Assembly: GCF_006345805.1 (NCBI RefSeq)
Contig: NC_043014.1
Location: 51,522,001 to 51,586,000, forward strand
Direction of reading: 5' to 3'
Length of the DNA stretch: 64,000 nt
From: Octopus sinensis
Taxonomy: Eukaryota
In this document: positions 1 to 64,000 of the stretch, one piece after another
Numbering within the stretch: position 1 is the first letter of the stretch
Layout of the letters: the number at the start of each line of letters is the position of its first letter
The notes under the pieces: model-generated
Told to the model about the DNA's origin: nothing
Seen by the model: the letters and a program-made list of their open reading frames with translations, nothing else
The model's database searches: none
Translations under genes and position numbers: made by a program

Positions 1-466
1 AGACTTAATATTTCAAATCCTCGAAATCTCAGATTTTAAGGGGTTGTACTTTTTCAACTTTGCATCTGCTTGCTTTAGAATCCTAATTTTAACTTGAGAT
101 GAAGAATCAATCAGTATGCAAATTCGATTTCTCTTGTCTATTACCGCAATATCGCGCCTAAAATGTTTCGTCTTTTGACGGATCAATTAATATGTAAATA
201 AGATTTTTGCTTGTCTCTTACTGTATCACAGTATATTCCAATGGAAACATAAAACAAAACAAAGGATGAAGAGCAAAAAATACCAATTATCATTTCCTTT
301 TAAGCAACACACTTACTTCACAGTAATTCGACATGACAGGAAGCTTTAGGCGTTCATATGTGATAGCAACTGGGTTGGACGAGAAATGCCCAGCAAGGAG
401 AAAACTTGACGATGCAATTCGTGTATTTTTTATGTGTTTTCAACAATATTTAGCTGAAAGGAAATA

Positions 467-488
467 TATATGTATGACTGCGTGTGTG

Positions 489-567
<79 letters not shown>

Positions 568-602
568 GTGTGTGTGTGTGTATATATGTATGTGTGTGTA
601 TA

Positions 603-661
<59 letters not shown>

Positions 662-774
662 ATATATATGTGTGTGTGTGTATTATATATGTGTGTGTGT
701 GTATATATATGTGTGTGTGTGATATATATGTGTGTGTATGTGTGTGTATATATGTGTGTGTGTGTTTATATATA

Positions 775-835
<61 letters not shown>

Positions 836-846
836 GTGTGTGTGTG

Positions 847-883
<37 letters not shown>

Positions 884-1013
884 ATATAAATATGTGTGTG
901 TATATATACATATATGCAGTTATTCATATACAAATGTGTGCACATCTCAGCCTCTCTATCTATCTATATATGAAAATACATATAAATATATATACATACA
1001 TACACACACACAT

Positions 1014-1053
<40 letters not shown>
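467..1053. repeat. Compound (TA)n/(TG)n microsatellite
   Basis: Alternating TA and TG runs; source of the YI/CV/HT ORFs. Confidence 0.97.
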
Positions 1054-1056
<3 letters not shown>

Positions 1057-1116
1057 TTGTATATGTGTTGTGTTATTGTGCGTGTATATGTGAGTCTTAG
1101 TGTAAGCATGTATGTA

Positions 1117-1501
1117 TCTCTCTCTATATAAACGGCAGTTTGTCTCTGTGTGTTTCTGTGTGTCTGTTTGCTTGTACCCTCACTCTGACCACGGCTTTCA
1201 ACCGATTCTGATGAAACTTGACACACACATAGCCCAATGTCATAATTCAAAACTAACGCAGCGAAAATTTTGAAAAGTTCCCCCAGTTCTGAAAAAGATC
1301 GATAAATTCGACATGGGGTCGACAATCAGAAACACAAACCACAGATGGTCATGGGGACGCAACTCGATCTTTTTAACAATCAAAAAATATTTACCATCAT
1401 TTTTTTCCCCATTTTTTTGCTATTTTTTGGCTATAACTCTCTAAAAATGCTTTATAGTTATTTCCCTTACAAACCCGAGCAACGCCGGGCGATACTGCTA
1501 G
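1117..1501 (+). mobile_element. Non-autonomous Helitron
   Basis: Starts TC after host A (1116) and ends CTAG (1498-1501) before host T. Subterminal hairpin CCCGAGCAACGCCGGG at 1474-1489. No TSD. Confidence 0.85.
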
Positions 1502-1533
1502 TATATATATATAAGTATGTATGAATTCATGTT

Positions 1534-1572
<39 letters not shown>

Positions 1573-1999
1573 ATGAATTCATGTTTGTGTATATATATAT
1601 ATATGTGTGTGTGTATGTATATGAATTGATTGTATAGATTTAGGTGTTGGGAAATATTTCCAAAAGCATGAAAGGAATTTATGTTACAATGTCTTCAAAA
1701 TTATGTTTTAAATAAAAAAAAATATACAGTTTCTATGTACTTATTTCTTGGTATTGAATTTGGAGGAGAATATTCGCATAATTGTAGTGTCTTGAATATG
1801 GCGTACAAGTGCATTAGAAGCAGAGCGCTGTATCTAATGTTTGTGACACACAGACACACACACACAATAACATATGTTTTTGTATATACAAACTCAGATA
1901 TAGACTATGCATACATACATCATTGCCCATGTTTCTTTCTCTCTCTCTCTGTCACTCTCTGTCTCTATCTATCTATTTTATATATATATATGCATGTAT

Positions 2000-2074
<75 letters not shown>

Positions 2075-2665
2075 ATGTTTCTGTCTCCATGTGACCATTA
2101 CAGTACTATACTTCCAAAGTACTTATCTACAGTTTCTTAAGACACTTATAATACCGGAATAATTCTACTCTAAATCGAAAATAGCGAAATAAGTACATGG
2201 AATTTATAAATTGTGAAAATATATTTTACAATAGGTTCTTTGAAAAGAAACGCTTATAAATTTCTTGTAAAAGTACCAAGAACCTGACGTAAATATTCAA
2301 TTCGTATGTATGTATGTGTGTGTGGCGTGGTTGAGTATGTTGTACTTTTGTATGTATGTATGTATATAATTAGTCTTCCCTCAGTTCGTTCATATTGCTA
2401 AACTTATCAAAATGCATCAGGTCCATATTTATGAGTTTGCTCCTATTTTAGCAATAGCTTGAAATATTTCAGCGATAGACAAGAAATAGCGAAGCAGCAA
2501 AAATGTATTTGTAACTGTAAGGGTAGGATTTCTGTCCTCTAATCCTCCTGAAAGAGAAGCGCTAAAGAAGAGATACACAGGCTCACAAATTTAAGCCCAT
2601 GGGGCCTTCAAATTTGATCATCACAAGTCGCCTGTTCTCGTCGTTCACTTTGAAGACTGGCGTCC

Positions 2666-2758
2666 CACTGTCCCTCGGGCAAAGGCCTCTTTTCAATACA
2701 TTACATGGCCAGCATTTTCACTGTCCCTCGGGCAACGGCCTCTTTTCAATACACTACA
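2666..2758. repeat. 40-bp direct duplication (period 53)
   Basis: CACTGTCCCTCGGGCAA(A/C)GGCCTCTTTTCAATACA(T/C)TACA at 2666-2705 and 2719-2758. Confidence 0.9.
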
Positions 2759-3152
2759 GGGTCAAAATGTTCAAAAGAATGTAGGGAAAATTAGAGGCAA
2801 ACTGAGACCCAACCTAGCCCTTACGACTTCTCATGCTGCCTCTGCAATTGTGTCTGGTTGTCTTGAAATGGAAATGAACGTTCGAGCAACAGAGGAGTAC
2901 CTGCTCCTGCGTAAATCTACCGTAGCAAAACCTACCCAAGAATATGACCTCAGATGACTCATTGTATATAGTACAAGAATTTACTGAATTCCAACGTTCT
3001 CATAACAAAACATTTACTGATATTTTTTTGTTTTAATTCATCTTTGTCTATACGAACAACAGAAATAGAGGGAGCAATACAATACTTGAGCTTAGTTGTT
3101 TTGCTTACACAAACTCACACTCCATCGAGCTGATCAATGAACATAAATTAAC

Positions 3153-3322
3153 TGCCACTCCATTGCTAACGACGACGATGGCTCCAGCTGAACCGATCAA
3201 ACGACTCGTAAATTAACGCGTCAGCGGCTTATCACTCCAGGCATGCGTTCCCTTAACTCAGTTCGACTAAAGGTGGTGCTCCAGCTTGGCCGCAGTCAAA
3301 TGACTGAAACAAATATAAGAAT
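3153..3322. mobile_element. Adjacent SINE fragments (group C tail on -, family A tail on +)
   Basis: 3153-3258 reverse-complements to the tail seen at 60700-60780; about 3260-3322 matches the family A tail GGTGCTCCAGC..GCCGCAGTCAAATGACTGAAAC. Confidence 0.7.
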
Positions 3323-4228
3323 CAAATTATTAAAAATAATCCTACTAAAGTTGCTGAGCGCCTTTTTCTTTCGTTTGTTCACTCACATGAATATATTATT
3401 TGGTTCGAGTCTTGCATTTCTGAATTTCGATTTTAGTGAGAGAGGGTAGTTTGACAAAATACATTTGGAGTCCTACCTTATTAATCATAACTTTCTTGAT
3501 GATCCCCTGCAGCCTCAGTTGCAACACAAAGTAGGAAGAGACGATAAGACTAAAATAATATGTATAATTAATGTTCACTATAGAAGCGAGTACTCAATAT
3601 CCCAACACTCCACACTACACTTGTATTCATATATCCGCCTAGACGAGTAGGAGTGTTATAAGATTTCCGATGTGCAATTTGGGAGACAAAAAATAGAGAA
3701 GGTGAAAATGAGAAATAATGCGTCTGTTTCCGTGTGCTAATTTTCTCAAATATGATTATTACGTGTCAAATTCAATATATTATTCTCTAAGGAATAATGT
3801 TTATAAAAAAAAAGAAGAATTGAACTGCAGACAGTAAAAATGAGATAAAGAGAACGAAACGATGGATTGATCATATGCGGGGGGAGAGAAAGAAAAAGAA
3901 CTAGTCGTAGGGGCGAATATAAAACAAGAAGATAGGGAGAGATGGAATCGTTTCTATATTTTTTTTGTCATAATACCATTGTTTTATAGTGCCAAATCCG
4001 CAATAAAATATTGTTAATTGTTTTGCTGCTGTCTCCATACAGATGATAATGTGGTTTGGAGATAATCTGGAGGCTGCAAGGTGGAGAATCTATTGCAAAT
4101 TTAAACACCTATCTCAATATTAGGTTATAAAACTGGCGCCTTTCACACTTAACGATTTATTATTGTTGCTGTTATTGTTACTTTCATTGCCCTAACTACA
4201 ATTATTATCATCATCATCATCATCATCA

Positions 4229-4269
<41 letters not shown>

Positions 4270-4970
4270 TATTATTATTATTATCTTCTGGCTTTAATAT
4301 TCAATATTAAAAATGCTTATATTTTGATTTATTTGTTGTATATTTAATCAGTCTCTATTTCTCTCTCGTTCTCTCAGATACATAAAAATGAGAACATATA
4401 TATATATATATACACACTCATATGTGTAGGTATTATTCTCGAACAAATATATTATTGACGCCGATGGCTTAGGTGCCCGAAATTTCGAGCTTACAGTCAA
4501 TAATTTAAATATATAAAAAATTGTATTCTACAAACTATTGAGCAACACACACACACACACACATACATACACACACAAAACACTTACAAACACACACACG
4601 CATAGGCACACACATCTATCTATCCGTCTATCTATCTATCTGTCTAAGTAAATATATATTATTTTCCGTGTTAATTGTTAACAAGGTAAAATACACTCAT
4701 CTATATATATAATCTGTGTGTATATATGGATACATACTCTCAAGTGTTCGTGTGTGGACTTTGCAGTGTGCGTTTGTGTGTACTTGTATGTTTTAGTCGT
4801 GTGTGCTCGTGTTTATGTTGAATTTATCACTATTGCAGTACACAGCGTGTAGTAAATTAAACAGAATCCAACACACAGAAAGAGTGCGTTGAAATGTCTT
4901 GTCTGAATAATTCAGCAAACGAACAGACACAAATATGCCTAAGTATATATGCGTAGGTAGGCGTATTGAT

Positions 4971-5029
<59 letters not shown>

Positions 5030-5659
5030 TGTATATCTGAAGGCATGGATTCCAATACTAATTTTAAAGTTTGGCTCATATATATTTACAGAACTGTGTG
5101 TATGTGTCTGTGTGTTACAACATAGACAACGATTATATTCACGAGCTTTTTACGTTGTCTGTGATATTGTTCTTTAATTTAGCTTTAGACTCACTGCCTC
5201 TACGATTGGCATACACTTTAATCCCCAAAACGGATATGATCATGTGAGACTTGAGTTTAATTTTACAGAGGAATTGTTCCAACTTTTCATACTGTAACTT
5301 CCGGGAAAATATTTTAAAAATTAATAAATGCACCTGCATGCACGCTTTTTGAAGGATATATTTATAATAATAAGTTAAACAAACTATTATCCATTTAAGA
5401 CCTCAACGAACTATCCGGGACTTAGTATGGACTACATATAATGGGGAAGAGTGAATGCTATATAGAGAAAAAAAGACACTGCTTGAATCACAAGGGAAAT
5501 TTTAGATGAAAGACCCGAATATCTGGAATAGATTAATATGGTCAATAATAAATAGGGTGCTGTATAGAATATTTATGTCTATATTTTGAAGGTACGTGCC
5601 CCCAGTGGCAATTCCTCCTAAATTGAACGCCTCTCCGTTGTAGGTTTATCTATTTGCAG

Positions 5660-5770
5660 CCAGGTCGCTGGGTCGTGGTCTTGAATTCCTGAGGGGGCAT
5701 GTGTTATGTTCTTGAGCAAAACATCTCCTTTCACATAGATCCACTCAACCTAGTTGCAAATAAATAAATG
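5660..5770 (+). mobile_element. Degenerate SINE group C fragment
   Basis: GTGTTATGTTCTTGAGCAAAACAT core shared with the 63664 and 63856 copies. Confidence 0.55.
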
Positions 5771-6312
5771 GAGTGGCGTTCAGCTTAGGAGGAGTGTGAG
5801 TCTACCCGTTCAGTAAGCGGGGTGGTATCATTCGGAAGCTACAACAAAGGTAAGACACCACACTACCACCAGCGTGTACAAAAAACATCCGATTGCCTCG
5901 TCGATACAAATTTGTCTCTATTGACCGTCAACAATGTAACGACTCCGTTTTTACACAGGTATATCGATGGTGGTTCTATGGTCATAAGATAGAAACCAGT
6001 TGCTTCGTTACCAATGACGTTGCGACGGAGATTTCAAATATATTTTTCACCACAGAGATATCTGCGTACATACCTATGGATATAATTTATAATTCATAAA
6101 TGTGCTTCACTGAAGAAAATCTTTTTAGGTTATATTTAATCTAAGTGGAATGTTATATAGCATATAATTCATCGTTAAAACTATTCCTTTTATCTTCTTA
6201 AGTTCTTTAAATAAAAAGAAAAAAAAACGAAATTTGAAATTCGTATTTTATTTCTTTATTATCTTTCATATTAAAGAAAAAAAACAACAACACAAACGTA
6301 CTATTTCGAAAT

Positions 6313-6344
<32 letters not shown>

Positions 6345-6348
6345 CTAT

Positions 6349-6410
<62 letters not shown>

Positions 6411-6432
6411 TTACTACTACTAATAATAATAA
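6313..6432. repeat. (TAG)n switching to (CTA)n microsatellite
   Basis: Strand switch at AGTACT 6341-6346. Confidence 0.95.
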
Positions 6433-7244
6433 TGAATGATATGAAATAAAACAGCCTGTTTTATTCTATACCTAGATTTCAATGAACTTCAAGAATCGTT
6501 TTTATAAAACTCGTCATCTGTTTTGGCTTTTTTCCGTTCTTTTTAAAATTTCAAAGATACTCTTAATATAAGTATCTCATAAATAAGAGTGAAAACAGTA
6601 AAACTGTGCTTTGATTTACTAAAAAAAAAATAGAAAAAAAAAACTATAATAAAACACTTCTCATATGTCGATTGTGAATACAAAGAACAAGAACACTATT
6701 TCAAGTTACATTTTCTTATTCTTGATATTTCAACGTTCACTTAACAAAGTCAAACATATGGCAGTAAAAACATGAAAATGTTATTCGTTGTTTGATTTTA
6801 TCTATGTATTTATTGCATATATATTTTTTTATTATTTGTTTTATGAGGTTTATATTTTTCCAAGTTATTAATTAAGAGTAGGAAAATATAAATAGTTGTG
6901 CAACGGTTAGGAGTCAGGAAGCTGTTTTTAAGTGATGCTTATAGCTATATGACCGCGAAAGTCTCATGTTGTTTATATACATATACATATATGTGTATGT
7001 GTGGGGGGGTGTTTGTGTATATGCATATATGTGTGTATATATATATATGCATATGTGCATATGTATATATATATGTGTGTGTATATGTATTTATATGCAT
7101 GCATTTGTATACACATATGTGTGTGTATGCGTGCGTGTATATATATATATATACATATGTCTATATACAGATATGTATATAGGCATCTATATATTTGTAT
7201 ATTTGCGTGTATATATATATATATGTATGTATGTATGTATGAAT

Positions 7245-7432
7245 TCACCAGAGTAAGCATATAAAAGCGAAACAAGGTGGAAAAATAGTTCTCGAATACC
7301 AGAGGTAGAGTAACATGCTTTATTAGGAAGTAGCAAAGATATCACAAAAGCTGTTACTCAGTTTGTCAGACGTACGGAAACGCGAAACTCTGAGAAGCTA
7401 TTTGTGTGATATTTTAGCTGCTTTTCAATAAA

Positions 7433-7435
<3 letters not shown>
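7245..7435. mobile_element. Partly inverted short repeat, Penelope-like (pLTR-type) candidate
   Basis: Imperfect inverted arms about 7315-7361 / 7390-7435; related to 23030-23150; degenerate hammerhead-like core 7367-7390; flanked by TA-rich microsatellites. Confidence 0.5.
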
Positions 7436-7471
<36 letters not shown>

Positions 7472-8269
7472 TATTTATTTATATATGTACAGAAAACTTT
7501 TATAAGTAAAAATTTTGCAAATTTTAAAGGCTAATAACTTTTTAATTATGGATTTTTTAGGAAAATGAATTTAATTTTCATAATTACCATACAAAACTTA
7601 ATCCATGTATCAAATTAGAAAACAATTAGAATATAATTGTAGAAAGCGACGATAACCACAAAGATCGACTAAATATATGAAAGGTTTATAAATCGGTGTA
7701 TGCGAAAGCGCTACGCCGCTAAACATAGTAGCTATTTAAACTCTGTGTTAGAGGATGGTTAATGGTTTAGATGTGGTGTCGAAGAAGGAGCAAGAACTCT
7801 AGATATATGCATATATACATCCACCATCTACTTTTCTATATTCGATCACATTGCTTACATAGGCGTATTCGTAAACGAAACCTCCTACATTTCAATGCTC
7901 AAGATTCTATTCAATATGTATAGAGATAACTCGAAAGTGCTGAGCTATTGGTTCACTTGGCTAAGGATTCTTACATCTCGCCCGCATTGTGGTACTCACA
8001 TTAAAAGTACCTTTGAACTCAGTCAGCAAAAGAACTGGAAGAAATGGAGTAAGGAATTTTATCTGTCCTTCTAACAAATCAACCAATTACTCGTACAAAT
8101 TCAATTACAATTTATAAAGATATTAATCAAAATGTCAATCAAACAGATAAATTAATTACTGCATAACTTTTGCTTGTCTCAAGGCAGTGGCTCATGACGG
8201 GGTGCCACCTTCATTAATGAGACAAGTTTGAAATGAATAGACACCAAATTATTTGTCTTACGCCTTCAT

Positions 8270-8359
8270 ATTGTATCAGTCTTTTATGCCGAACCGCTAG
8301 TTTACGAGGAATTAAACACCCCAGCACTGTTGCTGGGTTACAAACACACACGCACACAC

Positions 8360-8432
<73 letters not shown>

Positions 8433-8612
8433 GGGCTTATTTCAGTTTCCGGATGCCAGATTCATTTACAAGACATTGGTCGACAAAAGCCTATAGCGAA
8501 GACACAAGCCTTTAGAGAACGCCACTTGCCTATAGTAAAGATACTTGCCCAAGGGTTCAGGCACTGGAACCATGTGGTGGTGGTGAAGCGAACTTACCAC
8601 AAGCCATACCTG
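8270..8612 (-). mobile_element. Degenerate SINE family A
   Basis: Reverse complement of family A motifs (GCCGAACCGCTA, TTTCAGTTTCC, ACTTGCCCAAGG, ACTTACCACA). Confidence 0.75.
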
Positions 8613-8989
8613 TGCCTTTGTCATCTTTCGTCATACCATATGCACTATGGTATGAGTGCAAGGTCCCCGTTACCAGACATAAGGCAGGCAACATTATACA
8701 TTACACTAACTCAATAATGATGGTAGATGGTTGTGATTGAAGTGCTATGACTTTCCATAAAAACACTGTGCACAAAGAACAGTATTGTAAATCTAGATGG
8801 TCGCAATATGGCAATCATTTTGATGTATAGTGCCGTTAAATGTCTGGACCAGATATGAATCTAGATGAGAATTTAATTGAGTAAAGAATATTAATGTAAT
8901 CATTTCTACAAATTTTGGGGAGAATATATCAGGTTCACACGCAAATGAAATAAGCCATGGATTGTACGTAGATTAGGGATTGTATTGTT

Positions 8990-9038
<49 letters not shown>

Positions 9039-9309
9039 CATATATGTTTGTACGTATGTATATGTATATATAGCACAAACATGAATATAAACCATATGTT
9101 AAAAAAGTGCCACTTGCAACCGATTAGATACGCGCGGGCGCAAATATATTCACGCGCAGACGCACACATCAGCATATATATATATCACCTACATACATGG
9201 GAGTGGAGTAGGCGCCGTAAACCTTCGCCTCATCTCTCACTCAGAATATTAGAATATTGTTACTGCAGGTATCTTGATACGAAAGAGTAAAAGTCGGATA
9301 CAGAAGAAT

Positions 9310-9379
<70 letters not shown>

Positions 9380-9381
<2 letters not shown>

Positions 9382-9755
9382 GTGTGGCTTGTGGTAAGAA
9401 GCTTGCCTCCCAAGCACAAGGTTCCGGTTTCAGTCGCACTCCGTAGCACCATGGGCAAGTGTCTTCTAGTATAGCTTCGGGGCGAGCAAAGATTTGTGAG
9501 TGGATTGGTAGACGGAAACTGAAAGAAGCCTTTCGTATATATATATGCTTGGCTGTGTTTGACCTCCCCCCCCAACTACCATCACCTTGACAACCGATGT
9601 CGGTGTGTTTGCGTCCCCGTAACGTAGCGGCTCGGGAAAAGGACTCGATCGAATAAGTACTACGCTTACAAAGAATAAGCCCTGTGGCCGATTTGCTCGA
9701 CAAAAAGCGGTGCTCCAGCATGTCCGCTACCAAATCACTGAGACAAGTAAGAGAA
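9380..9755 (+). mobile_element. SINE family A, diverged full-length copy
   Basis: tRNA-like head, TGGGCAAGTGTCTTCT core, internal TA run, tail ..GACAAGTAAGAGA. Confidence 0.88.
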
Positions 9756-10448
9756 TATACTTCATTTTGGTATTCACTCCCATTAAGCTCATCTAGGTGT
9801 TTAGGCTACCAGACGGAAGGTAATCTGGGAATTTGCAAATACTGGCACTCTTTCTATAATTATATACTGGTAGAATGGACTGAGGATATACTTTAATTCA
9901 GTGGAAATGATTTACTCACTGTATTTTACTTGCTTATAATTATATGCGTATATGAACGCATCTATGCACATAAACTCAATCATTTTAGACAGAAAAGAGG
10001 ACAAGTCCGACACTCGAGTAGACAGTAGTATTGTATTCATTAATGCATACAGAAGTATATACAAATGTATATGCAATGATTTATATACAATTCTACATAT
10101 ATACATGTACATAAATACATATATACATATACATACATGTATATAGATACACACACACATATATATATACATACACGCACATATATATATATATACATAC
10201 ACGCACATATATATATATACATATACACACGCATATACATCCATATATATACACACAAATATATATACATATATATGTCTGTGTGTGTGTGTGTATATAT
10301 ATATAACATAGATACATATATATATACATAATAATATTACATAATTCAATTTAATCTAATGTAATCATTTTGCTTAATAAGATAGCGCAAAATATAATAG
10401 ACTCTATTAATGAACTATACTATATCTGTAATATGATATAGTACTTAA

Positions 10449-10496
<48 letters not shown>

Positions 10497-12010
10497 GCAA
10501 ACATTGTCAGCCACATGGCTGTTTGTTTATTCGAAGGTCTATCCGACTTTTGGAACGAAGCTAAAACTTTAGCCCGAAACCTGAACGGATTGTTTATCAA
10601 AGGCAAATTATTTGATTGCATCTAAGGAACAAACGTATCGAGGTAGCTGGATTAACTGCAGCACCCAAGGTATATATATATATATAATATATATATATAT
10701 ATATTATATATATATATATATGAAGAGAAAAATATCTTTATCATTTCTCCTCTATATAATAATCGATTAAGCCGATAATATCCTTAGGAAGCCAAGAATA
10801 ACATCGTCCATTTCTCTTGTAAACAAAACCAGATATACGGATAAGTCGACGCCAACCATAATTGTATTTGAATATTTCAACGATCTTCCTTTAGCTGAAG
10901 TCTTATAGTGTCTATATAAAATACTTATATATATATATAATTTGATGGGATATTATTCCTATCTTACAGGGAAAAATTCAATTTAGAAATACTAAACCAA
11001 ATTTCACAATATATACGTTATATATACGTTTTATTTATTATTTTGCACTTTACTTAAACATCGGTGATAAACAGTAATATACCGATGATTAAGTAATATG
11101 CAAAATTCTCCCGATCTGGAGAATTATCAACAGGAAATGAATCATCGCAGAAGAGTGAGACCGCCTCTTCGTGTTTATTTCTTCTCCTAGAATCAACAGT
11201 ATACCAAGGACATCTGTTTTGATGAAAAAGATATCGTATTAGATAAAGTATTCCTCTTTTTCTTTCACATCGTTAAACAAAAAATACGGTAAATCATCTT
11301 GAAGTGTCAAGGTTGGAATGGCTGCGACTTAGAATTGTTGGCCATTTAATATGCACCAAGTTGCGGAGTAGATGTTTATGTAGTCTAAATGTTTTAATCT
11401 TTATCTGCGACTCTATTACGTCATGTTCCATTGAGATTCTCAACGCAATGACCAAGATGGATATTAAAGACATTCAGTGAAACAAACGTAATAAATAACT
11501 GAATATTGAGTAGCAATTCCTGAGACAAGACCTCGTTTTCATATTAGTGAAGAGCATCGAATTTCCTTTTATTTGTCTTTTTCGATTGATGCCTACAATT
11601 TTTTGTTAAAACTTGGGATTGTAGAATAAAATACTTCGAGTGCGTCACTGTCAAAGTCAGTATTATGTGTCTAAAGTTGCGAAATTTCTTCTTAGATAAG
11701 TATGAATTTTGATTCACATTCAGTTCTTACTATCGTCGGATCTTTTTCTCACATTTTAACCGATCTTTAGAATTTTACATTTTAAGGACTTGCTGTAGTT
11801 ATGTGCCTCAATATGCAATCATATCTCGAATTTTGAGTATTTCAGGAGATTAAAGTGATTTGTCTCGTGAGAATTATTTAGGGAGTGTGGATGGGATACA
11901 GTCAGAATATATGACACTTTCCTTTGCCCTTCTTGAGACGCGTGTTTTGGAGGGATTTCTATAAGCTCCTGCTTGAACATCATTCGATACATTTATACAT
12001 TTGAAAAATA

Positions 12011-12409
12011 GGCGCAGGAGTGGCTGTGTGGTAAGTAGCTTGCTAACCAACCACATGGTTCCGGGTTCAGTCCCACTGCGTGGCATTTTGGGCAGGTGTC
12101 TTCTGCTATAGCCCCGGGCCGACCAATGCCTTGTGAGTGGATTTGGTAGACGGAAACTGAAAGAAGCCTGTCGTATATATATATATATATGCGTGTGTGT
12201 ATGTGTTTGTGTGTCTGTCTTTGTCCCCCTAGCATTGCTTGACAACCGATGCTGGTGTGTTTACGTCCCCGTAACTTAGCGGTTCGGCAAAAAGAGACCG
12301 ATAGAATAAGTACTGGGCTTGCAAAGAATAAGTCCCGGGGTCGAGTTGCTCGATTAAAGGCGGTGCTCCAGCATGGCCGCAGTCAAATGACTGAAACAAG
12401 TAAAAGAGT
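12011..12409 (+). mobile_element. tRNA-derived SINE family A (~400 bp)
   Basis: A-box-like TGGCTGTGTGG, B-box-like GGTTCAGTCCC, CORE-like TTGGGCA(A/G)GTGTCTT, internal (TA)n(TG)n, tail GTCAAATGACTGAAACAAGTAAAAGAG; near-identical copies at 23241 and 60918. Confidence 0.93.
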
Positions 12410-13269
12410 ATAGATTTCCATTATGAAACATAAACGTGACACATATACCTCAAATTATTTCGTTCCGCTATTGTTTACAAACAGTTCGGACACACACAAT
12501 TCATCAGAAGGTTTCTGCATCTTTTAACAATACCGTATTTCCTTTCAGCCATTCTTTTTTTCAATCTGTTGTCACACGCAATTGTATATTCACATATTAA
12601 CCCATACAAAGCGACGTCTCTCTTTCACCAGACTTAATATCTAATTGAGAATTACAAACGCTCCAGGCTGTTTTAGACGGATTCAAACGACATTTAAATA
12701 GATTTTTTGTTAAACAATAACTTGTCACAAAGGAATATTCATTTATAGCAACGACTAGAATAAACTTTTATGGTTCGCATCTAATTATTACATATTGTTA
12801 TTCCATATTCCAATCTGTTGTGAGCTTCACTTAACTACTCTTAAGACAGACGTTTTGTCCGTCTTAAGAATATCCAAATGTCCAGCTGTAATTCACATAT
12901 TAAAATACACAGAAAAATAGAATATTGCGTATTCAATTTAGCAGATTTCCTTCGGCCATCGCAGCTCTTAACGATAGAAACATTTTAATAGCAAGATATA
13001 AAATTTGAAGATAGCAATAAACAGCAAATGATAAATTGATGGTTGTTTAACTCCAAGCCACATATGGTCGTTGCAGGCCTATCATGAAACCAATTCTTTT
13101 ATCTGTTAACTGCTTCAATCATTGAACTGAGGCCATGATTAGAAATCGCATGGAAGAATGCGATTCTAATTTACTCTAACGAACCAGTACTTAAATTATT
13201 CTTAAATCTTGCATCAGTTTTCTATTACCGAACGGCTACGTCAGAGGGGACATAAACACACCAACGCTT

Positions 13270-13505
13270 TCCAACGACATGGTTTCGGGTTCGGTCCCCC
13301 TGCGTTCACCTTCGGCATGTGTCTTCTACCAAAGCCTTGCAAGTGGATATGGTGGATGGAAACTGAAAGAAACCGTCGTGTGTGTGTGTGTGTGTGTGTG
13401 TTTGAACCCCACCATTACTTAACAACTGATGTTAGTGTATTTACGTCCTTCGTCGATTTCTTCGACGAAAGGTCGTGCTCCAGCATGGCCTCAGTCAAAT
13501 GACTG
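13270..13505 (+). mobile_element. Degenerate, internally deleted SINE family A
   Basis: GGAAACTGAAAGAA, TG run and GTGCTCCAGCATGGCCTCAGTCAAATGACTG retained. Confidence 0.7.
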
Positions 13506-13630
13506 GAGTCATGTGCAAGTAACAATAAAAAATGTTGTGAAAACACCGAGTCAGTTAATGGCGTTGCTAACCAGACTCGTCGTTGTATCTGTTTATTTTG
13601 ATATAATTCCAGTTAAATTTAGTTAAAGAA

Positions 13631-13779
13631 TTACGGAGATGTACTTGCATAGCAAGTAATTTGATCTGAGATCGTGTGCTGAAACGAAAACAATTGCAGC
13701 GTGGAAGGTGTTTGTAAGCCATTTAAGAAACACACAAAAGCCGTTCGATTCACTTCAACATTTAAGTTTAATTTGTCAA
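13631..13779. mobile_element. 149-bp insertion with 10-bp target-site duplication
   Basis: AGTTAAAGAA at 13621-13630 and 13780-13789. Confidence 0.65.
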
Positions 13780-14111
13780 AGTTAAAGAACTTCTGATCAA
13801 ATACACAGATGCCTTAACTATGTATACTGCTTGGGTATTATGTAAACATTTCACATTTTCGCATCTGGTCGGCTTCGAATAAGATACAAAGTGGAATAAA
13901 CGAAGATCTCATTGTTATGTTTAGCAGATCAGAAGTACCATTTACAGGATTCTTGATTGCCGGTATGCGTTTGTGTGTGCTAGTGTTTTGCGTCTTTAGA
14001 AATCAATAAATATGCAAAAATTGGATTCGTACAAGTAGTTTCAAGAATAAACATCCAATATGTCAGATTGTTAAAACATTGCCAGAAGCTTGGTTCTTGT
14101 TTCTCTTTCAA

Positions 14112-14204
14112 TTTATAATCTTGAAGGTTACCTAGGCGTATGACGTATGCCATGTGACGTGTGACGTATGCTTGCTGTGGAATAATAAATAATATATATT
14201 TAAA
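14112..14204. promoter_or_regulatory. Candidate CRE/ATF-site cluster with TATA-like boxes
   Basis: TGACGT at 14141, 14155 and 14162; TATAAA on - strand at 14117-14112; TATATTTAAAA on + strand near 14195; GA tract at 14337-14415. Confidence 0.4.
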
Positions 14205-14336
14205 AACAAAAAAAAAACACTATACAAGACAGATGTTTTGCTGTCAGCACTTGTTATTAAAGATTGATACGATCCGTTGAACCAAACAGTTTAGAAATAT
14301 CCAGAAGTTAAGGAAGGGCTGAAGATCACGAAGATC

Positions 14337-14378
<42 letters not shown>

Positions 14379-14789
14379 AGAGAAATAGAGAAGGGATGAA
14401 AGAGTGGGAGAAAGAGTGTGATTGCGTGTTTCTGTTTTTGTGTGTGAGAGGGGGTGAGAGGCAACATGAATGATAAATTGCTTTATTTTTACGAATGTTG
14501 AAAAGCGGAAATTTTCGTTGGTTTATTGGTTTATCTGCAGTATATTAGCATATGTTGTGAGTGATGATGATGATGATGATGATGATGTTGGCTATAGTGG
14601 CGGGGGTGGGTACGTGTTTATTTATTATGAAGGTGATTGTGGTTTGGTGTTGTTGATAGGATGAAAGTTGTGTTTGGGACGAAGAGGATGATTAGAGGGA
14701 TGTAGTTGATGAACGTGATGGCGATGCTAAAGGTGCGATGTTCTAACACGTTCTGTAGTTGTAATGTCAGGATGATGAAAATGTTGACT

Positions 14790-15130
14790 ATGATGATGAT
14801 GATGTTGTTGATGATGTTGATGATGATGTTGGTGATGATGATGATGATGATGGTGTTGATGATGATGATGATGTTGATGACGATGTTGATGATGTTGATG
14901 ATGATGTTGATGTTGATGATGATGTTGATGTTGATGATGATGTTGATGATGATGTTGATGATGATGTTGATGATGATGATGATTTTGACGATGTTGACGA
15001 TGCTGTTGATGCTGTTGATGCTGTTGATGATGATGATGATGATGATGGTGTTGATGATGATGATGATGATGATGATGTTGATGATGATGTTGATGATGAT
15101 GATGGTGATGATGATGATGATGATGATAAT
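14790..15130. repeat. (GAT)n/(GTT) trinucleotide repeat
   Basis: Imperfect GAT array; explains the poly-M and poly-S ORFs. Confidence 0.95.
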
Positions 15131-15704
15131 CTATGTGAGGTTGATCCTAGTGAAAAGTGCGAAGATGAAGACAACGATTATGACGACGACGAAACTTATA
15201 CTCGTAATATTGTTGATAAGGAGGAATTTCAGTGATGATGATGATGATATAAGTATGTGAGATTTAAAAAAGACTATGAATGAAATTCGAGTTCCTGAAG
15301 GCTTATCAACAGGTTGTCGATGTCAGAAGAACAAGAAGAAGAAGACGAAGACGAATAAGAAAAAAAAACTGAAATGAATATCAAAAGATTGTTAAAACCC
15401 AAACGAAATATAAACATACGAAACGTAACATGCGCGGAAGCTCAAAACTATGAATGAATAACGGAAAGAAAAAAGAATGAATTAAACAAAATACGTAAAA
15501 AAGAAAAAAAACATTTAAAATCAAAAGAATACTGCTCGCTCACAGTAGGGAATTAGGTATATATATAATGACAGCGTGTTCATATTTCATAACATTTCAA
15601 GAGATAATTCAATGAGCAGAAGCAGGGAATATAGTTTTACGTTTACAGATCAAAATACATCAAAGCTATGCTCTGTCTTTCTATCGGCGTATGTATAGGC
15701 GTTT

Positions 15705-15716
15705 GCATATATATAA

Positions 15717-15754
<38 letters not shown>

Positions 15755-15858
15755 CATATATATATATATATTATATATGCATATATATATATATATATGC
15801 ATATATATATATATATGCATATATATATATATATATATATGCATATATATATATATGC

Positions 15859-15889
<31 letters not shown>

Positions 15890-15896
15890 TATATGC

Positions 15897-15936
<40 letters not shown>

Positions 15937-15938
15937 GC

Positions 15939-15987
<49 letters not shown>

Positions 15988-16560
15988 CACATGCATGTAT
16001 ATATGTCTATATATATACATGCATGTATATATGTCTATATGTATATACATTTATATAAGAATATGCATATATATATATCTGTGTATATACATGCATGTAT
16101 ATATGTCTATATGTATATACATTTATATAAGAATATGCATATATATATATATCTGTGTATATACATGCATGTATATATGTCTATATGTATTTACATCTAT
16201 ATAAGAATATGTATATATATATATCTGTGTATATACATGCATGTATATATGTCTATATGTATATACATCTATATAAGAATATGTATATATATCTGTGTAT
16301 ATATATGTATATATGCATATATATGTATATATGTATATACATCTATATAAAAATATGTATATATATATATATATATATATCTGTGTATATATATGTATAT
16401 ATGTATATACATCTATATAAGAATGTATATTTATATATATCTGTGTATATATATGTATATATGTATATACATCTATATAAGAATGTATATTTATATATAT
16501 CTATGTATATATATGTATATATACATATATATACGTATATGTATAGATATATACATATAG
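15705..16560. repeat. TA-rich microsatellite with embedded ~60-70-bp minisatellite
   Basis: Recurring ATACAT(C/T)TATATAAGAAT..ATCTGTGTATAT units at about 16010-16510. Confidence 0.9.
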
Positions 16561-17276
16561 ATAAGGGTGTGTATCCCATTTTGTTCGTTGTATGAATTAA
16601 TCTGTATGATGAAGTTGCGTCATCCACATCGAAATTTGTCTCCAACCTGGTTCAATGTGTACAGGCATGTGATTTTACGAACTGGTCAAATTAGGACAAG
16701 GACACTAATTCCATGTTCCTTGACCGGACAAAATATGTAATAACCATGGTAGTGCACCTTAGTCAATCAGCTACCACACACATAAATAAATATTTATAAT
16801 ACTTGCACCTTACAAACTAGTAATGAGATTTGCAAGTTCTGATTCATCGGACTAGTTTTGAATAACAATATGGGATTTGTCAGCTGTTACAAACTTAACT
16901 ACATTACCTGTACACTGGATGCTGTTTTAACATTCATGTCTGCACAAGCATATCATATCATATATATATATATATAGTGTATACAGGTATATGTATAGTG
17001 TATATGTGTATATATCAGTGTAGGCATGCAACAGGAATCAACGACTGTGTGGCCTTCAAGATGGTTGCAGGGGAATATATGATTGCCAAGATCATGACAC
17101 GCGCACGAAACCCCATCCCCCACGCGTACCATCATTTCCCAGTTACTGCTAATTTCAGCCTTCTGAATTTAACTGGCAAAACCCCCTATCTTTCTATCTA
17201 TCCCCCTCTCGATCTATCAATCCGTCTACCTGCCTCCTACATGTGTGTCTCCATTATGTTTGTGAGCAGGTGCTTG

Positions 17277-17347
<71 letters not shown>

Positions 17348-17376
17348 GCATCTACTCACAAACATATATGTATATG

Positions 17377-17424
<48 letters not shown>

Positions 17425-17459
17425 CATCTACTCACAAACATATATGTATGTGTGTGTGT

Positions 17460-17510
<51 letters not shown>

Positions 17511-17715
17511 GTGTGTGTGACTATGTTAGCTCTGAGTGTTTTCGTCTGTAAATATATCATTGCCCGTGGCAAATTGCATTTAAGCTGCCACAGATTTTAG
17601 CTTTTATAAAATAAAACTTGTATACTCGAGCGCATATTTACACATACAGATCTTGCACTTGTAGTGCGCGTTAGACGTTTTGTGCTTCTATGTGTATGAG
17701 ATACGAATTCACCTT

Positions 17716-17752
<37 letters not shown>

Positions 17753-18620
17753 GTGCTTTCAGATAAATTGTTTTTATATATATATAGTCACTATGATTAC
17801 GTAGTTTTTTATAAATTAAGATACGTATGTTTTTACGTTTTTCATGTCAGCGAAGAATATGCTTGTGTGTGTTAAGAGAAAAGAGACGCTGAGCGAGAAA
17901 GCAGGCATAGAATGAGAAAGAGAGAAATGCAAGTGTATGCCATTGTCTTTTATGAAATAAAACGGATTGGTCACACGACAGGTATCAAGGATATGTGACG
18001 AAAATGAACGTGTCATAAAACATGTGCTTCGTTTAATCGAATTCATAGTTCGATGTTAAAAAGAAAAAGGTCGCTCTCAAGATGTCAGCACTGTCGTTTT
18101 CTTATTAGTTCCTTGAAAATATGGCTCACATAAGCCGTGCATTAGTGTTTTTCAGTGTGTGTCATGAAGGTTATACGCAGTAAAGCTTTATATAGTTAGA
18201 ATTGCTAGTGTCTTATTTTTTCGTTTTCTTTTTTACAGTGTCTTTCTTGTCATGCTGTCAAATCCTAGAGAGACCTTACGAATAGCTGAACATATTCAGT
18301 AATGTTAATGTTGATATTTTTTTCTATTCTAGAATGGTTATTTTATATGGTTCTTCTGTGCAAAAAAAACAAACAACAAAAACAAATCAAAAAGAATAAA
18401 AGATTAATATACAAGAAGCACTACGTGAATGTATGGCAGTAGGTAATTCAAAGGATTAAATAGACGCCATGATGCATGCTGGAGAGGGAGAGAGGAAAAC
18501 GGATGAAAAAATATTATTAATATCACAATTCCTCCGAAGTATTTATAAATGGTATATGTATACTCACAGTTATCTAGCTATATATAATACTTATATACAC
18601 ATACCATTGACACACACACA

Positions 18621-18732
<112 letters not shown>

Positions 18733-18759
18733 CACCATGATAGTTCGGTAGCCACACAT

Positions 18760-18917
18760 TTTTCTCTACTTGTTTCTCTCCTATGCTCCTTTATGTAGAA
18801 GAGCGTAGACTCGATACGTAAAAGACTTTTCATTCCTGAGCGTTATACTAATACATCTGTTTGTTTTCTACACCACCTGTCTTCGTCTTTTGTTTTTTTT
18901 TCGTAATTTCTCCCTAT
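18760..18917 (+). mobile_element. Short repeat family D (hammerhead-like motif, degenerate)
   Basis: Matches 22050-22226 and 28822-28980; GAAA mutated to GATA. Confidence 0.8.
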
Positions 18918-18967
18918 ACACACACACCACACACACACACACACACACCACACACACACACACACAT

Positions 18968-19043
<76 letters not shown>

Positions 19044-19379
19044 CTAGATATGATATGTGTGTATATGTTTGTGCTGGCCAAGCATGGCCTTTCTTTCTTG
19101 GCTTGACTGCCGCTCGCACAACACCTCGATTTTCCTCTCCTCTGACTTTCATCTATGTTCGTTGCGCTAAGGCTTCCACTTCACACGTCAGCTTAATTTA
19201 ATTTGTCCTCTTAGTCGAAAGACACTTATTGTTATTTTTGTTTGTATTTGTAATCGTGTAACATTGTCTCCGTTTTCTTGTTTTTGTTTTGTCCGTGTTG
19301 TCGCAAACATTTAATGGCCTTACCTTTTAGGGACTACCAATTTTGAACAGTCTCAAGTGTAATAGGCCGAAACTGTAAT

Positions 19380-20050
19380 GATAATTGGAAGGTTGATTGA
19401 TGAAAAGAATGGAAGTTCAGAAGGATTTGCACATAACCAGCTGTCATTTCGTCTGTTCAATCACGACCAAGATCAAAAAGTTTTCTCGTTTGAGAAAAAC
19501 CAAATCAAACTTTTCTTCCGTTGGATTTTTCAGGTCGTTTAGCAGCCTTTCAGATCTGATGTAGTGATTTTATTTTGCTTTTTTGACAAATTGACCTTAA
19601 CATATAAGACATATATCTGATGTCTTCGTGGACAACATTTCTAACTGTTACTTCTGACACATGGAAATATTTTGCAATTGACCTCACGGATTTTCTGGGA
19701 TTGCAATCAATGGTCTGTTCAACATGCTGGATCAATTGAGGTGTTCTGAAGTCTCAGAACGCTTAGAATGCATTTTATGCTTTGATACTGGTGATACGTT
19801 TCCATCTTCGGTCTGTAGCTCCTTACAAACTTTGTAGACGAAAGATCTGGCAACTTTTAAAACTCGAGATATTCCTAAATCGTAATGCTCAGCCTTTATA
19901 ACCACCATAACATCATGCCTCTCCATTCCTTGAGTAAGCTGAGGGTCTGCTACTTTTATTTTCTGAAAGAAAGATTATACAGAATTACCAAAGAATGCAG
20001 TAATGAACCCAAAAAGGGATGTCCTCAAATATCTTATGCAACCTCCGTGT
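19380..20050 (-). pseudogene. Decayed Tc1/mariner-superfamily (maT/DD37D-like) transposase with probable left TIR
   Basis: Frameshifted segments MERHDVMVVIKAEH..VARSFVYKV, NPRKSVRSIAKYFHVSEVTVRNVVHEDIRY (HTH) and LIWFFSNEK..NRRNDSWLCANPSELP (first catalytic FSDE mutated to FSNE). TA-CACGG start near 20050. Confidence 0.85.
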
Positions 20051-20475
20051 ATATTCTAAAGAAAGCTGACAAAATTTATTTGAGGTGATAGTGTATAAGA
20101 GATGGGTTAAGAGCAATATCGCTTGTTATATTTCAATTCTAGTTTCATGTTTGAGGGTTTTGTCCTTTATTTGCTACGTTACTTATAGAGGAGCCAGGAT
20201 AATATGCACTCCATCCATGTAGAATAAACAGAATCTCTATGCAAAAGCGTAGGGAGGTTTATACCGGGATAGAAACTTGTTACAGAGCGTGTCTTTCTGA
20301 TTCACTGAAATAATGGGTACATGTGTCTGGGGAAAATCTGACATTCAAACCGTTCCCCCCGGCGCAAGTAACGCATTCTCATTATCAACTGATATTTCAT
20401 GATCGATCATCGGAAATTCAACACACACAACAAACACACACACAGACACATTCATATATACATAAGCACATGCGT

Positions 20476-20476
20476 A

Positions 20477-20561
<85 letters not shown>
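20476..20561. repeat. (TATC)n tetranucleotide repeat
   Basis: Direct reading. Confidence 0.97.
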
Positions 20562-20562
<1 letters not shown>

Positions 20563-20612
20563 ACCATATATACACCGATTTAGATACACAACCTCCCATT
20601 TATAAAAAAAAA

Positions 20613-20710
20613 TATATATATGTATGTGTGTATGTGTATATATATATATATATGTGTGTGTGTGTCTATCTATATATATGTTTGTGTATATGTGTGTATA
20701 TGTATATATA

Positions 20711-20761
<51 letters not shown>

Positions 20762-20834
20762 ATATATATGTGTGTGTGTGTGTATATATATATATATGTG
20801 TGTGTGTGTGTATATATATATATGTGTGTGTGTG

Positions 20835-20877
<43 letters not shown>

Positions 20878-20894
20878 GTGTGTGTGTGTGTGTG

Positions 20895-20928
<34 letters not shown>

Positions 20929-20943
20929 ATATATATATATATA

Positions 20944-20986
<43 letters not shown>

Positions 20987-21119
20987 ATATATATATATGT
21001 GTGTGTGTGTATATATATATATATGTGTGTGTGTGTATATATATATGTGTGTGTGTGTATATATATATGTGTGTGTGTGTATATATATATGTGTGTGAGT
21101 GTATATATATATATATATA

Positions 21120-21196
<77 letters not shown>

Positions 21197-21223
21197 ATAT
21201 ATATATATATATGTGTGTGTATG

Positions 21224-21254
<31 letters not shown>

Positions 21255-21275
21255 CTATATATCTATATGTGTGTG

Positions 21276-21323
<48 letters not shown>

Positions 21324-21337
21324 ATATGTATATATAG
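20613..21337. repeat. Compound (TA)n(TG)n microsatellite
   Basis: Direct reading; explains the ORFs at 20620-21395. Confidence 0.97.
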
Positions 21338-22049
21338 GCTTCTCTCAGGTTATAAATATCTAAGAGTGAGCTTCAAAGTATATTTTGTCTCTTAAATAAT
21401 CTATAATGACACAGGCCAATATTCAGATATTCAACAACAAGCCGAGGCATCGATCGCACAGTTTCTTTTAGCAAATACAGTTTCATTCTTGTTTATTTTA
21501 TATTTACAATATTTTTTGTCTTTCATTTACTATGCTGTTTTTCTTTTTTTCTGCCTTGAAACCTTATCAAAACAATGGCTGAATTGTAAACAAAAATAAC
21601 GTCCATTTTCACGTCAAACCAAGCAAGAACGTCTTGGAAATCAATAATCGGTACCCTTCCTATATTTACGTACCTTTAGAGACTACTCTGAAGTCATCAA
21701 TATTTTTGTCTGATAGGAGACTGATTTAAATATTGTTCAAAATGTTTTAGCAAAAATCAACTAATACAAGTTGCAAAAAAAAATCAGCAACTATTTTAGA
21801 GTATTTTAAACATACACTATCACAGAACCGTAGGCAAACACGCACATATATCTAGACATCTCGGCGTTTGGAGTGTGCTGATGGGTAATCGTATATGTAT
21901 ACATATATATATATGTGTGTTATAATAATGATAATACACACATAAATTCATCCTATATATCTATATATGCATATATAAAAATATACATATACATATATAT
22001 ATATATATATATAGACCGCCATGATAGACCGTCAGCTCCTACACGCATT

Positions 22050-22226
22050 TTTTTCTCTCCTTGTTTCTCTCCTTGTTTTTTTTCTGTGTACCTTTCTGTC
22101 GAAGAGCGTAGGCTCGAAACGTAAAAGACTTTTTCTATTTCTATTCCTGAGCGCCATACTGATACATTTGTTTGTTTGTACTCCACCTGCCTTCGTCTTT
22201 TGTTCATTTTCGTAAACCTTCCCATT
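22050..22226 (+). mobile_element. Short repeat family D with minimal hammerhead-like fold
   Basis: CTTT-CTGTCGA-A-GAGC(GTAG)GCTC-GAAA-CGTA-AAAG at 22092-22127; ends at a (TA)n-rich tract. Confidence 0.8.
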
Positions 22227-22273
22227 ATATATACATACATATACATATATATATACATATATACATATACGCT

Positions 22274-22311
<38 letters not shown>

Positions 22312-22755
22312 CATATATAGGTCATATATAAATCATATTAATATTCATGTGTTTGGTCGATAGATTTGTGTTCTCCTGCCTTAGCCCGCAAGTGCTAGGT
22401 CGATCCAAAGACACGTGGATTCTCATTTTAATTCTAAAATCCTGTATCCTCGTCAATCAGTGGACAACGAGGAGTCGCATGGTTAAAACAATTGCTCAGG
22501 AATTATGATTTGATCTAATTCCGCTGGATCAGATGGAATCTAAGCTTGTCATGTTGCTTAGAGGACATCTTAGCCTTGGAATCACTACGCTTCTTCACCC
22601 ACACACACACACGCACATGCACAAACACACAAGCATGTATGGAACTGTTCTCCATTTTGAAGCGACAAATTTTTAATACAAGCAAATGGCTGTGAAATGG
22701 TGAGCTAGCACCAGGCAGAATCGAATCCACAAATCCTAGCGCAACCGATTGGGCC

Positions 22756-22805
<50 letters not shown>

Positions 22806-22986
22806 AATTATTGTATACAGTGCTCAGGTGCACCACAACTTGTCAAAACGTGCATATAAAGCATATGCAGTAATGTACAAATGTCTGGAAAGCGAACAGT
22901 GTACGAGTCAGATACATGCTTGCGTGTGTATGGAGGGGAGAAAATCAGGTGTAGTGTTGGCGAATCTCTGAAAGCATGGACGTTTC
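22756..22986 (-). mobile_element. 5'-truncated LINE 3' end with (ATT)n tail
   Basis: On the - strand: ORF end SMLSEIRQHYT*, a 3' UTR ending GTGGTGCACCTGAGCACTGTATACAATAATTTC, then (ATT)n. Confidence 0.65.
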
Positions 22987-23029
22987 AGCCAAATTTAGTT
23001 TATATATATTTAAACTGTTTAATACTATC

Positions 23030-23150
23030 AAGAGCGAAAAAAAGAGTGCTCGAATACGGAAGGTAGAGTAATACACTATTTTATAAAAGCTAGAAAAAAC
23101 CTTTTACAAAATAGCACTCGGCGTTTCACTTCACTGTTCATCAGGCAGTT
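23030..23150 (-). mobile_element. Penelope-like short repeat with CUGAUGA..GAAA core
   Basis: Shares CTCGAATAC..AGGTAGAGTAA with 7290-7313; - strand CTGATGA (23144-23138) and GAAA (23127-23124). Confidence 0.5.
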
Positions 23151-23240
23151 GTGATAATACGAAAGGATTCTTATGAAACGCCGAATAATAGTTTGAGAAG
23201 TATATTTTTCAGACGCGCGCGCACACACACACACACATAC

Positions 23241-23404
23241 GCACAGGAGTGGCTGTGTGGTAAGTAGCTTGTTTACCAACCACATGGTATCGGGATCAGT
23301 CCCACTGTGTGGCAACTTGGGCAAGTGTCTTCTACTATAGCCTCGGACCGACCAAAGCCTTGTGAGTGGATTTGGTAGACGGAAACTGAAAGAAGCCCGT
23401 CGTA

Positions 23405-23459
<55 letters not shown>

Positions 23460-23680
23460 ACGTTTGCGTGTCTGTGTTTGTCCCCCTAGCATTGCTTGAC
23501 AACCGATGCTGATGTGTTTATGTCCCCCGTTACTTAGCGGTTCGGCAAAAGAGACCGATAGAATAAGTACTGGGCTTACAAAATAATAAGTCCCGGGGTC
23601 GAGTTGCTCGATTAAAAGGCGGTGCTCTAGCATGGCCGCAGTCAAATGACTGAAACAAGTAAAAGAGAGTAAAAAGAGTA
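23241..23680 (+). mobile_element. SINE family A, full-length
   Basis: Colinear with 12011-12409; duplicated GTAAAA(A)GAG tail. Confidence 0.93.
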
Positions 23681-24062
23681 TATAATATATGTATACAGAG
23701 AGAGAGAGAGAGAGAGGTACAGTTCAATTTGAAATAATACCCTTGTTACATAAGATATGCAACTAGATATATCTTTATCAATCTTTATGCATACGATTAT
23801 GCCGAAAACTTAAAGTAGGTATATTCGTACTCTAGTGTCTACTTATTAGAGACACATTACCTCAATGTTTTTCCATCATTGCATAATTAGCAATAATTTG
23901 AATACTCTAAGAGTAAGTAAAATATATTGCATATTTAAGTGTGTAATAAATTTATGACTTTATGAAAATTTATTGTCCTAACGATACTGATCTCATATGT
24001 GTAGGTTATCAATACACAATATATTTTGGGTGATATCTACGCAAAAATTATTAGCGATTTTT

Positions 24063-24101
<39 letters not shown>

Positions 24102-24177
24102 TAATATATGCATCTTTATAGAGAAGTAAATACATATGTATATATGAATATGTAAATATGTTTGTGCGTATGTATAA

Positions 24178-24234
<57 letters not shown>

Positions 24235-24338
24235 TACGGAGAGAGAGAAAGAGAGACACATATGTATATACGTACTAGTACGTCTAGCTTTACCTAATCG
24301 TCAGCATATGCATATTCAGACATATGTAAATATATATA

Positions 24339-24716
24339 GGCGCAGGAGTGGCTGTGTGGTAAGTAGCTTGCTTACCAACCACATGGTTTGGGTTCTGTCC
24401 TACTGCGTGCCACCTTGGGCAAGTGTCTGCTACTATAGCCTCGAGTCGACAAAACCCTGTGATTGGATTTGGTACATGGAAACTGAAAGAAGAGTGTGTG
24501 TATATGTTTGTGTGTGTATATGTTTGTGTGTGTATCCTCCACAAACATCGCTTGCAAACCGATGCTGGTGTGTTTACGTCCCCGTAACTTAGCGGTTCGG
24601 CAAAAGTGACCGATAGCTTACAAATAATATGTCCAGGGGTCGATTTGCGAGACTAAATGCGGTGCTCCATCATGGCCGCAGTCAAAGTGACTGAAACAAG
24701 TAAAAGAATAAAAGAA
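24339..24716 (+). mobile_element. SINE family A, full-length diverged
   Basis: GGCGCAGGAGTGGCTGTGTGG head through ACAAGTAAAAGAATAAAAGAA tail. Confidence 0.92.
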
Positions 24717-24749
24717 TGTATTATGTATATATGTGTCAATATATACGTT

Positions 24750-24813
<64 letters not shown>

Positions 24814-25220
24814 ACTCTTTTAATCTTTTACTTGTTTCAGTCATTTGACTGCGGCCATGCTGGAGTACCACGTTTAGTCGAGCAAATCGACCACGGGACT
24901 TATTCTTTGTAAGCCCAGTACTTATTCTATTGGTCTCTTTTTGCCGAACCGCTAAGTGACAGGGACGTAAACACACCAGCATCGGTTGTCAAGCGATGGT
25001 GGGGGGGACAAACACAGACACACAAATATATACATATACATACATATATATATATAAATATATATACATATATACGACAGGCTTCTTTCAGTTTCCGTCT
25101 ACCAAATCCACTCACAAGGCTTCGGTCGGCCCGAGGCTAAAGCAGAAGACACTTGCCCAACGTGCCACGCAGTGGGACTGAACCCGGAACCATATGGTTG
25201 TTAAACAAGCTACTTACCAC

Positions 25221-25223
<3 letters not shown>
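24814..25223 (-). mobile_element. SINE family A, inverted relative to its neighbour
   Basis: Reverse complement of family A from the tail to ACTTACCACA. Confidence 0.92.
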
Positions 25224-25286
<63 letters not shown>

Positions 25287-25916
25287 ATATATGTATCTGT
25301 ATGTAAGTATCTGTCTGTCTATAGCTATTATATGTACATACATAAGCATATGTACGTACGTCTGCATATATATATATATATATATACGGGGAGGGGGCAG
25401 AGTGAAAATCCGGTCGATCTTATCGTTGTCTTCCATCAATCAAATACCAATATAATAATGACCCGCTAATTACTTCAGTCGATTCCACAGATTGCTAATC
25501 TCCCCTCTCCTCCACACACCCACACACATTTACACCAAATTAACAGCTTTGTTTTGTTCTTAATAATCAATACACTTCCCAATATTCTGTCGAGTTTCAC
25601 TTAAGTTTCAAGAACACATTTTTCGCTTCATATCGCAACTAATGGACAAGAACATTATTGGTTGAATTTTTTTAATAGGCCAACCGGTGTTTTGCTGCGT
25701 TTTTGCCATGAAAGAAAAACTTGGAAGCGTATTCGTCTTGGCACGAGATCAAATAGTGCTCGTAGCATTGTGCGGAAATGCACTTGTTTTGGCGTTCTTG
25801 TTTTCTTAAGTCTTTGAGGATTCTTCTCTGATAAACATTGCCCGGCCGCACCAAAACACGAAACCAGACACTTACACTCATATAGACTCCCAAAATCACA
25901 TACTTACAAGTGTGTG

Positions 25917-25946
<30 letters not shown>

Positions 25947-25947
<1 letters not shown>

Positions 25948-26334
25948 GAGCAAAACGCCATCCGTCCAATGGACGGTGCTGCGTTGTCAAACATTTAAAG
26001 CAAATGTTCTCAAAACTACTTTCTGACCTTCCGATAGGCCTTCGCTTTGAGAAACACTGATTTAACCTCAATTTGAGACACCAGCAAAAGAAGAAATAAC
26101 GATAGACTTTTTTCTATTCCAAGAAAAACAATGTTACAAATGCACGTTCCCACGGCTTTATCGATAGCATTCTCACGTGGAATCTATTTTTGTAATTCTT
26201 TCAAAACTTATACACGCTTTAATACCGTCGGTATCTACATATCAAATTTGAGTGCAATCGGGTGGAGGATGCTCGAGATCCTAGAAGACACACATACAGA
26301 ACTGATTGCATATAATGGATATATAAAACTTAGA
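25947..26334 (-). mobile_element. Degenerate Helitron-like element
   Basis: Hairpin CCGTCC-AAT-GGACGG (25962-25976) 11 nt from a degenerate terminus (+ strand ACGAG for ACTAG); AAATTTGAGTGCAATCGG motif of the type seen in the other Helitrons. Right boundary uncertain. Confidence 0.45.
26001..26059. mobile_element. Tiny hAT/Charlie-type MITE
   Basis: Ends CAAATGTTCTCAAA / TTTGAGAAACACTG; flanking 8-mers ATTTAAAG / ATTTAACC. Confidence 0.45.
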
Positions 26335-27689
26335 TATGTTTCGACCAATGATTGGTCCAGGCCATAAGTACCTCCCGTCGATTCGATATGACGGTTGTCC
26401 GGTTAATGAAACGCCATGGCGTTTACACATTGAAAGGAATAATTGTGTTCATCATGAAGCTGTATCAGCGTATGTTATGTTCAAAACATTTTACACTTAC
26501 ACTTCTTAACAATCACTCACTTTACTACTCTCACTGCATCTCTATCTTTCTGCTTCTCTATATTCACTTTGCGTATGTTTAGTTATCTGTTTCCTCCCTA
26601 ACTTATTTACTTAAATAATATATCGTTGTTAAAAGGGTTAACTCTCATGATAACAAGACACAGCTATTAAATATCCTTTCATATCTCCCCGTTTATTCAA
26701 TCCATCGCTCAAGTTTATCGATCCGCTATATTTATCTGCACATGCATGACATTGATATTTATCGTGCATCCATTTGAAATATTTGTAGGAAACCCATGTA
26801 ATTGTTTAATGAATATCCTGTTCAACTCAATAAACGGAGTCACCAACATAGCGTGAAAGAAGGATTTCTAAACATGCTCCTACGCCTATAAATTCCATTA
26901 AAAAAAAACCCAAACACTTAAACGACAAAACCATTTTTCTGCATACAAATTTTATGAATTTATTAGGTTTATAAATTCTATAAAATCTGCGATGCAATAT
27001 GCATATTCTTAGTTCCGCTTTAAAAATATTATTAGTATATGAGGTAATAATGCTATACATGCATCTCTCCTGCTTTTCGCCAGTTTTTGCTAAACCGGAC
27101 ACGCTCCAGTTTTAGGGGTATATCGAAAAGGATATTAAAGTGAAAAGCGGCAGTAAATTATTAAGATATACTTTTAAAATATTTATGAATTTCTTATGAA
27201 ATATTCATGCTTTTATTCCCTAGTGATATGGTGAGGGAATTCCCAAACAATATCTCAAGCATTCTGAGACTTCGTAGATCAATAATTTTATGTTCTGCAT
27301 CCATATCTAAAATTCATTCAATGTTGGTAAGAATCCGTAACTTCCATTGAAATGTCAGTTCAGTAGCAATGCTGCAAGAAGGCTCAAAATTCTATGTCGG
27401 AATGGCTTGAGTAAATGTGCTTTGCTTTCAAATAGTTCACAATAAAGGAGTGAGAGTCTACGGTGGCGAAAACTGTGACAGTTAAACATAACATTTACAT
27501 CCTTTCCGCTTAGGTTGGCCGGAATTTGTAGAGGGTTCTTCAGTGGGTCACGGCGTGGTGAGTGGGACGATATTGCATTGGATTTTCACATTGCTGATTT
27601 TGAGAATGTCTGCAAGGACTGTCAGATATTGTAGCAGAATGCGTGTGCTGTCCTATCATAATTTTTGGATGTATAAAGAATTTTGCTTG

Positions 27690-28205
27690 TCAGTCACACC
27701 GTCCCGGGCTCGGTGCCCTTTCGTGGCACCTTGGGTAGTGTCTTCTAGTTTGGTCTCTAGCCTACCAAAGACTTGTGAAGAGATTTCGTAGACGGAGTAC
27801 CCTGTCGTGTGTGTTAGTGTATGCTGTGTGTGTATATATATATTTTTGTGTATGCGCCTGTGTGGTGGTGGAGAGTGTACCTGTGTTTGTATCCCACTAC
27901 TACTTGACAACTGTTGTTGGTATGTTTAAAGCTGCGAGCTGGCAGAAACGTTAGCACGTCGGGCGAAATGCGTAGCCGTATTTCGTCTGTCATTACGTTG
28001 TGAGTTCAAATTCCGCCGAGGTCAACTTTGCCTTTCATCCTTTCGGGGTCGATAAATTAAGTACCAGTTACGCACTGGGGTCGATGTAATCGACTTAATG
28101 CCTATGTCTGTCCTGGTTTGTCGCCTCTATGTTTAGCCCCTTGTGGGTAATAAAGAAATAGGTATGTTTACGTCCGTGTAAGTTACCAATTCTGTAAAAG
28201 AACCT
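27690..28205 (+). mobile_element. Degenerate SINE family A interrupted by a family B insertion
   Basis: CGTGGCACCTTGGG..TCTTCT and CTTGACAAC..GGTATGTTTA before the insert; continues CGTCC..GTAA after it. Confidence 0.75.
27929..28160 (+). mobile_element. SINE family B (~230 bp) with 10-bp TSD
   Basis: Head GCGAGCTGGCAGAAACGTTAGC, B-box-like GAGTTCAAATTCC, central GCCTTTCATCCTTTCGGGGTCGATAAA; TSD GGTATGTTTA at 27919-27928 and 28161-28170. Confidence 0.92.
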
Positions 28206-28821
28206 AATGAATCAATTTCCACTGCCCCTACATGTCCGCACCCAAATTTAGTGAAAAAGTAAAATATAATGTGTATATATGTGCCTGTTACTGTTATAGT
28301 TTTAATGTCCATATCTCCATACTTCCAGAGCTGGATGGAGTTTACTAAAGTGGATTTTCAGTGGCCACATACACGTCCTCCTCGTCCCCAGCCCTCATTT
28401 GATACCAGCCACGGTACTTTTGTTTCCGATGACCAACAGACATCTTTCTTCAGAATATTGAAAATGGAAAAAATACTGCATATATGACCGTAACAAGCTT
28501 TTGGTTTTCAGATGTATCAAGCAAAATGAGGACAAGAATATGTAACAAGCAAAGAAATGCATTGCGCCTGCTTTACTTTTCCTTTTCTAAATGCTCATTA
28601 AACGCTCTGGTCAGTCCGGGACGGCAGCAAAAGTCCCCAGCGCAAGGTTTCATGCAGTGGGGGTAGAACCTTAAACAATGTGATTAAGAAACAATTCTCT
28701 CAGTCACGCGGCACCTACAGACAAACACGCGCACACATACCACAAGCCTGTCCTCCATGTATATATATATATATTTATATTTAGACACTCACACGCATAT
28801 ATATGTATGTATATATACATG

Positions 28822-28977
28822 TTTTTCTCTCCTTGTTTCTTTCTGTGTCCCTTTCTGTGACAGAGCGTAGGCTCGAAACATAAAAGAATTTTTCTATTCC
28901 TTAGCGTTATACTAATACATCTGTTTGTTTTGTACACCACCTGTCTACGTCTTATGTTTTTTTTTTTCGTAAAATCT

Positions 28978-28980
<3 letters not shown>
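28822..28980 (+). mobile_element. Short repeat family D
   Basis: Colinear with 22050-22226; abuts (TA)n. Confidence 0.82.
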
Positions 28981-29031
<51 letters not shown>

Positions 29032-29135
29032 GTTTAAATAATGAGGGAGATAAATTTAGTATTAATTTAATTAATATCAATTTAAAACCAGTAGCCTAGC
29101 ATACAAAGATCTGAAAAATCAGAGAAAATTCTAAT

Positions 29136-29251
29136 ACATGTGTATATTTAAAGGGGAAGACCACTAGGTAGTCGGACGTATGCTAGAAACAGATCTATTT
29201 CTAGCATACGGCCGACTACCTAGTGGTCTTGCCCTTTGAATATACACATGT
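29136..29251. repeat. 116-bp near-perfect palindrome
   Basis: 58-bp arms centred on AGATCT (29191-29196); 3 mismatches plus 1 G-T pair. Confidence 0.95.
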
Positions 29252-29277
29252 GTATATATATATATATGTGTGTGTGT

Positions 29278-29355
29278 GATGATTAAACATATATACATAT
29301 GTGTGTCTGTGTGTGATGATTAAACATATATATATATGTGTGTGTTTGATGATTA

Positions 29356-29401
<46 letters not shown>

Positions 29402-29477
29402 ATGATTAAACATATATATATGTGTGTGTGTGTGATGATTAAACATATATATATATATGTGTGTGTGTGATGATTAA

Positions 29478-29517
<40 letters not shown>

Positions 29518-29760
29518 GTGTGTGTGTGTGATGATTAAACATATGTATATATATATATATGTGTGTGTGTGTGATGATTAAACATATGTATATATATATA
29601 TATATATGTGTGTGTGTGATGATTAAACATATGTATATATATATATATGTGTGTGTGTGTGATGATTAAACATATGTATATATATATATATATGTATGTG
29701 TGTGTGATGATTAAACATATGTATATATATATATGTATGTGTGTGTGATGATTAAACATA

Positions 29761-29811
<51 letters not shown>

Positions 29812-29822
29812 CTGATGATTAA

Positions 29823-29871
<49 letters not shown>

Positions 29872-29883
29872 ATGATTAAACAT
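29278..29883. repeat. Minisatellite: 14 x GATGATTAAACAT separated by variable (TA)n(TG)n
   Basis: 14 copies of the 13-mer counted directly. Confidence 0.93.
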
Positions 29884-30789
29884 ATAAAGTATATATATAT
29901 TATTGGGCAATGGTGTCGAGCATTAACTACAATTTAGAAGAGAAAAAAAGCAGCAACAAATCGTGAAAGACAATTCCATCGCAAATTGCTCCCAATTAAT
30001 TTAATTATGAATTACATAGTACCACATTTGTAAAGACATCCAGAAAATATTGATATTAGTTACATTAAACATTGTTATGCCATTAATTGTAGAGCATTTG
30101 TTAACACCATTGTAGTTAGCTCATCGATGTACGAAGTCTAAAAGAGGATCTGACGCAGCCATTTTGTTCCTGACTCACTGGCATCGCTAATTCGACGCTG
30201 ACATGTTTGACATGAAACTTTATGTATCCGTGAAAATTTAGTACCGTGAAAATATTTATCATAGTCTCTAACTTTATTTTTCCCATTCTTTCCCTCTCTA
30301 TCTTTTTCTTCTTTCTCTCTCGTTCTCTCTCTCCCTCGTTCTCTCTCTCTCTCTCTCTCTCTGTGAACCTATTTCTTTTCGTGCCTTCGAAGAGAGCGAC
30401 CGCGTTGATGTCAATCGGCATAACAAATGAATTGTAATTTCTCTTTCCGTTTCTAACTTTCATTCTTTCTCTTTCTTTCTCTCTCCTTCTACGCATCTAT
30501 CTCTATTTCTCATGCAAGCATGCACGTGTGTGTTTACTTCAACTGCCAAAAATTCCTTCGCCAAAATAGTTTCAATGCCGAACATTTAACCGTGCCAAAA
30601 CGCCTGCATCCAAGTAACTGCGTTGAATTCTCTCGCTCCTATCCAAGAACATGTACCTAATTTATTTGCTACGTAAATTCTTGATATATTTATCAAACCA
30701 CTCTTACTGAACATGTCAAAGGAACTTTTAAAATATTGAAACAATGTCAATTTTTATCATTCCCTGTTTATATGGAAGTATTTTATGAA

Positions 30790-30864
30790 TTTTTTTCTTT
30801 TTCTTTTTTTTTTTCAGGTAAGTCCAATTGTTTTACTCAGGTGTTACTGCAAGCCTCTGTGAGT
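30790..30864 (+). other. Candidate recursive splice site (AG|GTAAGT) with downstream RS-exon donor
   Basis: Pyrimidine tract 30790-30815, AG 30816-30817, GTAAGT 30818-30823, second donor GTGAGT 30859-30864. Confidence 0.65.
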
Positions 30865-31008
30865 CTGTTTACATTTCTTTTTTAATTTCTATTTACTTTT
30901 TGTTTTTTATCAGTTGCTTTCACTGTTTCTTAAATTTATTGCAGCATGTTACCACATTTGTGAATTGAAATCAAATATTTTATTTAATACGCTATACATA
31001 CATACATT

Positions 31009-31053
<45 letters not shown>

Positions 31054-32011
31054 GCAGAATTTTTTTCCTGAGAGTTGCCAAAAACTTCCTGTCTGCCTCC
31101 ATTTATTCCCGTATTGAATGTTTTGGTTAATGGTCATCTCAGGTTATCTTTATTATATTTCAATTAGTTTGGTAGTATCGTTTTCTTTTAGGGTCCAAGT
31201 TTTTAATCCAAATTCACAAAAACACACCTGGTGCAGGTGTATGTATATGTTAGTTGACATTTCGATGCATGATCATTTTTAAAAATGTTATGAATACATA
31301 TTGTAGAGTTTCTAAGAATATGCCAAGTTTAAGTTCCAATCTAAACTATTCCAGAACTTCTATTGACAATTTTTCTACAGCACAAAGTGGTAACACGAAA
31401 CCAAATTAAAAACCTCAGCACTATCCATTTATTTGTCTATCTACATTTATGTATATGTGCACATACACGCATATACACACCTATATATTCTTCCCATGTG
31501 TGCACAAACATTACTGCATTCATATATGCACCTGTGTGTCTGTGACAGAAAGTATGTATTCCAGATACATTTACAAAAAAATATTTCTTAACTTTATTTT
31601 CTTTTAATTTCAAGAAATTTCAAAATTTGTACAATGGAAGACTTTCCATAACTTGGAATTGATTGAGACGAAATCAGCAATAGAAATTAGAAACTAAATC
31701 GATATTTAATAAATAAAGAAGAAATATCTGAAATTCGAATTCAGATCAATAAAGATGAATATCTAAAATTTCATAATTTTTGTTAGATTTTCCTGGTTTC
31801 TTTTTGCTGTTATTTTGAACCAACTTTTAGTTTATAAAATATTTCTAGTGTTATTGATTTGAAATTTAACACTGGAAATATTGGAAAACAAAAGAAAATG
31901 GATTCGAAAACAACATTTTGTTTACCGGTATACACATATACATAGAGAGATGGTAATAAATACCGATACACACACATAAATACAGATAAACATTGGTGTG
32001 AAGTGTGTATG

Positions 32012-32080
<69 letters not shown>

Positions 32081-32410
32081 GTGTGCGTGGGTAGGAGATT
32101 TATATGATGTCGTAAGAATTTAGAAATTGAGAGAACATGAAAGAAATCCTTTTTAGAACGGTGAATCGGGAAGCAGATGAAGCTATAAAAATTTACGTGT
32201 AAAGATACTTTGTTGCTCACATTTATATGATCTAGTATCTCCAGATTGGAGAACCAATCAAAACTTATATTTCAATAGAAAATATGATTAATAAAATATG
32301 GATATTTTTCATTAATTAAATTCATCCTTGCTCAACATTTCATTAGTGAAATATTTTAAAGTCTGAAATGTTTCCTTTGATGTAATCAGAAGTCCTTGAA
32401 ATACAGAACT

Positions 32411-32457
<47 letters not shown>

Positions 32458-35400
32458 CAAATTGTCACTTATAGTGCTGACATGAACCTGAAAGTTATTG
32501 CAATGTAGGAAATGGTCACTCATGCCTAATTGTAGTGTTAATTAGTAGATTTCAGTTTCCGTAAATTTATCTGTTTTAGCCATCGTTAATTAAATCCGTT
32601 GGTGTAGTTTGAAAATTCACCATTGCAAATAGGTCTCAACATGCATCACATTGTCAGTAATATACTGCGAAATCCTTTTATTAAAAGCTTTCAACAAATG
32701 TTAAAATTTAGTTAATTCTCTTTTTGTTCTTAATACCGAATTATTACAACATAAGCATCAACGTCAAATGTGTTTTTCTAATGCTTTCATTTTACTTTTG
32801 TTTCATTTTTCTTATGCTTTCATTTTGCTTTGGTGGAGACACGCTGGTTTGTGGAATTGAACATGCTAACTTGTTAATTAAAGTTTTCTTAAAGTTATTC
32901 CTCTTCTCCTTTACGTTTACAAGTTTTCTTCAACCCCACAGTTTGAATCGGTTGGCCATAGTGATCACTGCCACATTTATAAATTAAATATGTATCTCAT
33001 AGTGTGTAAGCTATAGATATCACAATGAAGAAATTTTCTCTGCTGATTCAAATGACGCTGTTCTCTACACTCATTAACAGGGAACCTACTGTGTGTAATT
33101 GCGGCAGAGAAGAGCAGAACAAATATTAGACACCTTAATTTGTCAAGTAAATATGTTTAGCGTAAGGGACAACTTGAATCTGTCAACCTGTGATTAATGA
33201 CTTTCCACCTTTTCTATCTTCTCTGTCGGTTCTCATTTCTATATTAATGAATCTAGAACACCGTTATCGAGTTTTCTTTTCCATAGTGTTCAATTAAAAG
33301 AGTATGTAGCTGCTAATCTTAGCAGGTCAAGAAATCACTTATCTTTCATTAAATGTTAACTAAAGACGCATTTTATCGGAAGTAACGTTTCTTATGCTGG
33401 TAACCGAACAACTCAAAGATTCCATTTAAGCGTAGATGATTCTAAAATAATCGCTAGTATATATACACTTGAATTGACAACAGCAAAAAAAAAAAATGTC
33501 TATGAAATATAACACAATCACTATAATCTAAGAACTAAACATATTATTTTGATTTTTTTTTTAACAAAGAAGCTACATTGTCAACTTTAGATTTGCTGAA
33601 GGCTATCTTACGCTACATTGTTCAAAACACATTTGGAATTATTTAAGTTTTCTCGATTTAGTTACAAACCAGCTATTATAGAGTTAAATGTTTATTTCTC
33701 TTACCCAATGCGATTCTCGGTCGAGCTTTGAACTATGATCGAAAATATTTCTCTTAAGATCATCCTATCACTTTAAGAGTATCTTTCAATACATCATCGG
33801 ACGTATTCTCTCATTTTTGTTTCCTGCACAAGTTTTGAAGCTATTTTCTTGTTATTTCTAGCAGGCCATGTGTCCTACATATTGTTTATAATAACAGATC
33901 CAACTGTTGTTGTTGTTGTTCCTGTCGATCTTGTTATTATCCTCTTAATCATCTTAATTTTTATGATATTTTCGAAGGCTTCTTACATTTAATGTATTGC
34001 TTTAGGGAACGTTGTGTTTCTGCTGTTGTTGTTGTTACTATTACAAATTCGCTATTGCCTTTGTTGATCGTTTAATTTTCTTTGGCATTTCACCTTAACA
34101 GATATGCTTTTGAGAAGATTCCACCATTGTAGCCACCAAAACTACATACAATCTTATAGAGATCGCTACGCTTTCAACATCAAAGAACAGCACAAACTCT
34201 TAGACCTTATTTGCTCATAACAACACAAATATTTCCGTAAAGAAAGTAATATACATGAACTACGCAATCGCGATCACGCACAAGCAATATAATACCAATA
34301 AAATTGCAATATAATAACATACTTTCTTCCATGCATGCATAGCATTATATTTAAAAACATGAGAATATAAACGACAAACATAAAATTATTAACTACATTA
34401 AAGGCAGCAAGCTGCAAACATCTGTATACGCCTACACGTATATATAAATATCTGCCAACATATAAATACACTCATGCATTTGTGTATATTTATATATATA
34501 TATATATATATATATAATTATGTATATGTTAATATATTTATATATGTGTTATGAATTTATAATGATAAGTTTTAGAAGTGGAAATTTCCTCTGGGGATTG
34601 TAATTATTGTAAACTGTAAATATTGTTTCGTATTATAAAATTGAGCAATTTTCGGGATAATGATAGTTGTTTCAGGCGGCAGTATAACGAAGAGGTAACA
34701 TTCCAGTTATCTGGTTGAGTATCAAAGTAACATAGTAATTTTGTGGTTGAAAGGAACGACATTTTAGCGATATACTTCCTGTAAATAAAATAAAATAAAA
34801 TAAAATAAAATTATAACAGTAAAACAATCGCAAGTATCACAGTTAACGTAAAACAGAAGAATTACTAATTTAATCTTCTTTAAAACATGAGAGTTTTAAC
34901 CAAAATCTAGGACTGTTCTTTATACTGAGCGATACACTATTATTATAGAATTATTATTCTGCTCCTCACATTTATTTAATGATAATATCTTTATGCTAGA
35001 AGAACAAAAATAATGTTAGTCATTCTATAAAGTTTATGAAATTTAAAATTACAAATTCTCTCATAGCGGAGCGGAAGGAGACGATACAAAAAACAAAAAG
35101 AAAAAACGAAACGAAACAGAATAAATATTATCAAATATAAGATTATGAAAATTTGAATATTTTAAGAGAAATCAAACACACAAACTCAAATTAAAAAGGA
35201 AAATAAATACTTATAAGTAACGCAAAAATTGAAGAATAATTTACATAAAGAAGAAAATATGGCTTTCGCTCAGGAAGGACGAAACAAACAGTGACAAAGC
35301 TAATAGAACTAGCCATAACAGCAAAGAGATTAAATATTAATATTTGTATATTTATCTAGTTAGCTCGTTACTAAAATAGTTTCTTGTTATATCTCTTGTT

Positions 35401-35656
35401 TATTTCTGTTGTGTCACGCTCCAGTGCATCTAATGTCGTTTACGGCGTTAAAATTCACGTCTCGTTCATTTAAAGAAGAAAAAAATTATGAGACTGAGAA
35501 AAACAAAAATAAAATGAAATAAAATGAATATAAAATTCATATTTGAAAAATTACCATACAAGAAACAATTCCTATCAATATTTCAGTTTGGTTTTATATT
35601 AAATTGATAACAATGTTCAAAATATAATCTGAAACAAAATAATAATAATAGAGGTA

Positions 35657-35862
35657 ATATGTATATACATATACATACATGCGAATGTATGTGCATATGC
35701 ATGTATGTTTATATATTATATATATATAGCTATATAAATATACACACACTATATATATATATATATACCTTTACATATATACAGATATTATATATATATG
35801 TTTATATATATGTATATATATATATACATAATATATCTTTACATATATACAGATATTATATA

Positions 35863-35958
<96 letters not shown>

Positions 35959-35964
35959 ATATAC

Positions 35965-35999
<35 letters not shown>

Positions 36000-36161
36000 A
36001 TATACCTATACATATATATAGATATAATATATATATATAATATATACATTTATATATATATATATATAAATATACATACATACATGTATAATAATATATA
36101 TAAACATACACACACATGTATGTATGTATATATTTATATATACACACACATACACACACAT
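35657..36161. repeat. TA-rich microsatellite
   Basis: Direct reading. Confidence 0.95.
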
Positions 36162-37575
36162 TTAAGGACAAGTATTGTTTAAAGAAATTTCAATTTCATC
36201 TAATTCAGAAACAATTGTGGTAACAACAACTACATTAATAATATTATGAGCAGCAATGACATCTTCACCCAATGATAAAGAACTGGAAATTTAAATGAAT
36301 GACTAAATAAGATAAATACAGGGAAAAAGAAATAATTATTATAAAAACAAAAAATAAATACACTAAAAATATCAAAATCAACAAAACAACAACTACAACA
36401 ACATCAAGAATACTGATACTCCTCCTCCTCCTACTACTAATATTAACAGAATTAATCCAAACTTTAATATGCCTTCATTAATTTTAAGTGAGGTTAGAAA
36501 AACATGAATATTATTGGTAACTTGAGATTGGATATTTAATTGCAATTCTAGAAAATACTCATCACGCATCATTGTGAAGGCAATGAGCTGGTAGCATTAC
36601 TAGTGCGTCGGACAAAATGGTTTCGACATCTAACGGTCAAATGCCACATATGATACAACCTTTAGTTAAATTCCGTATCTCTACGACGTAAATAAGCGTG
36701 AATATTTCACTTATATGCATACGTTAAATGAGAGGCGATATAAAAAAAAAATTAGTTCAATTAAAAGTAATACATTTTTCACTATGCACTCACCTCCTCC
36801 ACTACTGACACCTCCAACACCCCCATCTCCACCACCATCATCTCTCTTTTTCCTCTCTCTCTCTTCTCTCCTACTCCTGTCTCTCTCCGCCCTTCTTTTA
36901 GCTCACCATCAGAACATCATTCTTCTGCTAAAATTATATCTGTAACTCTCCTCTCTATCATCACTACGTTCAACTAACTTCTTTAACCGCGAAATAAATA
37001 TTCTGTTCCCCTTACCACACACAACAGATGCTTCTCTAACCCTCTTTTTCACTCTCCCTTTTTATATCCCCCCGTCTTTTTCTTTCTCTTTCTGTCTCAG
37101 TCTTCACCTTATCCATTTTCTCTCTCTTTTTTCTTTCTCCTCTCTTTCCCTTCAACTAATAACGTGAAAGTTTTACAATTATATTCTCACTATTTCACGT
37201 TTCTCCATTTCCCTATCCTTCTTTTTCATGTTCCTCCCTTGCTATCTCTCTCTTTACTCTCCCTGTCTTGTCGTTAATCAGATGAAAGCGTTACTGACGG
37301 GCTAAGTAACGTAATAACAAGCAGAATTATTATAAGATTGCAATTACTGTTGATGCATTTAAATGGTAGTGTCATTGGAACTTCAGACAAAAGGTTTCGT
37401 GTTATTTCTTCCGTTAGCTCAAATGTTGTAGCCGTCGAGTTTGAGTTTCATACTTCCGGGGTCAATAACAAATGTACTAGACAAGTACCGGCGTCAATCT
37501 AGGCCCCTTCTCTCCAAACAACTTGTTGCTTTGGCCCCTTCTCTCCAAAGTATTAGACATTCTTAATAGTATTAT

Positions 37576-38160
37576 CTATTTCTTTACTACCCACAAGAGG
37601 CTAAACACAGGGGGAACAAACAAGGACAGACAAACGGATTAAGTCGATTACGTCGACTCCAGTGCGTAACTGGTGCTCATTTAATCGGCCCCGAAAGGAT
37701 GAAAAGCAAAGTCGACCTCGGCAGAATTTGAACTCAGAACGTAACTTCAGACGAAATACCTATTTCTTTACTACTCACAAAGGGCTAAACACAGAAGGGA
37801 CAAACAAGGACAGACAAACGGATCATGTCGATTATATCGACCCCAGTGCGTAACTGGTACTTATTTAATCGACCCAGAAAAGATGAAAGGCAAAGTCGAC
37901 CTCGGCGGAATTTGAACTCAGAACGAAACGGCAGACGAAATACCTATTTCTTTACTACCCTCAAGGGGCTAAACATAGAGGGGACAAACAAGTTGAGAAA
38001 AACGGATTAAGTCGATTATATCGACCCCAGTGCGTAACTGGTACTTATTTAATCGACCCCGAAAGGATGAAAGGCAAAGTCGACCTCGGCGGAATTCGAA
38101 CTCAGAACGCAACGGCAGACGAAATACGGCTACGCATTTCGCCCGGCGTGCTAACTTTTC
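37576..38160 (-). mobile_element. Head-to-tail trimer of SINE family B
   Basis: Units 37576-37759 and 37760-37943 (184 bp each) and 37944-38160 (includes most of the head). Confidence 0.92.
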
Positions 38161-38879
38161 TATCTTTATTTTAACACAGTTTGTGATGTTATGTAGAATT
38201 GACGCAACAGAAATCTAGGTGAGACGATAGAATGAAAATAACTGATTAGACAAATATTTTTTCGTAAAATAGCAAATTATGTGACAGCTAAATGTCTACC
38301 AAGTTAATTAATGTGCAGTAGATGTAAACAGAACTTTTTTTTTTTTTTGCAGAAAAATTAAGAACGATAGAACTATAAACATTTACCATCTGTAATGGTC
38401 GAACAATAAATTTAAAATGTACAGATCGTCATCAAAAAAGCGAAAGAGGAAGAGAGACTAGAAATAATTACCTGCGTTAGACATTAGTAAATAATGTCTT
38501 CCTACGTATTTCTCTGCAACGTGATTTTAATACACACACACAAACACACACATGCACACACAGGCACATATATATATATTGGTTGCAAGTTTTCTCTACT
38601 TTTTCATATTTATCCAATAGTGTACAATTAGCTCTTCTAATTTCAGCTTATGAAATTTCATTGTTATTTTTTGCCAAAGCCGCTCCTGTTGAAAAAAGAG
38701 GACGGCTGGCGAAATGAGTCATCCCCTACTACCGACAGAGATGTCGGGATTTGATCATTTATTACACGACATCCTGACATCAAAAATCCTAATTCACTTT
38801 AGTATGAAATGGCTATGGTATGTAACAAGTACAGATCCGCCCTGATTTCCACACCATTGATTGTAGTGGTCTCAGCAGG

Positions 38880-39045
38880 TACATAGGGAAAGAGGGCATA
38901 CGAAGAAGAAATAATTGAGAGCAGTGAAAGAAAATTTTCCGTGTGTGATAACAAGAGCAGATTGGAGCTTGGGGCCTGGCAGTTGAGGGCGATGATAGAA
39001 AGATCAAAGGGGGGGGGAAGATTTATATAGATGACATGAGAACAG
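38880..39045 (+). mobile_element. Possible highly decayed RTE-type LINE 3' fragment
   Basis: Frameshifted resemblance to the RTE C-terminus pattern (HV.R..LE....EG.IE..RGRG...IDD). Confidence 0.3.
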
Positions 39046-39313
39046 GTACCGAGAATGCTGAAATGGATTCATATTAGAGTCTGCTAAAATGAATCAATAG
39101 GTCCACATATAACATCCCAAGGTACATCTTTTTCCTTTCTCTGACGAAATTATGCTCATGTCATATAAATGCAAATTTAATGGACAAATTTGTAATTAAG
39201 TTATTCAGTATTAACTGAAACGGCTGTAAGGAGCTTAGATGACCGTTTTGTTAATAATAAACAATTCTTAACTTCCTTATCGCCAATTTCTTTTCTAATT
39301 ATATGAATGTATG

Positions 39314-39513
39314 TATCGGTAAATGTAATATGTGACAATTATTCGGTGGCCATGATAGAACTCCGAGTTTCGGATGCCGAGGTGGAAAACCACGCCGCCA
39401 CCTCTTCAGTTATTCGGCCATTAGAAGATGCTATAAAAAATAACCGTTATACCTCGAAACTCGGAGTTTTATCTTGGCTACCGAATAGTTGTCACATATT
39501 ACATTTACAGATA
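39314..39513. mobile_element. Fold-back element with 59-bp inverted arms
   Basis: Arms 39314-39372 and 39455-39513, 5 mismatches, 82-bp spacer. Confidence 0.85.
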
Positions 39514-39622
39514 AATCTCTCTATTTACATAATATCGAGGTCTCTTTCTTTCTTTTGTCGTCTTACCATTTTTATCAGTATATATATATATATATAAATA
39601 CACACACACACACACACACACA

Positions 39623-39699
<77 letters not shown>

Positions 39700-40779
39700 T
39701 TAACTGTCCGAAAATTCGAAGTCTCAGTCAAAAATTTGTTTATTTGGTAGTAATGAATTTGTACTCTACAAAAGTATAGTACAAAATTAAACGTGTGTAT
39801 GCGAATATATATATATATATATACACATATATGTATACACTTTTGTACATAAATATATACGTATATATACATATATGTGTGTGTGTGTGTGTGTATGTGT
39901 GTGAGTGGGTGTGAGAGTTAGAATTTTCTCCTTATTGAACCGATGCTTGATCACGCACATCTGAAGGCCTTTCTTTTTTTTTCTTTTACCAAAGCTCTCT
40001 ATAGAAATGATTAAGAAGCAAACGGACACATACCTTCAAACGTATTAAGTATTCTTCAATTAGCGTAATCTAAGGAAAATATTTTCTTAGGCTGCTCCTT
40101 CTGAAATGCCGAACATGCAGGGCACTTGTTAAGAAGCACTGTTGTAAAGAGATCTTTATCGCTCACTGTAAATGAAAAGCTCTAATGATGTTATTAGAAG
40201 AGATTATGATAGTCGTATCGTTCAAAATTTCCTTCTCACTCTCATTAACTGACTCTCCACTGGAATGTATCTACAAGAATTTGTAGCTGAGTGGAAGGAA
40301 ATGATTGGCTGTTTAACTCCGGGGGACCTCTAACTATATGCTTATGTACAGAGATTATGTCGCTCTGACCATTTTACTGCAAAGGGCCAGATTATATGAA
40401 GTGGGTTTTTGGAGAAAAAAATTGTGTATGGTTATGGAGAAATATTGTGGCAAGTTTTAATAGGGACGCCGACTGTGCTCAGTCTCATTAAATACTAAAA
40501 AATGATAAAAAGAAACGAATCTATATGATATATTTCGCTATTTTTTGCTTTTATGATTAGAAGTAGGTAATCGCTGCTGTCCATAAAATATGTATTTATA
40601 CATAATATTCAGAAGTTGTGGATTCAGTTCAAATTATCGAACGTTTCGGAACCTATCATCATTGACCACTGTAAGAGAGAGCCTATCATGTCCTACCACA
40701 GTTCTCTATTCTTTGTTTTCTGCAACCGTCTCAATTCCTGATGTTTAATGCTTCTTCCTTCCAAACAATTCATCAGGCT

Positions 40780-40922
40780 TCACATTTACATCATCCCTCT
40801 AATTTCTTTCCTTCTTTACCCTGCATTCTTTCAGGGCATGGCTAAATTCTTCAGGTTCTTCTTCCTCATCACATGATTGAGAAAACTAATTTGCTTGGCT
40901 GTGATTACAACTGCAATTACTT
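40780..40922 (-). mobile_element. RTE-clade LINE ORF C-terminal remnant
   Basis: VITAKQISFLNHVMRKKNLKNLAM then frameshifted MQGKEGK, resembling the RTE pattern RQL.FLGHVMR..LE.L...GKIEGKR. Confidence 0.55.
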
Positions 40923-41194
40923 CACATAGCAGTTAGTTGTTCACATTTTACGACTGTATATTGTAGAAATCTCTATCTTTGAACTTTGCAATTACTTCGA
41001 TATCAGAGCAAATGTTTCGGAATTTATAATTTTCAATTAAGATTCATGGAATGCTATAAATTATTGATGCGATAGGCATACACACACACACGGGGGGGGG
41101 GATATGTACACACACACACACACACAAATATATATATATATATATATTTATGTAGACACGCACATAAACTCGTATGCACAGAAACACTCACACA

Positions 41195-41350
41195 CGAGTG
41201 TGTGGTAAGAAGTTAGTATCTCAACTACATCTTTATCAGGGTTCAGTCCCACTCTGTAGCAGCTTGGGCAAGTGTGTTCTCCTATACCCTTGGGCCGACC
41301 AAAGCCTTGTGAGTGAATTTGCTAGACAGAAACTGAAAGAAGCACGTCGT
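41195..41350 (+). mobile_element. SINE family A, 5' half
   Basis: GGGTTCAGTCCCACT, TTGGGCAAGTGT, GCCGACCAAAGCCTTGTGAGTG, AACTGAAAGAAGC. Confidence 0.82.
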
Positions 41351-42747
41351 GTGTATATATATATATAAATAAAATTTTTATCGTTAGATCAGAATCCCAG
41401 TGTGCTATTTGTAAAATTGTATTTCGATAAAACGCCTTTGATTAACTGTGTGTTGAAGCTGCATCCGACCTTAGGTATTTAGGTCCACATGACCAATTGC
41501 ATATTAGGGAAAGATGGGCCCTCTCATAACTACTCACTATTTATATCTGGAAGGAATGTGATTTGAAAATGCAAAATATGTCCCCTAATTGTATTCCAAT
41601 TCTTAAAATCTATCGACCTCGACTGTTGCTTTATTCATAGACCCAGGCACATAATTAAGTCGGACATAATTCATGAGAGACAATATCCAATTCAGAGAGC
41701 CCAGAAACGTGAAAATAGCACAATCTCACTTCCTCTCAAACGGTTTAGCAACTTTGTGAATTAGCTTTCTATGATTCTGTCTTCTGACATGTTTAATAGC
41801 TTCTTAGATTGTCACATACGAGTGCTATATGTGATATGAATATTTAACGAATGAATTGTCTCTTGAGCCGACATCCAGAGCTTGAATTATGTTTGAGTAT
41901 CAATTTTGTGATTAATGAACGTCCAAATTATCGCTTATTGAACTTGAGATCATCGCCTAAACAAACAAAATAAATTTCTGGCATGTATTGAATGCGGCCG
42001 TGTAGAGTTTAGGACATTTCTGTCTTTACGTCAATATCAATAAGATTTCAAAATTGACGGAAAGTTTAACCGTTTACAAGCGAAACACGATCGTCAAAAT
42101 TGTTCTTACACCTTGTAAATTATTTATGACTTATAAACAATGAGACATCAGGTAACAACCGGCGCCTTCGTGGAATGTCATAATAAGATGTAGAAAAGCC
42201 GTAACACATTACCACAAAGTGTTTATGGTTTTGTTCCGACTATTCTTGGTTGGTAATTGTTGTCTATTACTTCAATTAAATTACAGTGTCTGGCTTTTAG
42301 CAATCTTTTGGCTTTTAATGTTCTCCTCTGAGTTGAATGTGTTCTAATCATGGTTACGAGGACAAAATTGTAATATATCCCTCGCCTCATGTCAGAAACC
42401 CGTTGAAAACTATACGGTAGTCATACACACACACAAATGACTTTGTGTGCTTTTTGTTTTTACAAATCACAATCTGTCGAGTTCTGCTTTGGTCGCTCGC
42501 AAGGAAGCCACGGATAAAGGAAGACTACCCAATGTCTCAATCTATCCAGTATGGCCGAAACCCTTATGAACCATTTCCTGACGAAATGAACTGCTTCTCC
42601 ACACTTCCATGCTTCTATAATTACAGCAATCCCTCGACTATCGCGGATGTTACGTTCCCCCCCCCTCATCTCCAGCGATAGGTAAAAATCCACAAAGTAG
42701 AAACAGTAATGTACTGTATATCTTTTTCAAATTATTTTAATAATTTA

Positions 42748-43148
42748 CTAGCAGTATCGCCCGGCGTTGCTCGGGTTTGTAAGGGAAATAACTATATAAG
42801 CATTTTTTAGAGAGTTGTAGCCAAAAAATAGCAAAATATGCATTAAAAATGGAAAAAAAATGATGGTAATCTTTTTAAAAATTCGTTGACTCATCGTAGA
42901 CATTTTTAGAGAGTTACTTCCCTTATATAATAGCGAGAAAATGCATTAAAATGGAAAAAAATGATGGTAATTTAAAAAAAAAATCTTAGACTCATCGTAG
43001 ACGCGCGCTAATACCCAGAAGGGCTCGATATGAATCACGACTATAAGATACCCGGTTTTGGTTAAACTGCACCGCAAAATGTGGGAGTAGTTAGGAATCT
43101 AAATCGTAGGAGACAGACAGAACACAACCTTACTTTTGTATATAAAGA
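42748..43148 (-). mobile_element. Non-autonomous Helitron
   Basis: - strand starts TC at 43148 after A and ends CTAG at 42748 before T; hairpin at 42760-42775; internal ~100-bp duplication. Confidence 0.88.
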
Positions 43149-43915
43149 TTTATATTTATTTTATTATAAACGCAAAAGAGCACTCAGGGATAAATCAACA
43201 TAAGCTTAAACGATAAACCGCAATATGGCTAGGAATTACTGTATATTTATTAAACGTAAACACTTTTGACAACCACGAGTGGCTTTTCAACCAATGGTGT
43301 AATTTTCGCCATTATAAATAATTATCTGATATATTAGGAATTCTTTCTACAACCGTTAGTGAATACTTGGTAAATATCATAGGCTTTCGGAAAAGTCAAC
43401 AACGAATCCTTAGAAACACAAGTATTTGGATAAGATTGCGCGTAACGAAATTAGCTGCTTTAATTGTTTACCCACACCCCCACACCACCACACACACGCA
43501 CACGCGCGCGCATTGATGATGTGTATATATGCACGGACGTACAAATTAAGAATATAAGTCACATTTAACGAGAAGTTCGCAATTTCAGATAATCGTACTA
43601 GGAAAATTCGTTTCGTATTTTACCATTACGAAACATGATACTTTTTTTTATTTAATTTTGTTCTACGCATTAAGCATAATCGGTACATAGTGCATATATA
43701 TGCATTCATTTGTGTTTTGTGTATTTGAGTTTGTCTACACACACACTCACACACACACACATAATTGAAGATGAGAGTGGAGATTTATTCACATCGAAAA
43801 TGTTTTTAAAGATACCTTTTTACAGCATATTTAACAATGACCAACATATATGTTTCCCACATATTTTCAACTCTATATTTATCTATCTATCTGTCTGTCT
43901 GCCTGCCTGTCTGCC

Positions 43916-43950
<35 letters not shown>

Positions 43951-43993
43951 ATCTATATCTATCTATATCTCTCTATCTATTTATCTATCGATC

Positions 43994-44024
<31 letters not shown>

Positions 44025-44047
44025 ATAAGCCAGCTTTGGTACTATAC

Positions 44048-44224
44048 GTGTACCGTTGGCGATTTATTTGCCATCTTTTGACTTTTTCATTTCCCCTTTC
44101 CGATGAGGAGCAATACTCGAAACGTTAAACTCTCACTTTCCACCGAGCGTCAAGCTAATACTTTTCTTGTTCACGTCTCACGGTCGGCTTTTTGTTTAAT
44201 TTTCATTCGTTTATTTGAATTGAC

Positions 44225-44225
<1 letters not shown>
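44048..44225 (+). mobile_element. Family D-related repeat with hammerhead-like fold
   Basis: TTT-CCGATGA-G-GAG(CAATA)CTC-GAAA-CGTT-AAA at 44097-44129; leader GTGTACC(G/A)TTGGCGATTT shared with 47300; ends at (TA)n. Confidence 0.65.
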
Positions 44226-44257
<32 letters not shown>

Positions 44258-44260
44258 ATA

Positions 44261-44318
<58 letters not shown>

Positions 44319-46056
44319 TAGGTGGATAGATAGATAGATAGACAGATCGCGAGATATAGATATGATTACATCTACGTGTGACCTATGGTAGTTTTCATGT
44401 TCGGAGTGTACAGTAATTGCATGGCATTCTATAGTCTGCTGTGTCTTTTTCTACACAAAATATATGTGTGTATACGCTGAGTGAATGATTCTCTTTAATG
44501 TGATAGGACTTCAAATAAGGGAACTGTCAACCGTTACTTTTAGGAAAGAACCGAACACTTCACTGCGATATAATTTCGGTTATAAGGGGATAAGGGGAGA
44601 AAATCTTCGCTTTCATTGTTGATGTACGTGTCTGGATGGCAAGAACAGTTCGGAATATAAGCGAAGCCGTACCTGTCCCGGCAAATCTGGTTCAGTTAAG
44701 ATCTGTAATTTTCTATTAACTTACTGTTGATGTACTGCACTTTGTGGCGTTAGCTATCGTAGGACAATTTGTGGCGTTAGTTATGAGGGTGTCATCAATG
44801 TAGTGACAACACGTATTTACACCATTTCCAAAGATGACTCAAGATTATTTTTATTCATTTTTATGTATATATTTGCATGTAGATAATTACAATGCTTACC
44901 AGATTAGCAGAAAGAGCGAAGGAAAGACACCGTATTATACAATAAAGTAGACGGATAGATAAATCAATAGACAGAGAAGTAGGCTATGAGACAGATAGAT
45001 ATATAGATTGGTAGCTAATTCAGTTTAAGCTTGAGTAGATACGACCGTTATTTGAGAAGGTAATTGAAGAAAACAAACGTATTTCTTCGTTGATTTGTTA
45101 CATCTATATATACTTGTTACATCTATATATATTTGTTACATATATATATATATATATGTTATATATATATATAGAGAGAGAGATAGATAGATAGATACAT
45201 ACGTACATATATACATTTATATATATGTATATATACATTTATGAACACACACGCATGTGTCCGTGTGTGTGTGTGTGTGTGTGTGTAGAGGGCGCAATTT
45301 CTTTATTGATATATAGCGATCATAGCTTCACGGAGTCTTCCCTTGGAACACGTTTTACACGGTCACGTTCAAATCCGTTCCTTGTGTCATCCATTAGCTT
45401 TTAAAGTATATTAACGTTGCTGCGCTCGCTAGCTTATATATTTCCATTGATCGGCCATATTCTATGCAAACATTCGAGTCTCGGTAGACTGTGTTGTGCA
45501 AGCAGAGAATATTTTGTAGGCCGCTGTCTCCGTATATAATCATTCTATATGCAATCATCAGACACACACTCGTATTCTCTTCGTCTCAATATACACCTCT
45601 CTCTCTCTCTCCTTCTCATACACACACAGGCCAACACACGCGCAGCCATTTTTATGTTCCATTTCGTATTTTCCAGACTCTATTATTTACAGAGTTCACC
45701 TTCTCCGTATTGCTTTCAATTTTCTTCTTCTTCTCTTACAATACAGAATTTATAAACCATTTGCCGCTGTGATTCAACGACGGAACAGTAAATATTTAAA
45801 CTGTATGACATACTCATTCAGTCTCTCATTACTGCTGTGACACTCGCCCATAATAGAAAAATATAACACAATTAGTTTTCGAATATTACATTGTCTGACT
45901 TCTTGTTCAACCTTATCTGATTGTCACACTGTGTTTGAAATACAAGCATATATATCTGTATATATATATATATATAAATATATGTTTGATTACAAACATA
46001 TATAAGAACATAAGCATATCTATACTTGCATACATACATTCATAGAAGCATATACA

Positions 46057-46101
<45 letters not shown>

Positions 46102-46884
46102 CTTGCAAGTATCTATACTTGCATACATACATTCATAGAAGAATATATACACACACACATATATATATATGTTTATATATTTATTTATTTATTTATTATG
46201 TAGCTGTCACTAAGTTTATATGATTATCCATGTACGTTTTGTTTGCTACCACCCCTCCAACTTACGTTTCTTCAATGCGAACTACGCACAACTAGCATAA
46301 ACCTATTCTAATCATTATTTTGGAATAACTAGTTTTCTACACCAATCTAATATATCTGCTGTTGTATATTACTTTCTCGTGTAGAATTACATATTATCTT
46401 TAACAGGGAAATATACATAATCACAAAACGCACACATACTGTATATAAATATACATACACACACACACACACACATACACACACACCACACACACACACA
46501 TACACATATAATATATATATTATATATATAATTATTATATATATATATATATATATTGTGTTAAAATTGCTATTTCGAATGAGATAGCACAAGAGTTAAC
46601 GAATGCTTACACTTCCCTGCAAATATATATAAATCTAACTTTCGATTAAGTATCATTCACAATTCGTCGTCCGATTGTATTTTCGCATTGTATACTTTAT
46701 AAGCGAAGATATGAATATTTGGGAAGAATCATCCTTCCCAACCACACTGTGCCACGATCGATCCCACTTCATGGCAACCTGGGGGATTCCCGCGTTGCTG
46801 CAGTATTTGGAGTCCGGGCTGGAATTTGTTTTGTGTAAACGAGTCGAAGGCCTTCTGCGATTTGCTCTGGATCTCGGCAACGGT

Positions 46885-47070
46885 GTTAAGCGAAATGCTT
46901 AGCGGTATTTCGTCTGTCTTTATGTTCTGAGTTCAAATTCCGCCATGATCGACTTTGCATTTCATCCTTTCGGAGTCGATAAATTAAATAGCAGTTGCGT
47001 ACTGGGGTCGATCTAATTGACTGGCCCCTTCCCCCAAAATTTCGAGCCAGGTGCCTAGAGTAAAAGAGAA
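46885..47070 (+). mobile_element. SINE family B variant
   Basis: GGTATTTCGTCTG..GAGTTCAAATTCCGCC..TTTCATCCTTTCGG..GGGGTCGATCTAAT; alternative tail. Confidence 0.85.
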
Positions 47071-47193
47071 TGTTGAATTAAGCTGCAATTTTCTGTTAAG
47101 TTCTGTCGTCGTAAGTTTGTTATGCAATCATCTACGGAAAGACTACTGCACAATATAATGATGCATGCTAGTGAAATGTGTTTAAATATAAAC

Positions 47194-47284
<91 letters not shown>

Positions 47285-47299
47285 CAAAATGTGACCTTG

Positions 47300-47456
47300 T
47301 GTGTACCATTGGCGATTTTTTTCCTCTGTCTTCCCTTCTCTGGATCTTTCCTTCTCCTGTTTCCGACGAAGAGCTCAGCTCGAAACTTTAAACCCTTCTT
47401 CTTTCGTTCTTTCCTGAGCGTCCAGTTATACTATGTTTGTTCCATGTCCTCGCGTT
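47300..47456 (+). mobile_element. Family D-related repeat with hammerhead-like fold
   Basis: GTTT-CCGACGA-A-GAGC(TCA)GCTC-GAAA-CTTT-AAAC at 47359-47393; lies between (TA)n tracts. Confidence 0.7.
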
Positions 47457-47652
47457 ATATATATATATATACAGTGTACATTAAACGCATGAGGAATCCA
47501 CTCCTGGGATTCAAAACGCTAGAAAAAACAGCTAGGCTCTATAACCACAAAATTAGGGATAACATTGGACAGGAGCGAAATGAAAAATAAAAACATTTTA
47601 CAATCTAGTTTCCTGGAATGGACTAAATTTTTACACGTAGACCTCTGATACG

Positions 47653-47705
<53 letters not shown>

Positions 47706-48945
47706 TACATATTGTCTTGATATTGCATGGACCGTTGTCAGACACTTGGGTATTTATAATAAGGTGTGAAAACTTAGGGTATGCAAATTAGTATTCCCTC
47801 GTCTCTCTAGTTACTGTAATTGTTAAGTATACAAATAGATTGGCATCTTGTTACTCTGAGTCTCGTGAAACTAAAGCAGCCCCCTCTGATGTGAATGCAA
47901 TAAGATATAGACATCACTTAAGGATGTTTATAACAGTTTTCAATCTAAGAAAAAAACATCTAAATTAGCCCTGTTTATAAAGATACTCTATGCGTTACAT
48001 ATATACTGATATTAATACTACAGAAAGAAGTTAGCGAAACGGTTGTAACATTACGCAAGTCACGTAGTTAAATAAGCATATCATCACATATGCATCATGA
48101 GTATATGGTTTTATAAACTCCTCATGAAATAATTTCAACGATCCGAATTTCTGGGTTTTCACTTTCATGGACAAACTGCATTACATTCTATATATACATA
48201 TATGTATGTAATTTAGTAGTATAAGATGTAGACGCAAAGAAACTTGCGGCAATCTCAGACGCTCCTCTTATGGACTCGGATAGAGTCCACGATGTTATTA
48301 TTTGCAAAGGGATGTATAAATGTGTGTGTCAGTGTGCATGCGACTAATTTTTGTATCTCTTAAAGAAATGTGTCATCTCGTTAGCAATGTTAGTTATTTC
48401 GGTACCTGAATTCGTAACCGTAAAACAATATTTTCCTGAAGGTCTCTATGGCAATTTGAGTCTTCTGCCAGACATTTTTTGCATAAATTTGAATGCCACA
48501 TTGAAGATTTTATCAAATTCAGTAACTGGGAAAGGCTCTGTTCAAGCTTATGCAGTTGTCGCATTTTCCATTCTGTTTTTAAATAAATTCCCATTAATTT
48601 GTTTCTTTCTACACTCATTTGGATTTACGGAATCCAGTATTATCAGCGGACGTAATTACTTTTCTGTCAATCAGATGTCATAACTCGGTTATCTGTCCCT
48701 AGATCTAAAAATCTGTCACGCTGCGCATAATATTTCAACAAACATTCACTGTTCTGCTCACAGTTACTTGGGACGAGGATATTGTATTTCTTGCTTGCGT
48801 GGTTTACATTAAATACCAATATTTACAGGTTCTGTTTGTGTGCACCACTTTCTGTAGCTGACTTATGAGTTTAACGTGTTGGCTAATTTACGCTCAACTA
48901 TCCCCAGTGTTCTGCGTGTGTGTGCGTGTTCCTATATATATATAT

Positions 48946-48992
<47 letters not shown>

Positions 48993-48995
<3 letters not shown>

Positions 48996-49365
48996 TCTCT
49001 TTTACTTGTTTCAATCATTTGACTGTGGCCATGATGGAGCTAGGACTTATTCTTTGTAAGCCTAGTACTTTTTCTGTCGATCTCTTTTACCGAACCGCTA
49101 ACTTACGGGGACCTAAACACATCGGTTGTCAAGCGATGTTGGTAGGACAAACACAGACACAAAAACACATACACTCACATACACATAGATATATATACAT
49201 ATACATATATACGACGGGCTTCTTTCAGTTTACGTCTACCAAATCCACTCACAAGGCTTTGGTCAGCCTGAGGCTATAGTAGAAGACACTTGCTCAAGGT
49301 GCCAGGCAGTGGGCCTGAACCCAGAACCATATGGTTGGTAAGCATTATACATACCACACGGCCAC
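48993..49365 (-). mobile_element. SINE family A
   Basis: Reverse complement of family A with an internal deletion. Confidence 0.9.
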
Positions 49366-49879
49366 ACAGACATGACTGCAGTTCAATAACTGAAACACAT
49401 AAAGGATAAAAGATTCGTGTGGAGGTGTTTTCGCTTCTGTTCGAGTAGTCAGTGTGTGGGCGTGTGTAATTTACGTGTCTTTAGTCAGGAAATGCGACAA
49501 AATATAAACAAACAATAAACAATTTAACATAGGTAGAACAACTTTGAATTCCTACCAAATACATAAAAGCCGCTTCTATTCAATGCAACAGGAATTGGAG
49601 AGTAAAATATCCATCATTATTACAAAATAATGAGATATTCCAATGTATAATTTTTAAGAGATGAAGGAGGATAAAAAGCAACCGGGATTTAAAGCCTCGC
49701 TTTGGAGTACAATTTGAAAGCCGTACATTAGCTAGAGATGGCTTTTTTGTATTTGTTATTCGCCATTTTGTATTCCAAAGGGGAACATTTCCATTACACT
49801 TTTAATTGCGAAGATTCATTTTCCTGCTAAATATACATCGACATTTATGCGTGCGTACATGCGTGACTACGCAAGTGAA

Positions 49880-49899
49880 TTTGTATATATATATATATA

Positions 49900-49943
<44 letters not shown>

Positions 49944-50288
49944 CATACATATATACATGTGTGTTTGTTTGTTTGTATGTATGTGTATACGTACCTCGTA
50001 CTTTATAAATACAAACACAAACAAGAAAGCATATACATGTGCGTCTGTATGTGTGTGCGTATACACACGCACACACATATATAACATATCTATATAAATA
50101 ATATATATATTATATACATACATACATATATATACATATGTATACATATATATACATATCTATATAAATATATATATATATATACATACATACATATATA
50201 TACATATGTATACATATATATACATAAATATATATACATATATATATACATATATATACATATACATATATATACATATATATATATA

Positions 50289-50334
<46 letters not shown>

Positions 50335-50510
50335 CATATATACATATATATACATACATACATATATATACATACACACATATATATACATATATATACA
50401 TATATATATACATGTATATATATATACATATATATCTCTATATATATATATATATGTATGTATGATATATATATATACACATATGTATGTATGTATATAA
50501 TATACACATA
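49880..50510. repeat. TA/TACA microsatellite
   Basis: Direct reading. Confidence 0.93.
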
Positions 50511-50604
50511 TTCCAACAACTTACCAGGCAAGGTTTTTCCTGTATGTCGGATATATTCATGTAATTTTTTACGTACCACATTGGAGTGTTGTTATTGTTG
50601 TCGT

Positions 50605-50635
<31 letters not shown>

Positions 50636-52902
50636 GTAATATTATTATTTGTCTCATTTTTTGTTTTTTCCCTGCTGTTGTTTTTGTTATTTCTCTCTTG
50701 TCTATTTTATATTTTTATATTACTCAGCAGCTGATTTCAAATTACATCTGCAATATATCCATTGAACATTCTGTGTGCTTTGTATGATATAATACTAAAG
50801 CCAATAATCAATATATTTGATTATTTCTTTCAAATAGCTTTTCTAATCAAAATATTGAGCATGAACGGAAGACGCCATATTTGTGTTTATTTTTATGGTC
50901 CAACCATTGTTTTGCGTTTGTTTCAACGTGCTTACTAATTTGTAGAATATATAAAAATTGATTCTCAGCGCTATAGATCAGCTCGCATTTGGAAACGATT
51001 TCCCATAGAATCCGTGAGAAAATCTATAGTGTCGAGTCCCATAAACTATTTATTCTTTGCTCGCCATCTATTGTGTTGTATCTCCAGCAAATCAGTTACA
51101 GGCACTCTCCACAACTCCTCTTCCAACCCACAAACGCTGGAATGAGATGAGACATCGAGCAGGCTTCAGCACATGCAACCCACCAGCTAAAATCAACAGT
51201 CAAATTTCAATCAGTATAGATGCTAGTGTTTCTTTTCTCTAAGGAAGTTCAAATTCGATAGCGTGTCTTCTGGACACACTATCTTTGAAAACTGACAGAT
51301 GGATATCTTTCCTTCTATACCTGAGAGCTTGTGACTTGAAGCTAAACAACATTAAATCCAGAATGTTTAACCTAGGCTTTTGCTTATCAAATCAATAATT
51401 AGATACACTTACTAAGCGGTTTTAAGATAATCTTAAACTAATCCTGCCGCAAGTTGTGGCCTTGGGTAAGCGTCTTCAAGCATAGCACCCGGTCTACCAC
51501 AGATCTATTTATCTAAGTTAGTAATCGGAGGATTTACAGAAACCACTCAATGAGAACGTTTTTAGTTTGTATTACCCTCCACATTTAACCAGTAGCCATG
51601 TTTAAAGCCATGCATGTTTCTTTGATGTTTGAATTCTACTCAAACAATACGTGTACTGTCTTCTACCTGTAGGAATTTCTCTCCTTTTTCTCCCAACATT
51701 CTCTTCGAACAATTGTTTGGATCTTAACAGAAGTTAGTGTTCAAATATTGTCTACCTTTCTGAAATATGAGCACAATTATGCGGCTTGTCACCTCTCATA
51801 TATTCTTTAACAAAAGAGACCTCCATTTCATCTTATGACAACCATGTGAGCTCACATATTTTCCCCCTGTACGCTAGTGGCAAAACAGGTGAATATCAGC
51901 AAGCGCACAGCTGATGTAAAACACTCTTAAGATTTTTGAAAAATCATATTTCTCCGCTAACGAACATATTTACGAAAGGAATGTATAACTGTAATTTTGT
52001 GCTAACTTTCAACAACTAAATTTCTTTAAGCGACATTTTTCTTATTCTAATGGTAGAAGGGTGGGATTGATATTGTCATGACTTACATGTTCTGACAGGA
52101 GGAGGCTCTTCCTGAAGCATCCGAGTTAATTGTATACTTCTGAAGCTTACATTCCAAATGCTTGCAATACAGTAAGGTTCTCCAAACATTCAAATGGAGA
52201 GGCAATGATTTTATAGGCACAAAGTGGTTGATTCTAATTAGTGTGTGAGTGAGGGCGATATGATTTCGAATATTTGCTCGAAACGAAGCGGCGAAGAATC
52301 AGAATTATTTTCGTAACGGACAAAAGGTTTAGCAGTATTCTTTCCGGTTCTTTTTATGTTCTGAGTTTAAATTCTCTCTTGGTTTTTATCCTGAGTTGAT
52401 AGAGTAAATACCGGGTGAAGACTAGGATTACTGTGATAGATTAAGACATCAAGTTTCTGGCCTTGTAAACTCACTTTTAAACTCTTATTAGCACAAAATA
52501 ATACTTTTTTGGGGCGGGGTAACAATTAAATGGTGTAGATCGAGCTCTGAAATCATTTGGTATAACCGTAAGCGGATCGAAACGGGGACAAAACCTGTAG
52601 ACGCTATTTTAACGAAGAGAATAATAAGAAAAAATAGTCTTTGAAACAGGCAACACATGTCACTTATTCCAAGATGACGATTTCTTCCCAAAATACCTGC
52701 ACAGATCCAATAATACTACACCTGAAAATGCTTAGGATAGGGGCTACTGGGTGACTTCAGTCTCATTTCTGACATCTTAAACCTCTTTTCGACTCCGAAA
52801 GAATAGTGTAAAGCTGATCACGGCAGCATTTGAAATTAAAGGACTAAATTTTAGTAAGCATTTTACTCGAGTCCTTAAACAATCAGTAAATTCACCGTTA
52901 TA

Positions 52903-53064
52903 GTATTATTATTATTATTATTATATTATTATTATTATTATATTATTATATTATTATTATTTCTATCATTATTATTTTTATTATTATTATTTCTATCATT
53001 ATTATTTTTATTATTATTATTTCTATCATTATTATTTTTATTATTATTATTTCTATCATTATTA

Positions 53065-53109
<45 letters not shown>

Positions 53110-53160
53110 TATTAGTAGTAGTAGTAGTAGTAGTAGGAGGAGGAGGAGGAGGAGGAGGAG
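52903..53160. repeat. (ATT)n with 4 exact 30-bp units, then (TAG)n(GAG)n
   Basis: TTATTATTATTTCTATCATTATTATTTTTA x4 at 52951-53070. Confidence 0.93.
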
Positions 53161-53594
53161 AGAGATTATGATGCTTCTCTTGGTTGCGAGAAAGCAGTAA
53201 AATAGGGAACATTGGAAGGATAAGTGCACAGCAGCATATAGAAGAAAATACAAAAGAGAAAAGAAGCAACAATTTTCTTAGTTCGTAATCTAAGATGACT
53301 CAAGATACATCATTCTCTCACCATTTCTCTGTATTATTCTTTCTTTCTTTCTTTCTCCCCCCTCTCTCTCTTTCTCTCTACACGTTATTGAAGAAATCAA
53401 TATGGAAGATTATGCCTTCTGACCGATCATCCATCAGACGTTGAAGAGGAGGAGAGCAAAATCGCATATTCGTTTATAACTCAATAGATACACGTATCCA
53501 ACGCACAACACATTATAAACATCGGTTTACTCCTTTTATAGGTTTTTATGATGTATAGACATACATACACACATCTATATTATTTATATATATT

Positions 53595-53629
<35 letters not shown>

Positions 53630-53827
53630 GGCATATGTGTTTGAGTGTGAGCATTGTGTGTGCACGTATATCAAAACTTATACATGATACACGAATCTAT
53701 TATATACACAAAAGTATATATATATATATATATACATGCCCGTATAAAAATGTACACATGAATATATGTATATATGGATCCATCTATCTATCTATCTATC
53801 CATCTATATATATATATGCATACAGCC

Positions 53828-53882
<55 letters not shown>

Positions 53883-54458
53883 ATATATATATATGTATAC
53901 ATGCATACATATATATATGGGTATATATGTATATATGTATATATATATAGAGAGATATGTATAATGTGTATATGTATATACATATACAGGTATACATATA
54001 TATATATATATATACATGTACATACATATATATATGTATATTTCTATACATACATATATATATATATATATATACATATATTTATGCATATATATATACA
54101 CATACACACATATATATACATTCATATATTCATGCATATATATATATATGAATGCATAAATCAAGGTTTAACACATTACGCTCGCAGGAAGCGCTAGAAA
54201 CCTGATCAAAAGTTTTAGGGAATATAAATTTAGCGAACGATCCTTAACATGAATTCTAAATGTATCAGATTTCTATCCTTGTAAGCAATATAAAGCGATC
54301 GTAAAATGATAGTTATTCGCTTGTTGGCATATGCGTTTAATCTTCAAATGCTGAGCCGTTACCGATCGATTCTGGTCTTCTTACTCTCAATTAGGAAACT
54401 TATCTCGCTAAAACTGACATAGTATTATTGGATCATATACGATAGGCGATGAAAAAGG

Positions 54459-54491
<33 letters not shown>

Positions 54492-55458
54492 GTTGTTATT
54501 ATTGAATAATAACAATAGATCGCCAATCACCTATAGTGCAACATAAATCACTGTGCGTAGATGAAATGTAGGAACACAATACTGTACCGAAAAAAAGAAA
54601 CACCACTGCAAACAACAAAGAATCGACCTCGTACACACCTCACAAACAGAGGTGCAAGATTTGGTAGGTTAGAAGCTCGTATGAATTTATGGTGATAGTA
54701 ATAACAATAATAATAGTAATAACGATACCGACTTGTTTTTAGACAAACGAACGGATGCTTTGTGATCATAAAATTTAGAACTTGTAAGGTCTCGGGGATA
54801 AGACTTTAAAAAGGAGATCAACAAAATCATATAATAATATATAACATCTACCATGATCTGCTACTAAGGAGTAGCTAGATTCTTAAGAAAATAGCATTTC
54901 TTCCGAAACAACATTCATGATCATAAAACGTCAATACAATAGACTTAGCGAATGGATTACGTATATATACGAAACCTAAGGTATGGTAATAAACAAAAGA
55001 TATTTAAATTCTCATGATTTTTTTCGTTGTTGTTGTTTTTCTTGTTACAAACATGGTATTTCATGTTAAATGAATTAGTAGGGATTCTATCCTGAAGCTT
55101 GGAAACGTGTCTTTGGAAACTAAATGAATACAGGATGGCATAGGGATAATTGTCAGCTTCGTGTTTCACAGTCTCTGCATCTTCCTGCATTGGTCCTCAT
55201 ATTTCATAGTTTTCTCAATGTGTTTGATATCCCCATTAATATTATACACTATTTCAAAGTCTATGATTTTACCCTGTATTTTGTGTCTTTGCCCCTTCTC
55301 CTCCATCATATCTAGTCCCCATGTTCCAATAACATAGTTAGTCTCTTAAAAAATCGTATAATTTTCTATAATTTCCTTTGGCGACCAAACCTTTTGCGCA
55401 TGTTTACATCAGCTTTTCTTCACTTTCTATTCACTGTAATAGAAAGGTATGACTATTA

Positions 55459-55670
55459 AGGTGGCGGGCTGGCAGAATCGGAAGCACGCCGGGCAAAATT
55501 CTTAGCGGCATTTGGACCGTCTTTACATTCTGAGTTCAAATTCCGCCGAGGTCGACTTTGCCTATCATCATTTCGGGGTTGATAGATTAAATACCAATGA
55601 AACACTGGGGGTCGATATTATTGACTCGTCCCCTCCCCTCCATTGAAGGCCTTGTGCCTGTAGTAGAAAG
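55459..55670 (+). mobile_element. SINE family B variant
   Basis: GGTGGCGGGCTGGCAGAATCG head, GAGTTCAAATTCCGCCGAGGTCGACTTTGCC, tail GCCTTGTGCCTGTAGTAGAAAGG. Confidence 0.85.
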
Positions 55671-56229
55671 GTTTATTATTGTTTACAGGGGTGGTCGTAG
55701 CTGCAATAGTAGTAGTGATATTAGTAGTTGAAGTATAAACTCTCTGCCACATTTTTCTCGTATTTTGATCTTATGCTACAATCATAGCCATATGCACTTG
55801 AAGCCAATAAAAGTTATCGATATATTACCAATATGTTATAATTATTATATATTTTATTTTCTCTCCTATATGACTATTATGTGTTGTTACACTGTAATAA
55901 ATTAGAAACTTATACAGTAAAAGCCCCGGATACATTGCAGTGTATGAGCGCGATTTAGTACGCATCAGTGTAAAAACAAATGATATTTGCATGCCTTTGC
56001 ATATAGATTATAGTGTAAGGGCATGCATATGGCAAATGAATATGTCTTGGAATTCTTGCGTGCTTGTGGGTTAATAATATCATTCTAGCAGAGTTTGGTA
56101 AGGGTTTGTGTTTAGGAGGGAAGTATTGATGTTGCTGCAATATCCATTGATGAATATCTTAAACTAGAACTAAAGGTAAAACGCTTCAAGTGAGAATAAT
56201 CAGAGGGAACATAACGAAAACCGATATAG

Positions 56230-56442
56230 TAGAAATGTACTGTCGACCCAGAGGAGCAAACTGCCCGTAAGAGCTACAAAGAGAAAGGGAGAAATACTTG
56301 CCTGCAAGTGTTATCGTTTTGGGCTGATGAAACTCAGACTTCGACTGAATTTGAAAGCACGAAATTGCCTCGAGATACGGAAGGAAACTAGCTACGCGTT
56401 CTATCCTCTTTTGCATTTCCCCTTGCAGTTGTGCCTCTCTGC

Positions 56443-56443
<1 letters not shown>
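56230..56443 (+). mobile_element. Possible Penelope-like terminal remnant with CUGAUGA..GAAA
   Basis: CTGATGA 56324-56330, stem TCAG/CTGA, GAAA 56353-56356; ends at (TA)n. Confidence 0.4.
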
Positions 56444-56485
<42 letters not shown>

Positions 56486-56612
56486 TTTGTACATACACAC
56501 GCACACGCATACGCGTATATATGTATATATCCTTATACGCCAGTATGTGTACACGCGTATTTTAATGTATGTAAATTTCTCGATTTTCATTTCTTCCTCT
56601 ATATATACATAC

Positions 56613-56688
<76 letters not shown>

Positions 56689-56709
56689 GTATATAGATAA
56701 AATACGTGA

Positions 56710-56905
56710 GTGTGCTTGTATGTGTGTTCTCCCCAACATCTTTTGACACAGATGGTGGCTTGTCTACGTCGGGTGACATAGCGGTTCGGCAAAAGTGGCG
56801 ATATATTGAGTACTAGGGTTACAATGAATAAGTGCTAGGGTCGATTTTTTCGACTAAAGGTGGTGCTCCAGCATCGCCGCAGTCAAATGACTAAAACAAA
56901 TAAAA

Positions 56906-56908
<3 letters not shown>
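56710..56908 (+). mobile_element. SINE family A, 3' half
   Basis: GCGGTTCGGCAAAAG..GGTGCTCCAGCATCGCCGCAGTCAAATGACT. Confidence 0.85.
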
Positions 56909-56965
<57 letters not shown>

Positions 56966-57399
56966 CCCGGTTGGATTATTCGAAAAGTCGTCTTAAATTA
57001 GTCGGTTCATTGAAGATATCTACTCAAAACGAGAGCCACTCATTTGTTTCGATGTTGACATTGTGACGTTGTTTCACTTAATTCTCGTCTTCTTTTAATG
57101 TTATTATATCTATTTTTATTACTTTCATTGCTGTCTATTTGTGTTGCCAATACTGTAGGTATTTTGCTCTGACTCTCTTTAACTCACTCACTCACTCACT
57201 CGCTCTGTGTCTCTATCTGTCTCTTTCTCTGTCTATCTGTCTCCTTATCTTGCTTTATATCGCTTTCCTATCTACTTGTCTGGCTAACTCACGACTTATT
57301 CGATTCCTCTTAGTTGTGAAGTTGATAAAAGCAATAGAGCAATCGATGAAGTACCATTTTGATAAAAATTATATACAATTATATATATATATATTATAT

Positions 57400-57431
<32 letters not shown>

Positions 57432-57919
57432 ACATATATATACACTCACGTAGTTACGCACACTCATATTACGCATACAGATAGATAAAAAAAACTATCT
57501 TTGTGGTGAGTATAGTTAGATAGATAGATAACAACTTAAGTTTTCTGATAGAACAATTTATAGTAAGGACAGCGAAAATCTAAATGGACTTTTCCAGTGA
57601 TCATTCTGTGGTGCATTTGCGTAATATTTGTGTGTGTGTTTGTGTGATATTCCTGCATTTCTCCCTCTCCAATGTTATTGCTAGTAAGTCTACCATAAAT
57701 TACAGAACCCATGTTCTGGGAGTTGATTTTGTTCTTGATCTTACCACTGTTCGTTTTTGCTGAATACCCCTAACCGCACAGAAATTCCTGGAGTTGACTT
57801 AAGATGGAATGCAATTCTAACATTAAACTATTGCCCTATTCCTCCACGTACGGTGTATCTTGACTCGCATAATTCAATCCCAATGACTGGATAGCTCTGT
57901 GTTAATTGGGTTGATAAGC

Positions 57920-58309
57920 TCTTTTATCTTTTACTTGTTTCACTCATTAGATTGCGGCCATGCTGTAGCGCTGCCTTGAAAAAGTTTTACGCGAGCGGAG
58001 CTCGTTATTTTTTAAAGGTTGGTACTATTCTGTCGGTCGCATTCTGTCGTACATATTCTATCGGTCGCCAAGATACAGGGACGTGAACACACCAACACTG
58101 GTTAGCAAGTGGTGGTTGTGTGCGGGGAGTTATACACAGGCACAACCCTGCCACCACTACCACACACATGTAAACAACAAGCTACTTTGTTTCCTTCTAC
58201 CAAATATACTCACAAAGATTTGTTCGGACCGAGGCTTTAGGAGATACTTGCCCAAGATGTCAAGTATTGGGACCGAACCCGGAACCATGTGGTTGGGAAA
58301 CAAACTTCT
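57920..58309 (-). mobile_element. Degenerate SINE family A
   Basis: CTTTTACTTGTTTCA tail and ACTTGCCCAAG..GAACCCGGAACCATGTGGTTG head, both reverse complement. Confidence 0.78.
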
Positions 58310-58396
58310 TGTATCTTTTTCTAATTAGTGATTACAACAAACTGTTGTTTGTTCTCAAGTTCAACCTCTTCGTGCAGACATTTTATGCTAACCTAC

Positions 58397-58630
58397 ATAT
58401 TTCTTTACTAACCACAAGGGGCTAAACATACAGAGAACAAACAAGGAGAGATAAACGGATTAAGTCGATTATATCGACCACAGTGCGTAACTGGTACTTA
58501 TTTAATCGACCCCGAAAGGATGAAACGCAAAGTCGCCCTCGGCGGAATTTGAACCCAGAACGTAACGGCAGAGGAAATACCGTTAAGAATTTCGCCCAGC
58601 GTGCTAACGATTCTGCCAGCTCGCCGCCTT
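58397..58630 (-). mobile_element. SINE family B, full-length with ~16-bp TSD
   Basis: TTTTATGCTAAC(C/G)TAC at 58381-58396 and 58635-58650. Confidence 0.92.
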
Positions 58631-58771
58631 ATCCTTTTATGCTAACGTACCACCTCTACAATCCCTTTTCATTTATAAATACATCAAGGACTTCACGATA
58701 CATACGTTTCTACTTTCATGATGTTATTTATCCTAAGGCCGATATTCATCCAACAGAATCATTAATTTAGG

Positions 58772-59010
58772 CAGCGTTTCTCAACCGATGTCCATTCGAC
58801 TCTTGGGGTCTCCATTAAGATTTTGTAAACCTTTATGAGCAACAAATTTGTTCCATAGGATTTGATTTCAAAGTATTCCACAGAATTTGATTTCAAAGTA
58901 ATTCAAGCGCTTTGATTTTATCGTGTTTGATCGGCTTTTGTTTCAACGTGTTCCATATGCTTTTATTTCAAAATATTTCTTACGCTTTGATTTCCAATCG
59001 AGAAACACTG
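58772..59010. mobile_element. hAT/Charlie-type MITE
   Basis: Ends CAGCGTTTCTC / GAGAAACACTG; imperfect 8-bp flanks; internal TTTGATTT repeats. Confidence 0.5.
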
Positions 59011-59602
59011 ATATAAGGCATTCTACTCCCGAATATTCAGTGTTTCTCTTATATAAACAAAATCCAGTTTCACGCTCTCCAACGGTTCTAGTTGATCTAA
59101 AACAGCGTTGGGCGTTACGTGGATGACGTAATTATGGTCCGGTACATCATTCTTCTTCCATAGTGTGGTACATCATTCTTCTACGATAGTGTGGTACCAT
59201 TTGAAGGAGCGAGAGATTTAGTGGCCCTATCTAGCATGTCGAAGGAGCAAGTAAAAGTTTCTTCGGTGCTGGAATATGTCGAAATTGGATCACAGGTAGC
59301 AACCTGTGAAATGTAGTATCAGTGTGATGTTGACATAAAACAGAAGTTTCACCAAAGAAAGTATAACTTTTTGATCGGCAGACTTGTCAAGTTTTATCAA
59401 TGCTTTCAACAGTATACACACAGACACACACACACACACACAAGCACACACACACACAAACACACACACACACACATACATACGCACGGAGGCACAATGG
59501 TATATATAATGTTTGTGTGTGTACGTGTGTGTGGATTTAACGACTATAAAGAGTATAACAACCTCACTGGCTTGAAGATTATGTACATTCTTTTCTCCCT
59601 CA

Positions 59603-59639
<37 letters not shown>

Positions 59640-60007
59640 CTCTGCTACCATCTCATGTCTCACCAAAAACAATGGAACCATTTTAAATAAATTTATTCCC
59701 CAAGTAAAGAATCTTTCCAACTCACAAATCATCAGATTACAAACAGAGCATTTTTTGAAGGTCAAACCACTTAACTACGTTAAGTGTTTCTCCATACGCC
59801 ATTTCTCTTATCCACACACACAGACACACACATACACACATACCCATACATACACAGACATGCTACTACATTCCACTTGCTTACATAGATATGTATACAC
59901 TCGCGGATATAAGTAGTTAGATCTGTGCGCACTCGAGTGTATGTAAATATGTAAACTTCCATGTTTCCGACTGCGAATACCTGAGTACGTTTGTCCGTAT
60001 ATGTATA

Positions 60008-60123
<116 letters not shown>

Positions 60124-60241
60124 CAATATATATATTATATACATATATACATATATAGTATGTGTGGTGTGTGTATGTATATATATGTATATATATATGT
60201 GTGTGTATATATGTATATGTATATATATATGTGTGTGTGTA

Positions 60242-60273
<32 letters not shown>

Positions 60274-60309
60274 ATGTGACAATTAGGTGGTTGTCAGAAT
60301 AATACTCAG

Positions 60310-60460
60310 AGGTGGGAGAATCGTTAGCACGCCGGGCAAAATGCTTAGCGGTACCTAAGCATTTCCTAAGTACCTAAGTACCTGTTATGTACTGGGGTTG
60401 ATCTAATCGACTGGCTCCACCTCCCAAAAATTTCGGTTCTCGTGCTTCTAGTAGAAAGGA
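60310..60460 (+). mobile_element. Deleted SINE family B variant
   Basis: GAATCGTTAGCACGCCGGGCAAAATGCTTAGCGG head and ACTGGGGTTGATCTAATCGACTGG. Confidence 0.75.
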
Positions 60461-60489
60461 TTATCATAACGTTAGTAGGGAAAACACGT

Positions 60490-60780
60490 GGGTCGATGGT
60501 AAGGGTTATTTGGCCCACACTCGTAAGGTCGTGAGTTCGATTCCCAGTGAATCGTTGTGTTCTTCAGCAAGTCCATTTATCTAATGTTGCTGATAAAATG
60601 AATTGTGGCTGTAATTGAAATGGCCACCCTCGTCACGCTCTGTATCACCCTGAATCTCCCTTAGAACTACGTTAAAGCTAAGTGTATCTGAAAACTGCTC
60701 AGCTAGTTGCACGTTAATTTGGCGATCAGGCTTTTCTGTTGATCGGATCAAGTAGAATCCTCGTCGCAACCGACGGAGTG
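60490..60780 (+). mobile_element. tRNA-derived SINE group C
   Basis: B-box GAGTTCGATTCCC, GTTGTGTTCTTCAGCAAG core, tail TTGCACGTTAATTT..GATCGGATCA..CCGACGGAGTG. Confidence 0.7.
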
Positions 60781-60917
60781 ATAAATGAGGGCGGTACTTC
60801 ATGAGGATATTATGAAACCACATTTCCTATTAATAACTGCATGGAGAAAAAAAGCCAAACTAGTTATTTAATGAGAAACACGCATGTTCGGTTCTCTTGA
60901 AACTAAAATATATTTCA

Positions 60918-61329
60918 CGCAGGAGTGGCTGTGTGGTAAGTAGCTTGCTAAACAACCACATGGTTCCGGGTTCAGTCCCACTGCGTGGCATCTTGGGCAA
61001 GTGTCTTCTGCTATAGCCCCGGGCCGACCAATGCTTTGTGAGTAGATTTGGTAGACGGAAACTGAAAGAAGCCTGTCGTATATATGTAGATATATATATG
61101 TGGATGTGTGTGTGTTTGTGTGTCTGTGTTTGTCCCCCTAGCATTGCTTGACAACCGATGCTGGTGCGTTTACGTCCCCGTCACTTAGCGGTTCGGCAAA
61201 AGAGACGATAGAAAAGTACTACTACTGGGCTTACAAAGAATAAGTCCCGGGGTCGATTTGCTCGACTAAAGGCGGTGCTCCAGCATGGCCGCAGTCAAAT
61301 GACTGAAACAAGTAAAAGAGTAAAAAGAG
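60918..61329 (+). mobile_element. SINE family A, full-length
   Basis: Near-identical to 12011-12409. Confidence 0.93.
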
Positions 61330-62148
61330 AAGGGGCAAAACCTACGTCGCGCCTCTTCAATGACGTTCCTTTTGCAGGTCTATTACATCGCAGAATGTTA
61401 AAACTAATTGCTTAAGAATGCTTGGAAATATTACAGTAAATTCGCTATTAAACCTGAAAAGTGATATTTCAATTGCCGTACGAGACAACTGACTGTAAAC
61501 ATTATTAGATTTGCCAATTAGAATGATAGAATTACGTGTTTCATTCTGAGAATCGCTCCGGGGGGGTTGTTCTCATCGGTAACACGGCTGCAGCAGGTTC
61601 GTGGTTCAACTCTGCTTGCATGAACGTATTTTCTGCTGTTCTGTACCGGGAAGGCTAGTGGGCTGAAACCACAAAGTCACTGTTTCCCCTCCTCTTGTAA
61701 ATGTTCAATAAATATGGACTTTTGTAAAAAAAAGTATTATAGAGTTCTTAAGTGTAATGGTAAATTCCTTTTAGCATAGCTACACATAAAACAAACGTTT
61801 TTACATATATTCTTACACACACACAAACATACCCACATACACACCTATATGTGTATGTATGTGTGTGTATATGAGAATACGTATATGTATGCATATACAT
61901 ACATATATACATACATATATATATATATATATTCCTTCTTCCATTTTCCTGAGCGCCTAATAATAATAATACTGTAATTGTTCCACGTGTTGTTTTTTCT
62001 GTTTTCCCGTTTGGATTAACCTTATATATATATATATATATATCTTCAGATGAATTAGGTACTTAAGTTGAAGCACCAGAATTTAGTACGTTATTATCCA
62101 TAAATCACCTTATACATATATATATATATGTGTATGCATATATATATT

Positions 62149-62193
<45 letters not shown>

Positions 62194-62980
62194 ATATATA
62201 TACGCACGCACACACATACGTAAATTAACATAAACAACCATGGTCAGTGTGTTACTATATTACCAAGAAGGAAAACTATAATAAACCCTAAATGTGTCTA
62301 AGTATTTTAACACACCTACATTGCTAGAAATAAGAGCTAAAATGTTCTAATGCTGTAGTTAAAACACATAATTGTATAGAGATATGCTAACAGGGACTGT
62401 AATACCCATACACAAACCCGCATATACCTACTTCGAGGATGTTGCAAGTGCATGAGAGTGGGGGTGGGTAAATAAATATGTATTTTTTATACCAAAAATG
62501 TCCATCAGTTAGTTTATATTATAATTATAACAGATTTCAACTACAATTTAATATATGTTAGCGAGAATAAAAAAGAAAAAAAATCACTGTGACATTTGTG
62601 GAACTTAATTAGCATGGGTTAGTAATTTGCAATTATGTTGTGTATTGAGGAACAGCACTTCCGCTTTTTTAACGGCCATGTAGTTGATCCCTGTTGAATG
62701 AAATGAAATATGTAGCCTTGACATTTTAATTAATACATTTTTAAGTATGCTAATGCCTGGATTTCAATTTAGAATTTTGTATTGGAGTGCAACTGCATTG
62801 ACATGCATGCAAACGCAAATATAAACATATATATTGCTACAACATATGTGTGAGTGTTTGTGTGTGAGTGTTCGCGTATTAAATTCTATCAGTTGAATTT
62901 CCGTTAACGAAATAGTTTTAGGCGCCACTTCAGATTTTACATTATAATTAAGGCCCCCACTGTCTCAAACCTATCAGTGA

Positions 62981-62981
<1 letters not shown>

Positions 62982-63070
<89 letters not shown>

Positions 63071-63077
63071 CTATCTA

Positions 63078-63110
<33 letters not shown>
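62982..63110. repeat. (TATC)n(TGTC)n repeat
   Basis: Direct reading. Confidence 0.96.
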
Positions 63111-63618
63111 GTGTTTTTGTAGACACAGTTACACGCATATATGTAAAATGCATATATAGGACTCGATATTAATTAAAAATATCTACATAAATATCTGATC
63201 AAACACACACACATATACTACATGTGTTAATTAATGCAGTGTGTAATTATCCTGGGAACGTTTCAACCCATTTCACCACTAATGTGTCTATCTATATTCG
63301 TGTCTTCAAAATAATAATTCTCTAGCCTTATTTAATATTTCTCTGACCAAAGTCGGCGAGATGGCAGAATCGATGGCACGCCGGGCAGAAAGGTACTGAA
63401 ACAGAGGCAGTAAAACTGCGTCAGAGCTCTGGTCGTAGTTGGTGCGACGAAATTTTCGATACGAAACAATACATGTTAACATGGAATAAATAGTCCTTGG
63501 GTGTTTTTGAATGGCTAATACCTGTGTTCCACTCTGTAATTGTTTCAACACATGCTCTCACCTCAAGCTCAATTGCTAGGAAAGCATACCTCGGATACAC
63601 CTCCAACATCCCGTCACA

Positions 63619-63663
<45 letters not shown>

Positions 63664-63664
<1 letters not shown>

Positions 63665-63850
63665 GGCTCAGTGGTTAGAGCGTCGAGCATACGATCGTGA
63701 GGTTGTGAGCTCGAATCCCCGACCGGGCTGCGTGTTGTGTTCTTGAGCAAGACACTCTATTTCACGTCGCTCCAGTTAACTCATCTATAGAAATGAGTTG
63801 TGATGTCACTGGTGCCAATCTGTATCGGCCTTTGCCTTTCCCTTGGATAA
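63664..63850 (+). mobile_element. tRNA-derived SINE group C
   Basis: A-box TGGCTCAGTGG, B-box-like GAGCTCGAATCCC, CORE-like GTTGTGTTCTTGAGCAAGACACT. Confidence 0.85.
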
Positions 63851-63854
63851 AATT

Positions 63855-63986
63855 TAGTGGTCAGGGTATTGGACTCGTGATCTTAAGATTGTGGTTTCCA
63901 TTCCTGGACCGGACGACTCTTTGTGTTCGTGAGCAAAACATTTCATTTACCGTTGTTCCAGACCACTTAGCTGGCAGAAATGAATA
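63855..63986 (+). mobile_element. Second, degenerate group C SINE
   Basis: TAGTGGTCAGGG head, GGTTTCCATTCC, TTGTGTTCGTGAGCAAAACATTTC. Confidence 0.65.
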
Positions 63987-64000
63987 ATTATGTGGACGGA

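Follow-up and report, generated by a model that had tools for sequence, protein, structure and literature searches.

What kind of element carries the hammerhead-like fold that recurs in short repeats along this octopus DNA, and does the fold still cleave RNA? The window, by which we mean the whole stretch of 64,000 nucleotides from Octopus sinensis, has 33% G+C and many microsatellites. An earlier note, made from the letters alone, had marked five repeats of about 170 bp (at 18760, 22050, 28822, 44048 and 47300) as one family, here called D, with the stems of a minimal type I hammerhead. When built into an nhmmer profile, the five copies recover exactly themselves, all on the plus strand, and nothing else in the 64 kb below E 1.6; they occupy about 1.5% of the window. 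Size and starts needed correction, as the copies are 159 to 210 nt long and four of them start 16 to 35 nt upstream of these coordinates, with bounds judged by eye at the microsatellite edge.

The copies sit within TA/CA microsatellites. The 22050 copy (22015..22224, plus strand; delimited from the sequence and the profile search, with bounds by eye) is a whole unit between TA-rich tracts, and the (TA)n-rich tract on its 5' side (21981..22013, strand not assigned) is its likely insertion target. The other copies lie at 18733-18916, 28822-28980 (with a shorter 5' side), 44030-44224 and 47284-47455. TA flanks are present on the left of 5/5 copies and on both sides of 4/5, compared with 11.9% and 4.1% of 20,000 random placements, respectively, in a test that is partly circular because the bounds were drawn at the microsatellite edge. 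From hammerhead position 17 to the 3' end there are 96, 101, 98 and 98 nt in four copies and 66 nt in the 47300 copy, which ends 32 nt earlier than the 44048 copy. The 5' start lies 60 to 81 nt ahead of core position C3 in four of the five, and the 18760 and 22050 copies begin at nearly the same base. No copy has a tandem or inverted partner in the window; all five are solitary.

The single family of the earlier note is a real relationship, but it consists of two distantly related subfamilies: D1 with three copies (18760, 22050 and 28822) and D2 with two (44048 and 47300). By blastn, D1 copies are 80-84% alike and the D2 pair is 69% alike over 96 nt, and no match between D1 and D2 was found within the window at E<0.1. 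On the other hand, a profile of D1 alone detects both D2 copies (E 1.1e-5 and 6.6e-5), and a profile of D2 alone detects all three D1 copies (E 1.4e-7 to 1.7e-3), in both cases over the motif and the block behind it. In the 22050 copy, this common block is contained in the U-rich 3' region at 22128..22224 (plus strand).

The motif of the 22050 copy spans 22092..22127 on the plus strand, as assigned by a descriptor match with one core mismatch and by pair count. Stem I (22092-95/22124-27) encloses the first core strand (22096-22102), an extra A at 22103, stem II with the loop GTAG (22104-07/22112-15) and the stretch GAAA-CG-U-A (22116-22123). An ACGU palindrome at 22119..22123 (positions 15.1-16.1), which could pair between two copies, leads to the predicted cleavage position A17 at 22123 in the numbering of PMC4209133 (this and other papers are cited for the parts of their text consulted). 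The D2 motifs lie at 44097-44129, with a stem I of 3 bp and a C-C outer pair, and at 47359-47393, with U at G16.2. Core position 6 (22099) is U instead of A in 3/3 D1 copies of the window, and both D2 copies have C4 together with A6. The non-canonical cores named at first, A6U in D1 and U4C in D2, are thus present in the sequence, as is the kept stem II, GAG(C)/(G)CTC with the loops GTAG, TCA and CAATA.

We searched both strands of the window with the minimal-hammerhead descriptor of Cervera and de la Pena 2014, allowing at most one core mismatch. No perfect-core match was found in the window, and there were three matches with one mismatch (22096 with U6; 44100 and 47363 with C4), every one inside a D repeat. 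In 30 block-wise dinucleotide-shuffled windows, only five one-mismatch matches were found in total (mean 0.17 per window), and the enrichment exceeds chance. At all three matches the stems are within the descriptor limits (stem I 3-7 bp; stem II 3-7 bp with a loop of 3-10 nt) and an extra base follows A9. The hammerhead pattern that had been claimed for five copies fits three of them with one change, but the 18760 and 28822 copies are further decayed. The core of the former reads C3A, U6, N7=A and A14T, with a C-A mismatch in stem II and GATA in the second strand, while the first strand of the latter reads CTGTGAC (with U6) and is accompanied by G16.2A. The first core strand CUGANGA is found in 0/5 copies, because of which we file D as a hammerhead variant and not as a member. 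The second strand GAAANNUH is found in 4/5 (18760 excepted), and the G10.1-C11.1 pair in 5/5. The palindromic CG at 15.2-16.2, and with it the ACGT palindrome that had been put forward for the family, is seen in 3/5 copies only, and in about 91% per site in run X1 of the contig survey below. The motifs also share a U-rich lead-in with the published minimal-hammerhead consensus.

Pairing is well kept over the five copies (37/40 pair cells, 92.5%). With regard to covariation, the stem I arms of the earlier note (CTTT at 22092 with AAAG at 22124, and GTTT at 47359 with AAAC) are present, but their covariation is not significant: of eight pairs, a single one is altered on both sides, once, in the 47300 copy; in the 44048 copy that pair is mismatched (C-C); and 199/500 shuffles reach the observed score in a count over five sequences only. 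Isolated motifs do not fold better than shuffles (z -0.04, 0.52 and -0.05 for the 22050, 44048 and 47300 copies), which is expected because the motif has no helix III. Stem I is not predicted in any copy once 30-nt flanks are added. Cofolding of two 22050 motifs gives a stem II-swapped duplex and not a hammerhead dimer, in nearest-neighbour folding, which omits the hammerhead core. The proposed check against the Rfam hammerhead models was negative: neither 22030-22230 nor 47285-47455 gave a match, even with E allowed up to 10. For the whole window, there was no hammerhead among the 150 of 490 Rfam matches listed, which were microsatellite-driven miRNA matches below threshold.

To see the core beyond five copies, contigs of four public runs were aligned to 22012-22230 at 80% likeness, and differences were listed from 4%. 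The aligned records numbered 18,880 (X1), 7,897 (X11), 4,130 (X10) and 127 (X20), under three organism labels: A (X1 and X20), B (X10) and D (X11). X10 and X20 are presumed RNA in the form of contigs and have no bearing on expression, strand or RNA ends. U6 has no alternative letter at >=4% in any of the four runs, nor is there any differing site across 22092-22099. It is a trait of the D1 subfamily and not decay of the 22050 copy, because no other letter reaches that level in any run. Next to it, N7 (22100) takes all four letters: C 33%, A 29%, T 24% and G 14% in X1, with the alternatives A/G/T at 29/10/36% in X11 and 29/10/39% in X10. It is the sole site of the aligned stretch with three alternative letters, and its neighbours C3, U4, G5, U6, G8 and A9 have no alternative at 4%. 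In hammerheads, according to the descriptor in PMC4209133, N7 alone among the positions of the first core strand is free to vary. Since U6 and N7 are adjacent, variation is equally detectable at both. The comparison that the earlier note had proposed, a core more conserved than its flanks, is not significant per site: other letters reach at least 10% at 1/36 motif sites and 14/148 flank sites (Fisher p 0.31). N7 is thus the single strong sign of selection.

All other variants in the motif are below 10%, namely those at the loop G (22108), at G12 (4.2% in X1) and at the outer stem I G (6.7%, without a matching change at 22092). In X1, 22120 (C15.2) shows C>T at 8.7% and 22121 (G16.2) shows G>A at 8.6%. 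These nearly equal changes could reflect either decay of a CpG or a CG-to-UA change in which both bases are coupled and the palindrome is preserved, two cases that look alike in per-site tallies. The summed depth in X1 is 8.8-10.6 million at 22100-22123 and 2.2-3.6 million at 22052-22091 and 22140-22203, a three- to four-fold peak on the motif in a quantity that is not copy number and is inflated at graph branches. Hundreds of records depart just outside the motif (at 22091 or 22132-22135) into related but shifted letters, one line of which resembles the 44048 copy, and the motif is therefore common to more subfamilies than the flanks are. A 5'-truncation gradient read from the depth profile was rejected, since both ends taper alike. 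Seventeen X10 records extend upstream of 22017 with non-microsatellite letters, at an agreement of 0.47 that is too poor for reading the end of an ORF. Base 22161 is G in the window copy and A in practically all contigs of the four runs, as a private change or an assembly error.

The closest known relatives are the minimal hammerheads in the pseudo-LTRs of metazoan Penelope-like elements (PLEs), mostly occurring as single motifs of truncated copies, with several families per genome (PMC4209133). Their published consensus has an extra base after A9, a G10.1-C11.1 pair and a palindromic 15.2-16.2, and Fig. S3 there includes Lottia and Crassostrea (PMC4209133). Family D is like them in the short stem I, the extra base, the G10.1-C11.1 pair, the lack of helix III, CG at 15.2-16.2, the U-rich flanks, the mostly solitary copies and the several consensus families. 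It differs in U6 (D1) and C4 (both D2 copies) and in a stem II of 3-4 bp, at the short end. The only core variant named in the consulted part of PMC4209133 is U3-A8, and six core spellings of the U6 or C4 type are absent from the consulted part of its supplement text. The earlier note read the motif as related to minimal type I hammerheads, with cores that are non-canonical and of uncertain activity; the descriptor enrichment and the four-way variation of N7 bear this out, and the D motif likely works like, and descends from, the PLE minimal hammerhead.

PLE insertions are known for strong 5' truncation, a (TA)n preference and an optional 30-40 bp tail (PMC8557442). Partial tandems and inverted pairs also belong to the PLE picture, and no D copy is part of one. 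In Octopus bimaculoides, the PLE Hydra-1_Obim targets (TA)n, and its hammerhead lies at 2403 of its 2507 nt (PMC8557442 supplement), so that the target and the distance of about 100 nt between hammerhead and 3' end are as in D; unlike D, it has an intact core, a 7-bp stem II, a real helix III and another sequence. The Octopus PLEs Naiad_Obim and Naiad_Ovul have (TA)n targets like D, whereas Naiad 3' ends, in the consulted part of the supplement, are unlike it. Because sequences or ends differ, we place D outside Hydra-1_Obim, Naiad_Obim and Naiad_Ovul. Identity with any of Naiad_Obim, Naiad_Ovul, Naiad_Omin and Hydra-1_Obim was rejected on their differing ends in that part of the supplement, where line breaks could mask short matches. 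PLEs account for 6.83% of the Octopus vulgaris assembly and form 190 consensus families there (PMC13282606 supplement). For the giant squid, 235 hammerhead matches to Rfam have been reported (PMC6962438). The earlier pointer to Penelope-like pseudo-LTRs was right, and the TA flanks and the motif position match PLE traits.

Taken together, we lean towards the reading that D repeats are the 3' (pseudo-LTR) ends of PLEs in TA microsatellites and that the U6 hammerhead of D1, by analogy with its relatives, is weak and dimer- or protein-assisted. In a six-frame scan of the window, four motif patterns for reverse transcriptase and GIY-YIG had no match, although a truncated copy may well lack such an ORF; the likely PLE link is therefore drawn from anatomy: the architecture, the TA flanks and the motif about 100 nt from the 3' end. 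ARAGORN found no tRNA gene in the window. Scans with patterns of the window motifs had no match in collections of metagenome, genome and viral contigs, which are mostly of prokaryotes and viruses and so have no bearing on animals. The shorter 3' side of the 47300 copy would fit a PLE end with an optional tail, in one case. We lean slightly to D copies being 5'-truncated ends of a full-length PLE, and give nearly even prospects to a short non-autonomous unit that borrows the PLE protein, which is kept open because four of the five starts lie 60-81 nt before the core and two D1 starts are nearly identical. The proposal of an undescribed non-autonomous family bearing a ribozyme is in this sense possible, but it goes beyond what the copies show, as solitary hammerheads of truncated PLEs are common in print (PMC4209133).

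According to this reading of PLE ends, a source element would be transcribed, and a PLE protein (reverse transcriptase plus GIY-YIG endonuclease) would nick a TA tract and copy the RNA from a site near the RNA 3' end. Most insertion products would be short, retaining only the element end with the hammerhead, and the solitary genomic copies would be inert. The fold would be kept under selection in source elements while N7 drifted, with D repeats mobilised by the PLE protein. Weak cleavage with the help of a dimer or a protein would, slightly more likely than not, occur in source elements and none in the solitary copies. We expect weak cleavage because natural A6C and U4C cores are poor but functional and because cutting in a Poseidon element needs protein. 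In the first case, hammerheads with A6C (phage Bcep176) and U4C (a viroid) have low but real activity (Perreault et al. 2011, PMC3088659). They are changed at the same two core positions as D, and unlike D they are single full-length ribozymes with helix III, whereas D is a minimal motif of high copy number in which the change has become fixed. A6U has no occurrence in the consulted part of PMC3088659, and a search of the open-licence literature for an A6U hammerhead found none, with a twister paper alone surfacing. In the second case, the hammerhead of the Anolis Poseidon element PAc (Frangieh et al. 2024) cuts only with protein, and insertion in vitro is independent of cutting (PMC11167929). 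With its AT-rich target, optional tail and protein-assisted hammerhead, PAc may serve as a mechanism model for D (PMC11167929), although PAc comes with a full ORF and assayed activity, and no ORF was linked to D in the window. Minimal PLE hammerheads themselves did not cleave as monomers and cleaved poorly as dimers (PMC4209133), and what hammerheads do in PLEs with an endonuclease is described as unclear (PMC8557442).

The same PLE origin may also go with a D1 motif that does not cleave, an explanation that we consider possible but doubtful. Here the pairs U6-A15.1, U4-G16.2 and G5-C15.2 would turn the core into a closed rod, with the dimer palindrome hidden inside, and the element would retain the fold because it signals to the PLE protein or acts as an on/off switch; in D2, C4-G16.2 would make this helix stronger. 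For the 22050 motif folded in isolation, the modelled probability of G5-C15.2 is 0.40-0.98 with U6, depending on N7, against 0.01-0.10 with A6, and in the 44048 motif it is 0.23 with C4 against 0.02. A6U and U4C both raise complementarity to the same three bases. Moreover, the Poseidon element PAc inserts in vitro without needing cleavage (PMC11167929), and Naiads thrive without canonical hammerheads (PMC8557442). However, the helix is lost once 30-nt flanks are added (its probability is then at most 0.03 in every copy), it is missing in the 47300 copy (G16.2U), it has the support of no compensatory change, U4C occurs in a functional viroid hammerhead (PMC3088659), and the pairing was noticed post hoc. 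In its extended form, an abundant short element mobilised by PLEs would have turned its hammerhead into a non-cleaving or switchable fold, with A6U and U4C independently hiding the dimer palindrome and the remaining core selected, and we regard this form as unlikely.

A neutral fossil, whose founders acquired U6 (and C4) and lost cleavage without cost, with N7 variation as a mutational accident, is improbable. It would agree with a core invariance that is not significant against the flanks, with the badly decayed state of 2/5 window copies and with the lack of demonstrated covariation. It accounts poorly for three changes, two of them transversions at 10-29%, all at the sole free core position of about 184 well-covered sites, while the neighbours of N7 have none at 4% in three deeply covered runs and the depth peaks on the motif.

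Animal non-LTR retrozymes have tandem units with complete hammerheads and circular RNA (PMC7229834; bioRxiv 10.64898/2026.07.22.740005). Like D they are short, non-coding and PLE-related with a type I hammerhead; they differ in that D is solitary and its cores are altered. A strict retrozyme origin of D, in which tandem units are cut into monomers, circularised and re-inserted, has quite a low probability in our view. The unit of 160-210 nt falls in the retrozyme size range (PMC7229834), some retrozyme families consist to a large extent of solitary monomers, and PLE pLTRs are the source from which retrozymes derive (bioRxiv 10.64898/2026.07.22.740005). On the other hand, the retrozyme reading fails on tandem arrangement, as 5/5 copies are solitary, and there is no helix III. 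Among the joints listed in the four runs, there are short skips and places where the T-rich tract is locally duplicated, and none links a 3' end to a 5' start, although microsatellite-spaced or contig-collapsed arrays could escape such a list. In addition, the cleavage position is in the middle of the unit, whereas a re-inserted monomer would be expected to begin or end there. Finally, the motif is small and low in information, and a purine-rich island within a U-rich repeat might resemble it by chance. This explanation could appeal to the missing Rfam match, the missing perfect core and the folding no better than shuffles in 3/5 short motifs, but it is most improbable in view of three matches against 0.17 per shuffled window, of two subfamilies that differ in their loops and in their single core change, and of an N7 free to vary.

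Compared with the textbook A at position 6, the fixed U6 core across D1 is the one unusual point of the family. In the open-licence literature, which was the scope of our search (the repeat libraries Repbase, Dfam and that of O. vulgaris lie outside it), we found no description of family D or of a fixed U6 core. A 2017 survey of PLE hammerhead variants by Lunse, Weinberg and Breaker may already list U6 or C4 cores. A widely spread subfamily in which U6 is fixed and N7 free offers a natural way to test whether cleavage is needed or the fold alone. If D1 merely cleaves weakly like other minimal hammerheads, it simply adds a further PLE end to the roughly 190 PLE families of octopus; if the extended non-cleaving form were true, it would be natural evidence that PLE hammerheads are kept to signal for protein recognition or timing and not in order to cleave. 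Descriptor searches that demand CUGANGA also miss whole high-copy families, as in this window with five copies and no perfect match.

Other repeats of the window include a second, unrelated hammerhead in an inverted repeat at 39311-39516 with 62-nt arms that are 90% complementary. From 39409 onward on the minus strand, its core CUGAAGA is intact and goes with a stem II that is long but imperfect (about 11/13 pairs, by eye) and with GAAA-CUC-G-GAG-UU, and the plus-strand arm repeats the second half of this hammerhead. A short helix III of this type is the form listed for Hydra-clade PLEs (PMC8557442). This hammerhead has no Rfam match and was not caught by the scripted descriptors. The arrangement looks like that of an inverted, 5'-truncated PLE and would support PLE activity in the region. 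Directly after the 28822 copy and its TA tract, 29027-29251 holds a 116-nt palindrome with 58-nt arms (93%) and an AT-rich lead-in, the minus-strand end of which resembles the D1 end (ATCTCCCT). Judged from the sequence, it is possibly another inverted remnant of PLE type, tail to tail with D. It is adjoined by a tandem array of a CA/TA-rich unit of about 40 nt at 29240-29900.

The commonest family of the window is a dispersed repeat of about 400 nt with an internal CA/TA microsatellite, found at 9381-9759, 12008-12412, 23237-23694, 24306-25254, 41177-41371, 48933-49373, 56644-56961, 57927-58310 and 60906-61329, and two of its copies form a large inverted pair at 24322-25254. A SINE-like unit of about 184 nt is present as three tandem units, 88-90% alike, at 37573-38161 and as solitary units at 27944-28168, 46890-47034, 55456-55638 and 58390-58631. 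A long trinucleotide array of the (GAT/GTT)n type at 14618-15260 gives rise to spurious poly-D, poly-H and poly-M frames.

Follow-up and report, generated by a model that had tools for sequence, protein, structure and literature searches.

The window, that is, the whole 64,000-nucleotide stretch of Octopus sinensis DNA analyzed here, appears to lie within the giant 5' intron region of a gene for an adhesion protein with Ig and FN3 domains, as judged from exon mapping and from the series of splice sites described below. It is rich in microsatellites, in a genome of 2.72 Gb, and neither exon scans nor mapping of the proteins of relatives found a coding exon at the focal site (around position 30817) or anywhere else in the 64 kb. 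A 184-nt unit, an interspersed element common in the region, occurs three times in tandem at 37576-38127 (90% alike), and at 31154-31164 two contig sets carry a 14-nt insertion relative to the assembly, likely an allele or species difference. The coordinates of all features are collected in Table 1, and a slash marks splice junctions throughout.

Exon scans placed the Ig exons of the host gene on the + strand about 617 kb past the focal site. The nearest identified coding exon lies 608 kb downstream, in the sense orientation relative to the site, and the first Ig exon, which has a phase 1 acceptor, begins about 575 kb beyond the end of the window. Pfam matches in the gene models P0008 (from O. 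vulgaris) and P0005 gave three Ig domains (one of V type, then two of I/C2 type), and an FN3 domain (a weak match, E 0.002); a hydrophobic C-terminal exon was judged by eye to be a putative GPI-like tail. Three Ig domains followed by a GPI-type tail is the arrangement of the IgLON / DIP / Lachesin family. Relatives of the protein are labelled limbic system-associated membrane protein (O. bimaculoides, Argonauta), NCAM1-like (O. sinensis, O. vulgaris) or MuSK-like; an LSAMP-like label for the octopus gene comes from two sources, and a protein labelled Octopus sinensis is 100% identical to a downstream host-gene exon. Over their full length, the three Ig domains align with chains of NEGR1, neurotrimin, OPCML, IgLON5 and DIP, and the best solved-structure match is MDGA1. 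Since an FN3 domain has been added and MDGA1 outscores the IgLONs, orthology to Lsamp stays putative. A protein search with the Ig1b exon returned no match among 28 candidates. The second Ig1 exon has a tandem acceptor (CAG AAG) with both AGs in frame, of which P0008 takes the distal one.

The 3' end of the intron is fixed at the first Ig exon, and its 5' exon is a candidate. Signal-peptide exon scans yielded one plausible phase-1 candidate and several poor ones. The plausible one lies 351 kb upstream of the focal site: a stretch rich in CT and CpG holds two segments flanked by splice signals, the second of which has an open, hydrophobic frame of 60 residues and ends in phase 1 at -320343. No database protein mapped to this candidate, and the signal peptide of P0005 found no match in the mapping; the 3' part of the candidate resembles simple-repeat DNA, a 100-N assembly gap lies 1.5 kb downstream, and the T-over-A skew climbs nearby, noisily and as a hint only. 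With this candidate the span would measure 959 kb, two assembly gaps included, and form a predicted intron of up to ~0.96 Mb that may instead be divided into several. The public octopod models of the host gene (P0001, P0002, P0003, P0004, P0006 and P0008) all have either no convincing signal peptide or a doubtful start exon, that of P0006 being a D/N/H repeat, while the more distant P0005 begins with what resembles a signal peptide. Annotation of the octopod models probably fails because of the giant 5' intron.

The focal site opens with 26 consecutive pyrimidines (30790-30815), the last of which is the C of a CAG. The AG itself (30816-30817) is preceded by an AG-free run of 37 nt and directly followed by the donor GTAAGT, and a second donor, GTGAGT, closes a 41-nt segment. 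An earlier note on this DNA had described this tract, both donors and the 41-nt segment, and all of its coordinates were recovered in the sequence. YAG/GTRAGT juxtaposes strong 3' and 5' splice sites, as a ratchet point does, and the short cryptic exon with its downstream donor is likewise a ratchet-point feature. With a hand-set matrix, the focal acceptor scored 13.8, compared with 3.0-9.3 for the acceptors of eight host-gene coding exons. It ranked first among the 2,866 YAG acceptors of the 64-kb window and first among 4,707 AG/GT sites in 1.064 Mb, and no other position in the window, on either strand, matches Y10-N-YAGGTRAG exactly, which bears out the claim that no other juxtaposition of this strength occurs in the 64 kb. 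Allowing up to two mismatches gave three matches in the window, one of them with no mismatch, and 12 of 100 shuffles also reached three, so that the 64-kb window by itself cannot tell the focal site from chance.

The 41-nt segment also contains a second, weak CAG/GT (AG at 30839-30840; acceptor score -0.9 versus 13.8), which is absent from the earlier note. This inner AG, served by the strong upstream tract, could define an in-frame neural microexon of 18 nt that is open in phase 1 and closed by GTGAGT, and a neuronal microexon programme is reported for non-vertebrate bilaterians (PMC8797185). However, the inner acceptor lies 23 nt behind a far stronger AG, and the microexon would leave unexplained both the GTAAGT at 30818 and six similar sites elsewhere in the region (see below); we regard it as very unlikely. 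Retained as a whole in a phase-1 intron, the 41-nt segment would shift the reading frame and bring in a stop four residues into the first Ig exon, an in-silico reading that presumes no further coding exon in between and takes phase 1 from the acceptor of the first Ig exon (Ig1a).

AG/GT sites on both strands of about 1.2 Mb around the window were then ranked by an acceptor plus donor matrix set by hand from consensus sequences. The top seven of the 4,707 sites in 1.064 Mb all lie on the + strand, with scores of 11.5-19.1 and the next site at 7.9, and the focal site is the best of them. When the region was extended to 1.264 Mb and AG/GC was added, the same seven led 9,721 sites, the next scoring 9.1. 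These seven sites (rungs 1 to 7) carry GTAAGT in five cases and GTGAGT in two, and all of them are 5' of the first Ig exon, every exon of the mature protein lying downstream of rung 7. Within the 959-kb span, GTRAGT stands behind 7 of 267 strong + strand acceptors, where 0.13 are expected, and behind none of 220 on the - strand, a sense-strand excess over chance of the kind expected of ratchet points. Outside the span, it stands behind 0/82 and 0/83 strong acceptors; this comparison is in part post hoc, since the sites were already known when the 5' limit of the span was set, which leaves the strand contrast unaffected.

The rungs are 91.0, 90.5, 204.9, 108.8, 100.7 and 115.4 kb apart and cover 711 kb end to end. 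Under random placement between the outer rungs, a smallest gap this large has a P of 8e-4 and a coefficient of variation this small a P of 0.012. With the candidate first exon taken as the start and the first Ig exon as the end, the segments measure 170, 91, 91, 205, 109, 101, 115 and 78 kb; two of them, 205 kb and the first 170 kb, are about twice the usual size and have no strong site inside. A weak site at window-frame position 135770, which would halve the 205-kb gap, scored 5.5, within background, and was not counted. The second assembly gap in the span falls in the interval from rung 6 to rung 7. All seven rungs have acceptor-type tracts and runs of 25-183 nt free of AG. A perfect second donor (GTRAGT) occurs 20-80 nt downstream of four of the seven (at +45, +41, +28 and +76), compared with 2.8% of random positions (P 2e-5), and of three of six when the focal site is set aside (P 4e-4); the other three rungs have no consensus donor in this interval. 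A repeat origin of the rungs was rejected, since they have only the motif in common and their flanks are not copies of one repeat.

Table 1. Features at the host locus and at other sites in the genome. Window-frame numbering continues beyond both ends of the window; rung positions are those of the G of AG.
Feature	Window frame	Assembly	Strand	Basis
Whole window, inferred intronic	1..64000	C18:51522001-51586000	+	ladder and exon mapping
Candidate first exons, two splice-flanked segments in CT- and CpG-rich stretch	-320896 to -320343		+	adjoins assembly gap
Rung 1	-150696	C18:51371304	+	top-seven AG/GT score
Rung 2	-59690	C18:51462310	+	top-seven AG/GT score
Rung 3 (focal site)	30817	C18:51552817	+	best AG/GT score
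Polypyrimidine tract and CAG, predicted recursive 3' splice site	30790..30817	C18:51552817	+	sequence, acceptor score
GTAAGT, predicted ratchet-point 5' splice site	30818..30823		+	sequence, donor score
Predicted 41-nt cryptic RS-exon	30818..30858		+	lies between two donors
Possible 18-nt in-frame microexon (unlikely)	30841..30858		+	open in phase 1; acceptor score -0.9
GTGAGT, predicted RS-exon donor for exon definition	30859..30864		+	sequence
Rung 4	235678	C18:51757678	+	top-seven AG/GT score
Rung 5	344508	C18:51866508	+	top-seven AG/GT score
Rung 6	445214	C18:51967214	+	top-seven AG/GT score
Rung 7	560647	C18:52082647	+	top-seven AG/GT score
Host exon, first Ig	638805-638876	C18:52160805-52160876	+	protein mapping
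Host exon	647480-647674		+	protein mapping
Host exon	650469-650590		+	protein mapping
Host exon	658891-659038		+	protein mapping
Host exon	668641-668928		+	protein mapping
Host exon	680899-681020		+	protein mapping
Host exon	715187-715246		+	protein mapping
Host exon	from 731167		+	protein mapping
Second ladder, at least six AG/GTAAGT sites		C13:49512251-50474719	-	motif score
Ephrin-domain exon		C13:49448971-49449159	-	domain match
Ephrin-domain exon		C13:49421325-49421513	-	domain match
Candidate ladder, same-strand strong pair <300 kb		C3:3895400/4014129	+	genome scan
Candidate ladder, same-strand strong pair <300 kb		C8:57541085/57678793	-	genome scan
Candidate ladder, same-strand strong pair <300 kb		C8:24376244/24506579	-	genome scan
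Candidate ladder, same-strand strong pair <300 kb		C21:5088070/5138698	+	genome scan
Candidate ladder, same-strand strong pair <300 kb		C24:26464683/26493435	+	genome scan
Candidate ladder, same-strand strong pair <300 kb		C2:204276731/204326331	+	genome scan
Candidate ladder, same-strand strong pair <300 kb		C1:188476962/188753456	-	genome scan

Scanning the whole genome, where a scan of long introns had been proposed, returned 85 copies of Y16NYAG/GTAAGT, compared with 26 for a reversed-pattern control and 4 for the permuted /GATAGT, that is, an enrichment of 3-fold by the reversed and 21-fold by the permuted control. Y16NYAG/GTGAGT occurred 19 times (reversed pattern, 8), and the looser Y12NYAG/GTRAGT 197 times, compared with 17 for /GTATGA. 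After 14 of the 104 Y16 sites had been set aside for lying on small contigs, the other 90 included six same-strand neighbours closer than 300 kb and no opposite-strand ones, with about one expected; one of these pairs is the C18 locus. Among the Y12 matches listed (the first 100 of 197), five neighbours closer than 300 kb were on the same strand and none on opposite strands (2.3 expected), and within 1 Mb there were 10 same-strand pairs and 1 opposite-strand pair, the total of 11 being near the 7.4 expected.

The region C13:49.9-50.5 Mb was picked for two - strand sites, and a - strand ladder was predicted before its sequence was read. The top five of its 3,126 AG/GT sites were all on the - strand, with scores of 11.1-16.2 and the next at 7.2, and three of them were new. 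They are separated by 93.8, 152.0, 157.7 and 109.3 kb, and four have a GTAAG donor 72-95 nt downstream. Among strong acceptors, 4 of 244 on the - strand carried the motif, two of these four having served to choose the locus, versus 0 of 181 on the opposite strand. The ladder was read in two blocks 380 kb apart and includes a sixth site at 49512251 with no second donor within 150 nt; exons encoding ephrin domains follow 63 kb downstream of this site, likewise on the - strand. Pooling the C18 and C13 sites, 8 of 12 have a second donor (or 8 of 13 when the sixth C13 site, excluded from the first count, is added) against a background of 11%, under a looser donor rule set after the data had been seen. 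A chance poly-T run beside a donor-like hexamer in AT-rich, repeat-rich DNA would agree with the loose count in the single window, which was not significant, and with the abundance of poly-T runs on both strands. It is largely refuted by the strand-specific ladder, its spacing, the genome-wide enrichment and the second locus, and we give it next to no credence.

The gene model P0008 offers a hint that rungs act as acceptors. Twenty-five of its residues are identical to the 76-nt segment behind rung 6 (window-frame positions 445215-445290): its exon begins at the GT of rung 6, closes at the downstream donor and is spliced in the model to the first Ig exon, 193 kb further on. A search of 1.264 Mb did not recover the eight residues that precede this exon in P0008. 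No gene model covers the 5' part of the gene at rung 3, and the rung 6 exon is present in one O. vulgaris model, P0008. After an upstream exon whose last codon encodes Phe, the donor recreated at rung 6 scored 0.1, compared with 3.3 for the downstream donor, so that retention of the exon in P0008 fits donor competition; behind the candidate first exon, the same recreated donor scored 8.0 with the hand-set matrix. Inclusion of this exon also accords with the view that each rung marks a small exon of an ordinary or alternative kind (in the 5' UTR, a poison exon or a regulated cassette), which starts with GTRAGT by chance and is taken up or skipped in a single step, with no re-splicing. Mammals express many RS-like exons, according to the accessible text of PMC8605326, and the 45-nt segment of rung 1 is open and in frame in phase 1. 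In contrast, the 41-, 28- and 76-nt segments run into early stops in phase 1 (three of the four closed segments; that of rung 6 is open in phase 0), the three rungs without a downstream donor have nothing to close an exon, all seven start with a perfect donor hexamer where 0.13 would be expected, and cassette exons are not expected at even spacing. We therefore hold small exons to be an improbable account of the rungs, if the least improbable of the alternatives.

Tandem alternative first exons occur in adhesion genes, and the focal CAG/GTAAGT, which is the best donor consensus, might be only the 5' splice site that closes an untranslated, T-rich exon, such as one among a set of alternative first exons that are each joined to the first Ig exon. 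CT-rich sequence does lie 300-500 nt 5' of the site, but a crude proxy detected no promoter-like CT/CpG island there. Such an exon end would not predict the enrichment of a close second donor, nor does it agree with the acceptor-type tracts and AG-free runs at all seven rungs or with the treatment of rung 6 as an acceptor in P0008. Genome-wide, Y16NY-HC/GTAAGT occurred 25 times for three dinucleotides, compared with 85 for AG, a weak control because donors favour AG anyway. We consider this explanation decidedly unlikely.

Four contig sets, whose RNA status is a guess, were aligned to positions 29890-32040 and showed no joints and no loose end at 30818 or 30858. The pyrimidine tract was skipped as a repeat and the junction is not readable, so that this alignment speaks neither for nor against splicing into 30818. 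Two contigs of one set enter the tract from either side and would overlap by 30 nt, which would fit unspliced sequence, as expected of pre-mRNA or DNA. Contig cover was mostly downstream of the focal site, and contig depth cannot reveal a saw-tooth.

Taken together, the DNA evidence strongly supports recursive splicing, and we predict with considerable confidence that the focal site is a ratchet point, the third of seven. Recursive splicing of a giant + strand intron is what the earlier note had proposed, and the co-oriented seven-rung ladder 5' of the Ig exons supports it. Of the two findings that it had said would overturn this proposal, a - strand host does not agree with the Ig exons mapped on the + strand; the other, a T-rich UTR exon simply ending at 30817, is disfavoured by the ladder and by the P0008 exon that starts at rung 6, the junction at the focal site itself being a prediction. 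By analogy with work in fly and mouse (in the accessible text of PMC8605326, PMC6110457, 10.1101/006163, PMC8797253 and PMC5126111), passage of the polymerase through 30817-30864 would allow the 41-nt segment to be recognized as a small exon, from the strong acceptor to GTGAGT. Joining of the upstream exon to 30818 would then recreate exon/GTAAGT from the GTAAGT at 30818-30823, and this donor would outcompete the weak TCT/GTGAGT and be spliced to the next rung, leaving nothing of the focal site in the mRNA. With the hand-set matrix, the predicted scores were 8.5 for the focal GTAAGT behind the candidate first exon and 0.6 for the GTGAGT donor. The giant intron would in this way be removed one segment of ~100 kb at a time. 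A poor donor context at the end of the upstream exon would instead cause the cryptic exon to be kept, which at rung 3 would make it a frameshifting poison exon.

The ratchet points of Drosophila (Ubx, kuz, Bx, luna) likewise consist of polypyrimidine-YAG/GTRAGT in long introns, several per intron, with out-of-frame cryptic exons of ~50 nt and a downstream donor, compared with 28, 41, 45 and 76 nt in the octopus (in the accessible text of 10.1101/006163, PMC8605326 and PMC6110457). The recursive introns of the fly are given there as 11-133 kb long and contain 1-6 sites, their segments ranging from 2.6 to 63.6 kb and averaging 18 kb (10.1101/006163) or 9.1 kb (PMC6110457). The octopus step, with seven sites over 711 kb and gaps of 90-205 kb, is five- to ten-fold larger than in the Drosophila series, and the Drosophila sites are documented by RNA, whereas those of the octopus are known from DNA alone. 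Mammalian RS sites such as those of mouse Lsamp and Cadm2 share with the octopus the AGGTAAGT motif, a strong tract, a giant 5' intron and an Ig-superfamily adhesion host (PMC8797253 and 10.1101/2025.08.14.666599, accessible text). Mouse has about 20 RS sites in all, 75% of them in first introns; four are in Lsamp, three of them checked by RT-PCR, and the three Lsamp sites listed are 394 and 324 kb apart, versus gaps of 90-205 kb here (PMC8797253, accessible text). Unlike Lsamp, the octopus protein has an added FN3 domain. As a guide to effect size, deleting a single CADM2 RS site in human neurons reduced expression by roughly a fifth (10.1101/2025.08.14.666599, accessible text). Large invertebrate introns show the same sense-over-antisense excess of RP motifs, and the ~0.7 site per 100 kb in the octopus falls within their range of 0.48-2.2 per 100 kb, obtained with different scoring; the RP-site table in the accessible text covers sea urchin, fly, mosquito, bee and beetle, and no mollusc (PMC2773006).

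We found no description of recursive splicing in cephalopods in the literature covered (mostly outside subscription journals, supplements excluded), in line with what the earlier note had said, and the ladder is likely a known mechanism in a new lineage. Beyond this locus, we lean, if only slightly, toward the view that the octopus removes megabase introns of neural wiring genes (IgLON-like, ephrin and probably dozens more) via fly-style ladders with a step of ~100-150 kb, which would be a first in a mollusc. The ladders supply exact positions for seven sites in one gene and for six in a second, and they point to the missing 5' ends of genes whose models are truncated or have a doubtful start (P0001, P0002, P0004, P0006 and P0008). 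If the reading is right, rung exons could serve as a promoter-dependent switch, and one type of adhesion gene would be subject to recursive splicing in both octopus and mouse, either through deep conservation or through convergence during the growth of neural genes. RNA data document the process in flies and in mammals, with widely differing numbers and spacing of sites; a mollusc whose genome measures 2.7 Gb and whose nervous system is large would add a third lineage in which to consider its ancestry, the relation of step length to genome size and the bias toward neural genes.
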